From: an uncultured candidatus Porisulfidus sp.
GTDB taxonomy: Bacteria > Pseudomonadota > Gammaproteobacteria > Poriferisulfidales > Poriferisulfidaceae
DNA: 64,000 nt
Direction: 5' to 3'
NCBI GenBank assembly: GCA_965204575.1
Contig: OZ241993.1
Coordinates: forward strand, 1,312,001-1,376,000
Shown here: positions 1 to 64,000 of the stretch, in pieces
How positions within the stretch are numbered: position 1 is the stretch's first letter
How the letters are laid out: each line of letters begins with the position of its first letter
The notes under the pieces: model-generated
The model's input: only the letters and a program-made list of their open reading frames with translations
What the model was told of the DNA's origin: nothing
Database searches by the model: none
Made by a program: the position numbers and the translations under genes

Positions 1-317
1 GCGACCAGCATGGTGACCATCAGGGGGATGCTCATCCAGCGCGTGGCGAGGCCGACCAGCAGCAGGATACCGCCGAACAGTTCGGCCCACCCGGCGAGGG
101 CCGCCATCAGGGCCGGGAACGGCAGTTCCAGGCCGTATTCGAACCACTGCACGGTGCCGGCGTTCGGCAACAGGCTCGGAAGATCCAGTTTTCGGGATCC
201 CGCCTCGATGAAGATCGGGGCCAGGTACAGGCGCAGCAGCAGCGGCGGCAGGAAGTCAAGTGGCTGCAGCCGTTCGAGAGAGTGGTAGGCGCGGCAGGCG
301 CATTGGATCAGGCTCAT
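1..317 (-). CDS. DoxX-family membrane protein (3' end runs off the window)
   Basis: Manual translation from ATG at 317: MSLIQ...LDFLPPLLLRLYLAPIFIEAG...WFEYGLELPFPALMAALAGWAELFGGILLLVGLATRW, a typical DoxX pattern. Not in the ORF track because it has no stop in the window. Confidence 0.85.
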   Translation of the reverse strand, partial: MSLIQCACRAYHSLERLQPLDFLPPLLLRLYLAPIFIEAGSRKLDLPSLLPNAGTVQWFEYGLELPFPALMAALAGWAELFGGILLLVGLATRWMSIPLMVTMLV

Positions 318-378
318 GTCGGGGTCCTCGTTCGCAGGAGGGCGGCATCGGGTCCGGGTGCCGCCTGGCGGGCGGTTC

Positions 379-405
379 CCGGAGGGCTCGGACGGAGCCC
401 CCCGG
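379..405 (-). other. GC-rich 11-bp stem-loop between the precursor gene and DoxX (possible mRNA-stabilising or attenuating hairpin)
   Basis: CCGGAGGGCTC-ggacg-GAGCCCCCCGG. The single mismatch is a G-U pair in the minus-strand RNA. No U-tract. Confidence 0.4.
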
Positions 406-446
406 AAGTGGGGTTGCAGGCACGGTGCGTGCCTGGCAGTTTGGCT

Positions 447-779
447 TTATTCGCCTTCGCCTTCGGTCGCTTCGCCCTCGGAAGCTGCTTCGTCGGCATC
501 TCCGCCGCATTTGCCTTCACCGCACTTGCCTTCTTCAGCGCCTTCGCCTTCAGCCGGAGCCTCCCCTTCAGCTCCATCCTTGGCGTCCTCGCCGCATTTG
601 CCTTCACCGCACTTGCCTTCGCCGCAATTGCCTTCGCCACCATGCGACCCGGCGACCATGTGGCCCGAGGACAGTTCGGTCAGGCTGAAAGGATTGTCGG
701 CGGCGACAGCGCTGGAACACGCCAGTGCGCCCGTGATGCCCAAGGCCAGTGCGATGGGGCTTAGATCTTTCTGGTTCAT
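447..779 (-). CDS. HvfA-like EGKCG-repeat secreted RiPP/metallophore precursor (expected MNIO/DUF692 substrate)
   Basis: ATG 779 with AAGGAG RBS; Sec signal ending AVA-A; NPF motif; EGNCG plus four EGKCG repeats; acidic tail; adjacent DoxX. Confidence 0.85.
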   Translation of the reverse strand: MNQKDLSPIALALGITGALACSSAVAADNPFSLTELSSGHMVAGSHGGEGNCGEGKCGEGKCGEDAKDGAEGEAPAEGEGAEEGKCGEGKCGGDADEAASEGEATEGEGE

Positions 780-903
780 GTGTTTAGTACTCCTTGATGA
801 ATGGGGACAGAAATTATTGGTTCGATTGTAACAGACCATATGACAGAAAAGTTGCGCCTTGGTTTCCCCCCGGATCGGGGCGTTCTGTGTGGGTCGAATT
901 TGC

Positions 904-985
904 CTTCAGAGCCGCCGTTCGGGCCACTCGCACAGGTCGGAAATCCCGCATTCCGGACACTTCAGATTGCGTGCGGTGCAGGTAT
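904..985 (-). repeat. Displaced copy of the nth 3' end (att-like direct repeat, left boundary of the defence islet)
   Basis: 82 bp matching 9416-9497 with one mismatch (964 a vs 9476 g). Confidence 0.95.
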
Positions 986-1085
986 GGCAATCACGTACTT
1001 TCAACTCTGCGTGCCCGCCCAAGGATCGACGACGCCCACCCCCGCACCTTTAAAATCTCGTGCATTGTGCAAGATTAGAACGATA

Positions 1086-3899
1086 TTATCGGTGACGTTT
1101 CTTCTTGCGGGACTGCCGTTTCTTCGCTGCAGTTGCAAGAGACGAGGACATTTCCTCATAAAGTGTAAAAAGATGTTCGACGCGTTCGCGTTCGGAGTCA
1201 AATTTTTTTGCACGATATAGCCGGTCCACCGCGCGATCAAGCGTCTGATGTGCCCGGCGCAGGTTCGGCGGCATCAGATCGGGGTCGTAAAGGTTGGCCA
1301 GTGTCGCATCAGGATGTTCGGTCCGGGCATCCAGGACGGCCTGAGCCAAAGGTTCCAGTTTGGAGAGGCTGGCGCTTTTCTTTCTGAAAGCAGGTGGTGT
1401 CGGAAAAGTGTTGTAGACGACGCCAACTGAATACTGGTAGTCGCTTTTGAGACGCCCACCAATATAACGCATCCATGCCATGTGCATGGTGGAGGTGAGA
1501 AGCGCGAAATCAATAAGGGTTGCATCGGCCAACAGACGCAGTTTGTTGCTCGGAATGACGGGTGGCTCCAACCAGCCGGTCGGCACATACTTTCGCCGCT
1601 CAGAACTGACTTCGGGAATGACAAGAAAGGGATTGGCGGGGATGACGTTTACCTGCCAGAGTGTTGGCGTTTGGGACAGTTTCAGAGTGGATTTACGCTT
1701 ACTTTTTTCCCGAAACTTTCTGACGGAAACGATACGTTCTCGAGTGTGAGGCAGTTGCGCCAGAATTTTGGGGGAAGCGTCGTGTAAAGCCAAAATCCAT
1801 CGTTTGTCTCCCGACAAATATTCTTGTGCACCGACGAATGGCCGGAGCCAAGGTTCTGCCTTCGGTTCCATACCAAGAAATGTGGCTCGTTCTGTTGCAT
1901 CGAAAATGTAATGCCCACCGTCAATTGGTTGTGAGCCGGTAAGTAGTTGAGCCATACCGTTGATCGGAGTGCTTTCTTCCTTAACTACCAAGTGCGAATT
2001 GGAAAGCCTGCTGGCATCGAACAGGTAGGGAGACAACGCTGCATGGGCGCTTTCCTCCGGTTCATCGTTGCTGTCGGGATAGTTGAACAGGCGTTTTTCC
2101 GGTCGTGTGGCATCCCGCCGGTCAAGGCCGAGGATAATTACATGTACATGCGCCTTGCCGCGCGCGTCCGAGCCCCACGCGAAAGTTCGATGTGCGAATG
2201 CGATCTCCAGTTTGTGGCGATCGAACAGGATGGGCCACAGTTGTGCAACCTGTTCACCTTGCGTAAGTGAGTTGGTGGCTACGAAGCCGATTCTTGCTTC
2301 ACTGTTTCCCACATACTCGCCCGCCCGGATAAACCATGCAGCCACATAGTCGAGGGAGCCGCCACTCTTGCCAAGCGCTGCGATCCTGTGCACCTGGGCG
2401 CGTTGATCTGTCGTTTGCAACTTCGCCCCCGAGAAGGGGGGATTGCCGAACACGAAAGAACAATTCTCGGGTCGTAGCAGATCCGCCCATTCAATCTCCA
2501 GTGCATCTCCATGGAAGATATGCGGAGATTTCTCCAGCGGAATCCGGGTGTAGGTCTGGCCGAACTCTAGGCTTAGTTGGTTGTTCATGATGTGGTCCAT
2601 CATCCACAGCGCGGTTTCCGCGATGCGGACCGGGAACTCGCCAATCTCAATGCCGTAGAACTGATCGACATTCACTTTCGACAGATCCGCTGCAAACACT
2701 TTCATCTGCCTTTCGCCCTTCGATTTTGGGTATAACTCCCCCAGGACTTCCAGCTCAAGCAAGCGTAACTCCCGGTACGCGATGATCAGAAAATTGCCGC
2801 AGCCGCAGGCCGGATCGAAAAAAGTCAGAGAACCGAGTTTTTCCTGGAACTGTTTCAGTCCTGTGCGCCGGCCTCGGGATCTTCGCTTTTTCAGCCGATC
2901 GAATTCGGCACGCAGGTCGTCCATGAACAGCGGTTCAATGACCTTGAGAATGTTCTTCTCGGTCGTGTAATGCGCACCTTGGGCACGACGCTCAGACGAA
3001 TCCATGACCGATTGAAATAATGCCCCGAAGATAGCCGGTGAAATCTCCGACCAGTCGAACCGGGAGGCATCTAGCAACGCGCCGCGCATGGCCGCATCAA
3101 AAGCAGGGATGCGCAATGCTCCGTCGAACAATTCGCCATTGACGTAGGGGAACCGCGCGAGGTCCTCGTCGAGCGTGTTCTGGCGCCGGTCTTCCGGCGT
3201 GTCCAGCACTTGGAACAGTTGCGACAGCCACAAGCCGAGATCCGCCCCATCTTCGCCGGTGCGTGTCTCGATGAAGTCGAGGAAAATGTCACGCGGCTCG
3301 AAAATCCCGGTGTCGTCGGCAAACAGGCAGAACACGATTCGTACTAGGAACCGTTCCAGGTCGTGGCCGCGGTACCCAGCTTCGTGCAGCGCATCATGCA
3401 GCCGCCCAACCAGTTCGGCGGCCTTGATGTTAGCCGGGTCTTGATCGCGGAAAGTCCGACGCTGGCGGCCGCAGATGAAGCCGAAAGCCTCCACATGGTC
3501 GGGAAGCTCGGCAAGTGCGAAGGAGACGGTCTGGCGTTCGCTGAGGTCGTGAAGTTTGAAAGTCTGGAAATCGCTGACCAAGACATAGCGAGGATGATCG
3601 CGTTCAGGCAGGGCGAGCAGGTAGTCAAGCGCTTGGCTGTAGGCTTTCTCGAGATCGCGCCCGGCACTCTTCTGTTCCACGACCAGCATGCCGGGCCAGA
3701 ACAGGTCGATGAAGCCCGAGCGGTTGTCCAGTTTTGCGACATACGCTTCGTAGGTGGCAACCCGCCGTCTCCGAACGCCGAATATCTCGAAAAATTCGTT
3801 GTAGAAACTCTGCGTCTCGCTTTTCTCGTACCGGGCATCCTTCCACTCTTCGGCGAAGGCGGCGGCGCGGTTGCGCATCTCACTCCACGACAGGTGCAT
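1086..3899 (-). CDS. MmeI/YeeA-like type IIL restriction-modification enzyme (nuclease, N6-adenine MTase, TRD)
   Basis: 937 aa; N-terminal IDLFWPG..VEQKS nuclease motif; GAHYT, DPACGCGNF (SAM binding) and GNPPF motifs; C-terminal LANLYDPDLMP. Confidence 0.9.
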   Translation of the reverse strand: MHLSWSEMRNRAAAFAEEWKDARYEKSETQSFYNEFFEIFGVRRRRVATYEAYVAKLDNRSGFIDLFWPGMLVVEQKSAGRDLEKAYSQALDYLLALPERDHPRYVLVSDFQTFKLHDLSERQTVSFALAELPDHVEAFGFICGRQRRTFRDQDPANIKAAELVGRLHDALHEAGYRGHDLERFLVRIVFCLFADDTGIFEPRDIFLDFIETRTGEDGADLGLWLSQLFQVLDTPEDRRQNTLDEDLARFPYVNGELFDGALRIPAFDAAMRGALLDASRFDWSEISPAIFGALFQSVMDSSERRAQGAHYTTEKNILKVIEPLFMDDLRAEFDRLKKRRSRGRRTGLKQFQEKLGSLTFFDPACGCGNFLIIAYRELRLLELEVLGELYPKSKGERQMKVFAADLSKVNVDQFYGIEIGEFPVRIAETALWMMDHIMNNQLSLEFGQTYTRIPLEKSPHIFHGDALEIEWADLLRPENCSFVFGNPPFSGAKLQTTDQRAQVHRIAALGKSGGSLDYVAAWFIRAGEYVGNSEARIGFVATNSLTQGEQVAQLWPILFDRHKLEIAFAHRTFAWGSDARGKAHVHVIILGLDRRDATRPEKRLFNYPDSNDEPEESAHAALSPYLFDASRLSNSHLVVKEESTPINGMAQLLTGSQPIDGGHYIFDATERATFLGMEPKAEPWLRPFVGAQEYLSGDKRWILALHDASPKILAQLPHTRERIVSVRKFREKSKRKSTLKLSQTPTLWQVNVIPANPFLVIPEVSSERRKYVPTGWLEPPVIPSNKLRLLADATLIDFALLTSTMHMAWMRYIGGRLKSDYQYSVGVVYNTFPTPPAFRKKSASLSKLEPLAQAVLDARTEHPDATLANLYDPDLMPPNLRRAHQTLDRAVDRLYRAKKFDSERERVEHLFTLYEEMSSSLATAAKKRQSRKKKRHR

Positions 3900-3972
3900 C
3901 AGTTCACGTCTCCTTACTGCTCAGCCTGCACCTGTTTGGGTCTGCCAATGCATGTTTTCTGAATCCACGCGA

Positions 3973-6900
3973 TCATTTTATGGTCCGACTCTCTTTCTCT
4001 CCCTTGAGAGATCCGTGCGAGGTATCGGATTCTATGGCATGCGAGCCTTCCTTGCCGACATCAATGACACAGATGGAAATCTTCCGGGCCTCGCTTTCCG
4101 ATAGTGTGGACCTCAATTGTTGTTTCAGGCTTTCCGGGTCGGCAGGATAGGGGCCGAAGGGTGGCGGTTGCGTTTTATCCTTACCGAACCACAGTACCAA
4201 GTAGATGCCATATCCGCCCGTGTACGGATCAATGACATATTTCTGGATTAATTGGGTTTTTACCGCGCTCCACAGATCAGTATGGCCGTTTTTCTTAATT
4301 TCAATCGGCACATTGAAGCCTTGATAAGAAACTCGTATGTCGGCTCGCTTGTTACGAGTGTAATTTCCTTCGCGCTGGAGGTCGATGTTTTGAGGGAGGC
4401 GCTTGTCAAGGCTGTCAAGTATTGCGTCCCGGCAGGAGTTCTCGTGCTTGGGGCTCGTGGGTTTCCCGTGTCTGTCTTCGTTCCAATGTTGGCGCCAGCC
4501 ATCCGCACTGCCGCGACTGGCCTGTGCGCCAATTTCATTGAGACGATCTGTCAAAAGAGCGCAAAGGTCGCCGGCATTGGTTGGCAGACCGCCGTCTAAT
4601 GTTTGACAGATTTGGTCGATGCTCGGGGGGCAGTATTCCGCGTCACGGAGAGTGATTTGCTGCCCTTCTGACGTCTGCTGTAATATGTCGTGCCAGGCTA
4701 AAAGCGCTGAGTCGTCCAGTAGTTTACTCAGGGTTTCGCTTGCGCTGTGAGTGGGGGAGGCAGCAAGGCTCCGGATGTGCTGGTGGACCAGTTCGGAGGC
4801 TTCCATTTGTGCTGTCACGGGGCCACTCTCCCCTGTGAACATGAGGCCGGGGGCGATGTGTCTCCCGACGAGGGAAACCGCGATCTCCGATACCGGCGTG
4901 GACCATCTTTCGGAATCAATGGGCAAGGGGTCGTCCCGACGAAGGAATTCGGCGAGATGCCGGGTTCTGCCTGGCTGGTCAAGTACAAAATCCTGCAGTG
5001 GCCTGCTGAACTCCTCTGGAGTCTTGACGCTGCCGGCAGCTAACCAGTACACCCGTTGGCCAACGGTGGTGCTGCTCTGGGACATTTTATTCCTGACCAA
5101 GCTTAGGAATGAATCTTTCTCGGTGTGCTGGATGGCGGCCCATAGGAGATGGCCCAAGAGATTCAACTGTTCTTTCTTGCATCGAGTCGGGAAGGCTCGC
5201 AGCAAGGGCAGGCAGACCTGTTCCGCCACTTGCGCGTGGTTTTTCTTGTGTGCCAATTCCCAGAGTTTATAGATGTGTTCTTGGCCTCTCCGGATTTCGG
5301 GGATGGCGAAGCGAATCTGCATGTCGGCCACGGCCTCAGGACAGGTCTCAAGCAGGTTCTCGTACCACCAGGGCTGGTAGACTCCATGGGGGGTGGTGTA
5401 GTAGAACAACAGCGCTTTGTGTCTCCGGTCCTCGTCCCATTGAGCCGGATTTTTCGATTCCGCTTTTTCGATTTCCGCCAGAGCGGCAAGGAAAGGGATG
5501 CTGAACAGGGAAGTCTTGCCTTCTTCCCGCAGGGCAAGAATTTTCTCGATATTCGGAATGTCTTTCCGGTCGATTACTTGGCGAAGTCCTTGGAGCACGG
5601 AGTCGGTCAAGCCAGCATCGCCCTGCAGGCGTTCCTGAATGGCCTGTGGCCTCCCCTCTTTCTCGTTGAAAAAACGGTCGAAATATACGTACGCCATATG
5701 GAAAAGCAGGTTCGGGCTCGCACGATTTTCTCGGAATTCGGTTTCGTTGGCACGGACTTGAATCAGCAGTTCGTCTTTCGCCGGACTGTGCTTTTTCCGT
5801 ACAGGGCGAGGCCGCGTGCGTTTGATTTCCGGTGGCGGAGCCATAATCTTCCGCAGCGTTTCATTGGTTTCGGCATGTACCTCCAGCATCGCGAGCGACA
5901 AGCCTTTGTTGCCCACTTGGGTTTTCTGCGCATGTACAGCCTGCTCCAGCAGATATTGCTCGGCGGGACTCCCGGGAGTTGCCATGGAGACGGCTTCGTT
6001 CAGACACCAGAGTCCAAAGTCGGGAGGCACATCCGAGCCATACCAGCGTTCCCCGAAATCCTGGTAGATTTCGTAGGCGCCGGAGTTTGAATGCCGTTTC
6101 AATCCTTCCCGGATGATGGCTTTCTGGACGTCTGGATGTTGCTCAAGCCAGGAACGTATGAAATCGAATGGTTTCACGTCCCACGAACTAAAAGCTGAAC
6201 CCATGCCAAGCCAGTCATAAAGGAGTTCTGTGTCGAGGTTGTCTCCATGTACTTGAAGGTGGCGGGCCAACAGTTTTGCCGGGAGACATCCCAGATCGTG
6301 GTGTTCCAAGGCTAGACGCAATGCAGTGAATCGCTTGGCCAGGTGATTCAGGAGGGCGAGAATCTGGTCGTCCGAGGATTTGTGGCAGAGGTCGGTTTCC
6401 CAGAACCGGGCGTATCGCCCGAGCAGATTTCCGTTGCCGCCCGTGGTCAGGTGGTCGAACACCTCCGAAGGTGGCAGGCTTTCCGGGTAGAGTTTGGCCA
6501 GCAGGGTTCCGAGTAGCTCGTAATCGGGGTCGGAGAGAGTTCCTTGGCGGATGTCCGCCAACAATGTCCTGAGTTCGTTTACCGAATTGCCAGGGTCGGA
6601 GCAGTAGATGAAGGCATCCAGTGCTCGCACGTTGATGTACGGCCATCGCGTCTCGTCGCGTACGATCTCGTGCAGGTTCTCACATAGGCCCGGAAGGGCT
6701 TGGCCATGGGGCAGAAAGCCCAAGATGAAGCCGGTGAATTCCTGATCTTCTTTATCTCGCGAGGGAGATGTTAATATGCGGTTGATTTCAGATTCTAGGC
6801 GGGGTGTAGCAAGGGCCCCAAAAGCTGATTCACCCCACCGTGTGTTGTTGCTAAGATTGGTTCTGAGACCGAGAGACTTCAGAAGGGTGCGTTTGTTCCC

Positions 6901-8049
6901 AAGCGAATATCTGCTGATATCTCCATATCGTCCCACGCCAACAGGGTCGCGCTCTATAAGATCAATCCGAGCTTCGGCGCTTTGGGCGGCAAGCCATGCG
7001 GACAGGCCCCTCAATTCTGTGACAACATTTCCATCCCATCCGGTCATCAAGGAGAGTATGCGCTGTACTGGCAACCCATCGGAAATAACTTGGGAAAGAT
7101 ATCTGGCTCCGACAAATTCGGCAATATGGCGGTGGATGGGGACGACGTAACCCCCAAGGTTTGTAAACAGTTTGGTTTTGATAGCTTGTTCAGCCTGCTG
7201 AATGTCGCCGCCGCACTGGTCGACCGGAGGCCAACCGGTCGTAGCCTGACTCGCATACTGCGCATATCCGGAGATGCCGGAGATTAATTGAATGGCGCCC
7301 AGGTGCCCGGCGGCTTCCAGGAGTCCGGAGAGGTCTTGCGCAGGAGCGGCATGCACATGCTCTTCGTTGTGCTCTTGAGCCATTCGCAGACAGGCCCGCT
7401 CGAAAATTTCCGTACGGCTTTTCGGCCAGTGTCCCTCGGGCGCAACCGTTTCGGCCAGCATATTAAGTATGAGCGGGTTCCGGAGCAATTCCTCGATGCC
7501 ATGTCGCTTTGCCTCCTTGATGAAATGCTGAAAATCAATGTCGGTATTTTCCGAAGCTTCCAGTATTTGTTCAATATTTGAATCACTCAGTTTGTCGAGT
7601 GACAACACCGTCACCTTGCCCCCCGGCACAACTTTCTCTAGATGCCTTTTATCGTTCACCCCGAGCCAGTCGGCAGCCCGGCACGAAAGACGGAGATACG
7701 GTGGATGAAGTTTATCCAAACGTTGCCGGAGTTGATCAAAAGGAGCAATCGCATTTGGTCCGCTGGCACGAATTTCATCGAGACCATCGATAAACAGGGT
7801 TTTGTGCTGCCATTCAGGGTGTTTGTTTTCGTCGAGGGCAAGGAACTCGCGGGCCGTGACCAGACAGGCGCGATCCCCTAGGGCGTTATGCTCAGATTCA
7901 AATGCGGTCGTTTTCCCGGCTCCCGGGTCTCCCAGCAGCACGTATGCGGGCACTTCTCGAAAGTCTTCCAAGGGTCGGGATGCCTTGGCGTGACCCCGCT
8001 CGGGTTTGCGTGAGATTTCAGTGCAGGTTCGGGAGACAAGAATCTTCAT
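3973..8049 (-). CDS. Large NACHT/STAND NTPase with C-terminal PD-(D/E)xK-like nuclease domain; putative antiphage protein
   Basis: Walker A LLGDPGAGKT, Walker B LFIDGLDE, LSCR, NPL and HRHIAEF motifs; C-terminal RE...RADI...PIEIK. ATG 8049 overlaps the upstream stop (ATGA). Confidence 0.75.
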   Translation of the reverse strand: MKILVSRTCTEISRKPERGHAKASRPLEDFREVPAYVLLGDPGAGKTTAFESEHNALGDRACLVTAREFLALDENKHPEWQHKTLFIDGLDEIRASGPNAIAPFDQLRQRLDKLHPPYLRLSCRAADWLGVNDKRHLEKVVPGGKVTVLSLDKLSDSNIEQILEASENTDIDFQHFIKEAKRHGIEELLRNPLILNMLAETVAPEGHWPKSRTEIFERACLRMAQEHNEEHVHAAPAQDLSGLLEAAGHLGAIQLISGISGYAQYASQATTGWPPVDQCGGDIQQAEQAIKTKLFTNLGGYVVPIHRHIAEFVGARYLSQVISDGLPVQRILSLMTGWDGNVVTELRGLSAWLAAQSAEARIDLIERDPVGVGRYGDISRYSLGNKRTLLKSLGLRTNLSNNTRWGESAFGALATPRLESEINRILTSPSRDKEDQEFTGFILGFLPHGQALPGLCENLHEIVRDETRWPYINVRALDAFIYCSDPGNSVNELRTLLADIRQGTLSDPDYELLGTLLAKLYPESLPPSEVFDHLTTGGNGNLLGRYARFWETDLCHKSSDDQILALLNHLAKRFTALRLALEHHDLGCLPAKLLARHLQVHGDNLDTELLYDWLGMGSAFSSWDVKPFDFIRSWLEQHPDVQKAIIREGLKRHSNSGAYEIYQDFGERWYGSDVPPDFGLWCLNEAVSMATPGSPAEQYLLEQAVHAQKTQVGNKGLSLAMLEVHAETNETLRKIMAPPPEIKRTRPRPVRKKHSPAKDELLIQVRANETEFRENRASPNLLFHMAYVYFDRFFNEKEGRPQAIQERLQGDAGLTDSVLQGLRQVIDRKDIPNIEKILALREEGKTSLFSIPFLAALAEIEKAESKNPAQWDEDRRHKALLFYYTTPHGVYQPWWYENLLETCPEAVADMQIRFAIPEIRRGQEHIYKLWELAHKKNHAQVAEQVCLPLLRAFPTRCKKEQLNLLGHLLWAAIQHTEKDSFLSLVRNKMSQSSTTVGQRVYWLAAGSVKTPEEFSRPLQDFVLDQPGRTRHLAEFLRRDDPLPIDSERWSTPVSEIAVSLVGRHIAPGLMFTGESGPVTAQMEASELVHQHIRSLAASPTHSASETLSKLLDDSALLAWHDILQQTSEGQQITLRDAEYCPPSIDQICQTLDGGLPTNAGDLCALLTDRLNEIGAQASRGSADGWRQHWNEDRHGKPTSPKHENSCRDAILDSLDKRLPQNIDLQREGNYTRNKRADIRVSYQGFNVPIEIKKNGHTDLWSAVKTQLIQKYVIDPYTGGYGIYLVLWFGKDKTQPPPFGPYPADPESLKQQLRSTLSESEARKISICVIDVGKEGSHAIESDTSHGSLKGEKESRTIK

Positions 8050-9308
8050 GCTTCCTCGAACCACTGATGGGCGGGGAGAGTCAGGAATTCATTGGTCGGG
8101 ATATCGTTTTTTCCGACGATCATGGTTCGTGCGGATTTGAATTTCTCCTGAAAAGCCTCCAGGCCTTGCAAGGAGGCTTTCTTCCGGCCGCTTTTCACCT
8201 CAATCGCGACAATCCGGGAGCCGCGCTGCAGGACATAATCGACTTCATGGGGGGGCTCGCGCCAGTAATGGAGGCGCATGTCGGAGGTCATGGTGTTGAA
8301 CAAGTGTGCCCCGATTGCGCTTTCGGTCAGGTGCCCCCAGAAAGTCCGGTCCGCCTGTGCTTCCTCGAAAGAATACCTCGAACCGGCGGTCATCAAGGCC
8401 GTGTTCAGGACGTTGAGTTTGGGGCTTGATGCCCGGGTGCGGTGGAAGGACCCGTAATATTTAGGCAGTCCGGCAAGCAGGCGGGTCTGCGCAAGCAGGT
8501 CCAGGTAGCGCGCCAAAGTGGTCGTGTTACCCGCATCTTGGAGTTGCCCCAGCAGCTTGGTGTACGACATGATTTGCCCGGAATAGCCGGTGCCCAGTTC
8601 AAAGAGCTGCTTCAGCAGTGCGGGTTTGTCCACACGGTTCATCGAGAAAATGTCGCGCTCGATGTTGGTTGCGATGATGGTCCTGAGGATATATTCGCGC
8701 CATCGTTCCTGCTCCCGGCAGAAGCGGGTGGCACCAGGATAGCCGCCGAAATAGAGGTATTGAGGAAGGTCGAAGCCGAATGCCCGGGACATTTCCCCGA
8801 ACGACCAGTGGCGGACATCGAGGGGCTCAAAACGTCCGGCCAGGGTTTCCGTCAGTCCCGATTGCATGAGCAGCGGGGACGAGCCGAGGATGACGACGTG
8901 CAGAGGACAGTTCTCTATCCGGTCGGCATCCCACAAACCCTTGACGGTTTCCGACCACTGAGGGATTTTCTGAATCTCGTCGAGCACGAGCACGAATCCC
9001 TGGTCATGTCTCTTCGCTTCCTGCCGGGTCTGCTCCCAGTTTTGCACTAGCCCGTGGATGTCCAGCGGTCGGGGGTCGTCGAAATCAGACTCGTTGGCGT
9101 CGGGGAAAATCGAAGGCATGGCGGAGCCAGGCCGATCAACTGCGACATAACGGCTTCCCCATCCTGCTTTCTGGAGAATTTCGAGGGCCTGGAGCACAAT
9201 GGTGGTCTTGCCGGACTGGCGGGGTCCAGACAAGGTGATCAGGTGATGGGGGTCTTCGGCAAGCCTGTTGACCAGCACGTCCACCTGGGGGCGTCGGTAT
9301 TCGTCCAT
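8046..9308 (-). CDS. AAA_14 ATPase with DUF4143 domain
   Basis: GPRQSGKTT, LDEIQK, LGSS, LAGR, GGYP; C-terminal EVDYV...AIEVKSG. Confidence 0.9.
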   Translation of the reverse strand: MDEYRRPQVDVLVNRLAEDPHHLITLSGPRQSGKTTIVLQALEILQKAGWGSRYVAVDRPGSAMPSIFPDANESDFDDPRPLDIHGLVQNWEQTRQEAKRHDQGFVLVLDEIQKIPQWSETVKGLWDADRIENCPLHVVILGSSPLLMQSGLTETLAGRFEPLDVRHWSFGEMSRAFGFDLPQYLYFGGYPGATRFCREQERWREYILRTIIATNIERDIFSMNRVDKPALLKQLFELGTGYSGQIMSYTKLLGQLQDAGNTTTLARYLDLLAQTRLLAGLPKYYGSFHRTRASSPKLNVLNTALMTAGSRYSFEEAQADRTFWGHLTESAIGAHLFNTMTSDMRLHYWREPPHEVDYVLQRGSRIVAIEVKSGRKKASLQGLEAFQEKFKSARTMIVGKNDIPTNEFLTLPAHQWFEEA

Positions 9309-9323
9309 AGAGAATTATTTTAC

Positions 9324-9349
9324 TATATTGAGTAAATTTACTCAATATA
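9324..9349. promoter_or_regulatory. Perfect 26-bp palindrome (putative operator) upstream of the islet operon
   Basis: TATATTGAGTAAA|TTTACTCAATATA in an AT-rich promoter region, 15 bp from the ATG at 9308. Confidence 0.6.
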
Positions 9350-9415
9350 AATAGTTGTACCAGTATTATATTGTTTTTACACTATATTATGTAGAATTCA
9401 TAAAGCAATCTATGG

Positions 9416-9497
9416 CTTCAGAGCCGCCGTTCGGGCCACTCGCACAGGTCGGAAATCCCGCATTCCGGACACTTCGGATTGCGTGCGGTGCAGGTAT
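9416..9497 (-). repeat. nth 3' end (right boundary direct repeat of the islet)
   Basis: Matches 904-985. Confidence 0.95.
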
Positions 9498-10050
9498 AGC
9501 GGCCGTGCAGGATCAGCCAGTGGTGGGCATCCTTGAGGAACGGCCCGGGGACCTGCCGCATCAGGCCGTCTTCCACCTCGCGCACGGTCCGCCCGGGGGC
9601 GATGCCGATCCGGTTGCTGACCCGGAAGATGTGGGTGTCCACCGCGATCACGGGCTCGCCGAACGCGGTGTTGAGAATCACGTTCGCGGTCTTCCGCCCG
9701 ACACCGGGCAGCGCCTGCAGGGCCTCGCGGGTCTGCGGGACCTGGCCACCGTGCTGCTCGACCAATGCGCGGCAGGTGGCGATGATGTTGGCGGCCTTGC
9801 TGTTGTGCAGGCCGATGGAGCGGATGTAGGGCTTGAGGCCGGCGACGCCGAGCGCCAGGATGGATTTCGGGGTGCGTGCGCGGGCAAACAGCTTGCGCGT
9901 CGCCTTGTTGACTGCGACGTCCGTGCATTGGGCGGACAGGATGACGGCGATGAGCAGTTCGAACGCGCTGCGGTAACGCAGTTCGGTGGTCGGCTCCGGG
10001 CGCAGTTTCCGGAAGCGGCGAAAAATCCGCGCGCACTGGCGCGTGTCCAT
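9418..10050 (-). CDS. nth: Endonuclease III
   Basis: ATG 10050; LSAQCTD, HhH LPGVGRKTA, AVDTH, C-x6-C-x2-C-x5-C cluster motif. Confidence 0.95.
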   Translation of the reverse strand: MDTRQCARIFRRFRKLRPEPTTELRYRSAFELLIAVILSAQCTDVAVNKATRKLFARARTPKSILALGVAGLKPYIRSIGLHNSKAANIIATCRALVEQHGGQVPQTREALQALPGVGRKTANVILNTAFGEPVIAVDTHIFRVSNRIGIAPGRTVREVEDGLMRQVPGPFLKDAHHWLILHGRYTCTARNPKCPECGISDLCEWPERRL

Positions 10051-10454
10051 CAGCGGGGCGGTACCGTGCGGCCGAGCGCACGACCGACGGCCTCCCGGAT
10101 CGCGGCCTGTCGCGCCTCGGTGCTGCCGTCCCGGAATCGGGCGTGCGCCGACTGCAACTGCCGCTCTTGGGCATCGCGCAGCACGGTCAGGCGCTGCCGG
10201 CGCCGCCGGGCCCGGTCGCGGGCCCGGAGACGGTAGTCGTGGTTGCGGGGCGGGTGCTCCGGATCCGGTTGCAGGGAGATGCAGTCGACGGGGCAGGCCG
10301 GAAGGCACAAGGCGCATTCCGTGCACAGGTCCGGGAGTATGCGGTGGGCCTTCTGCGCGAGACCGGCGATGGCATCGAACGGGCAGGCGTCGATGCACAG
10401 GGCGCAGCCCACGCACTGCGCTTGGGCGATCCAGGCAACCCGGCTGGCGCTCAC
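10050..10454 (-). CDS. RnfB/RsxB-like 2x[4Fe-4S] ferredoxin, short form
   Basis: GTG 10454 overlaps the metG stop; [12 protein letters not shown] and [16 protein letters not shown]; C-terminus resembles RsxB tails. Confidence 0.8.
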
Positions 10455-12448
10455 CGGATCTTCATGCCCGGCTGCGCGCCCTCGTCCAGCGTCAGCAGCC
10501 ACATGCCCTCGTCGTCCCCCGCGGCCAGGATCATGCCTTCGGAAGTCCCGAAGCGCATCTGGCGCGGTTCCAGGTTGGCGACCACCGCGACCAGGCGGCC
10601 CTGCAACTGCTCCGGCGTGTAGGCGGCACGGATGCCGGCGAAGACCTCGCGCCGTTCACCGCCGAGGTCCAGGGTGAGCGCCAGCAGCCGGTCGGCGCCT
10701 TCGACCTCGCGGGCCTCCGCGATCCGGGCGACCCGGAGATCGACCTTGGCGAAGTCTTCGTAGGGAATGGTGTCGGATTGCGCGGGCTCGGGCGGCGGCG
10801 CGCTTGAGGATTTGGTTTCTTCGATCATGGCTTGGACGGATTTCGGGTCGATGCGGGTGGACAGGGGGGTGAACGGGCGGACCGGGCAGTCTAGTTGCGG
10901 TGTCTGGTGGGCGGCCCAGTCGAGCGGGCCGCAGTCGAGAAAGGCCTCGCTCTTGGCCGCCAGCGCGGGCAGCACCGGTTTCAGGTAGATGACCAGCACC
11001 CGGAACAGGTTGAGGCCCTGGGTGCAAACCGCCCAGGCCTGCTCGCGGGTGGCGGCGTCGCGCACCGTCTCCCAGGGCTTTTGCTGGCTGAGGTACTGGT
11101 TGGCGCGGTCGGCCAGCGCCATGATGTCGCGCATGGCGTGGGAGAAGCGCCTCGCCTCGTAGTGTTCGGCCAGGCCGTCGGCGGCTGCGGCGAAATCCTC
11201 GAACATCGCGGGTTCCGGGAGCTGCTTTGCGAGCCGCCCGCCGAACTGCTTCTCGATGAAGCCGGCGCAGCGGCTGGCGATGTTGACGACCTTGCCGACC
11301 AGGTCGCTGTTGACCCGGGTGACGAAGTCGTCCAGATTGAGGTTGATGTCGCTGATGTCGGGCGAAAGCTTGGCCGCGAAGTAGTACCGCAGATGCTCCG
11401 GGTCGAGGTGGCGCAGGTAGGTGCGGGCCTCGATGAAGGTGCCGGTGGACTTCGACATCTTCTCGCCGTTGATGGTCAGGAAGCCGTGGCACCACACCGC
11501 GTTCGGGGCCCGGTACCCGGCACCGTGCAGCAGGGCGGGCCAGAACAGGGTGTGGAAGTAGGCGATGTCCTTGCCGATGAAGTGGTACAGCTCGATCTCG
11601 CTGTCGGCGGCCCAGTACTTGTCGAAGTCGAGGCCGCGTTCCCGGCACAGGTTCAGGTGGCTGGCCATGTAGCCGATTGGCGCGTCGAGCCAGACGTAGA
11701 AGTACTGGTCGGGGGAGCCCGGGATCTCGAAGCCGAAGTAAGGCGCGTCGCGGCTGATGTCCCAGTCGCGCAACCCGGCTTCGAACCATTCATCGAGCTT
11801 GTTCTTGATTTCCGGCTGCACGCCGCCGTGCGTGGCCCACTGTTTCAGGAAGTCGGTGAAGTCGCCCAGCCGGAAGAACAGGTGTTCGGTCTCCCGCAGT
11901 TCCGGGGCCGCGTCGCTGAGCGTCGAGCGCGGGTTGCCGAGTTCGGTCGAATCGTAGGTCGCGCCGCACTGCTCGCAGGCATCCCCGTACTGGTCTTCGG
12001 CGCCGCAGCGCGGGCAGGTGCCGCGCAGGTAGCGGTCGGAGAGGAACAGCCCGGCGACCGGGTCGAAGAATTGCGAGATCGTCTTGCGCCGGATGTGGCC
12101 GGCCTCGGACAGGGCCTCGAAGATGCCGCAGGACAGCCGGCGGTTTTCTTCGCTGTGCGTGCTGTGGTAGCGGTCGAAGTCGATCAGGAAATCAGCGAAA
12201 TCCTCGCGGTGCTGCCGGCCGATCTCCTCGATCAACTGCTCCGGGCTGATGCCGCGCTGTTGCGCGAGCAGCATGATCGGCGTGCCGTGCGCGTCGTCCG
12301 CGCAGACGTAGAGGCAGTCCTCGCCGCGCAGGCGCTGGTAGCGCGCCCAGATGTCGGTCTGCAGGTATTCCACCAGGTGGCCGAGATGGATCGGCCCATT
12401 GGCGTAGGGCAGGGCGCTGGTGACCAGGATGCGGCGCGGGGAGGACAT
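10451..12448 (-). CDS. metG: Methionine-tRNA ligase
   Basis: [15 protein letters not shown], Zn knuckle, KMSKS, C-terminal tRNA-binding domain. Confidence 0.97.
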
Positions 12449-12579
12449 CGGACGAGAGGCAATCCAAAGGGTCATTGTAGCGGGGGCGGGCCGCGCAGGA
12501 AGGCAATGGCTGGCGGGGGCCGCCCGTATAATGAAAGGACGCAGGACGCGGAACACACATTAATTAAGGAGATTCGACG

Positions 12580-13668
12580 ATGACGCTCAGCAGGGAGCAG
12601 GTCGAGGACGCGCTCAAGGACGTGCAGGACCCCGGTTCCGGCCAGGACCTGGTGGCGGCCCGGGCGCTCGAGAACGTGACGGTGGACGGCGATGCGGTCC
12701 AGGTCGCAATCCGGCTGGGTTACCCGGCCAAGGGAATCCGGGACGAGTTGGCGCAGGCCGTCGAGGCGCGCCTGGCGCAGCTGGGCGGCGGGACCCGGAT
12801 CGAGATCGAGGTGGACTGGGAGATCCAGGCGCATTCGGTGCAGAAGAACCTCAAGCCGCTGGAAAACATCAAGAACGTGCTGGCGGTCGCCTCCGGCAAG
12901 GGCGGCGTCGGCAAGTCCACCACGGCGATCAACCTGGCGCTGGCGCTGTCCGAGGAAGGGGCCTGCGTCGGTGTGCTGGACGCGGACATCTACGGGCCGA
13001 GCCAGCCGCGCATGCTCGGCATCTCCGGGCAGCCCGAGTCGCAGGACGGCAAGAGCCTGGAGCCGATGATGAGCCACGGCCTGCAGTCCATGTCGATCGG
13101 GTTCCTGATCGACGAGGAAACGCCGATGATCTGGCGCGGGCCGATGGTGACCCAGGCGCTGGAGCAGTTGCTCGGCGACACCCGCTGGCGGGGCCTCGAC
13201 TACCTGGTGGTGGACCTGCCGCCGGGAACCGGCGACGTGCAGCTGACGCTGGCGCAGAAGATCCCGGTCAGCGGCGCGATCATCGTGACCACGCCGCAGG
13301 ACATCGCCCTGCTGGATGCGCGCAAGGGCCTGAAGATGTTTCGCAAGGTCGAAGTGCCGGTGCTCGGCGTGGTGGAGAACATGAGCCTGCACATCTGCAG
13401 CCAGTGCGGGCACGAGGAACCGATCTTCGGCGAGGGCGGCGGCGAGAGCCTGGCCCGCGAGAGCGACGTGGAACTGCTCGGCCAGTTGCCGCTGGACCGG
13501 CGCATCCGGGAGGAAACCGACAGCGGGAAGCCGACCGTGGTGGCCGATCCGGACGGCCGGATCAGCCAGATCTACCGGGACATCGCCCGCCGCGCAGCCG
13601 CCCGGCTGGCGGCTCTGGCGAAAGACTACAGCGCCAGGTTCCCGCGCATCGTCATCCAGAACGACTGA
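12580..13668 (+). CDS. apbC: Fe-S cluster carrier ATPase Mrp/ApbC
   Basis: [30 protein letters not shown]..CxxC. Confidence 0.95.
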
Positions 13669-13670
13669 CC

Positions 13671-14237
13671 GTGGGCGTCAAGTCGGACCGCTGGATTCGG
13701 CAGATGGCCGGACAGGCCCGCCTGATCGAGCCGTTCGAGCCGAACCAGATCAGCCAAGCCGATAACGACCGGGTCATTTCCTACGGTACCTCGAGCTACG
13801 GCTACGACGTCCGCTGCTCCACGCACTTCAAGATCTTCACCAACATCAATTCCGCGATGGTGGACCCGAAGCAGTTCGCGGAGGACAGTTTCGTGGACTA
13901 CGAGGGCGACGTGTGCATCATTCCGCCGAACTCGTTCGCCCTGGCCAGCACCGTCGAATACCTGCGGGTGCCGCGCCAGGTGCTGGTGGTCTGCCTCGGC
14001 AAGTCCACCTATGCGCGCTGCGGCATCATCGTCAACGTCACCCCGCTGGAGCCGGAGTGGGAGGGGCACATCACGCTGGAGTTCTCGAACACGACGCCGC
14101 TGCCGGCGAAGATCTACGCCAACGAGGGCGTGGCGCAGCTGGTGTTCTTCGAGACGGACGAGCCGTGCGAGACCTCGTACGCGGACCGCGGCGGCAAGTA
14201 CCAGCAGCAGACCGGCGTCACCCTGCCGCGGGCCTGA
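13671..14237 (+). CDS. dcd: dCTP deaminase
   Basis: GTG 13671; [27 protein letters not shown]. Confidence 0.95.
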
Positions 14238-14240
14238 GGC

Positions 14241-14495
14241 GTGAAAGTCCCGACACCACTGCGGCGCATCGTCGTGCTGATCGTCGGGGGGACGGTGCTG
14301 CTGACCGGGCTGGTCATGCTGGTCACGCCGGGGCCGGGACTGGTGGTGATCCTGGTCGGGCTGGCGACGCTGGCCAGCGAATTTCCCTGGGCGCGCCGGT
14401 TGCTGACCCGCGTCCGCGAGGAGGCGGGCAGCCGGGGCCGGCAGGCCGGCGGTTGGTGGCGGCGCCTGCGGGGCCGGGGTTCCTCCGGTTCATGA
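14241..14495 (+). CDS. PGPGW-family small membrane protein
   Basis: Two hydrophobic helices around TPGPG, followed by LASEFPWARR. Confidence 0.8.
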   Translation: MKVPTPLRRIVVLIVGGTVLLTGLVMLVTPGPGLVVILVGLATLASEFPWARRLLTRVREEAGSRGRQAGGWWRRLRGRGSSGS

Positions 14496-14768
14496 CAGGG
14501 GAGTGAACGGCGCGGTCCACTGACCGCACGCGTCGGGTGTTTAGCTTCAAGATCATCCTCCGGATGATCCCGCAGCCCTTCAGGCTCTCGTCGGAAGAGC
14601 CCCGCCCGAACTGTGCAGGCCGGGGTATGGTATGATTTGGCCGCTCAGTTCGCAAACAAATTTCTGATAAGAGGAGAAGCCGTGAATAGGCATTCTATGT
14701 CTGGGCGGTTCCTGCCGTGCATATTGCGGCGTTCAGACTCTCCCTCCCTTCTGAAGATTCGCGCTTGA

Positions 14769-15944
14769 TGCAGGCTGAGGGACAAGAACGGCCCCTATAG
14801 CGACACGGTCGTCTACGGACAAGGGCGTCTCGACCTGGACGCGGCATCGCGACCGGTGGGCGGGACCAACTTCGCGTTGGGTGCCTTGGACAAGGGTCAG
14901 GTCTTGACGACCGCCGGGGCCCGGGTCACCTTGCCGCGCAAAGCCATCAATCGACACCTCCGCGGCCACTCCCTCCTTGTCTTGGACGGCTACCAGCGGG
15001 CCCCCTTCAAAGTCAGCCTGGACGCTTTCGCGGAACCTTGGAGCCACTATCTCTCGATGGACGACTTCGCTTTCGCACCGCGCCGCCATCGTCGCGATGA
15101 ACGGGCCGGGTACGCGACCGTCTCGATGACCGGAAACGGTCTCTGGGCACAGGGCCTTTCGAAAAAAGATCAGTTCCTCGGTTTCGGCCGGGGCGCGGAT
15201 GTGGCGCAAGGCCTGATGCGTTTGGCCGGAACCTCGCTTTCGGTCACGGGCTATCGGATGTCGGAAAATGCCGCCGGGGCCATCTTGGGACTTTCTGGCG
15301 AATCCGGAGACTGGCATGCAGTCGTGGTTTCCGGTGCCGCCGAATCGGGCTGGCCGGGGTTCGGAGTTTCGGGCTGGAATCCAGAGACGGTACTAGCCGT
15401 GCAGTTTGTTCCCGGCGCAAATGTGTTCGGGGCCTCCTTCGCATCGGAACTCGACCGGCCGATGGGATGGAACGGCTCGGGAGCCTTGAAAGTCGAGGCC
15501 GACAGTTTCGAACTTGCTTGGAGGCGCAATCTCGCGGCTGATGGCGCCACCCGTCTCGACTTGACGAATCGTCTGACGCATCTCGCCGTGCGCGGCGACC
15601 CGTTGCTGCACTTCGATGACGCGCTGCTCGCCTCGACGGAGCTTGAGTTCTCGTTCCAGCCCGACCCTCTCGTTACGATCAAGACATGGTTGGGCGCGGA
15701 ACGTCCGGTCTCCACAGCCGCGGGACGCATTCGGGCCGCCACGTCCGTGGGTGAAAGCGGCCGGATTGCCTATCGGGACATCACGATCGACGGCCGGGAC
15801 CTCCTGGCCTTTGACAAGGCCGGCCTGAGCATCGGCTTCACGAATCACTCGGACACTTCCTTGGGCCTGGGCGTCACGGCGGTGCGGGACGGCTTCGGCA
15901 GGATGGAAACCTTGGCGGGGGTTCAGGTAGATCTCGCTTTCTGA
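14769..15944 (+). pseudogene. C-terminal remnant of an S8 subtilase / outer-membrane protein (catalytic domain missing)
   Basis: The frame opens after a TGA at 14766 with DKNGPYSDTVVYGQGRLDLDAASRPVG, resembling the end of an S8 domain; beta-rich remainder ends in Phe. Confidence 0.6.
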
Positions 15945-16107
15945 CGCGGCAGCGGACTACGCGCCGACTCGGCTTCTCTCCGGTGAATTTCAGGAAGGTG
16001 CCCGCCGACGGGCGGCACCAAACAAAAAAAATAGCTTGAATTTACACTGATATTGCTTTCTTTCGCCACAATAGACATATAAAAATATTTATGATATGGT
16101 TATCCAT

Positions 16108-16347
16108 ATGAAAACGACACTCAATATCGACGAGACCGTGATGCGGCAGCTAAAGGAAGAGGCCGCACGGCGCGGGACGACCATGTCCGCCCTTGTGGAA
16201 GCGGGGCTCAGGCGCATCCTCGCCGGGCCTTCCCGATCCAAGGGCAGACAGGCGGCCTCCCGGCGGTTGCCGACCTGGGACAGCGGGGGCTTTCGGGTCG
16301 ATGTCGCAAACCGCGAAGAGCTCTACCGGATGTTGGACGAAGAATAG
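16108..16347 (+). CDS. VapB-type RHH antitoxin
   Basis: MKTTLNIDETVMRQLK..AARRGTTMSALVEAGLR; directly upstream of a PIN gene. Confidence 0.85.
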   Translation: MKTTLNIDETVMRQLKEEAARRGTTMSALVEAGLRRILAGPSRSKGRQAASRRLPTWDSGGFRVDVANREELYRMLDEE

Positions 16348-16782
16348 GTGCGGGTTTTCGACACGAACATCCTGGTCTATGCGGCGGACCGGACATCGCC
16401 GTTTCACGCCCCCTGCCATGCCAGTGTCTTGCAGGCCTGCGAGGACCCGGTCCCGGCTTTCCTCACCTGGAACGTTTGCTACGAATTTCTGCGGGTCACC
16501 ACGCACGCACGCGCATCCCGGTCGCCCTGGACATCTGAGAAGGCCTGGGGATTCCTCAGGTCCTTGCTGGAATCGCCTGGGTTTGACCTGCTGCTGGCGA
16601 CGCCTCGGCACGAGGCGGTGCTGGCGCAAACCTTGGAGGAGTTGCCGGACGTGCGCGGGAATCTGTGCCACGACCTGAACACTGCGGTGTTGATGCGGGA
16701 GCATGGAATCAGCCAGATCTGCACGCGCGACACCGACTTTCATCGGTTCCCGTTCCTTGCCGTGATCGACCCCCTGCGATGA
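16348..16782 (+). CDS. vapC: VapC PIN-domain toxin
   Basis: FDTNILVYA, EFLRVTTH, HD, TRDTDF. Confidence 0.9.
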   Translation: MRVFDTNILVYAADRTSPFHAPCHASVLQACEDPVPAFLTWNVCYEFLRVTTHARASRSPWTSEKAWGFLRSLLESPGFDLLLATPRHEAVLAQTLEELPDVRGNLCHDLNTAVLMREHGISQICTRDTDFHRFPFLAVIDPLR

Positions 16783-16924
16783 GGATGCGTGCTCCTGCGA
16801 CAGGGAAGCACATGGGCCGCTGGTGGCGCCGCTTGCGGGACCGGGACCCGGAACAGCCGCGAGCGATGGGTCGCCTTCGGTACAATGCGGCGGGCGGATT
16901 GCCCGGAACGTGACGAACCGCTAA

Positions 16925-18223
<1,299 letters not shown>

Positions 18224-18242
18224 CGGCCGGAGGTCCTCCGCG

Positions 18243-18572
18243 ATGCGCGTGCTGATCTGGTTGATGACGGCGCTGCTCGGAGCGCTGCTGTACTTGCTGG
18301 TGGCCGGCGATGGGGGCCTGCTGAGCCTGTGGGATCAAGCGGGAGAGGTTCAGCGACTGAAGGAAGAGAATGAAAAACTGGCTGAACGCAACCGCATCCT
18401 GTCGGCGGAGCTGGAGGATCTGCGCTCCGGGCTGGAAGGGATCGAGGGCCTGGCGCGGGACCGTCTCGGCATGATCCGGGAAGGCGAAGAGTTCTACCAG
18501 TTGGTCGGGCCCGAGGTCGGAGAGGATCCGGTCGAACCGGTCGTTCCCGCGCCGGTGCCCGAGGTGCCGTGA
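18243..18572 (+). CDS. ftsB: Cell division protein FtsB
   Basis: TM helix, coiled coil, AR..LGMI..GE motif; eno-ftsB-ispD synteny. Confidence 0.9.
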   Translation: MRVLIWLMTALLGALLYLLVAGDGGLLSLWDQAGEVQRLKEENEKLAERNRILSAELEDLRSGLEGIEGLARDRLGMIREGEEFYQLVGPEVGEDPVEPVVPAPVPEVP

Positions 18573-18589
18573 GGGCGAGCGAAGCGGTC

Positions 18590-19294
18590 ATGAAAGAAGT
18601 ACATGCAGTCGTGGCAGGGGGCGGTTCCGGTTCCCGCTTCGGTAGCGCCAAGTGGGATGCACCGCTTGGAGAGCGGCGGATGCTGGACTATGCGGTGCGG
18701 CCGTTCGCGATGTGTCACCCGACGGTCCGGAGCATTACCTTGTTGTTGCCGGAGTCGGCGCTCGGCGGCGAACCGCCGCGGCTTCCGGCGGCGGTGGCAT
18801 TCCGGGAATTGTCCGGCGGGGCGACCCGGGCCGACAGCGTCCTGCGCGGGCTGGAGGCCGTGCGGCAGGATGCAGGGGAAGATGCCTGGGTGCTGGTGCA
18901 CGATGTCGCACGGCCCTGCGTCTGGCAGTCGGATGTCGAAAAGTTGCTGAGCGAGGCCGATGCGGACGGGGGTTTGCTGGCGGTGCCGGTGACCGACAGC
19001 GTCAAGCGCGCCGAGGGCGACCGGGTCGCGAAGAGCGAGGACCGGCAAGTGTTGTGGCGGGCGCAGACGCCGCAGTTGTTCGAACTGGCCGCGCTGCATC
19101 GCTGCCTGCGCCGGGCGCTGGAGGAGGGCGCGGAAGTGACCGACGAATCGCAGGCAATGGAGCGTGACGGCTACCGGCCGCGCCTGGTCACCGGTCGCGA
19201 GGATAATATAAAGGTGACATGGCCCGAAGACCTTGCCCGGGCCGAGTCGATTTTGCAACAGGATCCGGATCATGCGTATTGGACACGGTTATGA
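18590..19294 (+). CDS. ispD: 2-C-methyl-D-erythritol 4-phosphate cytidylyltransferase
   Basis: GGATRADSV, VHDVARP, AQTPQ, TDES, NIKVT. Confidence 0.93.
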   Translation: MKEVHAVVAGGGSGSRFGSAKWDAPLGERRMLDYAVRPFAMCHPTVRSITLLLPESALGGEPPRLPAAVAFRELSGGATRADSVLRGLEAVRQDAGEDAWVLVHDVARPCVWQSDVEKLLSEADADGGLLAVPVTDSVKRAEGDRVAKSEDRQVLWRAQTPQLFELAALHRCLRRALEEGAEVTDESQAMERDGYRPRLVTGREDNIKVTWPEDLARAESILQQDPDHAYWTRL

Positions 19295-19748
19295 CATTCA
19301 CGCGTTCACCGCCGGGGATGGTCTCTGGCTCGGTGGTGTGCGCATCGAACACGATCAGGGCGTGGCGGCCCATTCCGACGGCGACGTGGTGCTGCACGCG
19401 TTGATGGATGCCCTGCTCGGGGCGGCGGGATTGGGGGACATCGGGCAGCATTTCCCGGACCATGACGCCCGCTACCGCGATGCCGCGAGCGGCGACTTGC
19501 TGCAGGACGTATTGCAGCAGATCCGGGCGCAGGGCCTGAGCGTGGTCAATGTCGATGTCACGGTCATCGCACAGGCTCCCCGGCTTGGGCCGCACCGCGA
19601 GGCCATGGTCCGATCGATGGCTCAACTGCTGCAGTTGGACGAGAATCGGGTCAACCTCAAGGCGACCACGCATGAAGGCCTCGGCGCGCTGGGCAAGGGC
19701 GAAGGCATTGCCGCGCATGCCGTGGCGCTGCTTGAGGACGTCGACTGA
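19272..19748 (+). CDS. ispF: 2-C-methyl-D-erythritol 2,4-cyclodiphosphate synthase
   Basis: MRIGHGYDIH, HSDGDV, GDIG.HFP, KATT.E. Confidence 0.95.
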   Translation: MRIGHGYDIHAFTAGDGLWLGGVRIEHDQGVAAHSDGDVVLHALMDALLGAAGLGDIGQHFPDHDARYRDAASGDLLQDVLQQIRAQGLSVVNVDVTVIAQAPRLGPHREAMVRSMAQLLQLDENRVNLKATTHEGLGALGKGEGIAAHAVALLEDVD

Positions 19749-19750
19749 CC

Positions 19751-21679
19751 GTGTCGACACCGGAGTTCGACGCGAAAACCTGTTTCGGTAGCGACGGGCA
19801 GTTGGCCCGGGAGGTCCACGGCTACCGACCACGTGAAGAACAAAGCGCCATGGCGGCGGCGGTGTGGGATACCTTGCACCGGGAGCGCACGCTGGCCGTT
19901 GAGGCGGGGACCGGGGTCGGCAAGACGTTTGCTTACCTGATGCCGGTACTGGCGTCCGGGCGCAAGACCTTGATCGCGACCGGCACCCGCCACCTGCAGG
20001 ATCAACTGTTCCGAAAGGATCTGCCGGTCGCGCTCAGGTCGATCTATGGTGCCACCGGTCGCCGGGTCTGTCTTCTGAAAGGCCGCGCCAACTACCTGTG
20101 CCTCCATCGATACCAGGCCTATGTGGCTGGCGACCTCGGCCGAAGCCCGGATGAACAGGTGGAAAGGCTGCAGGCGTGGGCGGACGACACCGACACCGGC
20201 GATTTGGCGGAACTCGACTGCCCCGAGGATGACCCGATCGTCCCGGCCATCACTTCGACACTGGAGAACTGCCTCGGGAAGAAGTGCCCGGAATACGAGG
20301 ACTGCTTCGTGATCCGGGCCCGCGAACGGGCGAGACGGGCGGACCTGGTGATCGCCAACCATCATTTGTTCGCGGCGGATCTGGCACTGCGCGAGGATTC
20401 GCTCGGCGAGCTGCTGCCGGAGTTCGAGGTGCTGGTGTTTGACGAGGCGCACAAACTGGCGGAAGTGCTGGAGATGTTCTGGAGCAGCCAGTTGAGCACC
20501 GCCAGGATTCAGCAGTTGTGCCGCGATGCGGAGACGGTGGCGCAGCGCGAACCGGACGGGAACCAGGCGTTGATCCTGTGTGCGCGCACGGTGCGTCAGG
20601 CCGTGAAGCAGGTGATGGCGCAGTTGCAGACGGCGCTGGAAGGGGCGGAGCCGGGCGATCGGGTCCCGCCACCGAAGGGATTTGCCGAATGGGTGCAGCC
20701 GCTGGTCTCCGCGCTGGAAGTGCTACGCAAGGAAGTCGAGGACCGTCGGCAGGACAATCCGGACATCGAAAACCTGTCCGAGCGCTGCGGGCGGCTGACG
20801 GAGGAACTGGCAGGTTGGCCGAGCGGAGAGGAGGATTGTTGTGAATACCTGAATCTCTTCCGGCAGGGGTTCACCCTGCATCAGGTGCCGATCGACATCA
20901 GCGGCATCTTCGCGCAGGCACGCACGCGGTACGCCCCCCGCTGGGTGTTCACGTCCGCGACCCTGTCCGTCGGCGGGGACTTCGACTATTTCATCCGAAA
21001 ACTCGGCCTCGGCGCGGAGACGGACACTCTGCAGCTCGACAGCCCTTTCGATTTCCAGGCGCAGACACTGTTGTACCTGCCGCCGGGCCTGCCGGACCCG
21101 CGCACCCCGGAGTACAACGAAACCATGCTCGAGGCCGTGCTCCCGCTGCTGGAGCAGTTGCGTGGCCGGACCTTCCTGCTGTTCACCAGCCTGCGTGCGA
21201 TGGAGGAAGCGGGGCAGTGGCTTGGGGGGCGCCTTGACTGCACGTTGCTCAAGCAGGGAGAGGCGCCGCGGCGGAAACTGCTGGAACGTTTCACCGAGCG
21301 GCCGGACGCCGTGCTGCTCGGCTCGATCGGGTTCTGGGAGGGCGTGGACATCCGCGGCTCCGCGCTCAGTTGCGTGATCATCGACAAGATCCCGTTCGTC
21401 TCGCACACGGACTTGCTCTATCAGGCCCGGATGAACGCGATCCGGGCGGCGGGCGGCGACCCGTTCCGGCAGTTGCAACTTCCTCGGGCCGCACTGATGC
21501 TGAAGCAGGGGGTGGGGCGGCTGATCCGCAGCGTGACGGATCAGGGCGTGGCCGTAATCGCCGACCCGCGGCTTCAGAGCCAATGGTACGGACGCCACCT
21601 CAGGGCCGGCTTGCCGGACATGCCGATCAGCACCGATCTTGGGCAGGCACTGGAATTCCTGCAGGAGCGGGTCGCATGA
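19751..21679 (+). CDS. yoaA: DinG/YoaA-family Fe-S helicase
   Basis: EAGTGVGKT, KGRANYLC, DEAH, FWEGVD, QGVGRLIR; next to tsaB. Confidence 0.88.
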   Translation: MSTPEFDAKTCFGSDGQLAREVHGYRPREEQSAMAAAVWDTLHRERTLAVEAGTGVGKTFAYLMPVLASGRKTLIATGTRHLQDQLFRKDLPVALRSIYGATGRRVCLLKGRANYLCLHRYQAYVAGDLGRSPDEQVERLQAWADDTDTGDLAELDCPEDDPIVPAITSTLENCLGKKCPEYEDCFVIRARERARRADLVIANHHLFAADLALREDSLGELLPEFEVLVFDEAHKLAEVLEMFWSSQLSTARIQQLCRDAETVAQREPDGNQALILCARTVRQAVKQVMAQLQTALEGAEPGDRVPPPKGFAEWVQPLVSALEVLRKEVEDRRQDNPDIENLSERCGRLTEELAGWPSGEEDCCEYLNLFRQGFTLHQVPIDISGIFAQARTRYAPRWVFTSATLSVGGDFDYFIRKLGLGAETDTLQLDSPFDFQAQTLLYLPPGLPDPRTPEYNETMLEAVLPLLEQLRGRTFLLFTSLRAMEEAGQWLGGRLDCTLLKQGEAPRRKLLERFTERPDAVLLGSIGFWEGVDIRGSALSCVIIDKIPFVSHTDLLYQARMNAIRAAGGDPFRQLQLPRAALMLKQGVGRLIRSVTDQGVAVIADPRLQSQWYGRHLRAGLPDMPISTDLGQALEFLQERVA

Positions 21680-22356
21680 AGGATGCCCCCGCAGTGCTGG
21701 CGCTCGAGACCTCCACCGAGATCTGTTCGGCGGCCCTGTCCGCAGGCGGGCGGATCGGGGAATGCACCCTGACGGTGCCGCGGGAACACACTCGCCACAT
21801 CCTGGGGCAGGTGGACGAATTGCTCGGCGAGGCAGGGGCGACGGCCGGGGACCTTGCGGCGGTGGCGTTCGGCCGCGGCCCGGGGACGTTCACCGGCGTG
21901 CGCATCGCCACCGCGCTGGCGCAGGGGTTGGCGGTCGCCCATGGGCTGCCCTTGCTGCCGGTCTCTTCGCTGGCTGCGCTGGCTTGGAGGGCTCGGCGCG
22001 AACATCAGGTCTCGCCGGTGCTCGCGGTGATGGACGCACGGTTGGAAGAAGTCTACTGGGCGATGTTCGAGATCCATGCCGAGGGGGTTTCGGTCTTGCA
22101 TCCGGAGTCGCTGTCGACGCCGGCGGAACTGCTCGCGCAATTGCCCTCGTTGCCCGGTGATTGGCAGGGCGCCGGATCCGGGTGGGCGTTGCCCGAGATG
22201 CAGCCGGGTGTCGGGCCGGGGATCGCCGTGGACTCCGGCCTGCGGCCGGATGCCCGATCGGTACTGGAGCTTGCGCTGCAGGATTTTCGTGCCGGCCGGA
22301 TTGCAGACTTCGAACAGGCCCAGCCGACCTACCTGCGGCATCCGGTGCGGTCGTGA
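21676..22356 (+). CDS. tsaB: tRNA t6A biosynthesis protein TsaB
   Basis: LALETST, GPGTFTGVRI, DAR..EVY, P.YLR. Confidence 0.93.
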   Translation: MKDAPAVLALETSTEICSAALSAGGRIGECTLTVPREHTRHILGQVDELLGEAGATAGDLAAVAFGRGPGTFTGVRIATALAQGLAVAHGLPLLPVSSLAALAWRARREHQVSPVLAVMDARLEEVYWAMFEIHAEGVSVLHPESLSTPAELLAQLPSLPGDWQGAGSGWALPEMQPGVGPGIAVDSGLRPDARSVLELALQDFRAGRIADFEQAQPTYLRHPVRS

Positions 22357-22787
22357 GCGAGTCGCGCCCGCGGTTTCATCTGGCGATTGGAGTCGATGAC
22401 CTGTCCGCGGCGGAAGCCTTCTATGCCGGGGTCTTGCAGTGCCGCATCGGGCGCGCGTCCGAGAAATGGATCGACTTCGATCTGATGGGGCACCAGGTCA
22501 CGGTGCACCGTTGCGGCACGCCTCGGGAAGAGGCCCGCAACCCGGTCGACGGGGAGCCTATCGCAGTTCCCCATTTCGGACTGATCCTGGAATGGGAGCA
22601 GTGGGAAATTCTGGTGGAACGCCTCCGGGTCTGCGGAGCGGCGTTCGATCTGGAACCGACCGTCCGCTTCCGGGGAGAAGTCGGAGAACAGGCCACCGTG
22701 TTTGTGCGGGATCCGGCCGGCAACATGCTGGAGTTCAAGGCATTTCGAAATCCGGATCAGGTGTTTGCCCGGCACTTGGACGAGTAG
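22353..22787 (+). CDS. VOC/glyoxalase-family protein
   Basis: GTG 22353; FHLAI.VDDL, WIDFD..GHQ, VPHFG, DPAGN.LEFK. Confidence 0.88.
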   Translation: MSESRPRFHLAIGVDDLSAAEAFYAGVLQCRIGRASEKWIDFDLMGHQVTVHRCGTPREEARNPVDGEPIAVPHFGLILEWEQWEILVERLRVCGAAFDLEPTVRFRGEVGEQATVFVRDPAGNMLEFKAFRNPDQVFARHLDE

Positions 22788-23632
22788 CACCATTCTCTTC
22801 CCCGGTGACTGGCGGGCTGGGCAAAGTTGCGCGCTGATCCCCCCCCCCCCCCATGCTGCAATCAAGTTGCCCAGTTCATCTCCTATCAGTCACTGAAAGG
22901 ATGGTGTGATGCTGTCTGGGTATGTTGTCGGGGGTTGCCCTTTTTGGCCTTATCCCCGCGACAAATTTTCCCGTCCCGCCTCTTTTCCCGCCGAGCCATT
23001 TCGGTGGGTGGGAAGCCTGCTGGGCCCGAATTCAGACATTCCCGGTCCGGGGCCGTGGCGTTTTGTTCCGGCAAAGCCGCCTCGACTTCCAATGGCTTCT
23101 TTCCTCAAGGACCGCATTCAGGTCCCAACACCAACCTCCTTTCATCCTGCCTTGTACCAAATGGGGCAGACCCGAAGCTTAGCCTGCTCGATTCGCAGCC
23201 TGGCCGCACGGTCTTTCCCGGTTTTTTGGAGAAAAGGTAAATGTCCCACCCGCCGGGCGTTTTGGCACAGAACTGGGCTATAGCCTTAACGATTCCGGCG
23301 GGTGAGACACTCTCCGCAGCGCGTCGTCTTTAGACGACGCAACAAATACGAAGTTCGCGTCGATGCGCGGCGCGAAGTTGGCGAGGCACTGAATTCCCAG
23401 GCCACGCCATGCCGACACAGGTCGGGCGGGCTGGAACGGTCGCGACACTTGTTTATTTCTGGGCAGCCTCATGTTTTGATTCTACTGTGGATGAAGCATT
23501 TGGCGAAATACAACCGAGCCCGACAGCAAGAATCAACACTCCGAATCGACCGGTCGAAAACGGCCGGAGTTCGTGTTCCTTTCATTTGACATAATGCAAG
23601 GATGGAAACGGTGAGGTGCGGCGTTTATTGGG

Positions 23633-25366
23633 ATGGCCATCAAGAAGCTTAATGCGGGCCTGATTAATCAAATCACGGCAGGAGAGGTCATCGAGCGGCC
23701 GGCTTCCGTCGTCAAGGAATTGGTGGAGAACAGCCTGGACGCCGGCGCGCGCCACGTCCGGGTGCAGGTCGAAGAGGGCGGGCGGCGACGCCTGGCCGTG
23801 ACCGACGACGGTTGCGGCATCGACCGAGATGAACTGGCACTGGCGCTTTCGCGGCACGCAACATCCAAGCTGAGCAACGCTGAGGACCTGTGGCGACTGC
23901 GGACTCTGGGGTTCCGCGGCGAGGCGTTGCCGAGCATTGCTTCCGTCTCGCGCCTGACGCTGACTTCCGCGGTAGAAGGCGGCGAGCATGGCTGGCGTCT
24001 TGAGGGCGGGGCTGTCGAGGAGGAGCCGCAGGCGCATCCGCACCCGCGCGGGACCACGGTCGAGGTCTGCGACCTCTTCTACAACACGCCGGCACGGCGC
24101 AAGTTCCTGCGCGCCCCTGCAACCGAATGGAAACACATCGCCACGATCCTGCGTAGCCTGGCGCTCGGCCATCTTGCAGTGACCTTCGAAGCCAGCCACG
24201 ATGGACGCCGCCTGCTGCACTACCCGGGCGTCGGGGAAGGCGTGACGGAGCGGGAGCGACTGGAAGCGATACTCGGCGGCGACTTTGCCGAACAGTCCAC
24301 GTTCTTCGAGGAGGTTTCAGGGGCATTGCGGGTGTTCGGCTGGATCGGGTTGCCGACGTACTCGCGCAGCCAGCCGGACCAGCAGTACTTTCACGTCAAC
24401 GGCCGCACCGTGCGCGACAAGGTTGCGATGCACGCGATTCGCCAAGCGTATGCCGACGTGCTCTACGGACAGCGTCATCCCTGTTATGTGGTCTACCTGG
24501 AAGTCCCGCCCGGGGAAGTCGACATCAATGTGCATCCCACCAAGATGGAAGTGCGTTTCCGAGAGTCCCGCCAGGTGCACCAGATTCTTTCACATGGTGT
24601 GGCCGGAGCGATCGGGACGGTTCGGCCTGGCGATGCCGGGCACGACGTCGCGAGTTTCAGGACCTTGGTCAACGAAAATCCGCAGGCACAGCAATCCCCG
24701 ATGCCGCTGCCTGCCGCGTCCGACGGTGGCGGGACTGCGCTGCGGGCCGCGACGGAATCGCCCGCGGCTTCTTCCGGGGAGGTGCCGCCCCTCGGGTTTG
24801 CCCGCGCACAGCTGCATGGCATCTATATCCTGGCGGAGAACACGGAAGGGATGATCCTGGTCGACATGCATGCGGCGCACGAGCGGATTACGTACGAGCG
24901 CCTGAAGTCCTCGCGCGACGGTCAGGGCGTGCGCATGCAGCCGTTGCTGGTGCCGCAGGGCTTGAGCTTGAGCGAATCCGAGATCGCCTGCGTGGAGGAA
25001 CAGCAGGAACTTTTGCAAAGCCTGGGCATCGAGGTGGATGTGACCGGGCCGACCCGGTTGCGGATTCGCGCGGTCCCCGCATTGCTGTCGCGGGCCGACC
25101 CGTCCGCGCTGATGCGCGACGTCGTGGCGGACTTGGCGGAGCATGGGCAGAGCGAGCGGGTGCGGGAGCAAGAGAATGAATTGCTGTCTTCGATGGCTTG
25201 CCATGCCGCGGTACGTGCGGGCCGGCAGTTGTCCTTGGAGGAGATGAACATGTTGTTGCGCGACATGGAGGAAACCGAGCGGTCCGGGCAGTGCAACCAC
25301 GGGCGCCCGACCTGGGTGCTGCTCAGCATCGATCAACTCGACAAATTGTTCATGCGCGGGCAGTGA
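23633..25366 (+). CDS. mutL: DNA mismatch repair endonuclease MutL
   Basis: IERPASVVKELVENSLDAG, GFRGEAL, DMHAAHER, CNHGRP. Confidence 0.97.
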   Translation: MAIKKLNAGLINQITAGEVIERPASVVKELVENSLDAGARHVRVQVEEGGRRRLAVTDDGCGIDRDELALALSRHATSKLSNAEDLWRLRTLGFRGEALPSIASVSRLTLTSAVEGGEHGWRLEGGAVEEEPQAHPHPRGTTVEVCDLFYNTPARRKFLRAPATEWKHIATILRSLALGHLAVTFEASHDGRRLLHYPGVGEGVTERERLEAILGGDFAEQSTFFEEVSGALRVFGWIGLPTYSRSQPDQQYFHVNGRTVRDKVAMHAIRQAYADVLYGQRHPCYVVYLEVPPGEVDINVHPTKMEVRFRESRQVHQILSHGVAGAIGTVRPGDAGHDVASFRTLVNENPQAQQSPMPLPAASDGGGTALRAATESPAASSGEVPPLGFARAQLHGIYILAENTEGMILVDMHAAHERITYERLKSSRDGQGVRMQPLLVPQGLSLSESEIACVEEQQELLQSLGIEVDVTGPTRLRIRAVPALLSRADPSALMRDVVADLAEHGQSERVREQENELLSSMACHAAVRAGRQLSLEEMNMLLRDMEETERSGQCNHGRPTWVLLSIDQLDKLFMRGQ

Positions 25367-26322
25367 GCGGATCGCGGATTCAGGCGCTGGCGCTGATGGG
25401 CCCGACCGCGTCGGGCAAGACCGAGTGCGCGGTGGAACTGGTCCGTCGCTGGCCGTTCGAGATCATCAGCGTCGACTCCGCGATGATCTACCGCGGGATG
25501 GATATCGGAAGCGCCAAGCCGGGTCCGGATGTTCTGGCGCTCGCGCCGCACCGCATGATCGACATCCTGGATCCGGCGCAAGGATTCTCGGCGTACGAGT
25601 ATGCCCGGCAGGCGCGCCGACACATCGAGGAAATTCATGCGGCCGGACGCATCCCGCTGCTGGTCGGCGGCGCCCGCCTGTACTTTCTCGCCTTGATGGA
25701 GGGGCTGTCGCATGTTCCGGATGCGGATGCGGAAGTCCGGCGGCGTCTGCGCGACGAACTGGAGGAGCAGGGTGCCCCGGCATTGCACGAACGCCTGTCC
25801 CGGTGCGACCCACTGATGGCGCAGCGACTCAAGCCGGGCGACAGCCAGCGCATCGTGCGTGCACTGGAAGTATTCGAGTCGAGTGGCCGGCCGATGAGCA
25901 CCTGGATCTCCGAACCCCCGCAGGTGCCGGGGAACATTGGCTACCATCAGTTGGCACTTTGGCCGAAAGACCGCGCTCATTTGCAGGAACGGATTGGCGG
26001 GCGTTTCGACCGCATGCTGGAGGCGGGGCTGGTCGAGGAAGTCCAGGGCCTTCATGCACGCAAGGATTTGAATCTGACTAGCCCCGCGATGCGTTGCGTG
26101 GGGTACCGGCAGGTGTGGCGGCACTTGGATGGAGGGTGCACCCGCGAGCAGATGCGAGAGCAGGCGGTGGCGGCCACGCGGCAGTTGGCGAAGCGGCAGT
26201 TGAGCTGGCTGCGGCATGCCCCGGGCGTGATACACTGTGCAACGGACTGTGCGCGGCCGAATGAAGCGGTCGCGGCAGTGGCTCGCTGGCGGTCCTCGGA
26301 CCGGGGCGGCGCCAGACAATAA
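25363..26322 (+). CDS. miaA: tRNA dimethylallyltransferase
   Basis: GTG 25363; GPTASGKT, SVDS..IYRGMDIGSAKP, TRQLAKRQ. Confidence 0.95.
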   Translation: MSGSRIQALALMGPTASGKTECAVELVRRWPFEIISVDSAMIYRGMDIGSAKPGPDVLALAPHRMIDILDPAQGFSAYEYARQARRHIEEIHAAGRIPLLVGGARLYFLALMEGLSHVPDADAEVRRRLRDELEEQGAPALHERLSRCDPLMAQRLKPGDSQRIVRALEVFESSGRPMSTWISEPPQVPGNIGYHQLALWPKDRAHLQERIGGRFDRMLEAGLVEEVQGLHARKDLNLTSPAMRCVGYRQVWRHLDGGCTREQMREQAVAATRQLAKRQLSWLRHAPGVIHCATDCARPNEAVAAVARWRSSDRGGARQ

Positions 26323-26355
26323 TAAGAAAAACAAGTTGTCGCCGCAGGTGGGTTA

Positions 26356-26598
26356 ATGGCTAAAGGACAAACGATTCAGGAACCGTTTCTCAACCAATTG
26401 CGCAAGCACCATGTTCCCGTCTCCGTCTATCTGGTCAACGGGATTAAGTTGCAGGGACAGGTGCATTCGTTCGACCAGTTCGTCGTCGTGCTGAAGAATT
26501 CTGTCAACCAGGTGATCTACAAGCACGCGATCTCCACCATCGTTCCGTCGCGTCCAGTGGACTTGGATCCGGTGGCGGACGAGGAGTCGGCCGATTAG
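26356..26598 (+). CDS. hfq: RNA chaperone Hfq
   Basis: [17 protein letters not shown]. Confidence 0.98.
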
Positions 26599-26618
26599 TC
26601 GCAAGCGAGGAACCCCGT

Positions 26619-27887
26619 TTGTTTGAACGGGTTTCCGCCGACCCTGCCTGCGTGCTGGTGCACGTGGCGGTCGGTGCAGACACGCGGGCGGAAAATCCCG
26701 AGCGCGAAGAATTCGTCGAGTTGGCGCGAAGCGCCGGCTTGATGCCGCAGGCGCAACTGAACTTCCGGCGTCGCGCCCCTCATCCTCGCTTCTACTTCGG
26801 CCGGGGCCAGGCCGAACAGCTTCGACAGAGTTGCGTGCAGCACGACGTTCAACTGGTGGTCGTCAACACGGACTTGAACCCAAGCCAGGAACGCAACCTG
26901 GAGGCGGAACTGGAATGCCGGGTGCTGGGACGCACCGGATTGATCCTGGATATTTTTGCGCAGCGTGCCCGGTCGCACGAAGGCAAGTTGCAGGTCGAGC
27001 TCGCGCAACTGAATTATCTCTCGACCCGATTGGTGCGCGGCTGGAGTCACCTGGAACGGCAGAAGGGCGGCATCGGGTTGCGCGGACCGGGCGAGACTCA
27101 GCTGGAGTTGGACCGTCGGCTGCTGACGCAGCGGGTCCAGACTTTGCGGCGGCGCCTGATGCTGGTCGAACGCCAGCGCAACCAAAGCCGCGCGCGCCGA
27201 CGACGGGCGCAGCTGTATCATGTCGCGTTGGTCGGCTACACCAATGCCGGCAAGTCGACCTTGTTCAATGGCCTGACCGGTAGCGACGTGCCGGCCGCGG
27301 ACCAGTTGTTCGCGACACTGGATCCGATACATCGCCGCCTTCGCCTGGATAAGGGACGGGACGTTGTCCTGTCCGACACCGTGGGATTCATTCGCGACCT
27401 GCCGGTGGAACTGGTGCGTGCGTTTCATTCGACTTTGGAGGAATTGCAGGAATGCGACCTCTTGCTGCACGTGATCGACTGCAGCGATGAAGGGCGCGCG
27501 GAACATGCGGCGCAGGTGAGGGAAGTGCTGGCGCAAATCGGCGCGGGGCAGGTTCCGGTTATCGAGGTTTACAACAAGGTTGATCGCCTGGAAGCGGTGG
27601 AGCGGATACCGGAAGCGCCGAATCGCGTGTGGGTGTCGGCGCGCACGGGCGCGGGAGTGAGCGCATTGCGCGCCCGGTTGTTGCAACGGATGCAGGCGGA
27701 AGAATCCGAAGTCCACCTTCGATTGCCGCTGGCGGCCTATCCGCTTCGAGCGGAATTGCACCGGGTCGGACAGGTCGAGGAAGAGAAGTTCACGGAAGAG
27801 GGGGAATGCGAGATGCGCCTGAGGCTGCCGCTGCCGTACCTGACACGTTTCGAGAAATTCCGGACGGCGACCGCGAAGGCATCATGA
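26619..27887 (+). CDS. hflX: Ribosome rescue GTPase HflX
   Basis: GPGETQLE, GYTNAGKST, DTVGF, NKVD. Confidence 0.96.
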   Translation: MFERVSADPACVLVHVAVGADTRAENPEREEFVELARSAGLMPQAQLNFRRRAPHPRFYFGRGQAEQLRQSCVQHDVQLVVVNTDLNPSQERNLEAELECRVLGRTGLILDIFAQRARSHEGKLQVELAQLNYLSTRLVRGWSHLERQKGGIGLRGPGETQLELDRRLLTQRVQTLRRRLMLVERQRNQSRARRRRAQLYHVALVGYTNAGKSTLFNGLTGSDVPAADQLFATLDPIHRRLRLDKGRDVVLSDTVGFIRDLPVELVRAFHSTLEELQECDLLLHVIDCSDEGRAEHAAQVREVLAQIGAGQVPVIEVYNKVDRLEAVERIPEAPNRVWVSARTGAGVSALRARLLQRMQAEESEVHLRLPLAAYPLRAELHRVGQVEEEKFTEEGECEMRLRLPLPYLTRFEKFRTATAKAS

Positions 27888-28082
27888 GATCCGGCGCCCG
27901 CCGACGGGCTTTTGCCTCCGAATCCCGACCGGGGTCCTGTCCGGGATGAACACGAAGCCCGGCGGGCCGCTTCTTCCGGCAGGAGGTTTTTTCGCCCGGA
28001 AGCGCACCCGCCCTGCTGCCGCATGCCCGCCGGACGCTCGCCCGTAAGTCGCTCCGGGCATTTCGCTGGCGCAGGCTTCGCG

Positions 28083-29684
28083 ATGCTGGCGGGAAGATTC
28101 GGCTCGGTTTCCGGCTGGCAGCGCGCGGCTCTCGCCACCGCCCTTGGCATCCTGACCACGACGGCGTTGCCGCCCGGCAACCTCCTGGCGCTGCTGGTGG
28201 TTGCCCTGACCGGATTCGTCTGGCTGATTCATGCCAGTCCTTCGCCGTGGCGGGCCTTGGGCGTGGGCTGGTGGTTCGGATTCGCCCACTTCCTGACCAG
28301 CCTTTTCTGGATCGGCCCGGCCCTGAGCTTTGGCTCCCCGCATCTCGGCTGGCTGGTCGCGCCGGCGATGGTTGGCCTGTCGGCGGGTCTCGCCCTGTTC
28401 CCGGCGCTTGTCGCTTTTGCCGCGCGGCTCCCGGCGTTGCCCATTGCCGGGCGCGTGCTCGCCGTTGCCATTGCCTGGACCGTCTCGGAGTGGCTGCGCG
28501 GCAATATCCTGAGCGGATTCCCGATCAACCTCCTGGGTTCGGTCTGGACGCCATCGCTCGGGATGATCCAGGGCGCCGCATTTGTCGGGGTCTATGGACT
28601 CAGTTTCGTGACGGTCCTCGCCGCCGCCGCGCCTGCAGCGCTGGCCGTGCCGGAAGCGGAGCGTCTTCCTGGCCGCCGCCTGCGGCTGTTTCCTGCGGTG
28701 GCGTTCGGCTTGTTGGCAGCGGTTTGGGTGGGTGGAGAGATCCGCCTGGCACTGGCACCTGAACTGCCCGGGGCCGGCCCTCGCCTGCGCCTCGTGCAGA
28801 GCAACATCGAACAGAGGCTCAAGTGGGAAGATGAGATGCGCGAGGCGGCGCTGGATCTTTACGTCCGTCTCTCGCGCCGGTCGGGGCATGAAGCGGTGGA
28901 TCTCGTGGTCTGGCCGGAGTCGGCGGTGACTTTCTATCTTGACGAGGACCCGTCGTTGCGCGAGTTTCTCTCGCAGGCTGCGCCGCCGGGCGGGCATCTC
29001 GTGACCGGGACATTGCGGCGTACCCGCGTCGAAGATACGATCAATTTCTGGAACAGCCTCCAGACGCTGACGCCCTCTGGCGCGGTCGTAGCCAACTACG
29101 ACAAGCACCACCTGGTGCCTTTCGGGGAATACAACCCGTTGCGCAGGGTCTTCCCCTTTCCGGCTCTCGCCTACGGGTCACAGGACTACTCTGCCGGGCC
29201 GGGGCCGCGTAGCCTGCACCTGCCCGGCCTGCCGCCTTTCAGCCCGCTGATTTGCTATGAGGTCATCTTCCCGGGCATGGTCATCGATGATTCCGGGCCG
29301 GAGAGGGAGAGGCCGAAGTGGTTGCTGAACATCACCAACGACGCCTGGTTCGACGGCACGGCCGGGCCCCATCAACTGTTCCAGGCGGCCCGCCTGCGGG
29401 CGGTCGAGGAGGGCTTGCCCCTGGTGCGGGTGGCAAATACCGGCATTTCTGCGGTCGTTGATGCCTACGGCCGCGTGGTGGGGCAGATCGCGCAGAGGGA
29501 GGTGGGCGTGCTCGACATCTCGTTGCCGGGGGCGTTGGCCACCCTGCCGCCGCAGGCAAGGTTCGGCGACTGGATCCTTGCGGTTATGCTGCTTCTCGCC
29601 GCCGCCGCCTTGCTTGCGCAACGTCTGCGGGAGCAACCGGGAACCGGGTCGGGCGCCGGGAGAGTTCCGAATCTGCGCAGCTGA
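28083..29684 (+). CDS. lnt: Apolipoprotein N-acyltransferase (start uncertain: 27912, 28023 or 28083)
   Basis: Multiple TMs; EWLRG..GFP, WPES, YDKHHLVPFGEY, ICYE, NDAWF, RAVE.G. Confidence 0.92.
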   Translation: MLAGRFGSVSGWQRAALATALGILTTTALPPGNLLALLVVALTGFVWLIHASPSPWRALGVGWWFGFAHFLTSLFWIGPALSFGSPHLGWLVAPAMVGLSAGLALFPALVAFAARLPALPIAGRVLAVAIAWTVSEWLRGNILSGFPINLLGSVWTPSLGMIQGAAFVGVYGLSFVTVLAAAAPAALAVPEAERLPGRRLRLFPAVAFGLLAAVWVGGEIRLALAPELPGAGPRLRLVQSNIEQRLKWEDEMREAALDLYVRLSRRSGHEAVDLVVWPESAVTFYLDEDPSLREFLSQAAPPGGHLVTGTLRRTRVEDTINFWNSLQTLTPSGAVVANYDKHHLVPFGEYNPLRRVFPFPALAYGSQDYSAGPGPRSLHLPGLPPFSPLICYEVIFPGMVIDDSGPERERPKWLLNITNDAWFDGTAGPHQLFQAARLRAVEEGLPLVRVANTGISAVVDAYGRVVGQIAQREVGVLDISLPGALATLPPQARFGDWILAVMLLLAAAALLAQRLREQPGTGSGAGRVPNLRS

Positions 29685-29893
29685 CGGTGAGCCAGGAATC
29701 GGCCAGCCTGCAGCAGGCCGGTCGGCTGATGTTCAAGCGCGGTCACCCTGGCACCGATTGCCGGATGCTGCCGAAGCACTTGAGGCTGAAGCACGTGTTC
29801 ATTCGGGCCGGGGGTCCGGTCGGAGACCGGGAATGCAGGCCATCCTTGCGGGCGGGTGCTGCGCGTCGCAGGCAAACAGGTTTCGGCCCTGAA

Positions 29894-30282
29894 CCCCGGT
29901 CTGCGAGCTAACGCGATTTTGAGGTTTTTCGGAGGCCGGAGACCCGCCGTCCCGGATTTTTGGGCGGAAAGAGGCCAGTCCCGCCTGATTTCACGATTGT
30001 TCCGGCATGAACGCGCCGGGCTCTGCGGGCCGTCCCAAGGGCCACATGCGGCAGGAGGTCCGGGCGTGCCGCAGGCTAGGCGGTGGCTCATTCGCCCCAG
30101 TGCCCGGTGCAGCTGATGCTGGGAAAAACTGGATCGATAATGGGACTTCCGGTCGGTTGCTGTTGATTCACCCAGTGGGTGAAACGCTTGCACCGCCAGG
30201 TTCAACTGCTTTGCGCAGTTATTGCGCGGTCAGCCAGGGTTTCTCTTCCTTGTCTCTCGCTGTGTTGACTCGCGGGTCAGGG
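29894..30282. mobile_element. MITE-like internal-deletion derivative of the IS1380 element at 31631-33522
   Basis: Degenerate IRs CCCCGGTCTGCGAGCTA and TGACTCGCGGGTCAGGG; 29894-30119 resembles 31631-31899 and 30121-30282 resembles 33362-33522. Confidence 0.85.
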
Positions 30283-30437
30283 CTGCGACTGGCAGGGTGC
30301 GACGAGACTACGAGAGTGTACGGAACTACGGAAGGAGAAGTCTCCCATTTGTGATACAATGGCGGAAGCATTCACGAGGTTGCTTCCCGGTGGCTGCTTT
30401 CCGCGGCACGGAAAGGGGCCGAAGGAGGTTAAATCCC

Positions 30438-30782
30438 ATGCGGAAATTATCCGTTTTATTTGCTGTCGTGATCTGTACGCCTGTTTTCGCGGGCAGCACC
30501 CTAGCCCCGAAACCAGACACGGCGTATCTCTGCAAGGAGAGCTATGAGACTGGATCCAATGCGAGGCATTCCTGCAACGGAGAGTCCTTTCACACGGTTA
30601 ATGACACCGACGCGAGAGTGGCCGCACACTGCGAGACCCACACGGCGAGGGAATGGCATCCCACGGAAATTACCCTCAACGCCGACTATTGCGGCGACCT
30701 GAGCAACTGCAACGGAGTCCTGACCAAGGGGCCGTGCAAGGATTGCGTGGACAAGAGGACGATGCGGAAGGTCGAGTGTTGA
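30438..30782 (+). CDS. Secreted Cys-rich mini-protein A (114 aa; CVNH-repeat-like)
   Basis: AAGGAGG RBS; Sec signal; 8 Cys in the mature part; LSNCNGVL motif; C-terminal Cys. Confidence 0.8.
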   Translation: MRKLSVLFAVVICTPVFAGSTLAPKPDTAYLCKESYETGSNARHSCNGESFHTVNDTDARVAAHCETHTAREWHPTEITLNADYCGDLSNCNGVLTKGPCKDCVDKRTMRKVEC

Positions 30783-30989
30783 CCGCAACGTTGACGCTGC
30801 GAGCAATGTCTCGCGGTTCCGGTTGCCGCAAGTGCTGCAGTGCCGGAAGTCGGCCAGTAACCGGTTGCTAATTCTGCCGGCCGCCGTCGGCGTGCTGGGC
30901 GGAAACCGTGCACCAAGCCGGGCCTCTTCAAAGGCCCGCCTGTCGGGTATACGCTGAAGGGCAACAGCAGGATCATTCTCCGGGCAAGA

Positions 30990-31623
30990 ACCTGGAGAGG
31001 GTCACGGTCCGGTCTGCACCCTGCTGGTGTTCATCGACGATGCCACCAGCGAACTGCTGGCGTTGCGCTTCGTGCCGGTGGAGGACACCCGGGCTATCTG
31101 GGCCTGTTCCGAGAGTATGTGTGCCGCTATGGCCGGTCGGGCATCCTGTACACCGACCGGTACAGCGTGTTCCGGGTCAACCAGATCGGCAAGGAGGACT
31201 GCGAGACGCAGTTCGACCAGTCCTGGTCTGCGAGGGACTGGACGGGCAGGTTCGGGTGTTCCGCCGGGAGGCCGAGTTCGACTGGGCGCACGAGTTGCAG
31301 GTGACGGTGCTGAGGGAGAGCCGGTCGCGGGTTCAGGATGCGGACACCAAGGACCTGAACCGGGTCGTGAATCAAAAACTGGCCCAGGCCGCCGGCCCGA
31401 GCTACGTGCCGCTGCCGGATTATCCGTGGCGGAAGATGGGTCAGGTGGCGGTCGCGCTGGCTGAGGCGCGAAACGCCCAATCCGCTTCTTCGACCGGCGT
31501 GAATCCTTGAAAAATCCAGCCGATGAGCGGCTCGGCGCTTGACCCGGGGGGATTTCCATGAAATCCCGGGCTGCCGCCCGCCAATCCAACCGCAAAAGGG
31601 GAAATTTTAACTTTGTGTTGACA
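30990..31623 (+). pseudogene. Degraded ISNCY/IS1202-like transposase remnant with its right end
   Basis: CTLLVFIDDATS..LRFVP, YTDRYSVFRVN; frameshifts; terminal GGGGAAATTTTAACTTTGTGTTGACA. Confidence 0.75.
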
Positions 31624-31630
31624 CGGCCTG

Positions 31631-33522
31631 CCCCGATCCGCGAGCTAAGGCGATTTTGAGGGTTTTTCGAAGGTTGGAGGCTCGCCGCCACGGATTTTGA
31701 ACTGGAATGTGGCGAACCGGGGTGGATTTCTGGCGGAAAGAGGCAAGCCTCGCCCGATTTCCCGGTTTTCCGGCATGAGCGCGCAGGGCTTCGCAGGCCG
31801 CCCGCGGGCGGCCTCAAGGGACTCCATGCAGCAGGAGGTCAGGAGGTGTCGTAGGCCAGGCTGCGGCTCATTCGCCCCAGCGCCCGGTGTAGCTGATGCA
31901 CCCGCGACGGCTGGAACCGCAACCGCTGCACGCGGGCATGCCGCACCACTCGGGCCACGAGGGTCACCCAGTGTCGGCGCACCTGCTTCATCCGCGCCCA
32001 CAGCCAGTCCCGGCCGAGCGCGCAACGCCGCAGCACGGCGTTGAGGTTCAGGCTCAGCACTGCCAGATGCCACCAGGCGGCGTTGGCCCCGAACCGGCCC
32101 GACGGCATCAGGCCGCCGGCCAGGTCGTCCTTGAGCACCGCGTGCACCTCCTCGCCCCGCCCGCAGCGTTCATGCGCGAAGCGCACCAGTTCCGCCGTCG
32201 ACATCGCCAGCCCCGCGCCCTCGTCGGGTTCGACCGGATGCGGCAGGTTGGTCAGATAGACCCGGCAGCGCCAGGCCGGGGCGCCGTCGCGGGTCGGCAA
32301 CTCGTCGGGGTCGACGCCCAGCTCGCCCGGCAAGGCGCGCCGGGTGGCGACATGGCGCAGCAGCTGCCCGGCCTGCTTCGGCCGGGCGTTCCAGTCCGAG
32401 ACGTGATCCAGCTCGGCGCAGTGCAGCGCCGAGCCGAGGAGCGGCTGCCACCAGTCCTCCGGCGCCCGCGCCAGGGACTGCTTCATCGCCTTGCCCAGGT
32501 CCGCCGACACCACGAAGCCGATCACCCCGAAGCGGCGCAGCGCCGCCGGACGCGATGCCGGATCGTTGCAGAACCGCACTAGCGTCTTCTGGTAGCCGGC
32601 GCCGTCGCTGCGCACCCACACCCGCCGGATCGTCGGCGGCAGACCCGACACCACCCGCTCCAGCAGCTCCCGGTTGCGCACCCCGGCCGGCACGTTGCCG
32701 TCCCGGAACTCGGTGCCCAGCACCATCCCCAACTCCGGGCAGAACACCGACAGCGGCTGGTAGCCGCGCTCCCCCGGCACCTTGCCGGTCGCGCTGCGGT
32801 ACGTGGGCCGGGCCTCGCGCTTGCCCGACGCCACCACCGTCGCGTCCAGGTCCAGGGTCAACTCCTCCAGTTGCTGAACCTCGATCAGGCGGTCCCGCAG
32901 CCGCTCGGTCACCGCCTCGATCCGCCGCAACTCGTTCGCCGGTTCCGGCACCACCGCCCGCCCGGGCACCCGCGCCTGCGCCGCCGCCTCGTCCTGGAAA
33001 CGCCCCAACCAGTCCAACACCGAGCGCGCCGACGGAAAGGTCCGCTTGCGCCCGCCCCGGAAGCGCCGCGCCAGCTGCGCCGCCGGGATCCCCAGCACCG
33101 CCTCCTCGTAGGCGCGCACCAGCCGGCACAGGCTGGCGTCTTCCTCCAGCGCCGCCACGTCCGAGACCCGCTCGTGGCCGACCACGTTCAGCAACAGCAG
33201 GCTCAGCATCATCTGCCCGTCGTGCCAGCCCTGCCGGCCGGCCACCGGCACCGGCAGGTCGTGAAGCACGCCCGTGCGGCGCAGCAACTCCAGCCACAAG
33301 ACCAGCCCGCCGTGGGCGCTGGTCCGGGTCAGGTTCGGGTCGCCGTCGAGCGCGACCAAAGGGGAAAAACTGGACATATAATGAGACTCCCGGTTGGTTG
33401 TTGTTGACTCACCCAGTGGGTGAGTCGTCTAGCACCACCAAGTTTAACTGCTACACGCAGTTATTGCACAGCCAACCGGGACCTTTCTACTTCCTTTTAC
33501 TCAGGTAGCTCGCGGATCGGGG
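31631..33522 (-). mobile_element. IS1380-family insertion sequence, apparently intact
   Basis: Perfect 17-bp IRs (CCCCGATCCGCGAGCTA at 31631-31647 and 33506-33522) and a 5-bp target duplication GCCTG (31626-30, 33523-27). Confidence 0.92.
31839..33377 (-). CDS. IS1380-family DDE transposase
   Basis: TSAHGGL, LDLDAT, GYQPL, FRDGN, RSDGAGY, RCGRGEE...LK.D, FGANAAW. Confidence 0.9.
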   Translation of the reverse strand: MSSFSPLVALDGDPNLTRTSAHGGLVLWLELLRRTGVLHDLPVPVAGRQGWHDGQMMLSLLLLNVVGHERVSDVAALEEDASLCRLVRAYEEAVLGIPAAQLARRFRGGRKRTFPSARSVLDWLGRFQDEAAAQARVPGRAVVPEPANELRRIEAVTERLRDRLIEVQQLEELTLDLDATVVASGKREARPTYRSATGKVPGERGYQPLSVFCPELGMVLGTEFRDGNVPAGVRNRELLERVVSGLPPTIRRVWVRSDGAGYQKTLVRFCNDPASRPAALRRFGVIGFVVSADLGKAMKQSLARAPEDWWQPLLGSALHCAELDHVSDWNARPKQAGQLLRHVATRRALPGELGVDPDELPTRDGAPAWRCRVYLTNLPHPVEPDEGAGLAMSTAELVRFAHERCGRGEEVHAVLKDDLAGGLMPSGRFGANAAWWHLAVLSLNLNAVLRRCALGRDWLWARMKQVRRHWVTLVARVVRHARVQRLRFQPSRVHQLHRALGRMSRSLAYDTS

Positions 33523-33596
33523 GCCTGACGGATGGTGAGTCTGTATTATTTTCCGTGCTAGAATCCCATGGCTCAATTCATTTGCGAGGCATGGAC

Positions 33597-33938
33597 ATGG
33601 ATTTCAAGATTTTCTCCCTGGCGGCTTTATTCTCCGCCGCAGTGTTGCTGGTTTCCGTGTTGTCGGTCCCTGCGGGACCGGCGCACGCTTTCACGTCAAC
33701 CCCGGCCAATAAGGATCAAAGAACCATAGTCCAGAAGTGCCGTGAAGATTTCGACCGTTCTTCCGCAGGTTCAAGTTGTTCCAAGGTGACTTTCACGAAA
33801 GTCATGAACTACCGGTGCCGGATCGACTACACCTGCAGCAAGGCCGACGGCGGCACCCGCAAGGGCTGGAAGACGATTGACCCGGACGATTCCGCGTCTC
33901 TGAAAAACTGCGACGGCTGGCTCAAGACGAGTTGCTGA
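33597..33938 (+). CDS. Secreted Cys-rich mini-protein B (start 33591 or 33597)
   Basis: Signal ending AHA; C-x12-C-x12-C-x5-C-x24-C-x7-C; LKNCDGWLK. Confidence 0.85.
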   Translation: MDFKIFSLAALFSAAVLLVSVLSVPAGPAHAFTSTPANKDQRTIVQKCREDFDRSSAGSSCSKVTFTKVMNYRCRIDYTCSKADGGTRKGWKTIDPDDSASLKNCDGWLKTSC

Positions 33939-34016
33939 TTCGCCTGCGGCCCTGGCGCAAGAGGGGCTTTCGTTGCGCGGCAACCGGCGGCCGCCGGTGC
34001 GCATGACGGGTGTCGG

Positions 34017-35204
34017 TCAGCTGTCGCGAAGGGCCTCGACCGGATCGAGCCGGGCGGCCCGGTAGGCGGGGTACAGGCCGAAGAAGATGCCGGCGGCGCT
34101 GGCCACGCCGACCCCCAGGCCGACGGCCAGCATCGAGACCTGGAACGCCCAGTCCGTAATCTGGCAGATGACCCAGGTTGCCCCGACTCCTGCCCCGACT
34201 CCGACCACGCCAGCCGCCAGCGACAGGACGATCGACTCGATCAGGAACTGGCCCTGGATATCGGCGCGGCGCGCGCCCAGGGCACGGCGGATGCCGATCT
34301 CCTGTCGTCGCTCGGACACCGAGACCAGCATGACGTTCATGACCCCGATGCCGCCGACGAGGAGCGAGATCCCGCCCACGGAACCCAAAAGAAGCGCGAA
34401 CAGCCGCATCTGCTTGTGCATCTGTTCGATCAGGTGCTCCGCGCTTCGCACGCGCACCTCGACGCCGGGCGACAGGCGCCGGAAGTAGTCGGCAATCTTC
34501 CTTTCCGCCACGACGTGATGGGTCCCCGGGCTCATGCGGGCCGTGATGTTGCGGATTTCCGGGCGGCGAAACACCCGCCGGGCGGTCGACAGGGGGATGA
34601 TGACGGCGCGGCTGACATCGAAGTCGCGCATGCCCTGCGGGGTTCGCCGCAATACGCCGACGATGGTGTACGCGTTCCCGGCCACCTCGAGGGCCTCGCC
34701 GATGAGGTTCCGGGTTCCGGCGTGGCGCAGGTCCGCGGCGATCTCCGGGCCGATGACGCAGAAGTACCGGCGCAAGTCGAGGTCGGAGATGTGGCGGCCG
34801 GATTCGAGTTTCAGCTTGTTGAGGTCGGGCAGGGTGGCGGTGGCCCCGATCAGCACCGCGTCTTTCGGTGCCCGCCGGGGCAGGGAGATCTGCGCGTATG
34901 AGTCCGCATAAGGAGCCGCCGCGGTGATGACGGAAAGCCTCGCGACGCCGCTGGCCTGCTCCGGGTCGATCGCGGAGAGGTCGCCCGAAGGACCGCGATG
35001 GTCAAGGCTGATGGTCAGGATGTCCGTGCCCAGTTCCTGGAATTGCTCGAGCGCCTCGTCCCGGGCGATGAGGCCCAGCGAAATCATCGCGATGACCGAG
35101 CCGATTCCGATCGCAATGCCGATCAGCGCAAGCAGGGTGCGTTGCTTGGCGGCGAGCAGGCTGCTCGCTGCTTCCTTGAGATTGGCCTGGACGAGAGGAA
35201 GCAT
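34017..35204 (-). CDS. MacB/FtsX-type ABC transporter permease
   Basis: RTLLALIGIAIGI, periplasmic domain, GGIGVMNVMLVSVSER..EIGIRRALGA, PAYRAARLDP. Confidence 0.93.
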   Translation of the reverse strand: MLPLVQANLKEAASSLLAAKQRTLLALIGIAIGIGSVIAMISLGLIARDEALEQFQELGTDILTISLDHRGPSGDLSAIDPEQASGVARLSVITAAAPYADSYAQISLPRRAPKDAVLIGATATLPDLNKLKLESGRHISDLDLRRYFCVIGPEIAADLRHAGTRNLIGEALEVAGNAYTIVGVLRRTPQGMRDFDVSRAVIIPLSTARRVFRRPEIRNITARMSPGTHHVVAERKIADYFRRLSPGVEVRVRSAEHLIEQMHKQMRLFALLLGSVGGISLLVGGIGVMNVMLVSVSERRQEIGIRRALGARRADIQGQFLIESIVLSLAAGVVGVGAGVGATWVICQITDWAFQVSMLAVGLGVGVASAAGIFFGLYPAYRAARLDPVEALRDS

Positions 35205-35216
35205 TCTGCCTTCCGG

Positions 35217-35963
35217 TCATTCGTCTCCCGAAACGGGGCCCGGCCTCTCCCGGGGCTCGACTTCGTTCAGGACGCCGTCGCGAATGCGGGTGCGCCGGGC
35301 ACACTGCTGGGCCACTTCCCGGTCATGCGTGATGATGATCCCGGTGAGCTGCTCCTCGGCGTTCAGCCGGATGAACAGTTGCATGATCTCGTCGCTGGTC
35401 TCGGCATCCAGGGCGCCGGTCGGTTCGTCAGCCAGCAGGATGTCCGGTTCGCCGACCAGGGCGCGGGCGATGGCGACGCGTTGCCGCTGCCCTCCGGACA
35501 TTTCGCCGGGGCGATGGCCTGCGCGGTCGCCGATGCCGACCTTGTCGAGCATTTCGCAGGCGCTGCGCTGCGCGACCGCCGAACCCGTGCCTCGGTACAC
35601 CAGCGGAACCGCCACATTCTCCCAGGCCGTCAGGCGCGGAAGCAGGTGGAAAGACTGGAACACGAAGCCGATGCTCGCGTTGCGCAGGGCGGAAAGATCG
35701 TCGTCGTCCAGCACGCCGACTTCCCGCCCATTCAGGGAAAAGGAGCCCGAATCCGACTGATCCAGAAGGCCTAGGATGTTCATCAGCGTGGACTTGCCGC
35801 AGCCCGACGGCCCCATGATCGACAGCAGGTCACCCGGGTACAGGTCGAGGCATACCCCTCGGAGGATCTCGGTGACGATCGGCCCCGTGGCATAACTCTT
35901 GCGGATGTCGACCAGGCTGAGTATGGCCTCCGCCGCCGGGCTCACGCTGTCCCGCCGGGTCAT
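35217..35963 (-). CDS. MacB/LolD-type ABC ATPase
   Basis: GPSGCGKST, GFVFQ, SGGQRQRVAIARAL, DEPTGALD, ITHD. Confidence 0.95.
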   Translation of the reverse strand: MTRRDSVSPAAEAILSLVDIRKSYATGPIVTEILRGVCLDLYPGDLLSIMGPSGCGKSTLMNILGLLDQSDSGSFSLNGREVGVLDDDDLSALRNASIGFVFQSFHLLPRLTAWENVAVPLVYRGTGSAVAQRSACEMLDKVGIGDRAGHRPGEMSGGQRQRVAIARALVGEPDILLADEPTGALDAETSDEIMQLFIRLNAEEQLTGIIITHDREVAQQCARRTRIRDGVLNEVEPRERPGPVSGDE

Positions 35964-37810
35964 CGCGAGGGTCCCGGCATCAGGATTTCCTGGCCGGTCG
36001 TGATGCCGCTGACGATTTCCACTGAGTCCAGGGTGGTCATCCCGATCTCCACCTCTACCGGTCCGATTTCGCCGGAATCCCGGTCGCGGACCCGCAGCCA
36101 GGACCGGCCCTCGCGGAGTTCCACCGCCTCGACCGGGACCAGTAGCGCGTCTTCCTTTTCATAGACCAGGACCTCGACCCGGGCGGACATGCCCAGGCGC
36201 AGCAGCCGGTGCTGTTCCTCCGTCAGGGTTTCCACGACGGCGTTGACCTCGAACAGCGGCTGCCGTCGATGTTCGCGCACGGGAATGGCCTGCGAGGAAA
36301 TACTGTCGACCTTGCCGTGCAGCACGGTCCCGGGGAAGGCGTCCCCCACGATCCGCGCCGGTTGTCCCGGACGAATCCGCGTGACGTCCACCTCGTCCAC
36401 ATGGACGACCACGGCGATGCCGCTGGTGTCCCCGATGGTCAGCAGCAGGTCGCCCCGATCAACCAGCGCGCCCTTGACCAGCTTGTCGCTGGCCGTGCCC
36501 GTCTTCGCCTCTGCGCCGTCCTTCCGCCTCGGATGCATCACCACGCCGGCCGCCGGCGCGGTGACGGCGGCCTTGCGCAGGATTTCCTCGATGCTTTCCA
36601 GCTGGGTGCGCGCGTTCTCCAGTTCTAGCCGCGCTACCTTCAGCCCGGGGACGCCTTTGTCCAGAACGGCCTGAAGTTCCTGTTCCGCCGTCTGCAGGTC
36701 CAGCGACTGGTTGCGGTGTTCCCGCTCGGCGGCCTCGTACTCCGAGGTGGGGATGATGCCCCGCTCCAGCAGGAACGCGGTTTCCTCAAGCCGGCTGTTC
36801 AGGGATTCCAGCTTGAGCCGGCTTTTGCTCACGGCCTGGCGGACCCGGGATACCTCGGCATGGTTGGACCAGTTCTCGAATGTCTCGACCTGTTCGCGCG
36901 CCTTGAGGTAGGTCACTTCCGCCTCGCGGCGGGAAATCTGGACCTTGGCCACGTCCATGTCCAGCAAGGCCTGGCCCTGGGCGACCCGCTGGCCGGGGCG
37001 GACATGCACCGCGCCCACCTTTCCCTTCATCGGGGCGGCCACCTCGACTTCCCGCTTCGGCGCCAGTTGCCCGGTCATGGCGACCGTGGACGAGATCCGC
37101 CCGGGCTCGACCACCAGGCTGCGGGCCTGTTCCGGGGCGCCGTGCGCCGTGCCTGCGATGTCGCTCCCGGAAGCTGGGAGACCCGCGTCCGGGCGGCTGT
37201 CCCAGAAGTACAGCCCGATCGCGACGAACAGGACCGGGACGGCCAAGGCCGCGCCCACCCGGATGGTCGTGATCTTCTTCGAGGCGACGCCCAGTTTCTG
37301 GTTTGTCTCCTCCAGTTCCCGGTAGGCATTTCGGAGTTCGGCGTGCTGTCCCTCCACCTCCTTGGCCAAGCGGAGTTCCTTCTCCCGCAATTCCCGGATC
37401 TCGGAGATGTCGTTGAACATCACGATGACGCCGGTCCAGAGGGCTTCGCCGTCCCGTTCCTCCTTCAGGTACGTCGTCGCCACGGACAGGGAGCGGGTCT
37501 CGCCGCCGAGCGTCGCCTCGACCACGCGCTGGTGGACTGCGGTGGAGTCGTAGACGGCCTCGAAGATGATGTCGAGAAACTGGTCCAGGCCCTCCTTGTC
37601 GGCAAAAACCTCCCCGAACCGGCTTCCCACGACCGCGGCGCTGTCCAGGCCGAAGATGCTCTCCGCCGCCGCGTTGAAGCTGGTAATGATTCCGTCGGTG
37701 TCCAGGGACATGACCCCGCTGGCCACATTGTCCAAGATGTTCCGGTAGATCAGGCCGGAAGCCTCGCGGCTTTCGTCGGGAAGGGGAGGGCTGGAGCGGC
37801 GCGCGTTCAC
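35960..37810 (-). CDS. Membrane-fusion (MacA/HlyD-like) adaptor with N-terminal PAS domain
   Basis: About aa 20-137 PAS-like (ILDNVASGVMSLDTDGIITSFNAAAESIFG...VMFNDISE), coiled coil, one TM, then lipoyl/hairpin/beta-barrel MFP motifs (VDEVD..IRPGQ, LRLGMSA). Confidence 0.88.
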   Translation of the reverse strand: MNARRSSPPLPDESREASGLIYRNILDNVASGVMSLDTDGIITSFNAAAESIFGLDSAAVVGSRFGEVFADKEGLDQFLDIIFEAVYDSTAVHQRVVEATLGGETRSLSVATTYLKEERDGEALWTGVIVMFNDISEIRELREKELRLAKEVEGQHAELRNAYRELEETNQKLGVASKKITTIRVGAALAVPVLFVAIGLYFWDSRPDAGLPASGSDIAGTAHGAPEQARSLVVEPGRISSTVAMTGQLAPKREVEVAAPMKGKVGAVHVRPGQRVAQGQALLDMDVAKVQISRREAEVTYLKAREQVETFENWSNHAEVSRVRQAVSKSRLKLESLNSRLEETAFLLERGIIPTSEYEAAEREHRNQSLDLQTAEQELQAVLDKGVPGLKVARLELENARTQLESIEEILRKAAVTAPAAGVVMHPRRKDGAEAKTGTASDKLVKGALVDRGDLLLTIGDTSGIAVVVHVDEVDVTRIRPGQPARIVGDAFPGTVLHGKVDSISSQAIPVREHRRQPLFEVNAVVETLTEEQHRLLRLGMSARVEVLVYEKEDALLVPVEAVELREGRSWLRVRDRDSGEIGPVEVEIGMTTLDSVEIVSGITTGQEILMPGPSR

Positions 37811-39330
37811 GGGGCCGCCTCCCGGTCTACGTCGCGGATCTCGATGTTCCAGGACTCCAGCGTCGTCCCCAGGGTGCGGTCCAGCGAGGTCACGGCCGTC
37901 TGATGGGCGATGATCGAGTCCAGTTCGTTGTTTTGCGCCGACACCAGGTCGTCCTCGAAGGTGACCAGGCGGAAGTTCGACGACAGGCCGAGGCGCAGTT
38001 TTTCCCGTTCGACCGCCACCTTCTGTTCCACGAGTTCGCGGGCAGAACGCGCGAGTTCCACCTGGCGGTGGGACAGTTCCACTTCCCGAAGCGCGTTGCT
38101 CACCTCGATGTCGACGCGCTGGCGCAGGTTCGCGAGACTGTTCCGGGCCTTCCGGAGGAGGGTCGTGGCCTGCACGTATTTCTGTTTTCTGGGGTCGGCC
38201 GCCGCCCAGATCGGAATGCTGAGGTCGAACCGGATGGCATGGTCGGTGCCGTCGAAATGGCCGGCGCCGCCCGGTGTCGAATCAATGCCGGCCAACCGGG
38301 CCGACAGCGTCGCCGAAAGGTCCCACAGGCGCTCGCTCTCGGCCGCCTCGACCCGGGCTTCCGCGATCTCGACGCCGAGGATCGCCTGCAGGTAGTCCGG
38401 GCGGTGCTGCCGGGCCTCCCCGATGCGGTCCGCCATTGCAGCCGGCCTCGGTTTGTCGGGAAGCGTCTCCGAGAGGGTGTCGGTCAGCCGGATCCGGGTG
38501 TGGCTGTCGATGTCGAGGACGTCGGTCAGCGCCAGGCGGGCGGCATCCAGGCGGTTGCGCGCGGCGACCAGTTGCAATTCGCGGCCGGCGATGTCGGCTT
38601 TCGTCTGGACCACGTCCCGCTCCGCCATCCGCCCGCTGCGCACGAGCAGTTCGTTCACCTCGAGCAGGCCCTGGGCGCGCTGGAGGGACTGGCTGCGGAT
38701 TTCTGCGCGATGTTCAGCCTGCATGTAGTCCCGATAGACATTGATGACCGACGTGACGACATCGATGATCGCCTGCTTGAGCGTGAGAACATTGCTCTTT
38801 TCCACGGCCTGGGCGATCCGCACCGAGGCCGTGTTGACCCCGACGCCCGCGCCGCGCAGCAGAGGCTGGGTGAACCTGAACACCAGCTCGTTGGAGTACC
38901 GCGACCGCGAGGGCGCGTCGCCGCCCCGGCGGATGCCGTCCCAGTCGAGGTTGAATTCCCCGCCGGTGGGGATGCGCAGCATGACGGTCGATCCCACGCC
39001 GGTTGCGGCAAGGTCCGAGGACGGCGCGGTGTGCGTCCGGTCAAAGTGAGAATCGAACGTCACATGCGGGCGGAACTTGTTCTCCGCCACTCGCAGGGCG
39101 AAACGTTCCGTGATGCGGTCCAGCCGCGCGCCGATCAGTTGTCGGTTGTTGCGGAGGGTCAGGAGGACAGCCTCTTCAAGAGAAAGGTCGAGGCGATTCG
39201 GTGGATCGCTTCCAGGCTCCGCCCCCAGCCCGGGGACGGAGGAACAAGACAGGCCGATTGCGACAATGGCAGGTTCGATCAAGCATCGCCTGCAACTTCG
39301 GCATGGTGCCTTGGGGGCTGCTGAGAACAT
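37807..39330 (-). CDS. TolC-family outer-membrane channel
   Basis: LSLEEAV...NN..L, FTQPLLRG, RPD, LSIPI, E.EKL.LG.SS; first gene of the exporter operon. Confidence 0.88.
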   Translation of the reverse strand: MFSAAPKAPCRSCRRCLIEPAIVAIGLSCSSVPGLGAEPGSDPPNRLDLSLEEAVLLTLRNNRQLIGARLDRITERFALRVAENKFRPHVTFDSHFDRTHTAPSSDLAATGVGSTVMLRIPTGGEFNLDWDGIRRGGDAPSRSRYSNELVFRFTQPLLRGAGVGVNTASVRIAQAVEKSNVLTLKQAIIDVVTSVINVYRDYMQAEHRAEIRSQSLQRAQGLLEVNELLVRSGRMAERDVVQTKADIAGRELQLVAARNRLDAARLALTDVLDIDSHTRIRLTDTLSETLPDKPRPAAMADRIGEARQHRPDYLQAILGVEIAEARVEAAESERLWDLSATLSARLAGIDSTPGGAGHFDGTDHAIRFDLSIPIWAAADPRKQKYVQATTLLRKARNSLANLRQRVDIEVSNALREVELSHRQVELARSARELVEQKVAVEREKLRLGLSSNFRLVTFEDDLVSAQNNELDSIIAHQTAVTSLDRTLGTTLESWNIEIRDVDREAAP

Positions 39331-39385
39331 GGCGCGCGAGCGGGCGGTGAGGCACCCCTCCGCTACGCGGGGTCCGTCAGGTGAA

Positions 39386-39595
39386 TCAACAACCCAACTT
39401 GACCAAGCCGTTGCAGTTTTTCACTTGAAAAGCATTTGTCGGGCCCGCTGTCATTCCGCTCTTCACGAACACTGTTTCTCTGACCACGGCTTTGGAGTGC
39501 ATTGCCTGAATAGGGCATGGGTTGAGGACTGTTCCAGGAAACTCTCGTCCCGACAAGTGGAAGCCGCAGAACTACTTTCGCAGTTTGGGCATCAT
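39386..39595 (-). pseudogene. Frameshifted, leaderless mini-protein paralogue D
   Basis: One frame reads C.NCESSSAASTCRDESF...QC; another ends VKNCNGLVKLGC-stop (stop at 39386-88). Confidence 0.65.
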
Positions 39596-39644
39596 GTTCT
39601 CTTCTCCTGGTCCTCAACAGCCTGCCTGGGCTTGCCGCGCATGG

Positions 39645-39992
39645 TCAGCAACTCCCGACCTTCAGCACCAACCGACCGCAGTGGTGCAGGTTGCCGACAT
39701 CCCCTTTCGACACGCCGGTGACGCTGGCATCCCCACGGTTATCGCCGGTAGTGATCTGGTACTTGCATGTGGCGAAGAAATTGCACTTGTTGTGTTCCAC
39801 CCACGTATTCTTCAAATAACAGGTCTGGCTGGCAGGCGAACTGCTCCATGCCGAAGTGCAGTCACCGGTTGTGACGGACGGCGCGGAGGTGAACGCGTGC
39901 ACCGGCTCCGCAGGAATCGACAACGCGGAAGCCAGCAGCAATGCGGCGGAGAAAAAGGCCGCCAAGGAGAAAATATTGAAATTCATGCTCAT
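39645..39992 (-). CDS. Secreted Cys-rich mini-protein C
   Basis: Leader close to that of B; C-x12-C-x11-C-x5-C-x28-C-x9-C; GAGG RBS. Confidence 0.85.
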   Translation of the reverse strand: MSMNFNIFSLAAFFSAALLLASALSIPAEPVHAFTSAPSVTTGDCTSAWSSSPASQTCYLKNTWVEHNKCNFFATCKYQITTGDNRGDASVTGVSKGDVGNLHHCGRLVLKVGSC

Positions 39993-40772
39993 ACCTCACG
40001 AGTGTATTCGTCAAGGAACTGGACAATAGGGATTCTAGCACGGAAAGCGGTTTTACGCGCCCTTTCGAGCCCTTTCTTATGGAAAGTGGTGGGGTCGCTC
40101 GGCAAAGCTGACTTATCAAGATACTGATACTTGTGGACATGGATCACCCGTCAAGTTAGGTATATATCCCTATCTATCAGAAACCCAACCCTACGGGTTT
40201 GGGTTTTCTGATGCAACTGTATAGAGAAAAGTCGAATGCGGCCCGTTCGCTTCGCTTGCTCTGCCGAGAACTGCTGGCAGAATACGCCCGGCATCGTCTC
40301 CGGCAGTTAGTCTTTGCGGTAATTGGCTGTCGCTCACTGTCGGCAGTATCCAACCGACATCATGGCTCCAGTCCAACCCGACTCGCAAAGCAAGGTTATC
40401 CAATGCCGGGCAGTCGGAAATCTGGCGGCAGGTGCACAAGCGCACCCGACCGAGGGCAGGGATCGGGTTTGCCGTCTGCCCGGCAGGGAAGCACCGCACG
40501 GCGGCCGGTCTCGGCCGCCGCGTCTTGGAAAACTCGAACTCGCGGTTATGAGCGTCCGCAATCGGGCAAGGGAACCCTGCCCGGATGCGCCTTTTTGCCT
40601 GTCTATTGGAGTGCGCATCGAGTTTTCCATACACCCCCTCACGGATCGAGGGCGGGCCGGCGCATCCAGCAGGGTTTTGGCTAGCCGGGGTGCTTCCCTT
40701 TCGGGCTATCTGGGCGTAAAAATTTTCTGAAAAATAAAAATCTGACCCAGATAGCGGTCTGACCTGCCGCCG

Positions 40773-40828
40773 GGCGCGAGCCGTGATAGGAAACCTATCA
40801 CCGGGCGGCCCGGATCAACCGGCTGGCC
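40773..40828 (+). repeat. 56-bp direct repeat, copy 1, with core palindrome GTGATAGG-AAA-CCTATCAC
   Basis: Identical to 41746-41801. Confidence 0.9.
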
Positions 40829-40927
40829 GGCTCGACTCCCTGCGCCCGGCGCGGGTCGGCGCGGGGCGTGGGCTGGGGCCGTGCTTCGCGAAGCGTGCAG
40901 ACCGGGCGGCAGGGGCGCGTCCGGCCA

Positions 40928-41218
40928 TTAGCAGACCTGAACCCCCAGGGCTCCCTTGCAGTTGTACAGTTTGTCGGCTTCCTCCGGCTTTGTCCTCTTG
41001 GCCGTGGAGGATAGCGTTTCATTTACCGAGCGGCACCACGCCATGATTTTGCAGTAGCCGCCGCCGACATCCGCATATTGAATATCGGTGCAACTCTGAT
41101 AGGCGGAACTCGCCTCAAACTTCTCCTTGCAGATGTCCACAAGGGGCCTGGGTTTCGGTGCCAGTCCGTATGCCGGAGACAAGGCCAGCATCAGGATCAG
41201 CGTGATGGTTTTCTTCAT
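40928..41218 (-). CDS. Secreted Cys-rich mini-protein E (96 aa)
   Basis: AGGAGG RBS; MKK signal peptide; LAPKP as in A; C-x12-C-x12-C-x5-C-x24-C-x8-C. Confidence 0.87.
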   Translation of the reverse strand: MKKTITLILMLALSPAYGLAPKPRPLVDICKEKFEASSAYQSCTDIQYADVGGGYCKIMAWCRSVNETLSSTAKRTKPEEADKLYNCKGALGVQVC

Positions 41219-41483
41219 GGTTTGCCTCCTGGGTGAAAAATCAATCGCATGTTACCATCCTCTCCCCGTCAAACCCCGCACGGACATACGCGCCTGGAGC
41301 GACTGCCGACAGTCTAGCACGGCGGAATCAATCATCTGCACCATCCGCCAGGCCGCAGATTCGCGCCGCCGCGTCCTTGTCGATGCCATCGTCTCCGTTC
41401 GTCATGGACTGATACGCACGCGCCCGGCCTTGCAGATCGGGCGGCAAGGGCGCGGACCGGCGCGGGCCTGCATCGACCGGCCG

Positions 41484-41523
41484 GGGCATCATGCCGGCGC
41501 GAGCCGTGATAGGAAACCCATCA
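41484..41523 (+). repeat. Partial third copy of the palindromic repeat
   Basis: GGGCATCATGCCGGCGCGAGCCGTGATAGGAAACCCATCA vs 41733-41773. Confidence 0.8.
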
Positions 41524-41745
41524 GCGGATGGCAACACAACCTAGACAAATCGCTGGCCAAGCCTGGCCGCGAAGCACACAATTCCATGCGCAAAGCGCAA
41601 CACAACCTAAACACCGCACGGAGAGCGTCTTACCAGAGCACCCACCCTGGAGAACTCAATTTGGAGACACTCTCGGCTTTGATACCGAACGACAAAACGG
41701 CAGAAATCGACCTAGAACCGACAAATCGGCTAGGGCATCAATGCC

Positions 41746-41801
41746 GGCGCGAGCCGTGATAGGAAACCTATCACCGGGCGGCCCGGATCAACCGGCTGGC
41801 C
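41746..41801 (+). repeat. 56-bp direct repeat, copy 2
   Basis: Identical to 40773-40828. Confidence 0.9.
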
Positions 41802-41811
41802 AGATCGAACC

Positions 41812-42157
41812 TGTCAAACCAAAGCTGAAATTTCCCCTTTTTCGGTTGGGCTGGCGAGCGGCAGCCCGGGATTTCATGGAAATCCCCCCGGGTCAAGCGC
41901 CGAGCCGCTCATCGGCTGGATTTTTCAAGGATTCACGCCGGTTGAAGAAGCGGATTGGGCGTTTCGCGCCTCAGCCAGCACGGCCGCCGCCTGACCCTTC
42001 TTCCGCCACGGATGATCCGGCGGCGGCCCGTAGCTCGGGCGGGCGGCCTGGGCCAGCTTTTGATCCACGATCCGGTTCAGGTCCTTGGTGTCCGCCGCCT
42101 GAACTGCGTCTCGCAGTCCTCCTTGCCGATCTGGTTGACCCGGAACACGCTGTACCG
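41812..42157 (-). pseudogene. Second, inverted remnant of the ISNCY/IS1202-like element
   Basis: Begins TGTCAAACCAAAGCTGAAATTTCCCC; reverse complement matches ~31158-31623 with an internal deletion. Confidence 0.8.
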
Positions 42158-42797
42158 TTGGCGGGCGCGTTACCAGGCGAAGGGGCTGCGGGGGCTTCGT
42201 CCGCGCAGCCGGCGTCCGCGGCGTTGCCGGCGGAAGCGTTGGGCGCCGGAGCTGACGCGGCGGCTGATCCAGTTGCGCCAGGCCCATCCGGGCTGGGGCA
42301 AGCAGAAGCTGGCGGTGCTGCTGCACCGCGAGGGCCACGCGGTCTCGGTGAGCACGGTCGGGCGGATGGTCAGCGAGCTGTTGCGACGGGGCCGGATCGC
42401 ACGCAGCCCCCGAAGAACCAAGCGCAGGCGGGCCTCCCGCCCGCGTCCGTGGGCGCAGCGCGGCTGGGGCGGGCTGGAGACGTGATCGGCAAGGTGGTGC
42501 AGGTCGACACGATGACGGTGACGCCCTATTACGGCTTCCGCTTCAAGCAGTTCACCGCGGTCGACGTGGCCAGCCGCTACTTGGTCGGGGCGCTGTACAG
42601 CCGGGCCACCGCGGCGTGCGCGGCCCGCTGCACGGAAATGGCGGCGGATCTGGAGGGGGCGCGGCGGCAGTGGGCCGAGTGGGAGGACACCTACAACCGG
42701 GTCCGGCCGCATCAAAGTCTCGGCCTGAAGACCCCGATTCAGTATATTAGGTCACGATCGTCAAGCAGGGCGTGTTCCCAAATGTCCTGAGCCCACA
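42147..42797 (+). pseudogene. IS481-family transposase remnant
   Basis: TLYRWRARY...GL.PRSRRP, HPGWGK.KL, VQVDT, FTAVDVASRY, YNRVRPHQSLGLKTP; frameshifted and deleted; probable end ...ATGTCCTGAGCCCACA. Confidence 0.75.
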
Positions 42798-42861
42798 ACT
42801 ACCCGAATGAACGCGCCCTCCTTTGCTAGAATAACGAACTGCGTCCTGATCTGGAATTTTC

Positions 42862-43998
42862 ATGGCTTGGAACGACAACGGTGGAAACCCGTGGCAGCGC
42901 AATGCGCGGCAGGGGCCGCCGGACCTGGATGACCTGTTCGGAAACCTGTTCCGGCGCCTGTTCGGTTCGGGCCGCAAGGGCGGCGGGGGCGGGGGCGGCC
43001 GCAAGTGGTCGGTCGGCACCGGCAGCGTCCTGCTCGTCCTCCTGATCCTGTGGCTGCTGTCCGGCTTCTACATCGTCGAGGCCAGCGAGCGTGGCGTCGT
43101 GCTCCGCTTCGGCAAGCACGAGCGCACCACCATGCCGGGGCCGGGATGGCACATCCCGTATCCGGTCGAAAGCGTCGAGGTGGTCAACGTGACCGGCAAC
43201 CGGAGCGTGGAGAAGCGGACCACCATGCTGACCCAGGACGAGAACATCGTCGAACTCAAGTTCTCGGTGCAGTACCGGCTCAAGAATGCCGAAGACTACC
43301 TGTTCAACGTCGAGAACCCGGACATCGAGTTCGACCGCGCCTGCCGCTTCAAGAGCACCATCTGCGGCGTGCTCGACAGTGCCATCCGCACCGTGGTGGG
43401 GCGCAACAACATGGACTTCATCCTGCGCGAGGGCCGCGCGGAAATCGCCAGCCGGACCATGGCGCTGATGCAGGAGATCCTCGACGCCTACGGCACCGGC
43501 ATCGAGATCCTGACGGTCAACCTGGAGGACTCGCAGCCGCCGAACGCGGTGCAGGACGCCTTCCAGGACGCGACCAAGGCGCGCGAGGACATGGAGCGAT
43601 TCAAGAACGAGGCGCAGGCTTACGCCAACGAGGTCCTGCCGCAGGCCCGCGGCGAGGCCGCGCGGATGCTGGAGGACGCCAAGGCCTACCGCGCCCAGGT
43701 GATTGCCAACGCCGAAGGCGAGGCGTCCCGCTTTACCCAGTTGCTGACCGAGTACCGCAAGGCGCCGGAAGTCACCCGCCAACGCATGTATCTGCAGGCA
43801 GTGGAGTCGGTCCTTTCCAATTCTTCCAAGGTGATGGTCGATGTCGACAAGGGGAGCAACATGCTGTTCCTGCCGCTGGACCGGATCCTGGAGCAACGCG
43901 GCCCGGCCCGGCCGCCGAATTCTTCATCCCTGGACCGGCAGGGAGGAAGTTCCTCAGGTTCCGGAAGTCTCGCCCCACGCTTGAGGGAGGGACGCTGA
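42862..43998 (+). CDS. hflK: FtsH modulator HflK
   Basis: MAWN...PW...GPPDLD, SPFH domain. Confidence 0.96.
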   Translation: MAWNDNGGNPWQRNARQGPPDLDDLFGNLFRRLFGSGRKGGGGGGGRKWSVGTGSVLLVLLILWLLSGFYIVEASERGVVLRFGKHERTTMPGPGWHIPYPVESVEVVNVTGNRSVEKRTTMLTQDENIVELKFSVQYRLKNAEDYLFNVENPDIEFDRACRFKSTICGVLDSAIRTVVGRNNMDFILREGRAEIASRTMALMQEILDAYGTGIEILTVNLEDSQPPNAVQDAFQDATKAREDMERFKNEAQAYANEVLPQARGEAARMLEDAKAYRAQVIANAEGEASRFTQLLTEYRKAPEVTRQRMYLQAVESVLSNSSKVMVDVDKGSNMLFLPLDRILEQRGPARPPNSSSLDRQGGSSSGSGSLAPRLREGR

Positions 43999-43999
43999 G

Positions 44000-44860
44000 A
44001 TGAACCTGCAGGTCCGCCTGATCCTGGCTGCCATCGTGGTGGTGCTGGTCTGGGCCTCTACGTTCTACGTACGCCAGACCGAGACGGCGATCGTGTTCCA
44101 GCTCGGCGATATCCGGCGCGCAGGCTTGGAGCCGGGGCTGCACTTCCAGATGCCGTTCATCAACAACGTGCAGAAATTCGACGCCCGGGTGCTGTCGCTG
44201 GATTCCAAGCCGGAGCTGTTCCTGACCAGCGAGAAGAAGAACGTGTCGGTGGACTTCTTCGTCAAGTGGCGGATCAAGAACGTCAGCCAATACTTCCGTG
44301 CCACCCAGGGCGACCGTGCACGTGCCGAGGGGCGGTTGACCCAGATCGTCAAGGACGGGCTCAAGAACCAGTTCGGCGTGCGCACCATCCAGCAGGCGAT
44401 CTCCGGCGAGCGGCGCGAGATCATGGACGTGCTGCAGGTGCAATCCAACCGCAACGCGAGCGAGCTTGGCATCAAAGTGGTGGATGTCCGCATCAGCCGC
44501 ATCGAGTTGCCGGACGAGGTCAGTGATTCGGTCTATCGCCGGATGCGCGCGGAGCGCAGCCGGACGGCCAAGGACTTTCGCGCCCGCGGCCAGGAGACGG
44601 CGGAACGGATTCGCGCCGACGCCGACCGCCAGCGCACGGTGATTCAGGCCGAGGCGTACCGCGACGCGGAGAAGATTCGCGGCGAGGGCGATGCCCAATC
44701 CACCGAGATCTATGCCGAGGCCTACAACCAGGATCCCGAGTTCTTTGCGTTCACCCGAAGCCTGAACGCCTACGTCAATACGTTCCGCGACAAGGGCGAC
44801 GTGCTGGTGATGGAACCGGACTCGGAGTTCTTCCAGTACTTCAAGCAACTCCAGAAGTAA
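44000..44860 (+). CDS. hflC: FtsH modulator HflC
   Basis: PGLHF, RMRAER, RGEGDA, FF.F.RSL. Confidence 0.96.
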   Translation: MNLQVRLILAAIVVVLVWASTFYVRQTETAIVFQLGDIRRAGLEPGLHFQMPFINNVQKFDARVLSLDSKPELFLTSEKKNVSVDFFVKWRIKNVSQYFRATQGDRARAEGRLTQIVKDGLKNQFGVRTIQQAISGERREIMDVLQVQSNRNASELGIKVVDVRISRIELPDEVSDSVYRRMRAERSRTAKDFRARGQETAERIRADADRQRTVIQAEAYRDAEKIRGEGDAQSTEIYAEAYNQDPEFFAFTRSLNAYVNTFRDKGDVLVMEPDSEFFQYFKQLQK

Positions 44861-44875
44861 TACCGGTTCCCCGCC

Positions 44876-45060
44876 ATGCAGTGGGAATTCGTCCTGGCGG
44901 CCATCGCTCTGGTAATCATGCTGGAAGGGCTCATCGCTCTTTTGAGCCCGGAGTTGGCGCGGCGCATGATGCTGCGCATGATTGAACTGCCGACCCCGCA
45001 ATTCCGCATGATGGGGCTGATCGCCGTGACGCTGGGCGTATTGCTCCTTTATCTCACGCG

Positions 45061-45073
<13 letters not shown>
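44876..45073 (+). CDS. DUF2065 (YjeT-like) membrane protein
   Basis: AIALVIMLEGL...P; hflC-purA synteny. Confidence 0.88.
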
Positions 45074-50102
<5,029 letters not shown>

Positions 50103-50183
50103 GGGATGGGGCGCGGTTCCGACATTTTAGGGCAGGAAAGCGGGCAGGGTTGTATATGCCAACATGGTTTCCGGAGATTTTCT

Positions 50184-50466
50184 GTGCCGACCCGCAATAT
50201 TGTCCTGACGGATCACCAGTCAGCCTTCATCAAGGACTTGGTTTCCTCGGGCCGCTGCCAGAGATGCGAGCGAGGTCCTGCGCGCGGGCCTTCGCCTGGT
50301 CGAGCGCCAGGAAGCGCTGCGCGAAGCCGTCCATGCCGGCATCGCGGACATCGAGGCCGTCCGTTTCCGTGAATTCAGCGAACCCGGCTCCTTGCGCAAC
50401 TGCCTCCTCGACCTAGCCGAGCAAACCTTCGCCGAAGAATCTTCCGACACGAATCGCGAACAGTGA
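50184..50466 (+). pseudogene. Frameshifted ParD (CC2985-type) antitoxin
   Basis: VPTRNIVLTDHQSAFIKDLVSSGRCQ, +1 shift near 50261, then DASEVLRAGLRLVE...AGIADIEA. Confidence 0.75.
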
Positions 50467-50476
50467 CCGGGGCCCA

Positions 50477-50527
50477 TTGCTGCGGGTCCGCTTGGCGGCA
50501 GCGGCTGAGCGGGATCTGCGGGAGATG
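50477..50527 (+). pseudogene. N-terminal stub of a ParE toxin
   Basis: RVRLAAAAERDLREM resembles ParE N-termini; directly follows the parD remnant. Confidence 0.5.
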
Positions 50528-50581
50528 CCCGGCATTCCCTGTGGCATAATGCGTTCGCTCAAAACCGGCGCATCCAACCCC

Positions 50582-50908
50582 ATGTTTTTGATCGACGACG
50601 CGATGGCGCAGGACGCGGCAGGCCCCATGGGCGGCTGGTCCATGTTCGCCATGATCGCGATCTTCTTCGCGATCATGTACTTCATGATTATTCGTCCGCA
50701 GAACAAGCGGGTCAAGGAACACCGCGCCCTGATCGACTCCCTGCAAAAGGGCGACGAGGTGTCCACCAACGGCGGCCTGATGGGGCGGATCACGCACATC
50801 GGCTCCAGCACGGTGCGCCTGGAACTGGCGGAGGGGGTGGAGGTCCGGCTGCGGCGGGACTCGGTCAGCAACGTCCTGCCCAAGGGTTCGCTCGCGAAAA
50901 GTGACTGA
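50582..50908 (+). CDS. yajC: Preprotein translocase subunit YajC
   Basis: YFMIIRPQ.KR.KEH, L.KGDEV.T.GG. Confidence 0.95.
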   Translation: MFLIDDAMAQDAAGPMGGWSMFAMIAIFFAIMYFMIIRPQNKRVKEHRALIDSLQKGDEVSTNGGLMGRITHIGSSTVRLELAEGVEVRLRRDSVSNVLPKGSLAKSD

Positions 50909-50944
50909 TTCGGGCTGCTGGATCAGCGGCCTTCGGACAAATCA

Positions 50945-52810
50945 ATGAAAGCGAATCAATATCCGTGGTGGAAGAACCTTCTGGTGATCGGCATCCCGCT
51001 GATCGCGGCGCTTTATGCGGCGCCCAACCTGTATCCTTCCGATCCCTCGGTCCAGGTCTCCTCGTCCCGGGTTGCCGTTGGTGAGGCAGAGAAGAAACAG
51101 ATCGAGCAGATCCTCAAGCTGAAGGGTCTGGCCCACGAGCAGGTCGAGCAGGAAGGGGAAGAATCCCTGCTGATCCGCTTTCCCGATCTGGAAGAGCAGC
51201 TGAAGGCCGCCGACGCGTTGCGCGACGCCCTGTCGGACCGGTTCTCGGTGGCGCTGCACCTGGCGCCGGCCACGCCGGGCTGGCTCGAGTCGCTGAACGC
51301 GCACCCGATGAATCTCGGGCTGGATCTGCGCGGCGGCGTGCATTTCCTCTTGGAAGTCGACCTGGGCGCCTCGATCAGCAAGGCGTACGCCCGGCATGCC
51401 GCGGATGTCCGGACCTTGCTGCGCGAAGAAGAAATCCGCTACCGCGGGGTGCGGGTGCAGGGCGAGGAGGTGCATATCCTGGCACGCGATGAAGAGACCC
51501 TCGAACAGATCGAAGAAGCGGCCAAGGACAATTATTTCGGCACCTTCGACGTCACCACGGCAGAGACCGAGGGACAGCCGACGGTCATCATGCGACTGAC
51601 CTCGACCGCACATAGCGACATTCGCCGCAATGCCATCAGCCAGAACCTGATCACCCTGCGCAAGCGGGTCAACGAACTGGGCGTGGCGGAGCCGGTCATC
51701 CAGCAGCAGGGGCGCACCCGGATCGCGGTGCAGTTGCCGGGCGTGCAGGATACGGCGCGGGCCAAGGAAATCCTGGGCGCGACCGCCACCCTGGAATTCC
51801 GGCTGGTGGACGAGCAGTCGGACCCCTACCTGGCCGCGGAGACGGGCAAGGTGCCGCTGGCGGACGAACTGTACTACGAGCGAGACGGCAACCCGGTTCT
51901 GCTCAAGCGCCAGATCATGCTGACCGGGGAGCACATCATTGACGCATCGTCGGGGTTTGACGAACGCAGCCAGCCTGCGGTGCACATCACGCTGGACGGC
52001 GACGGCGCCCGGCAGTTCGCCAAGGTGACCGGCGAGAACGTCAAGCGGCTGATGGGCGTGGTGTTCATCGAGCAGCGCAGCGACACGGTCGTCACCAACG
52101 GCGAAACGCACCGGGTCACCCGCGAGACCCGGGAGGTCATCAACGTCGCCCGCATCCAGGAGCAGCTGTCCAAGCGCTTCCAGATCACCGGGCTGGACAC
52201 GTCGCGCGAGGCGCGCAACCTGGCGTTACTGCTGCGCGCCGGCGCGCTGGCCACGCCCATGTACATCGTGGAGGAGCGGACGGTCGGGCCGAGCCTGGGC
52301 CAGCAGAACATCGAGCTCGGCGCCTTGTCGGTGCTGATCGGCTTCCTGCTGGTGATGGTGTTCATGGTGCTGTACTACCGCCTGTTCGGGCTGGTCGCCG
52401 ACCTGGCGCTGATCGCCAACCTGGTCCTGATCGTGGCGGCAATGTCGATGATTCCAGGGGCGACACTGACCCTGCCGGGCATCGCCGGCATCGTGCTGAC
52501 CGTGGGCATGGCGGTGGATGCCAACGTGCTCATCTTCGAGCGCATCCGGGAAGAACTGGACAACGGCAATTCACCCCAGGCCAGCATCCAGGCCGGCTAC
52601 AGCAAGGCGCTGTCGACCATCGCCGACGCGAATATCACCACCCTGATCGCGGCGATCGTGCTGTTCGCCTTCGGCACCGGGCCGATCAAGGGCTTCGCGG
52701 TGACCCTCTCCATCGGCATCATGGCTTCCATGTTCACCGCGATCATGGGGACCCGGGCGATCATCAACCGGATCTACGGAACCCGCCGCCGCCCTACCCT
52801 GGCGGTCTGA
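50945..52810 (+). CDS. secD: Protein translocase subunit SecD
   Basis: LGLDLRGG, RVNELGVAEP, TVGPSLG, GMAVDANVLIFERI. Confidence 0.97.
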   Translation: MKANQYPWWKNLLVIGIPLIAALYAAPNLYPSDPSVQVSSSRVAVGEAEKKQIEQILKLKGLAHEQVEQEGEESLLIRFPDLEEQLKAADALRDALSDRFSVALHLAPATPGWLESLNAHPMNLGLDLRGGVHFLLEVDLGASISKAYARHAADVRTLLREEEIRYRGVRVQGEEVHILARDEETLEQIEEAAKDNYFGTFDVTTAETEGQPTVIMRLTSTAHSDIRRNAISQNLITLRKRVNELGVAEPVIQQQGRTRIAVQLPGVQDTARAKEILGATATLEFRLVDEQSDPYLAAETGKVPLADELYYERDGNPVLLKRQIMLTGEHIIDASSGFDERSQPAVHITLDGDGARQFAKVTGENVKRLMGVVFIEQRSDTVVTNGETHRVTRETREVINVARIQEQLSKRFQITGLDTSREARNLALLLRAGALATPMYIVEERTVGPSLGQQNIELGALSVLIGFLLVMVFMVLYYRLFGLVADLALIANLVLIVAAMSMIPGATLTLPGIAGIVLTVGMAVDANVLIFERIREELDNGNSPQASIQAGYSKALSTIADANITTLIAAIVLFAFGTGPIKGFAVTLSIGIMASMFTAIMGTRAIINRIYGTRRRPTLAV

Positions 52811-52812
52811 CC

Positions 52813-53739
52813 ATGCGATTGCTTCCGCGCAAACTTGCTCTCGACTTCATGGGTCGTGTCCGGCATGCGATGGTGCTGTCGGGGGGCCTGCTGATCCTGT
52901 CGATTGGCTCGCTGCTGTTCCAGGGCCTGAACCTGGGCGTGGACTTCGAAGGCGGCACCCTGATCGAAGTCGGCTATCCGGCCCCGGTGGAACTCGACGA
53001 AATCCGCGGACAACTGGAGGCGGCCGGCTTCGACCGGGCGGTGGTGCAGCACTTCGGGTCGGCGCAGGACGTGCTGGTGCGAATCAAGCCGGACGGCCGT
53101 CCGCAGAGTGAACTGAGCAACCGGGTGCTGGAGACCCTGCGCGGCGGAAACCAGGAACTTCAACTGAGGCGGGTTGAGTACGTTGGCCCGCAGGTGGGCG
53201 AGGAGCTGCGCGACGACGGGGGCCTCGCCATGCTGTACGCACTGGGGCTGATCCTGGTCTATGTGGCGTTGCGCTTCGAGTACCGGTTCTCGTTCGGCGC
53301 GATCATCGCGCTGGTGCACGACGTGATCCTGACCATCGGATTCTTCTCGCTGACCCGGATCGAATTCGACCTGACGGTGTTGGCGGCCATTCTGGCGGTG
53401 ATCGGCTATTCACTGAACGACACCATCGTCGTATTCGACCGCATCCGGGAGAACTTCCGGGCGTTGCGGCGCAAGCCCAGTACCGAGGTCCTCAACGTCT
53501 CGATCAACCAGACCCTGTCGCGCACCCTGATGACCTCGCTGACCACGCTACTGGTACTGCTCGCACTGTTCTTCTTCGGCGGCGAGGTGATCCACGCGTT
53601 CTCCATCGCGCTGATCGTGGGCGTGATCATCGGCACCTACTCGTCGATCTATGTGGCAGGCAGTTCCCTGCTGGTGCTCGGCGTGAGCGGGCAGGATCTC
53701 GACACGACCCCGTCGGAGGAAGTGGACGACCGCCCGTAG
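52813..53739 (+). CDS. secF: Protein translocase subunit SecF
   Basis: GVDFEGG, VGPQVG.EL, GYSLNDTIVVFDRIRE. Confidence 0.97.
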   Translation: MRLLPRKLALDFMGRVRHAMVLSGGLLILSIGSLLFQGLNLGVDFEGGTLIEVGYPAPVELDEIRGQLEAAGFDRAVVQHFGSAQDVLVRIKPDGRPQSELSNRVLETLRGGNQELQLRRVEYVGPQVGEELRDDGGLAMLYALGLILVYVALRFEYRFSFGAIIALVHDVILTIGFFSLTRIEFDLTVLAAILAVIGYSLNDTIVVFDRIRENFRALRRKPSTEVLNVSINQTLSRTLMTSLTTLLVLLALFFFGGEVIHAFSIALIVGVIIGTYSSIYVAGSSLLVLGVSGQDLDTTPSEEVDDRP

Positions 53740-53757
53740 GGCGGAGAGGGGCTGTGC

Positions 53758-54147
53758 TCAGTGCGAGACGGGGGGCATCAGGGCTAGCCCGAAGCGTTCG
53801 AATTGCTGGAAGTCTTTCAGGTTTACGGTGGCGATGCGGGTTTGCTCCACAATCGCGGTGGCGGCAATCATGCAGTCCGCGAACATTCTACGGTGGCGCC
53901 CCGTCTCATTGAACAAGCGGGCCGAGAGGATGGCCATTTCTTTGGTGAAATCGATCTGCCGGGTCACGATGTGCTGGGCGGTTTGCAGGCTCTGGTCCGA
54001 AAGTGATTCGCCACACAAGTATTCCGCCCAGGCGACGGTGCTCATGGAGAAGGTTTCTCCTGCGCATAGCCATTCCTTGATTTTCTCGCCCTCAGGGGAG
54101 TTCGGGCGGGTCGCGCAAATCAGGAAATTGGTGTCTAGGTGAATCAC
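53758..54147 (-). CDS. vapC: VapC PIN-domain toxin
   Basis: GTG 54147; HLDTNFLI, AE..CG, DCMIAATA, T.N.KDF. Confidence 0.88.
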   Translation of the reverse strand: MIHLDTNFLICATRPNSPEGEKIKEWLCAGETFSMSTVAWAEYLCGESLSDQSLQTAQHIVTRQIDFTKEMAILSARLFNETGRHRRMFADCMIAATAIVEQTRIATVNLKDFQQFERFGLALMPPVSH

Positions 54148-54431
54148 TCGGACAGCCAGCGAAGCCGGTGCAGGGAACTTTCCTCGCGCATTTTCCGAGT
54201 TTCTTTGGCCCACTTCTCGACATCGATGCCGGACTCGGCGACCCGCCTCTGCAATTCTTCCAGTGCCGCGATCGCGTCTTCCCGGTTATGTAGCGCCTGA
54301 TCTGCCACCTTGTCAATGACACGCCGCAGGGCCTCGGACTTGGAGGTATTCCAGTGTTCTGCCAGGCGGTCCAGCTTTTGTGCGGTCTCGACGTCGAACG
54401 TATAGGTCGAGCGGATTGTCATCTTGGCCAT
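54144..54431 (-). CDS. RHH/CopG antitoxin
   Basis: RSTYTFD.ET...L.RLA..W..SKSEALRR; stop overlaps the toxin start. Confidence 0.85.
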   Translation of the reverse strand: MAKMTIRSTYTFDVETAQKLDRLAEHWNTSKSEALRRVIDKVADQALHNREDAIAALEELQRRVAESGIDVEKWAKETRKMREESSLHRLRWLSE

Positions 54432-54437
54432 GCCAAT

Positions 54438-54466
54438 AGTATGGCATGGCCATACCACTATGTCAA
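54438..54466 (-). promoter_or_regulatory. Sigma70 promoter TTGACA-N17-CATACT with overlapping operator palindrome
   Basis: TGTCAA at 54461-66; palindrome GTATGGC-atg-GCCATAC at 54439-55. Confidence 0.7.
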
Positions 54467-54481
54467 ATAAGGCAGAATCGC

Positions 54482-55270
54482 CTAATTTTTCAGGGCTTCG
54501 AGCCGCCCCAGCATTTCTTCCAGCACTTTCGGCGGTGCCGCGATGATGTTGCCGCTGGCGAGCGGGTCTTCGCCACCATCCAGATCTTTCACGATCGCGC
54601 CCGCTTCCCTCGCAAGCACGACCCCGGCGGCCATGTCCCAGGGCTTGAGGCCGAATTCCCAGAAGCCGTCGAATCGTCCCGCTGCGAGGTAGGCGAGATC
54701 CAGTGCCGCCGAGCCTGCACGGCGGACCCCGGCAGTCTCCGGAATCAGGACCCGCAGGGTGACCAGGTAGTGGTCGAGGTCGGCGCCGTCGCGGAACGGG
54801 AATCCCGTGGCAAGCAGGGCGTCCGCCAGCCCCTGTCCGGCGCGGGCGCGGATGCGCCGCCCGTCGAGGAAGGCCCCGCGGCCGGCCTCCGCGGTGAACA
54901 GTTCCTGCTTGAATGGGTCGTACACGACCCCGAGCAGCAGCTTGTCTTGCTGTCGCAGGGCGATCGACACGGCATAGTGGGGGATGCCGAACAGGAAGTT
55001 GGTGGTGCCGTCGAGCGGGTCGACCAGCCATTCGAATTCGGCGTCGGAGGACGTGCTGGTCGCGGCTTCTTCCGCCAGGATGGCGTGCTCCGGATGCGCT
55101 TTGTGCAGGCGGGAGACGATCTCCTCTTCGGCTTCGCGGTCCACGCTGGAGACGAAATCATGCGAACCCTTGCGCTCCACCGCGACCCGGTCGGTGAAGT
55201 TGTGGTGGCGGATGATGATCCGGCCGGCCGCCTCGGCGGCATCAACGGCGATGTTCAGCAGGGCGCTCAT
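54482..55270 (-). CDS. suhB: Inositol monophosphatase SuhB
   Basis: DPLDGTTNF, TGFPFR, RR.GSAALDLA, PWD.AAG. Confidence 0.93.
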   Translation of the reverse strand: MSALLNIAVDAAEAAGRIIIRHHNFTDRVAVERKGSHDFVSSVDREAEEEIVSRLHKAHPEHAILAEEAATSTSSDAEFEWLVDPLDGTTNFLFGIPHYAVSIALRQQDKLLLGVVYDPFKQELFTAEAGRGAFLDGRRIRARAGQGLADALLATGFPFRDGADLDHYLVTLRVLIPETAGVRRAGSAALDLAYLAAGRFDGFWEFGLKPWDMAAGVVLAREAGAIVKDLDGGEDPLASGNIIAAPPKVLEEMLGRLEALKN

Positions 55271-55397
55271 GGGACAGGGGGTGCGGGCAGGCGTGCCCGC
55301 ACGGGTTTCTGGTTTCGGGGGTGGGGAAACGGGATCGTAATCTTGTATTATAAGAAACGGGCTTCAGCCTCTGCCTTCTTCCGGCCGGGAAATCAAT

Positions 55398-55742
55398 ATG
55401 ACAGGCACAGCGCGGGTCAACAAGGAATTTCTCCAGCGCATGGCCCAGGCCATCGTGGACGAGGTCGACCCGGAGCAGGTCATCCTGTTCGGCTCGCACG
55501 CCCGGGGAGATGCGAGAGAGGACTCGGACGTGGACCTGATCGTGATCGAAGCCGAGCCATTCGATGGGGAAAGATGCAGGCACTCCGAGAGAGTGCGCGT
55601 CCGGAAAGCGGTCCGGGAGTTCAAGGTGCCGAAAGATATCCTGGTGTTCAGCCTCGAAGACGTCGAATACTGGCGCGATTCTCTCAACAACGTCTTGGCG
55701 CGAGCACTCAGAGAGGGCAAGGTACTCTATGAGCGACCCTAA
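55398..55742 (+). CDS. Minimal nucleotidyltransferase (MNT), pair 1
   Basis: ILFGSHARG...DSDVDL, EGKVLYE. Confidence 0.9.
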   Translation: MTGTARVNKEFLQRMAQAIVDEVDPEQVILFGSHARGDAREDSDVDLIVIEAEPFDGERCRHSERVRVRKAVREFKVPKDILVFSLEDVEYWRDSLNNVLARALREGKVLYERP

Positions 55743-56118
55743 GCAAGCCCGCTTGTTGCTGGAAGCGGCGGAAGAGGACATGAACCTGTTTCGCGGGATT
55801 GTGGGCAATCCTGCCCTTACCGACAGGATTTTTGGCTACAACGTTCAGCAGGTGGCGGAAAAGTGCCTGAAATCTTGGCTCTGCCTCATGGGCGAAACCT
55901 ATCCATTTACTCATGATCTCGAAGTTCTTCGTGAGCAACTCGCCGGTTGTGGAGCGGATGTCGGGAGGTTTAAAGCACTGGAAGAGTTTACCGACTATGC
56001 GGGGGATTTGCGCTACCAGCCGACGGATTCCACCCAAAAACCTCTTGACCGGGAGTCTGCATTTTCCTTGGTAGAGGAGCTGCTGGAGAAGGTTCAAAAT
56101 GTGGTAAAGGAAACATGA
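55729..56118 (+). CDS. HEPN-domain protein, pair 1
   Basis: QQ.AEK.LK, YPFTHDL, RY. Confidence 0.88.
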   Translation: MSDPKQARLLLEAAEEDMNLFRGIVGNPALTDRIFGYNVQQVAEKCLKSWLCLMGETYPFTHDLEVLREQLAGCGADVGRFKALEEFTDYAGDLRYQPTDSTQKPLDRESAFSLVEELLEKVQNVVKET

Positions 56119-56139
56119 ATGCACGCGACGGGTTTTGAC

Positions 56140-56478
56140 ATGACGACGAAGGTCAATGAGGAGTTTCTCCAGCGCATGGCCCAGGCCATCGTGGACGAGG
56201 TCGCCCCGGAGCAGGTCATCCTGTTCGGTTCGCATGCCCGCGGCGACGCTCGGGAGGACTCGGACGTGGACCTGATCGTCATTGAAGCCGAACCGTTCGG
56301 CGATGGCCGGTGCCAACTCTCCGAAATGACGCGCATCCGCGAGGCGATCAAGGACTTCAAGGTCCCCAAGGACATCCTGGTGTTCAGCCTCGAAGACGTC
56401 GAGTACTGGCGGGACTCCCTCAACAACGTTCTGGCGCGTGCCCTGCGGGAGGGCAAGGTCCTGTATGAGCGATCCTAA
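56140..56478 (+). CDS. Minimal nucleotidyltransferase (MNT), pair 2
   Basis: Close paralogue of 55398-55742. Confidence 0.9.
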   Translation: MTTKVNEEFLQRMAQAIVDEVAPEQVILFGSHARGDAREDSDVDLIVIEAEPFGDGRCQLSEMTRIREAIKDFKVPKDILVFSLEDVEYWRDSLNNVLARALREGKVLYERS

Positions 56479-56860
56479 GCAGGCCCGCCACCTTCTGCAG
56501 GTGGCGGAAGAGGACCTGAGTGTGCTTCGTGCCCAGAAAGACAGGGCCGTCTTCATTGATCGAGTGTTCGGATTCACCGTGCAACAGGCGATGGAGAAGA
56601 TATTGAAAGCGTGCATCTGTCTCGCGGGTTCGACCTATCCGCACACGCATGACCTGAGCATCCTTTTCGATGTACTTGGAGAAGGCGGGTCGGACCTGAT
56701 GGAACCCGATGCGGAGCTGGTCAAATACACCGCGTTCGCCGGTGCCCTACGCTACCAGCCCGCCGACCCGAAAATGAAGCCCCTCGACCGGGAACGCGCG
56801 GTCGCGCTTGTGGAGACATTGCTGGAAAGAGCCCGGCGGCGGCTTGCCGAGAAGCAATAA
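56465..56860 (+). CDS. HEPN-domain protein, pair 2
   Basis: QQA.EK.LKA, YPHTHDL, LRYQP. Confidence 0.88.
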   Translation: MSDPKQARHLLQVAEEDLSVLRAQKDRAVFIDRVFGFTVQQAMEKILKACICLAGSTYPHTHDLSILFDVLGEGGSDLMEPDAELVKYTAFAGALRYQPADPKMKPLDRERAVALVETLLERARRRLAEKQ

Positions 56861-56914
56861 AGGGGAATTCCCCCGATAAGCTCCGGCCTCATTTCCCGGC
56901 CTATCCCTTAAGGA

Positions 56915-56939
56915 ATACTTGACTAATGCGGTCAGGTAT
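56915..56939 (+). promoter_or_regulatory. Type-1 IscR binding site upstream of iscR
   Basis: ATACTTGACTAATGCGGTCAGGTAT fits the ATA...GACT...GTC...TAT IscR motif. Confidence 0.8.
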
Positions 56940-56981
56940 GCCACTATTATCGTCATTCCGCATCGCCGGAGGCTGGATGCC

Positions 56982-57479
56982 ATGAAACTGAATGCGAAAG
57001 GACGTTATGCCGTAACCGCCATGCTGGACGTGGCGCTGCACGGCGAGGAAGGGCCGGTGGCACTTGCGGGCATCGCCGAGCGCCAGGGCATCTCGCGCTC
57101 TTACCTTGAGCAGCTGTTCTCCCGCCTGAGGCGGGCCGGATTGGTCGACAGCGTGCGCGGGCCCGGCGGCGGATACTGCTTGGCGCGGGACGTGCCGGAG
57201 ATCTCGATCGCCGAGGTGATCGCGGCGGTCGACGAAAGCGTGGATGCGACGCGCTGCGGCGGTCGCGAGAACTGCCAGGACAACCAGCCCTGCCTGACTC
57301 ACGGCCTGTGGGAGGAGTTGGGCCGTGAAATCGAGCGCTACCTGGGCCGCGTCAGCCTGGCGGATGTGCTTCGCCAGCAGCGGGTCCGCGAAGTGGCCTT
57401 GCGCCAGAACGTAAAGTTTGCCGAACACCGCGGGTTCCCCGCGGGGTCGGCCATGGAAGGGCGGGAGGCCGTGTTGTGA
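56982..57479 (+). CDS. iscR: Fe-S cluster assembly regulator IscR
   Basis: [27 protein letters not shown]-x5-C-x5-C..H. Confidence 0.95.
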
Positions 57480-58699
57480 ACGACATCAATCTTCCCATCT
57501 ACCTGGACTACTCCGCGACCACGCCGGTGGACCCCCGGGTGGCGGACAAGATGCGCCAGTACCTGACGCCGGACGGCGAGTTCGGCAACCCCGCCTCGCG
57601 CTCGCACAGCTTCGGCTGGCATGCCGAGGAGGCGGTCGACGAGGCGCGCAAGCAGGTCGCGGCCCTGATCGGCGCGGACCCGCGCGAAATCGTCTGGACC
57701 AGCGGCGGCACCGAGTCGGACAACCTGGCGATCAAGGGCGCCGCCCATTTCTACCAGAAGAAGGGCAAGCACATCGTCACCGTCAAGACCGAGCACAAGG
57801 CGGTGCTGGACACCTGCCGGCAGCTGGAGCGGGAAGGCTTCGAGGTGACCTACCTGGCGCCGCAGGCGGACGGCCTGCTCGACCTGGCCGAACTGGAGGC
57901 CTCGCTGCGCGACGACACGGTGCTGGTGTCGGTGATGCACGTCAACAACGAGATCGGCGTCGTCCAGGATATCGGCACGATCGGCAAGATGACCCACGAG
58001 CGCGGCATCGTCCTGCACGTCGATGCGGCGCAGGGCGCCGGCAAGATTCCGATCGACGTGCACGAGATGCAGGTCGACCTGATGACCCTGTCCGCACACA
58101 AGATCTACGGCCCGAAAGGGATCGGCGCCTTGTACATCTGCCGCAAGCCCCGGGTACGCCTGGAGGCGCAGATGCACGGCGGCGGCCACGAGCGCGGGTT
58201 GCGCTCCGGCACCCTGCCGACGCACCAGATCGTCGGCATGGGCGAGGCATTCCGGATCGCCCGCGAGGAAATGGCGGAGGAATCGGCCCGCATCCGCGCG
58301 CTGCGCGACCGGCTCTGGGACGGCCTGAACAAGATGGAAGAGGTCTACCTCAACGGCGACCTCGAACAGCGGGTGCCGGGCAACCTCAACGTCAGCTTCA
58401 ACTTCGTGGAGGGCGAATCGCTGATCATGGCGCTCAAGGACGTCGCGGTGTCCAGCGGCTCGGCCTGTACCTCGGCCTCGCTGGAACCCAGCTACGTGCT
58501 GCGCGCGCTGGGCCGCAACGACGAACTGGCGCACAGTTCGCTGCGCTTCACCATCGGGCGTTTCACGACCGAGGAAGAAATCGATTACACCGTTTCACTC
58601 ATCGAGCAAGCCGTGCAGCGGCTTCGCGACCTCTCGCCTCTCTGGGAGATGTATCAGGAAGGGGTCGACCTGGACTCGGTGCAGTGGGCGGTTCACTGA
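57476..58699 (+). CDS. iscS: Cysteine desulfurase
   Basis: [26 protein letters not shown]. Confidence 0.97.
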
Positions 58700-58723
58700 C
58701 AATGCTAAGCAGGAGAAAACATC

Positions 58724-59149
58724 ATGGCATATGGAAAAAAAGTTCTGGATCACTATGAGAACCCGCGCAACGTCGGTTCGCTGGACAAGGACGACGCGCA
58801 GGTGGGCACCGGCATGGTCGGCGCGCCGGCCTGCGGGGACGTGATGAAGCTTCAGATCAAGGTCAGCGACGAAGGCGTGATCGAGGACGCCAAGTTCAAG
58901 ACCTACGGCTGCGGCTCGGCGATCGCGTCGTCCAGCCTGTTGACCGAGTGGGTGCGCGGCAAGACCCTGGCGGAAGCCGGCGAGATCCGCAACACCGACA
59001 TCGCGGAGGAACTGGCATTGCCGCCGGTGAAGATCCACTGCTCGGTGCTGGCGGAAGACGCCATCCAAGCGGCGATCGAGGACTACGAAGGCAAGCAGGG
59101 CCGCAAGGCCGGCGCGCCGGACGAGGCAGAACTGGCGGAAGCCGTCTGA
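58724..59149 (+). CDS. iscU: Fe-S scaffold IscU
   Basis: [20 protein letters not shown]. Confidence 0.97.
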
Positions 59150-59162
59150 ATCGGCCGCCGCC

Positions 59163-59486
59163 GTGGCCATCTCGCTGACTGAAGCCGCAGCCGGGCAGGT
59201 TCGCGCCCATCTGGAGAAGCGCGGACGCGGGCTCGGCCTGCGCCTGGGGGTGAAGACCACCGGGTGCTCCGGGATGGCCTATGTGCTGGAGTTCGCCGAT
59301 TCCGTGGAGGAGGACGATCAGGTGTTCGAGGACAAGGGCGTGAAGGTGGTGGTGTCCCCGAAGAGCCTGGCCTATTTGGACGGCGCCGAACTGGATTACG
59401 GACGCGAAGGACTGAACGAGGGGTTCCGCTTCACCAACCCCAACGAGAAAGCGCGGTGCGGGTGCGGCGAAAGTTTCAGCATCTGA
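59163..59486 (+). CDS. iscA: A-type Fe-S carrier IscA
   Basis: GCSG.AY, NPN...CGCGESF. Confidence 0.96.
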
Positions 59487-59508
59487 GCGACAGGATCAGG
59501 GGGCGGCG

Positions 59509-60033
59509 GTGCCGCTGGAACTTCCCCAGAATTATTTCGAACTGTTTCAGTTGGCGTGCGCGCTCGAGGTGGACGAGCGGCAGCTGACCGAACGGTACCG
59601 CGCCCTGCAGCGGGAATTGCACCCGGACCGTTTCGCGGCGGCCGGCCCGCAGGAGCGGCGCCTCGCGGCGCAGGCCGCGGCCCACGTCAACCAGGCGTAC
59701 CGCACCCTGAGCGACCGGCACGAACGTGCCGCCTATCTCCTCCACTTGCAGGGAGTCGCGATAGACGACGAGAAAGACACGTCGACCGACACCGAATTCC
59801 TGATGCGGCAGATGGAGTTGCGCGAGGGGATGGAGGCGCTTGACGAGATGCCGGCGGTCGAAGCCTTTGGCGCCCGTCTTGAGCAGGAGGCCGGGGCGCT
59901 GTGGGAGGATTTCGGGGCGTGCTACGCCGGGGAGCGCTGGCCGGACGCACGGGAAGCCCTGCTGAAGCTCCGCTTTTACCGCCGCCTGCAGCAACAGTTG
60001 CAGGCCCGCAAAGAGCAATTCGCAGCGGGATAG
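59509..60033 (+). CDS. hscB: Co-chaperone HscB
   Basis: NYFELF, HPD, FL..QMELRE. Confidence 0.93.
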   Translation: MPLELPQNYFELFQLACALEVDERQLTERYRALQRELHPDRFAAAGPQERRLAAQAAAHVNQAYRTLSDRHERAAYLLHLQGVAIDDEKDTSTDTEFLMRQMELREGMEALDEMPAVEAFGARLEQEAGALWEDFGACYAGERWPDAREALLKLRFYRRLQQQLQARKEQFAAG

Positions 60034-60037
60034 GAAG

Positions 60038-61885
60038 ATGGCCCTGCTGCAAATTTCGGAACCGGGGCAGGGCGGCCCCAGGCGGCGCGCCTGCGGCATC
60101 GACCTGGGTACGACGCATTCGCTCGTCGCGGTGATGCGGGACGGGCAGGCGGTCACGCTGCCGGATGCCGAGGGGCGCCATCGCCTCCCTTCGGTGGTGC
60201 ACTACGGAGCCGGGTCAGGGACGGTCGGCTGGTCGGCCGTGCAGGCGGCCGCGGATGATCCGGACAACGCGTTCTTTTCGATCAAGCGCTCGATGGGCCG
60301 CGGCACCGCGGATCTTGATGACGCATACGACCTGGCCGGGAATCCGGCGGCGGGTGTGCCGCGTTTTCGGACGGTGGCCGGGCCGAAGACCGCCGTGGAG
60401 ATCTCGGCCGACATCTTGAGCGCCCTGCGGGCCCGGGCCGAAGAGGAATTGGACGGCGAGTTGGACGGGGCCGTGATCACGGTGCCCGCTTACTTCGACG
60501 AAGCGCAGCGGCAGGCGACCAAGGATGCGGCCCGCTTGGCCGGGCTGCCGGTTCTGCGGCTGATCAACGAGCCGACCGCAGCTTCGATCGCCTATGGGCT
60601 GGACCAGCAGGACGACCGCGGGCTGATCGCGGTGTTCGACCTGGGCGGGGGGACGTTCGACATTTCGATCCTGCGCCTGAGCCGGGGCGTGTTCGAAGTG
60701 CTGGCGACGGGCGGCGATACCGAATTGGGCGGGGATGACTTGGACCGGATCCTGTTGGCCTGGGCGCAGAAGGAATGCGGCGTGGAAGAAGCGGACCGGG
60801 CTTGGACGCGGAGGATTCTCCAGGCCGTGCGCCAGGCTCGGGAGGCCTTGTCGGAACAGGAGTCGGTTCAGGTTGATTGTGGTGATGGACGAGCCTTGAC
60901 CCTGACCCGAGACGAACTGGAGCAATGGTCGGCGCCTCTGCTTGAGCGAATGCTGCAGTGCTGCCGCCGCGCCCTAGCGGACGCCGGAGTCGAGACGGGG
61001 GCGGTGCAGGAGGTGGTCATGGTCGGGGGCGTGACGCGGATGCCGTACCTGCGTCGCGAGGTCTCGAGGTTTTTCTCTCGCGAGGTCCATACCGGGATCG
61101 ACCCGGACCGGGTGGTGGCGCTGGGCGCCGCGGTCCAGGCCGACGTGCTGGCGGGCAACGCGCAAGATCAGGATTTGCTGTTGCTGGACGTGATTCCCCT
61201 GTCGCTCGGGATCGAGATCATGGGCGGGCTGGTCGAGCGGATCATCGACCGCAACACCACCATCCCGGCCCACCATGCCCAGGAATTCACCACGTTCAAG
61301 GATGGGCAGACTGCGCTTGCGGTGCACGTGGTGCAGGGCGAACGGGAGTTGGTGTCGGATTGCCGCTCGCTGGCGCGCTTCGAATTGCGCGGCATCCCGC
61401 CGATGACTGCGGGTGCTGCGCGCATCCGGGTCGAGTTCCAGGTTGATGCGGACGGGTTGCTGACCGTGGAGGCGATGGAGACCGTCAGCGGGGTGCGCGC
61501 CGGGGTATCAGTCAAGCCTTCCTACGGGCTGGAAGAATCGGAAATCGAACAGATGCTCCGGGAGTCGGTCGAGCATGCCGAGGAAGACGTGGCGAGCCGT
61601 GCCCTGAACGAGCAGCAGGTCGAGGCGGACCGGGTGGTGCAGGCTTTGCGGGACGCGTTGGCGGCGGACGGGGATATACTGTCGAACGATGCGGAGCGCG
61701 CCGGGATCGAGGCGGCGGCGCAGGCCCTGGTACAGCTGCGGGACGGGACGGATGCCGACGCGATCCGAGCCGGGATCAAGGCACTGGAGGAGGTTTGCGA
61801 GCCATTCGTGGAACGGCGCATGAACCGCAGTATCCGGCAAGCCATGCAAGGACACAAGGTTGAGGAATTTCAGGAGCAGGACTGA
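60038..61885 (+). CDS. hscA: Fe-S chaperone HscA
   Basis: MALLQISEPG, GIDLGTT, TVPAYF, FTTFKDGQT. Confidence 0.96.
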   Translation: MALLQISEPGQGGPRRRACGIDLGTTHSLVAVMRDGQAVTLPDAEGRHRLPSVVHYGAGSGTVGWSAVQAAADDPDNAFFSIKRSMGRGTADLDDAYDLAGNPAAGVPRFRTVAGPKTAVEISADILSALRARAEEELDGELDGAVITVPAYFDEAQRQATKDAARLAGLPVLRLINEPTAASIAYGLDQQDDRGLIAVFDLGGGTFDISILRLSRGVFEVLATGGDTELGGDDLDRILLAWAQKECGVEEADRAWTRRILQAVRQAREALSEQESVQVDCGDGRALTLTRDELEQWSAPLLERMLQCCRRALADAGVETGAVQEVVMVGGVTRMPYLRREVSRFFSREVHTGIDPDRVVALGAAVQADVLAGNAQDQDLLLLDVIPLSLGIEIMGGLVERIIDRNTTIPAHHAQEFTTFKDGQTALAVHVVQGERELVSDCRSLARFELRGIPPMTAGAARIRVEFQVDADGLLTVEAMETVSGVRAGVSVKPSYGLEESEIEQMLRESVEHAEEDVASRALNEQQVEADRVVQALRDALAADGDILSNDAERAGIEAAAQALVQLRDGTDADAIRAGIKALEEVCEPFVERRMNRSIRQAMQGHKVEEFQEQD

Positions 61886-62223
61886 TGCCGACGATACGTT
61901 TCCTGCCGCATGAGGAGATCTGCCCGACCGAGCAGGTGGTCGAGGTCGAGCCCGGGGTGAGCATCTGCGATGCGGCCCTGTCCAGCGGCATCGAGATCGA
62001 GCACGCCTGCGAAAAGTCCTGCGCGTGCACGACCTGCCACGTCTACGTCCGGGAAGGGAGCGACTCGCTGGGCGAGGCGAGCGAAGACGAGGAGGACCTG
62101 CTGGACCGGGCGTGGGGCCTGGACCCGGATTCGCGGCTGAGCTGTCAGGCGATCGTGGGCGACGAGGATTTGGTGGTCGAGCTTCCGCGCTACACTATCA
62201 ACCAGGTTTCCGAGCACCACTAG
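61885..62223 (+). CDS. fdx: ISC 2Fe-2S ferredoxin
   Basis: HACEKSCACTTCH, SRLSCQ. Confidence 0.96.
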   Translation: MPTIRFLPHEEICPTEQVVEVEPGVSICDAALSSGIEIEHACEKSCACTTCHVYVREGSDSLGEASEDEEDLLDRAWGLDPDSRLSCQAIVGDEDLVVELPRYTINQVSEHH

Positions 62224-62231
62224 GAGGGGAG

Positions 62232-62432
62232 ATGGGGCTTCGCTGGACGGATTCGCTGGAGATCGCGATCGAGCTTGAGGACGCGCACCCGGATGTCGAT
62301 CCGCAGTACGTGCGATTCACCGACCTGTACGAATGGGTCCTGGCGTTGGAAGACTTCGAGGACGGCCCGGAACATTGCGGGGAACGCATCTTGGAAGCGA
62401 TCCAGATGGCTTGGATCGACGAGCACGACTGA
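62232..62432 (+). CDS. iscX: Fe-S assembly protein IscX
   Basis: WTD..EIA..L, RFTDL..W, E.ILEAIQ.AW. Confidence 0.95.
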   Translation: MGLRWTDSLEIAIELEDAHPDVDPQYVRFTDLYEWVLALEDFEDGPEHCGERILEAIQMAWIDEHD

Positions 62433-62586
62433 GCGGGATGCCCCGGGATTTCGCATCGCCTCAAACCCTGAAAAGCATGGCCGGGGTGTGCCTGAAGCCC
62501 GATTTGGTTCGGCTCCCTGTGATAAAATTCGCGCGCCCACGGTGCGCCGCGGGCTGACTATTAGATTCTGAACCGGCACGACATCA

Positions 62587-63240
62587 ATGCGCATCATTCT
62601 GCTGGGCGGGCCCGGCGCTGGCAAGGGGACCCAGTCCAGTTACATCTGCGAGCGCTACGGGATCCCGCAAATTTCGACGGGAGACATGCTGCGCAAGGCG
62701 GTCGCGGACGGCACGCCGCTAGGCAAGGAAGCGGAGCAGATCATGAGGCAAGGCGCCCTGGTGCCGGACGAACTGATCCTGGGGCTGGTCGAGCAACGGA
62801 TCGCCGAGCCCGATTGTGGTGACGGTTTTCTGCTGGACGGATTTCCCCGGACTTTGGCGCAGGCGGAAGCGTTGCGCGACTACGAGATCGACATCGACCA
62901 CGTGGTGGAGATCCGGGTGAGCGACGAGGAGATCGTTCGCCGCATGAGCGGGCGACGGGTCCATCCGGTTTCCGGGCGCGTCTACCACATCGAGAACAAT
63001 CCACCTCGGCAAGAAGGGCTGGACGACGACACCGGAGAACCGCTGATTCAGCGCGACGACGACCGGGAAGAAGTCGTTCGGCAGCGCCTGGAGGTTTATC
63101 ATGATCAGACCGAACCGCTCATCGACTACTATTCCAGCTGGGCGGAATCCGGTGGTGAAGGGGCGCCGCGCTATCACGTGATCGACGGAATCGGAAGCAT
63201 CGAGGACATCCGGGACCAGGCGTTTTCTTCCCTGGACTAA
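62587..63240 (+). CDS. adk: Adenylate kinase
   Basis: [29 protein letters not shown]. Confidence 0.97.
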
Positions 63241-63289
63241 AACACTAGGTTACGGTTTGGAACGACAGAATTAAGGAGTATCGAACGCC

Positions 63290-63763
63290 ATGGCAACACC
63301 GACTTTCTTCATGGGCCTTCTCGGGGCACTGGTCGCGATAACGCTGGTGCTGTTCATCATCGCGCAGAACATCGTGGAGCCGGACCTGAAGTTGGACGAC
63401 CCCGAGGTGGCCGAAGCCATTCAAAAGCGGATCGAGCCGATCGGCCGGCTCAATACCGGCGACGCTCCGATTGCGGTCGCGTCCCTGCCGCTCATCTCGG
63501 ATGCCCAGGCCGCACCCGATTTCGAATCAGGGGAAGCCGTCTACAATGCCGTCTGCCAGGCCTGCCACACCACGGGCGTTCTGAATTCGCCGAAGCTGGG
63601 CGACCCCGCGGGCTGGGGGACGCGCCTGTCGAAAGGGAAGGAAACCCTGTACCTGAGCGTGATCAACGGCCTCAACCTGATGCCGCCCAAGGGTGGGCGT
63701 CCGGACCTGTCGGACGAACAGCTCCAGATGGCCGTCGACTATATGCTGGAGAGCCTCAACTGA
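63290..63763 (+). CDS. Cytochrome c5
   Basis: N-terminal TM, RIEPIG, CQACH, MPPKGG. Confidence 0.9.
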   Translation: MATPTFFMGLLGALVAITLVLFIIAQNIVEPDLKLDDPEVAEAIQKRIEPIGRLNTGDAPIAVASLPLISDAQAAPDFESGEAVYNAVCQACHTTGVLNSPKLGDPAGWGTRLSKGKETLYLSVINGLNLMPPKGGRPDLSDEQLQMAVDYMLESLN

Positions 63764-64000
63764 CCGGATCCTCAGGCTCCTGACCGCGCTCCAGCGCATC
63801 CAGACGTTTCTGTAGTTCGCCTAGACGCTCGCGGGTCTTGGCGAGCAGTTTGGACTGCACGTCGAACTCCTCCCGGGTGACTACGTCCAGGCGTTGCAGC
63901 AGGCTTTCGACGCAGGCCCGGACGGTCTTGTGGATTTCTTCGCGGGTCGAGTGCAGAGATTCCGGAATCAGCGCGTCCAGGCGCCGAGCCAGATCATCCA
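63756..64000 (-). CDS. ubiK: Ubiquinone biosynthesis accessory factor UbiK (5' end outside the window)
   Basis: Manual translation DDLARRL...LDVVTREEFDVQ..LL..TR..L..L..RL..LE. Confidence 0.88.
   Translation of the reverse strand, partial: DDLARRLDALIPESLHSTREEIHKTVRACVESLLQRLDVVTREEFDVQSKLLAKTRERLGELQKRLDALERGQEPEDPVS

Follow-up and report, generated by a model that had tools for sequence, protein, structure and literature searches.

MacB-type pumps are among the described systems closest to the locus reported here. In excerpts of a review on MacB (PMC5985334), MacAB-TolC of E. coli takes STII, a small protein exported by Sec and oxidised by DsbA, from the periplasm, a route resembling that proposed here for the mini-proteins; STII and dispersin (10 kDa) are given there as protein cargo of MacB-type pumps, and the cytoplasmic N-terminus of the adaptor DevB is described as required for export. 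DevBCA-HgdD and PvdRT-OpmQ resemble the present locus in being dedicated tripartite exporters of the MacB family encoded together with their pathway; unlike it, they have no PAS domain, and their substrates are a glycolipid and a siderophore, not proteins. The Aat system of enteroaggregative and enterotoxigenic E. coli (AatPABCD with dispersin Aap or CexE) shares five parts with the locus: a MacB/LolC-like permease, a LolD/MacB-like ATPase, an adaptor, a TolC-like duct and an acyltransferase of the Lnt family. According to extracts of PMC7943197, CexE receives an acyl group on its N-terminal glycine from AatD and is exported by AatPABC; the Aat genes sit on mobile DNA close to those of their small (about 10 kDa), Sec-dependent cargo, and the pump genes here sit likewise close to those of their candidate cargo.

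The window, by which we mean the whole stretch of 64,000 nucleotides analysed, comes from the genome of a probable sponge symbiont (G000), in which an insert of about 15 kb splits hflX from hflK. The original prediction of an island at this site is borne out as a genuine insert: in two congeners 159-209 bp separate hflX from hflK, in three more the distance is 0.8-5 kb, and the interval lacks an lnt gene in all five. The features of the insert and its flanks, together with one related gene elsewhere in the genome, are as follows.

26619..27887, + strand: hflX, left flank of the insert (Pfam GTP-bdg_N/M, MMR_HSR1, HflX_C)
27912..29684, + strand: lnt2, an accessory apolipoprotein N-acyltransferase paralogue (Pfam LNT_N and CN_hydrolase); the true start is probably downstream of 27912
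29894..30238, upstream of A: MITE-like deleted copy retaining both termini of the IS1380-like element, paired with 31631-31899 and 33362-33480 through direct repeats D2 and D4-D7
30438..30782, + strand: mini-protein A (114 aa), maturing to about 96 aa with 8 Cys and a predicted N-terminal Gly
31002..31623: IS481-like fragment that recurs in the opposite orientation at 41812-42157 (inverted repeats I1, 293 nt at 92%, and I3, 57 nt at 100%)
31631..33480, - strand: IS1380-like element with a DDE_Tnp_1_4 transposase at 31839-33377 (Pfam PF13701, 3.4e-19)
33597..33938, + strand: mini-protein B (113 aa), maturing to about 82 aa with 6 Cys; transcribed towards the permease gene
34017..35204, - strand: MacB-type permease (MacB_PCD PF12704, 5e-30; FtsX PF02687, 7.8e-22); matches the permease half of NCBIfam MacB
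35217..35963, - strand: ABC ATPase of the MacB/LolD type, a separate gene (MacB model 234.7 bits, LolD 231.8 bits)
35960..37810, - strand: periplasmic adaptor (membrane fusion protein) with an N-terminal PAS domain (HlyD_D23, HlyD_3; RND_mfp above cut-off)
37807..39330, - strand: TolC-like outer membrane factor (Pfam OEP in two stretches, 8.7e-36)
39386..39556, - strand: D, a decayed relic; 56-aa ORF with two weak profile matches, the middle part gone
39645..39992, - strand: mini-protein C (115 aa), maturing to about 82 aa with 6 Cys; precedes the TolC-like gene on its strand
40928..41218, - strand: mini-protein E (96 aa), maturing to about 78 aa with 6 Cys
41528..42790, + strand: degenerate transposase frames of the IS481-like kind, which close the insert on its right (rve_3, HTH_32 and LZ_Tnp_IS481 in two different frames)
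42862..43998, + strand: hflK, right flank of the insert (Band_7 and HflK_N; 80-95% identity in congeners)
G000:C1:1095323-1095613: copy F, a sixth paralogue with 86% identity to E, 250 kb off and away from the pump

The operon of TolC-like gene, adaptor with PAS, ATPase and MacB permease had been predicted from the sequence, and Pfam and NCBIfam have confirmed all four members. The genes are intact and tightly packed, with two 4-nt overlaps and one 12-nt gap, and the set of permease domains, the MacB/LolD-type ATPase, the adaptor and the duct of the TolC family are together those of a MacB-type pump. This pump differs from MacAB-TolC of E. coli in several respects: there the ATPase is fused to the permease in MacB, the duct is the housekeeping TolC and macB is not beside protein cargo, whereas here the ATPase is a separate gene, the duct gene lies inside the island, candidate cargo genes flank the operon and the adaptor carries PAS. 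The PAS fold covers residues 22-135 of the adaptor at its cytoplasmic N-terminus, as assigned by Pfam and NCBIfam, and is kept in five congeners; nearly all adaptor matches in the 80 homologous loci treated below begin by query residue 23. The requirement for the N-terminus of DevB provides a precedent for control through the cytoplasmic part of an adaptor. The genome has three OEP genes, including the TolC-like gene of the operon, and two secretin genes, and the latter mean that another route across the outer membrane is possible.

Apart from D, the small genes around the operon encode a signal peptide and, behind it, a domain about 80 residues long that has 6 to 8 cysteines, a 6-Cys pattern being conserved; the mature proteins have masses of 8.5-10.5 kDa, comparable to those of the protein cargo known for MacB-type pumps. 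Five paralogous genes had been proposed, and their open reading frames lie at the positions given; paralogy stands for A, B, C and E, while D has turned out to be a decayed relic and the sixth copy, F, lies elsewhere. Pairwise BLASTP relates A to B (6e-5), A to E (2e-8), B to E (9e-12) and B to C (4e-6), with no significant match for A-C and C-E, and B and C share 80% identity at their 5' ends (inverted repeat I2). We regard D as a relic because it has no signal peptide and retains only the C-terminal 'NCNG...C' part and a weak N-terminal match (profile E 4.5e-4 and 0.016); the broader family profile gave no match to it. The predicted arrangement, with C and D upstream of the TolC-like gene on its strand and B converging on the permease, agrees with the coordinates, and 78 nt separate the stop codons of B and the permease. 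The mature proteins are 78-96 aa long, and an AF2 model of B (pLDDT 93-98 over residues 41-113) shows a helix with a single sheet and a single hairpin behind it.

The cyanovirin-N homology (CVNH) domain consists of two repeats that swap strands to form two lobes. When a profile of 60 members of the mini-protein family was aligned by hhalign with one of 21 PF08881 proteins, 51 columns corresponding to one repeat were matched (Prob 90.5%, E 1.4e-6), and E was 0.002 against a single CVNH protein; the matched columns take in both cysteines of the first disulfide as well as the 'N-x-(D/N)-G-x-L' turn. Cyanovirin and CVNH proteins made up 16 of 40 among the Foldseek matches listed, including ranks 1-11 (best E 1.6e-2, prob 0.96), and all of the top five in VIA-align (Z 6.8-4.9, the next unrelated row having Z 3.9), where Z<8 is not decisive according to the tool; the best of these aligned 55 residues with an rmsd of 2.6 A. 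The top three Atlas clusters were also CVNH, with a weak score of 0.78. The family has no Pfam model of its own, and the Pfam CVNH model PF08881 matched none of 60 family members and none of five window proteins even at E<=1, nor any protein of the genome. Judged from these profile and fold comparisons, the mini-proteins are remote homologues of one CVNH repeat; unlike CVNH lectins, they are a single repeat behind a helix, locked by three disulfides, so that one lobe is present in place of the two-lobed, strand-swapped domain. The original suggestion of lectins thus gains support, and the mini-proteins may be single-lobe lectin-like modules that bind sugar.

The original prediction also stated that no modifying enzyme is present in the island, which is not quite right because it overlooked the Lnt-family paralogue at 27912-29684. 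lnt2 scores 303.6 bits with TIGR00546 (cut-off 132.9) and is catalytically intact, as read from its conserved triad motifs WPE, K and ICYE. It is the second Lnt of the genome, being 31% identical to the copy at C1:1622476-1623903; all four congeners searched have an Lnt like the latter, and a close orthologue of lnt2 (81%) was found only in one of them, G007. Paralogues with 55-65% identity lie beside five related cassettes (L043, L044, L045, L046 and L049); in three of these, 0.1-0.3 kb separate the paralogue from the mini-protein gene next to it. When cleavage sites were read by eye under the -3/-1 rule, a mature start at Gly was predicted for 12 of 19 readable mini-proteins of the Lnt-linked loci and for A, and at Phe or Leu for B, C and E, B having an alternative site before Gly.

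The linked lnt2 makes the system resemble the Aat/dispersin secretion system and points to a similar lipidation step, in which lnt2 may acylate mini-proteins. lnt2 is comparable to AatD as a member of the Lnt family, and the systems differ in several ways: the adaptor here carries a cytoplasmic PAS domain, the candidate cargo is a CVNH-like 6-Cys module and not dispersin, only part of it has a predicted N-terminal Gly, and the hosts are uncultured marine MAG lineages, not Enterobacterales. In addition, lnt2 accompanies only the clade of cassettes nearest to this one, and the plasmid genes most closely related to it (42-44%) are Lnt copies of metal islands, lying beside lspA in metal-resistance clusters and not in Aat-like operons. 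Since the mini-proteins are CVNH-like, homology to dispersin or CexE is unlikely.

Linkage between pump and mini-proteins was examined in 80 loci homologous to the PAS-adaptor cassette, in MAGs of several phyla, with 10 kb as the neighbourhood; all four pump genes are present in 77 of them. The original prediction had taken a usual lack of mini-proteins beside exporter homologues as counting against it, and the answer is divided: family members lie within 10 kb at 35 loci (33 at E<=1e-5), including all ten whose adaptor is at least 54% identical, and none was found there at 45-47 loci, which counts against the cargo reading. Small secreted Calx-beta proteins occur at 26 of the 80 cassettes and stand in place of mini-proteins at 21 of the 47 without a family member at E<=1e-5; another 26 of the 80 have neither within 10 kb. 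Both parts are rare. Mini-proteins were found in 5 of 401 genomes of an even sample of the class, and a full-length PAS-adaptor in 2 of 400, both with adjacent mini-protein genes; in the genus (16 genomes) the cassette occurs in six and mini-proteins in five, both in four, and adjacent in three of those. In five genomes (19.3 Mb), 30 of 37 domain matches fall within the 0.8% of DNA around seven cassettes. The predicted functional linkage is therefore supported, as both parts are rare yet co-located across phyla, and local chance does not account for it.

Other observations speak against a cargo role. F is distant from every cassette, as are two genes of G009 with three domains each and five clustered copies in G439, and the PAS-adaptor was not found in four genomes with mini-proteins, i.e. 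G002 (98% complete), G139, G361 and G416, the adaptors of the last three all being ordinary ones without PAS. Tandem forms of about 30 kDa, next to distant cassettes, exceed the 10 kDa that excerpts of the MacB review (PMC5985334) give as a possible upper bound for cargo.

With confidence slightly better than even, we read the island as a horizontally transferred secretion island, dedicated to the export of Sec-dependent, disulfide-bonded mini-proteins with a single CVNH repeat. By analogy with STII and MacAB-TolC and with dispersin/CexE and Aat, the signal peptide would be cleaved and the mini-protein oxidised in the periplasm, where the tripartite pump would pick it up and expel it to the cell surface or the medium. 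Cargo starting with Gly, such as A and most relatives in the closest cassettes, may first be N-acylated by lnt2, and would then stay lipid-anchored on the surface, as can be compared with AatD. The cytoplasmic PAS domain may gate the ATPase on an intracellular signal, and outside the cell the modules may attach to glycans, either those of the host, which is probably a sponge, or those of other microbes.

The pump might export something else, e.g. a lipid, glycolipid, siderophore-like compound or antimicrobial, with the mini-proteins serving as periplasmic or surface partners that bind this substrate or a glycan of the cell's own envelope. We regard this as unlikely, even though MacB-type pumps move glycolipids (DevBCA), pyoverdine (PvdRT) and antibiotics according to excerpts of PMC5985334, and both the 26 cassettes with neither kind of neighbour and the genomes with mini-proteins but no PAS-adaptor found would suit it. 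The island contains no small-molecule biosynthetic genes, and the neighbours that vary are without exception small secreted proteins, belonging to several folds (CVNH-like, Calx-beta, unknown Cys-rich ORFs), a pattern which interchangeable cargo fits better than a fixed accessory. We give little credence to the mini-proteins being bacteriocin-like toxins or antimicrobial effectors from which the pump mainly protects its producer, in the manner of lactococcin-972-type ABC/FtsX transporters. Multi-copy, Cys-rich small secreted proteins are typical of competition factors, and the ATPase matches TIGR03608, the model for that exporter type, at 4.5e-54, though its 183 bits miss the cut-off of 254.85; moreover, fold and profile indicate a lectin repeat and no known bacteriocin, a TolC-like duct with an adaptor suits expulsion across the outer membrane, and the subtypes are conserved between organisms without quick turnover.

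It is likewise improbable, in our estimation, that mobile DNA simply carries the pump, lnt2 and the mini-protein genes along as a group with no common function. IS481-like and IS1380-like elements border the island and break it up, the cassette occupies differing chromosomal sites in congeners, and contigs from two other runs (sister strains) join 29831 to 33541 without 29832-33540, the IS-flanked segment with gene A being missing at this site. Neutral co-travel should, however, decay over large distances, whereas the co-location persists where adaptors share 34-46% identity, across MAGs bearing the labels of different classes and phyla, with changed gene orders and with tandem-domain versions, and gathers most copies in under one hundredth of the DNA of the five genomes.

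The preferred reading of a transferred export island is also favoured by the breadth of the mini-protein family, in which 280 representatives pass E<=1e-3 and 36 pass E<=1e-10, in single or tandem domains, with 1-13 domain matches per genome; tandem members repeat the whole module. Relatives of the A type (37-54% identity) and of the C type (51-71%) are found in cassettes of other organisms. Subtypes A, B and C have 37-71% identity to relatives in such foreign cassettes versus 21-30% among themselves, and, being nearer to the former than to each other, they have moved as a set.

The source genome is a single contig of 1.82 Mb with about 65% G+C, in which an insert of about 15 kb separates hflX (26619-27887) from hflK (42862-43998); in five congeners the two genes are spaced by 159 bp to 5 kb, with lnt between them in none of the five. 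The coordinates of the original prediction all proved correct, and the insert, which holds the genes of the small Cys-rich secreted mini-proteins A, B, C and E, the decayed relic D and the four-gene pump operon (the cassette), is composed as follows.

Features of the hflX-hflK insert, from left to right
27912-29684: lnt2, an accessory acyltransferase paralogue of the Lnt family; leftmost gene of the insert
between lnt2 and gene A: deleted copy of an IS1380-like element, consisting of its ends
next in order: gene A, an IS481-like fragment, a full IS1380-like element, gene B
34017-35204, strand opposite to B: MacB-type permease, in a tightly packed operon
35217-35963, strand opposite to B: ABC ATPase, same operon
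35960-37810, strand opposite to B: PAS-adaptor (periplasmic membrane fusion protein), same operon
37807-39330, strand opposite to B: TolC-like protein, same operon
upstream of the pump operon, same strand as the operon: relic D, genes C and E
right end of the insert: decayed IS481-like element

The segment with gene A (29832-33540) lies between the deleted and the full copy of one IS1380-like element, which have the same orientation. In contigs from two further sequencing runs (about 97% identity), position 29831 is fused straight to 33541, indicating that those strains are without A and the IS1380-like element at this site and have B directly after lnt2, and in the same two runs A is present at the end of other contigs. 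A composite-transposon-like unit has probably brought A to its present site. The same IS end precedes both A (by about 200 nt) and B (by about 120 nt). An Rfam scan of the window gave no match, and a promoter and terminator scan of 30000-41500, which found no promoter-like sites and terminator-like sites only at the level of shuffled sequence, was uninformative for operon structure.

A, B, C and E all carry a signal peptide ahead of a mature part, 78-96 residues long, with the motif C-x3-[WFY]-x2-S-[SP]-A-x3-C ... C-x5-C ... L-x-N-C-[ND]-G-x-L-x3-C; A and its subtype are without the third Cys and have a compensating Cys further along. A profile of the mature parts, searched against 1.84 billion proteins, gave 280 cluster representatives (clustered at 50% identity) at E<=1e-3 and 36 at E<=1e-10, mostly of about 100-115 aa with a signal peptide and some with 2-6 tandem domains. 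Pfam and NCBIfam hold no model for this family and gave nothing meaningful on the mini-proteins, and a profile search of PDB sequences gave only chance matches (E about 1). Classical lipoproteins were ruled out by the lack of a lipobox before a Cys, and a RiPP or bacteriocin precursor by the lack of a leader/core layout, by folded domains modelled with high confidence and by the lack of an encoded maturation protease; a weak profile match at 49916-50413 is an Arg-rich out-of-frame ORF. Relatives of the A, B and C subtypes occur in the cassettes of other organisms at 37-71% identity, closer than A, B and C are to each other, and the panel is therefore old and moves as a set, rather than being a product of recent local diversification.

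An AlphaFold model of B that drew on 60 relatives has pLDDT 93-98 over residues 41-113; its elements are a helix, a three-stranded sheet, a second, short helix and a hairpin. When this model was compared with the PDB by Foldseek, proteins of the cyanovirin-N homology (CVNH; PF08881) type made up 16 of the 40 rows listed, including ranks 1-11 (best E 1.6e-2, prob 0.96). An all-against-all search by structure over 48,161 chains placed five CVNH proteins at the top (Z 6.8, 6.6, 6.0, 5.4 and 4.9), led by the circularly permuted cyanovirin; the first unrelated row after them has Z 3.9. The three best clusters in a protein-language-model atlas were also CVNH, at a weak score of 0.78 that is a lead only. 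Profile-profile comparison of the family with a CVNH alignment, built from one PF08881 protein (found in 1 of 401 genomes) plus collected relatives, gave Prob 90.5% and E 1.4e-6, and residues 56-111 of B cover precisely one repeat of the CVNH sequence, its disulfide-forming Cys pair included. A helix and a single CVNH repeat, with three disulfides as a lock, is thus the best description of the family; because the Pfam score fell short and the two-repeat architecture of CVNH is absent, we class it as a remote, single-lobe relative rather than a member. We infer that the mini-proteins bind sugars.

The linkage of the mini-proteins to the cassette holds generally. Applied at E<=1e-5 to 165 kb of other DNA, the profile gave no match beyond the four window genes. 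Among 16 genomes of the genus, six have the cassette, five the mini-proteins and four both, with adjacent genes in three of those four; mini-proteins occur without the cassette in one genome and the cassette without them in two. Even sampling of the class gave mini-proteins in at least 5 of 401 genomes and the full-length PAS-adaptor in at least 2 of 400, both with adjacent mini-protein genes; these are lower bounds, as few candidates were scored in each genome. A search of 185,579 species genomes with an alignment of six adaptors gave 105 relatives, from which 80 loci were kept, all of them MAG records and 77 with all four pump genes; their titles name Gamma- and Alphaproteobacteria, Thermodesulfobacteriota, Acidobacteria, candidatus Binatia, candidatus Poriferihabitaceae, Arenicellales and candidatus Porisulfidus. 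The mini-protein genes at these loci are often several per locus, often tandem-domain and directly flanking the operon, and all ten loci with adaptor identity of at least 54% have them. Across five of these genomes, searched in full (19.3 Mb), 30 of 37 domain matches fell within seven 22-kb cassette stretches, that is, in 0.8% of the DNA. The window adaptor is 55-60% identical to those of MAGs labelled Alphaproteobacteria versus 35-47% to those of four congeners, which points to transfer between lineages.

The original prediction had expected trouble if exporter homologues usually lacked mini-protein neighbours, and here the outcome was divided: a family member lies within 10 kb in 35 of the 80 loci (33 at E<=1e-5), and 45-47 have none. 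Searches with separate HMMs for the mini-protein and Calx-beta families showed that small single-domain Calx-beta proteins (160-210 aa, with a signal peptide) flank 26 of the 80 cassettes (L109:14243-14767, L097:7446-8057, L099:13985-14512 and 23 further loci), eight of these 26 also having mini-proteins; all ten small proteins scanned match PF03160, nine above the gathering score. Large Calx-beta proteins occur in ten cassettes, and 26 have neither family, some of these carrying, directly beside the pump, Cys-rich (8-11 Cys) signal-peptide-like ORFs with no Pfam match (L107:7779-8306; L054:13959-14471; L081:13831-14406). Several mini-protein copies lie far from any cassette, and the PAS-adaptor was not found in four genomes with one mini-protein gene each. 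Our reading of these results is a pump whose small secreted cargo is interchangeable. They are equally compatible with cargo able to use other routes, and the source genome has two secretin genes. Another genome, G439, has a cluster of five mini-protein genes, covering the A, B and C subtypes (C3:129391-139172), with no pump within 32 kb; its two cassettes lie elsewhere.

The original prediction had also seen no RiPP-modifying enzyme in the island, and it overlooked lnt2. This gene product scores well above the Lnt model cut-off, keeps the Glu-Lys-Cys triad motifs and is only 31% identical to the other Lnt of the genome. An Lnt of this other kind, 30-34% identical to lnt2, is present in all four congeners searched, and a close orthologue of lnt2 was found only in genome G007 (81%). 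Five of the closest cassettes have a paralogue of lnt2 beside them (55-65% identity), in three cases at 0.1-0.3 kb from a mini-protein gene. In the Aat system, as PMC7943197 describes it, the Lnt homologue AatD acylates a cargo of 10 kDa, exported by Sec, at its N-terminal glycine; the acylated protein reaches the surface through a MacB/Lol-like pump and its TolC-like duct. E. coli Aat thus has the same gene set as the window island (Lnt homologue, MacB/Lol-like pump, TolC-like duct, small Sec cargo), with lnt2 as a putative counterpart of AatD. By eye, a predicted mature start with Gly and a Pro-rich linker was found in 12 of 19 readable mini-proteins of Lnt-linked loci and in A, whereas that of B, C and E is Phe or Leu; in distant cassettes without Lnt a crude script gave Gln, Ala or Ser in most cases. 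On plasmids, the nearest relatives of lnt2 lie beside lspA in metal-resistance clusters, not beside pumps, so the AatD lineage is unsupported by that route; at 42-44% identity they are closer to lnt2 than is the housekeeping Lnt. Such lspA-lnt pairs occur on Roseobacter-group plasmids in copper/metal-homeostasis clusters (L131, NZ_CP086933.1, 64665-66703).

On balance we lean slightly towards a route in which the mini-proteins would be exported by Sec and then oxidised, those starting with Gly would be acylated by lnt2, and the MacB-type pump would take them from the periplasm or the inner-membrane leaflet for exit via the island's own duct. The ATPase may be gated by the cytoplasmic PAS domain of the adaptor, and outside the cell the modules may act as glycan-binding adhesins or effectors. 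For the DevB adaptor, the cytoplasmic N-terminus is required for export according to the MacB review PMC5985334. That the pump has some other substrate, with the mini-proteins as partners, is unlikely; the 26 cassettes with neither family speak for it, and the small secreted proteins that vary beside the pump speak against it. Self-protection of the cell against toxic mini-proteins seems highly improbable, and pure hitch-hiking, with the IS elements around A in its favour and the concentration of domain matches at cassettes against it, is equally so.

The sponge habitat is read from record titles naming sponge-derived taxa (names as read) and from sponge-metagenome runs, which contain 44-54% of the sampled words of the window stretch; no RNA run was listed among those matching it. 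The sponge's aggregation factor has domains of the Calx-beta type (PMC5400394). Tentatively, and with the odds rather against it, the module may be horizontally shared among distant sponge symbionts, its PAS-gated pump displaying or releasing interchangeable adhesion-type proteins, namely single-lobe cyanovirin-like lectins and Calx-beta modules, with one clade having its own Lnt-type lipidating enzyme, for binding of host glycan or matrix and recognition as residents, not food.

That MacB-type pumps export small proteins is known, as is lipidation of the Aat type. A full-text literature search, covering titles and the beginnings of abstracts, gave no description of the cassette or the mini-protein family, nor of a PAS-bearing adaptor, single-repeat CVNH-like cargo, Calx-beta cargo or cross-phylum spread in MAGs; gene lists in supplements may include them. 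If the above reading is true, MacB-type protein export, and perhaps likewise the recently found glycine-lipoprotein pathway, would extend beyond a few enteric pathogens to uncultured marine symbionts in several phyla, and control of such a pump through a sensor domain in its adaptor would be unreported so far. The unannotated family would be a minimal disulfide-locked half of the cyanovirin fold, of interest for how lectins evolved and as a compact scaffold for binding glycans. Symbiont-host contact in sponges has so far been approached mostly via "eukaryote-like" repeat proteins, and the module would offer concrete testable candidates for it.

At a distance of 250 kb in the source genome (C1, about 1.094 Mb) there is a sixth mini-protein copy, with 86% identity to E, adjoining a gene with a PLOD-type (collagen lysyl-hydroxylase-like) glycosyltransferase domain; nearby are a gene for a secreted 140-aa protein without Pfam match (neighbourhood L005:32-1030 and L005:1050-1472) and one that reads, from its sequence, as galE-like. 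Several MAGs have two or three cassette copies (L099 and L101, on one contig; L043 and L044; L045 and L049; L077, L112 and L121), with a spacing of about 12 kb between two copies in one MAG.

Follow-up and report, generated by a model that had tools for sequence, protein, structure and literature searches.

The cytoplasmic N-terminus of the adaptor plays a part in the function of MacB-type export pumps. According to the available part of PMC5985334, removal of MacA's cytoplasmic region or of its transmembrane (TM) helix leads to loss of both MacB ATPase stimulation and resistance, and deletion of the N-terminus of DevB blocks export and leaves assembly intact. The same part of this source describes small proteins as cargo: STII follows a route from Sec via DsbA to MacAB-TolC, and dispersin, a 10-kDa protein, is exported by a MacB-type pump. 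Other substrates of such pumps are macrolides, siderophores, glycolipids and porphyrin, MacA may inform the nucleotide-binding domains (NBDs) that substrate is present in the periplasm, and relatives of MacB act in antibiotic sensing (PMC5985334, available part). The PAS-fused adaptor family described here provides a handle on the way in which the cytoplasmic N-terminus of ABC-type adaptors controls the pump, and on the coupling of adaptor and ATPase.

The window analysed here, a stretch of 64,000 nucleotides from an uncultured candidatus Porisulfidus sp., encodes an adaptor of 616 aa (35960..37810, minus strand) which profile searches, AF2 models and Foldseek resolve, from the N- to the C-terminus, into an N-cap helix, a PAS domain, a DISE exit motif, an unbroken helix of 69 residues and a MacA-like part. 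The open reading frame (ORF) starts with GTG, with GGGAGG located 7 nt 5′ of the start. It overlaps by 4 bp with both neighbours, via GTGA with the upstream TolC-like ORF (37807..39330) and via ATGA with the downstream ABC ATPase ORF (35217..35963), in agreement with an earlier note on this DNA that had described a continuous frame overlapping on both sides. The earlier note had also proposed about 180 extra residues ahead of a single TM helix; as the lone hydrophobic segment spans residues 185–203, some 184 residues lie ahead of it. In the ESM Atlas, the nearest clusters of adaptors without a PAS domain comprise only 365–428 aa, hence a cytoplasmic N-terminus of this length is indeed out of the ordinary. 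The fusion is genuine, as had been presumed: homologues always split into separate genes were named as a finding that would speak against it, and the protein is instead fused and full-length at 79 of 80 loci, the remaining locus being cut by a contig end. On balance, and with modest confidence, we regard this protein as the adaptor of a MacB-type exporter in which the PAS domain probably senses a signal and gates secretion post-translationally, with small six-cysteine (6-Cys) proteins as the likely cargo.

The PAS domain (residues 20–134; 37409..37753, minus strand) is cytoplasmic, follows an N-cap helix that begins at residue 13 or 14, and was assigned by profiles, AF2 and Foldseek. PF00989 matches residues 22–135 with 40.7 bits (cut-off 22.6) and TIGR00229 matches with 42 bits (cut-off 22.9); PAS_4, PAS_8 and PAS_9 likewise score above their cut-offs. 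The AF2 model of the N-terminal part (pLDDT 90.4) displays canonical PAS topology, that is a five-stranded antiparallel sheet (strands 32–37, 41–45, 95–101, 104–119 and 122–134) with flanking helices (47–53, 57–60, 65–70 and 76–87). Foldseek comparison of this part with the PDB yielded 400 matches at E<=1e-3, and the matches listed are sensor PAS domains. The PAS hallmarks read from the letters, namely the motif GVMSLDTDGIITSFNAAAESIFG and D134-I-S-E137, are thus borne out by profiles and fold, and absence of a PAS fold, named beforehand as a ground for rejection, was not what we found. LOV and PYP domains carry a Cys that forms the adduct, and haem-binding PAS domains have, on the F-alpha helix, a His that ligates the haem. 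Across 78 family sequences, residues 20–134 contain no Cys, His or Trp with a conservation of 50% or more, and the stretch of the window's adaptor that aligns with the chromophore region of PYP has no Cys. This domain accordingly falls outside the cofactor-binding LOV, PYP and FixL types of PAS, whose chemistries are unlikely here.

The exit motif and the cytoplasmic coiled-coil linker (residues 135–183; 37262..37408, minus strand), recognized by heptads and conservation, run without interruption into the single TM helix (residues 184–204; 37199..37261, minus strand), which is indicated by hydropathy (2.15), charge bias and the models; both AF2 models show one helix over residues 136–204. Net charge is +2.8 before and −0.9 after the TM helix (77 measurable of 80 family sequences), which places the N-terminus of the adaptor in the cytoplasm. 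With the heptads registered as a=138, d=141 and so on to d=183, 11 of the 15 core positions are hydrophobic, and 72 of 80 family sequences carry the motif DI[TS]E. Counted from D134 to R184, the span is 51 residues long in 71 of 78 sequences; three sequences are shorter by one heptad (44 residues), and four are out of phase (49 residues in three and 50 in one). Exit motif, heptads and phase-conserved length are those of a PAS-effector-type signalling linker. The long coiled coil behind the PAS domain resembles the linkers that join PAS domains to effectors; the earlier note had likened it to those leading to kinases. The coiled coil is the best-conserved region, with a mean pairwise identity of 51.5% compared with 0.405 for the PAS domain, 0.45 for the adaptor part and 0.18 for the periplasmic linker, and no variation occurs at D134, L159, A162 and E167 (78 of 78 sequences). 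By these alignments, strong purifying selection acts on both the PAS domain and the coiled coil. A conserved 'HAELR' stretch was considered as a relic of a histidine-kinase H-box and rejected, as residues 131–185 gave no HisKA match at E<=1 and H156 occurs in 50 of 78 sequences.

The same data may be read differently, with the PAS-coiled-coil module as a constitutive scaffold that carries no signal and either holds the six N-termini of the adaptor together, in pairs or as a bundle, or docks them on the ATPase, so that the pump is stabilised or assembled correctly. The PAS core shows no known cofactor or ligand signature in the conservation of the 78 sequences, conservation peaks in the coiled coil and not in the PAS core, and the conserved residues R142, Y163, N170, E167 and E137 occupy e, g and b heptad positions, as they would at a protein-protein interface. 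PAS domains, moreover, commonly dimerise and often are mere dimerisation modules. On the other hand, the signalling anatomy is complete, with N-cap, DI[ST]E motif, a linker of fixed length and a variant shorter by one heptad, which is typical of relays from PAS domains to effectors, and the nearest PAS-less adaptors assemble without such a module. A scaffold of this kind thus appears unlikely, although it deserves to be taken seriously, and we continue with the reading in which the module would sense and gate.

The periplasmic part (residues 233–616; 35963..37114, minus strand) comprises lipoyl, alpha-hairpin (residues 288–412), beta-barrel and membrane-proximal domains, as assigned with TIGR01730 and Foldseek. 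TIGR01730 (RND_mfp) scores 107.3 bits against a cut-off of 94.9, which makes the protein a member of this family, and HlyD_D23 and HlyD_3 also match. All four domains are present in the AF2 model, the top folds being MacA, AcrA and MexA, with the MacA chains 9qgy_G and 5nik_D as best PDB matches by Foldseek. On the other hand, the scores stay below the cut-offs of more specific families: 70.7 bits versus 342 for the MacA equivalog NF008606, 58.2 versus 129 for the DevB family TIGR02971, and 48.8 versus 208.65 for the type I adaptor HlyD (TIGR01843), the partner here being of the MacB type. By these profile scores, the protein is an adaptor predicted to work with a MacB-type partner but not an orthologue of MacA.

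The partners are encoded in the same operon. Its first gene encodes a TolC-like outer membrane factor of 507 aa (37807..39330, minus strand), which matches PF02321 (OEP) in two stretches with 123.9 bits. The adaptor gene is followed by that of a MacB/LolD-type ABC ATPase of 248 aa (35217..35963, minus strand; PF00005, 113.6 bits), which scores 234.7 bits against the MacB NBD part of NF007826, a value under the whole-protein cut-off of that model, and by that of a MacB-type permease of 395 aa (34017..35204, minus strand) with MacB_PCD periplasmic (PF12704, 105.8 bits) and FtsX (PF02687, 78 bits) domains. ATPase, MacB_PCD/FtsX permease and outer membrane factor together make up a MacB-type tripartite pump. 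This arrangement is conserved: an OEP homologue adjoins the adaptor at 77 of 80 loci, the NBD is found at 74 and the permease at 75. Consensus scans returned 0 sigma-70-like sites and 8 terminator-like sites (6.6 expected), and Rfam gave 0 matches in the entire window.

Around the operon lie four paralogous ORFs for small Cys-rich proteins with signal peptides, all recognized by a family profile. A 6-Cys protein of 96 aa (40928..41218, minus strand; E 1.5e-22 with the family's own profile) is encoded upstream of the operon on the same strand, and another of 115 aa (39645..39992, minus strand) directly upstream of the OEP gene. A third 6-Cys protein, of 115 aa when read from an internal Met (33591..33938, plus strand; the ORF opens at 33420), is encoded convergently with the permease gene, and a Cys-rich protein of 114 aa, again from an internal Met (30438..30782, plus strand; the ORF opens at 30222), has a short extra C-terminal tail. 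Four of the five copies in the source genome flank the operon. Members of the family were detected at 45 of 80 pump loci (98 ORFs, 1–9 copies per locus, mean column identity 22%), at a median distance of 645 bp from the edge of the module, and 46 of the 98 are located upstream on the same strand. The proteins have no match in Pfam or NCBIfam; a hit to the NCBIfam entry 'BRANT' was dismissed, as it lies in the signal peptide and below the cut-off. In the PDB only cyanovirin-N was returned (E 0.046–0.063), a non-significant match which we keep as a lead. This Cys-rich family is newly described here and is tied to the pump. From gene neighbourhood alone, the 6-Cys proteins are likely to be its cargo. 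The family also includes some triple-domain members with a length of about 280 aa, a size above the possible upper bound of about 10 kDa given in the available part of PMC5985334.

A second alternative is that the pump serves ordinary efflux of small molecules or lipids, or self-protection, and that the Cys-rich proteins are periplasmic accessory subunits or a separate family that is merely co-mobilised. This would fit the range of small molecules handled by MacB-type pumps (PMC5985334, available part), the best PDB match, which is a MacAB-TolC complex with the small accessory lipoprotein YbjP, and the 35 of 80 loci at which no Cys-rich gene was detected within 6 kb. However, in five further genomes (about 23 Mb) the Cys-rich family occurs only beside these pumps, with all 23 matches no more than about 12 kb away from a pump locus; a highly diversified multi-copy family would better fit effectors or bacteriocin-like cargo than a stoichiometric subunit; and within the window the module has no conserved biosynthetic genes at its side. 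We therefore hold this alternative to be rather improbable. A reversed flow of information, in which the adaptor would report the state of pump or cargo inwards from the periplasm and the PAS domain would recruit or control a cytoplasmic partner whose gene lies elsewhere, in a manner resembling BceAB-type flux sensing, appears very improbable: a rigid helix can transmit both ways, and possible MacA signalling to the NBDs as well as antibiotic sensing by MacB relatives are on record (PMC5985334, available part), but genes for kinases, cyclases or regulators are not among the conserved components of the module, whose only conserved neighbours are OEP, NBD, permease and Cys-rich genes, and no other output domain is coupled to the PAS-coiled-coil-TM unit among the best 150 representatives.

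Returning to PAS-gated export, we note that the short cytoplasmic N-terminus of a MacA-like adaptor has been exchanged for N-cap, PAS domain, DI[ST]E motif and a coiled coil with a fixed length of about 49 residues, and we hypothesize the following mechanism. The PAS modules would probably be paired as parallel dimers, three per adaptor hexamer, and would sense a cytoplasmic state or a small ligand. The rigid helix might then rotate or move like a piston and so pass the signal to the TM helix of the adaptor, the element that in MacA and DevB stimulates the MacB ATPase. The 6-Cys proteins would be exported via Sec, become oxidised in the periplasm and be expelled across the outer membrane by the pump, so that secretion would be switched after translation. 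Direct post-translational gating of export by the PAS domain, which the earlier note had inferred to work with no transcription factor, is plausible, as it would be consistent with purifying selection, the fixed length of the linker and the data on the N-termini of MacA and DevB. Transcriptional control may operate alongside it.

Of the best 150 representatives at 50% identity, 80 show a PAS-coiled-coil-TM module joined to an adaptor, which gives at least 80 clusters with this architecture. A PAS domain is called by Pfam in 116 of the 120 homologues listed, and the other four are truncated at the N-terminus and retain the tail of the PAS domain. P0104, P0106, P0113 and P0115, considered as PAS-less forms, were discarded as truncated gene calls that start inside the PAS domain. 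Nine short representatives (190–355 aa) consist of PAS domain, coiled coil and TM helix without an adaptor, and are fragments or split forms. Within the class, the adaptor family is rare, being found in 5 of 15 congeners and in 0 of 398 other genomes sampled; beyond it, the family extends to MAGs of at least six named phyla, some with sponge-derived names, and these phyla are interleaved on the family tree.

In the window, the operon forms an island between hflX/lnt and hflKC that is bracketed by inverted repeats of IS remnants, the arms of which (31158..31623 on the left and 41812..42157 on the right) are 92–100% complementary. Beside the left arm lies a DDE transposase ORF (31839..33377, minus strand; PF13701, 68.8 bits), and the right arm is contained in an ORF with an integrase-core fragment (41528..42790, plus strand; PF13683, 31.8 bits). 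Patchy distribution, interleaved phyla and the IS-flanked island are signs of horizontal transfer, and the module acts like a mobile accessory element that is shared by unrelated, apparently sponge-associated bacteria, an association that is based on a few taxon names in records and the search listing and not on habitat metadata.

A more far-reaching interpretation, which we put forward tentatively and with some doubt, is a previously undescribed, symbiont-specific two-step secretion system: release, occurring only when the PAS sensor turns on the MacB ATPase via the rigid, phase-locked coiled coil, would deliver diversified, small, disulfide-rich, possibly lectin-like proteins to the sponge matrix or to competitors, and the cassette of cargo, sensor and pump would move horizontally between phyla that share the host niche. 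If so, the secretion machine would carry its own post-translational checkpoint. The co-inherited 6-Cys family comprises uncharacterised secreted proteins and, being apparently confined to sponge-type MAGs, may be a candidate mediator between host and symbiont or between symbionts. If the gating is real, it would represent a post-translational regulation of tripartite pumps that was not found described for such pumps in the literature searched, with a possible use in switchable secretion. A search of the literature outside subscription journals gave, judging by titles and abstracts, no publication on the fusion of a PAS domain to such an adaptor among the papers listed, and nothing relevant among those listed on sponges and symbionts in combination with MacB or HlyD.

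Comparison with known systems puts Escherichia coli MacA next to the adaptor of the window. Both share the four-domain periplasmic fold (by Foldseek, the two MacA chains give E values of 3e-25 and 6e-23 at target TM-scores of 0.72 and 0.67), a single N-terminal TM helix, a MacB-type partner (MacB_PCD, FtsX) and a TolC-like duct, and the N-terminus of MacA is known to control the MacB ATPase (PMC5985334, available part). However, identity to MacA is about 21%, NBD and permease are separate genes in the window, and the cytoplasmic N-terminus is a PAS-coiled-coil module of 183 residues. DevB of the Anabaena DevBCA-HgdD system is likewise the adaptor of a split MacB-type exporter, and its N-terminal cytoplasmic region is needed for export and not for assembly; the cargo of that system is a glycolipid, and no PAS domain is reported in the available part of PMC5985334. 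Adaptors of the HlyD type are also anchored by a TM helix at the N-terminus; their cytoplasmic domain is of considerable size and is stated to be indispensable for recognizing the substrate and for assembly (PMC8277102, available part). In contrast, their ABC partner is of the HlyB and not of the MacB type, and the 6-Cys candidates possess Sec signal peptides and are thus not one-step cytoplasmic substrates.

With respect to cargo, the STII/MacAB-TolC and dispersin/Aat systems offer the closest parallel, as in both a MacB-type pump takes small proteins that depend on Sec, with disulfide bonds in STII, from the periplasm and expels them (PMC5985334, available part). We propose this route for the 6-Cys proteins. 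STII and dispersin are unrelated to the 6-Cys family, which has no Pfam, NCBIfam or significant PDB match, and a sensor domain in the adaptor is not described for these systems in the available part of PMC5985334. With respect to the sensor, short LOV proteins, FixL, YF1, WalK and DosP share with the adaptor the N-cap, the PAS core, a DIT-type motif and a long parallel coiled-coil helix, and the best Foldseek matches are the PAS sensors 7yx0, 8js5, 7r5n, 4gcz and 9cmf (E 4.5e-8 to about 2e-6). The adaptor differs from these sensors in that it lacks the conserved Cys or His for flavin, coumarate or haem as well as a HisKA match, and in that its output is a TM helix with a periplasmic part instead of a kinase, cyclase or DNA-binding domain.

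The adaptor is encoded by a continuous minus-strand ORF (35960..37810, 616 aa). Its GTG start shares GTGA with the stop of the upstream ORF, with GGGAGG 7 nt upstream, and its own stop shares ATGA with the ATG of the downstream ORF. Profile searches with Pfam and NCBIfam locate a PAS domain at residues 22–135 (PF00989, 40.7 bits, cut-off 22.6; TIGR00229, 42, cut-off 22.9) and a periplasmic adaptor part at about residues 240–613 (HlyD_D23, HlyD_3; TIGR01730, 107.3, cut-off 94.9). A single hydrophobic segment is present (residues 185–203). Mean net charge, measurable for 77 of 80 family sequences, is +2.8 over the 12 residues before this transmembrane (TM) segment and −0.9 over the 12 after it, which argues that the N-terminal 184 residues are cytoplasmic. 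The observation of the earlier note, a PAS domain fused to a membrane-fusion adaptor with about 180 cytoplasmic residues before a single TM segment, in an uninterrupted frame overlapping both neighbours, is hereby borne out in all points.

AlphaFold2 models of the whole adaptor (mean pLDDT 83.8, 40-sequence alignment) and of its first 205 residues (pLDDT 90.4, 39-sequence alignment) display an N-cap helix (residues 13–28), a canonical PAS sheet (strands 32–37, 41–45, 95–101, 104–119 and 122–134) with four helices, a single helix comprising the cytoplasmic linker and the TM segment (136–204), a disordered stretch (205–227), and lipoyl, alpha-hairpin (288–412), beta-barrel and membrane-proximal domains. 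Foldseek comparison of the full model with the PDB ranks MacA chains of MacAB-TolC cryo-EM structures at the top (9qgy_G, E 3.1e-25; 5nik_D, 6.0e-23). The N-terminal model retrieves 400 PDB chains at E <= 0.001, led by sensor PAS domains with an N-cap and a long C-terminal helix: the short LOV proteins 7yx0 and 7r5n, the FixL PAS dimer 8js5, a WalK model, YF1 (4gcz) and DosP. At the sequence level, residues 1–185 match only PAS proteins in the PDB (ThkA, photoactive yellow protein, FixL). LOV and PYP domains use an adduct-forming Cys, and FixL a haem-ligating His. No Cys, His or Trp is conserved to 50% or more at any of residues 20–134 in an alignment of 78 sequences, which argues against LOV-, PYP- or FixL-type chemistry.

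Conservation was assessed by aligning 78 distinct family members with MAFFT. Mean pairwise identity is highest for the coiled coil (0.515), followed by the adaptor part (0.45), PAS (0.405), TM (0.354), periplasmic linker (0.18) and N-terminal tail (0.11); D134, L159, A162 and E167 are invariant. PAS ends in the exit motif D134-I-S-E137 (DITE in 50 and DISE in 22 of 80 sequences), and the a/d positions of the following heptads (I138–I183) are hydrophobic at 11 of 15 positions in one register. From D134 to R184, 71 of 78 sequences span 51 residues, 3 span 44 (minus one heptad), 3 span 49 and 1 spans 50. Such a fixed, phase-preserving linker is the pattern of signalling PAS-effector proteins, with the four out-of-phase sequences as an exception. 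The main rival explanation is that the PAS-coiled-coil module acts as a constitutive scaffold; conservation at the e/g/b positions of the coiled coil is compatible with this as well as with gating, and we regard a mere scaffold as unlikely. The conserved HAELR motif of the coiled coil was considered as a relic histidine-kinase H-box and dropped, as HisKA has no match even at E <= 1 and only 50 of 78 sequences have the His.

Searching 5.8 billion protein clusters yielded 227 matches at E <= 0.001 among 8000 candidates scored. Of the 120 matches listed, with identities of 45–100% and mostly 570–628 aa long, 116 carry a PAS call by Pfam; the remaining four (480–514 aa) are not PAS-less homologues, as they start inside the PAS domain and represent truncated gene calls. 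Scanning one genome per species (185,579 species) with a pattern revealed 149 relatives, the best 80 of which form our locus set. Exhaustive HMMER search of 1.84 billion representatives (50% identity) with a profile of the N-terminal 205 residues returned 710 proteins at E <= 1e-30. The best 150 of these comprise 80 with PAS, coiled coil, TM segment and adaptor, 52 unrelated multi-PAS proteins with scores summed over many domains, 9 short proteins (190–355 aa) with the N-terminal module and without the adaptor part, which are either fragments or split forms, and 9 other partial matches; none of the 150 joins the module to another output domain. Two proteins, P0176 (1064 aa) and P0228 (896 aa), continue for several hundred residues after the module and part of the adaptor, and may be read-through or fusion forms. 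In the ESM Atlas, three clusters score 0.99 (52, 52 and 65 members; automatically named PAS-domain protein, efflux adaptor and PAS/PAC sensor), and the nearest PAS-less clusters are ordinary adaptors of 365–428 aa. The architecture hence already sits unremarked in databases. The earlier note had set beforehand that a missing PAS fold or consistently split homologues would refute its reading; family searches and fold together give the opposite on each sequence-based point, with a PAS fold modelled and the fusion full length in 79 of 80 loci (the remaining one, L052, ends at a contig end).

The four pump genes lie on the same (minus) strand: a TolC-like outer membrane factor (37807..39330), the adaptor, a MacB/LolD-type ABC ATPase (35217..35963) and a permease with MacB_PCD and FtsX domains (34017..35204), assigned by Pfam/NCBIfam. 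Together they encode a tripartite exporter of the MacB type. Its adaptor has a conserved PAS-coiled-coil module on the cytoplasmic side, and this module runs on without a break into the TM helix. By tblastn with the window proteins, 77 of the 80 loci have the outer membrane factor, 74 the ATPase and 75 the permease. The gene order in most loci is outer membrane factor, adaptor, ATPase, permease; six (L021, L031, L033, L035, L036, L037) have ATPase, permease, outer membrane factor, adaptor.

Four small, mutually paralogous ORFs (blastp 1e-6 to 1e-16) near the pump encode signal-peptide proteins with six Cys residues, which are candidate cargo of the exporter and form a family of their own (40928..41218 and 39645..39992, minus strand; 33591..33938 and 30438..30782, plus strand). 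An iterated profile of 99 positions detects 103 such ORFs: five in the window's genome and 98 distributed over 45 of the 80 loci. The fifth copy in the window's genome (genome contig coordinates 1095323-1095616, plus strand) is some 250 kb distant and has no pump close by. Matches span the mature domain and not the signal peptide alone, with the signature C...S-x-A-x2-[ST]-C...C-x5-6-C...L-x-N-C-x-G-x-L-x3-4-C at the C-terminus; exactly six Cys occur in 50 of 103 ORFs and a C-terminal Cys in 72. Within loci, these ORFs lie a median of 645 bp from the module edge (62 of 98 within 1 kb), and the commonest position is upstream on the same strand (46 of 98), as for two window copies. As chance controls, four of five copies in the window's 1.8-Mb genome flank this operon, and all 23 matches (E <= 0.001) in five other genomes (about 23 Mb) are no more than about 12 kb from a PAS-adaptor locus, including all 13 in a genome with two pump copies. 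The family is a dedicated neighbour of the pump, Sec-type and disulfide-rich. No Pfam or NCBIfam match was found for it; a word-prefiltered search of the 5.8-billion-cluster database gave 35 matches at E <= 1e-5, none with a Pfam domain and with "hypothetical protein" as the sole source name. The family is undescribed and genomically tied to PAS-adaptor pumps. Its profile resembles only cyanovirin-N in the PDB (E 0.046–0.063, about 16 bits, non-significant), which may be a lead for a lectin-like fold.

According to excerpts of the MacB review (PMC5985334), E. coli STII passes through Sec, then DsbA, then MacAB-TolC, and the 10-kDa dispersin takes the same kind of route via a MacB-type pump; this is just the route suggested here for the Cys-rich proteins. 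The mature proteins have about 75–90 aa, and the same excerpts give roughly 10 kDa as a possible upper bound of cargo size. Triple-tandem forms (274–304 aa, 18 Cys) adjoin pumps at L070:10162-12579, L076:10356-13249, L078:7243-8082 and L080:7242-8081; they exceed this bound, which speaks against a simple cargo model. In one of two less likely readings, which we consider improbable, the pump moves a substrate other than protein and the Cys-rich proteins are its accessories.

The module is patchily distributed. The window's genome (a single 1.82-Mb contig, 98.75% complete) has one adaptor gene copy. Among 40 relatives searched with the full-length profile, matches occur in 5 of 15 congeners, with scores widely apart (566–973 bits), and in none of the 25 genomes that represent three further families of the order. 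An even sample of the class (400 genomes, 320 genera) gave the N-terminal module in two, both of the window's genus and one of them the window's genome, a lower bound since only some candidates per genome were scored. The 80 loci, all from MAGs, are labelled Gammaproteobacteria (28), Alphaproteobacteria (28), Binatia (9), Acidobacteriota (7), Thermodesulfobacteriota (2), Gemmatimonadota (1) and Chloroflexota (1), and a Nitrospinae record is also among the protein matches. Several bin prefixes presumably resemble known sponge metagenome studies. Some record titles carry the sponge-derived names Candidatus Poriferihabitaceae and Porisulfidus, both of which sponge genome notes mention in their abstracts. 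In a maximum-likelihood tree of 80 adaptors, from which L052 was left out, phylum labels need 13 changes against a minimum of 5, and copies on a Thermodesulfobacteriota and a Binatia chromosome are sisters (branches 0.08 and 0.12). Short contigs binned to different phyla carry adaptor genes that are identical (L043/L044, Gamma/Gemmatimonadota), near-identical (L078/L080, Alpha/Acidobacteria) or one or the other (L020/L032, Alpha/Chloroflexota), which may reflect very recent transfer or mis-binning.

In the window, the pump island interrupts hflX-lnt (26619-29684) and hflK-hflC (42862-44860). Inverted IS-remnant arms (31158-31623 and 41812-42157, 92–100% complementary) enclose the operon and three Cys-rich genes, and are adjoined by a DDE transposase ORF (31839-33377, minus strand) and an ORF with an integrase-core fragment (41528-42790, plus strand). 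Three short direct repeats of 42–63 nt lie near the right end (40768-40835, 41491-41532, 41741-41808). Patchy occurrence, interleaved phyla and the IS-flanked island together indicate an accessory cassette moving horizontally within a shared habitat.

Elsewhere in the window, a minus-strand region (1086-9308) has a G+C of 0.55–0.57 against about 0.65, and may therefore be a defence island; it holds a restriction-modification enzyme of the MmeI type (1086-3899), in which all five MmeI Pfam domains are present, a 1363-aa ORF (3973-8064) for which Pfam has no match, and an AAA_14/DUF4143 ATPase (8046-9308). Third-position G+C is unusually low in a 446-aa plus-strand ORF (57418-58758; 0.41, against 0.6–0.9 in the ORFs beside it), and Pfam gives no match for it at E<=1e-5; this ORF may be foreign DNA or not a real gene.

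The excerpts of the MacB review (PMC5985334) state that transport over the inner membrane is not the task of MacB, which instead expels periplasmic substrates via adaptor and TolC by ATP-driven mechanotransmission. The MacB ATPase is stimulated by MacA, but no longer once the cytoplasmic region or the TM helix of MacA has been deleted; deletion of the DevB N-terminus stops export, but not assembly; and the MacA TM helix was not resolved, so that the structure does not explain these effects (PMC5985334). With the published stoichiometry of MacA6:MacB2:TolC3, each pump would have six PAS modules, probably as three parallel dimers as in the nearest structural relatives, located some 70 Å from the membrane on its cytoplasmic side (at 1.5 Å for each of 49 helical residues), next to the ATPase dimer or underneath it. 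A change of PAS state would be passed by the rigid helix to the adaptor TM helix and alter ATPase stimulation or assembly, so that secretion of the Cys-rich proteins would be switched after translation. By analogy with these systems, we moderately favour such PAS-gated secretion via rigid helix and ATPase. Reverse signalling from the pump to a cytoplasmic partner, the other less likely reading, would use the same continuous helix, and we consider it very improbable.

Full-text searches of the literature outside subscription journals found no paper on a PAS-fused adaptor. Excerpts of reviews (PMC8277102) mention sizeable cytoplasmic domains of unknown structure in ABC and T1SS adaptors and nothing further. 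The parts are known; their combination, the dedicated family of candidate cargo and the spread over sponge-type MAGs appear undescribed. The adaptor is not orthologous to MacA, DevB or HlyD, with equivalog and subfamily scores far under cut-off, and would nevertheless work in a MacA-like manner. In comparison with PAS-coiled-coil signalling proteins, its cytoplasmic module would work as their sensor part does, with a pump adaptor as the output.
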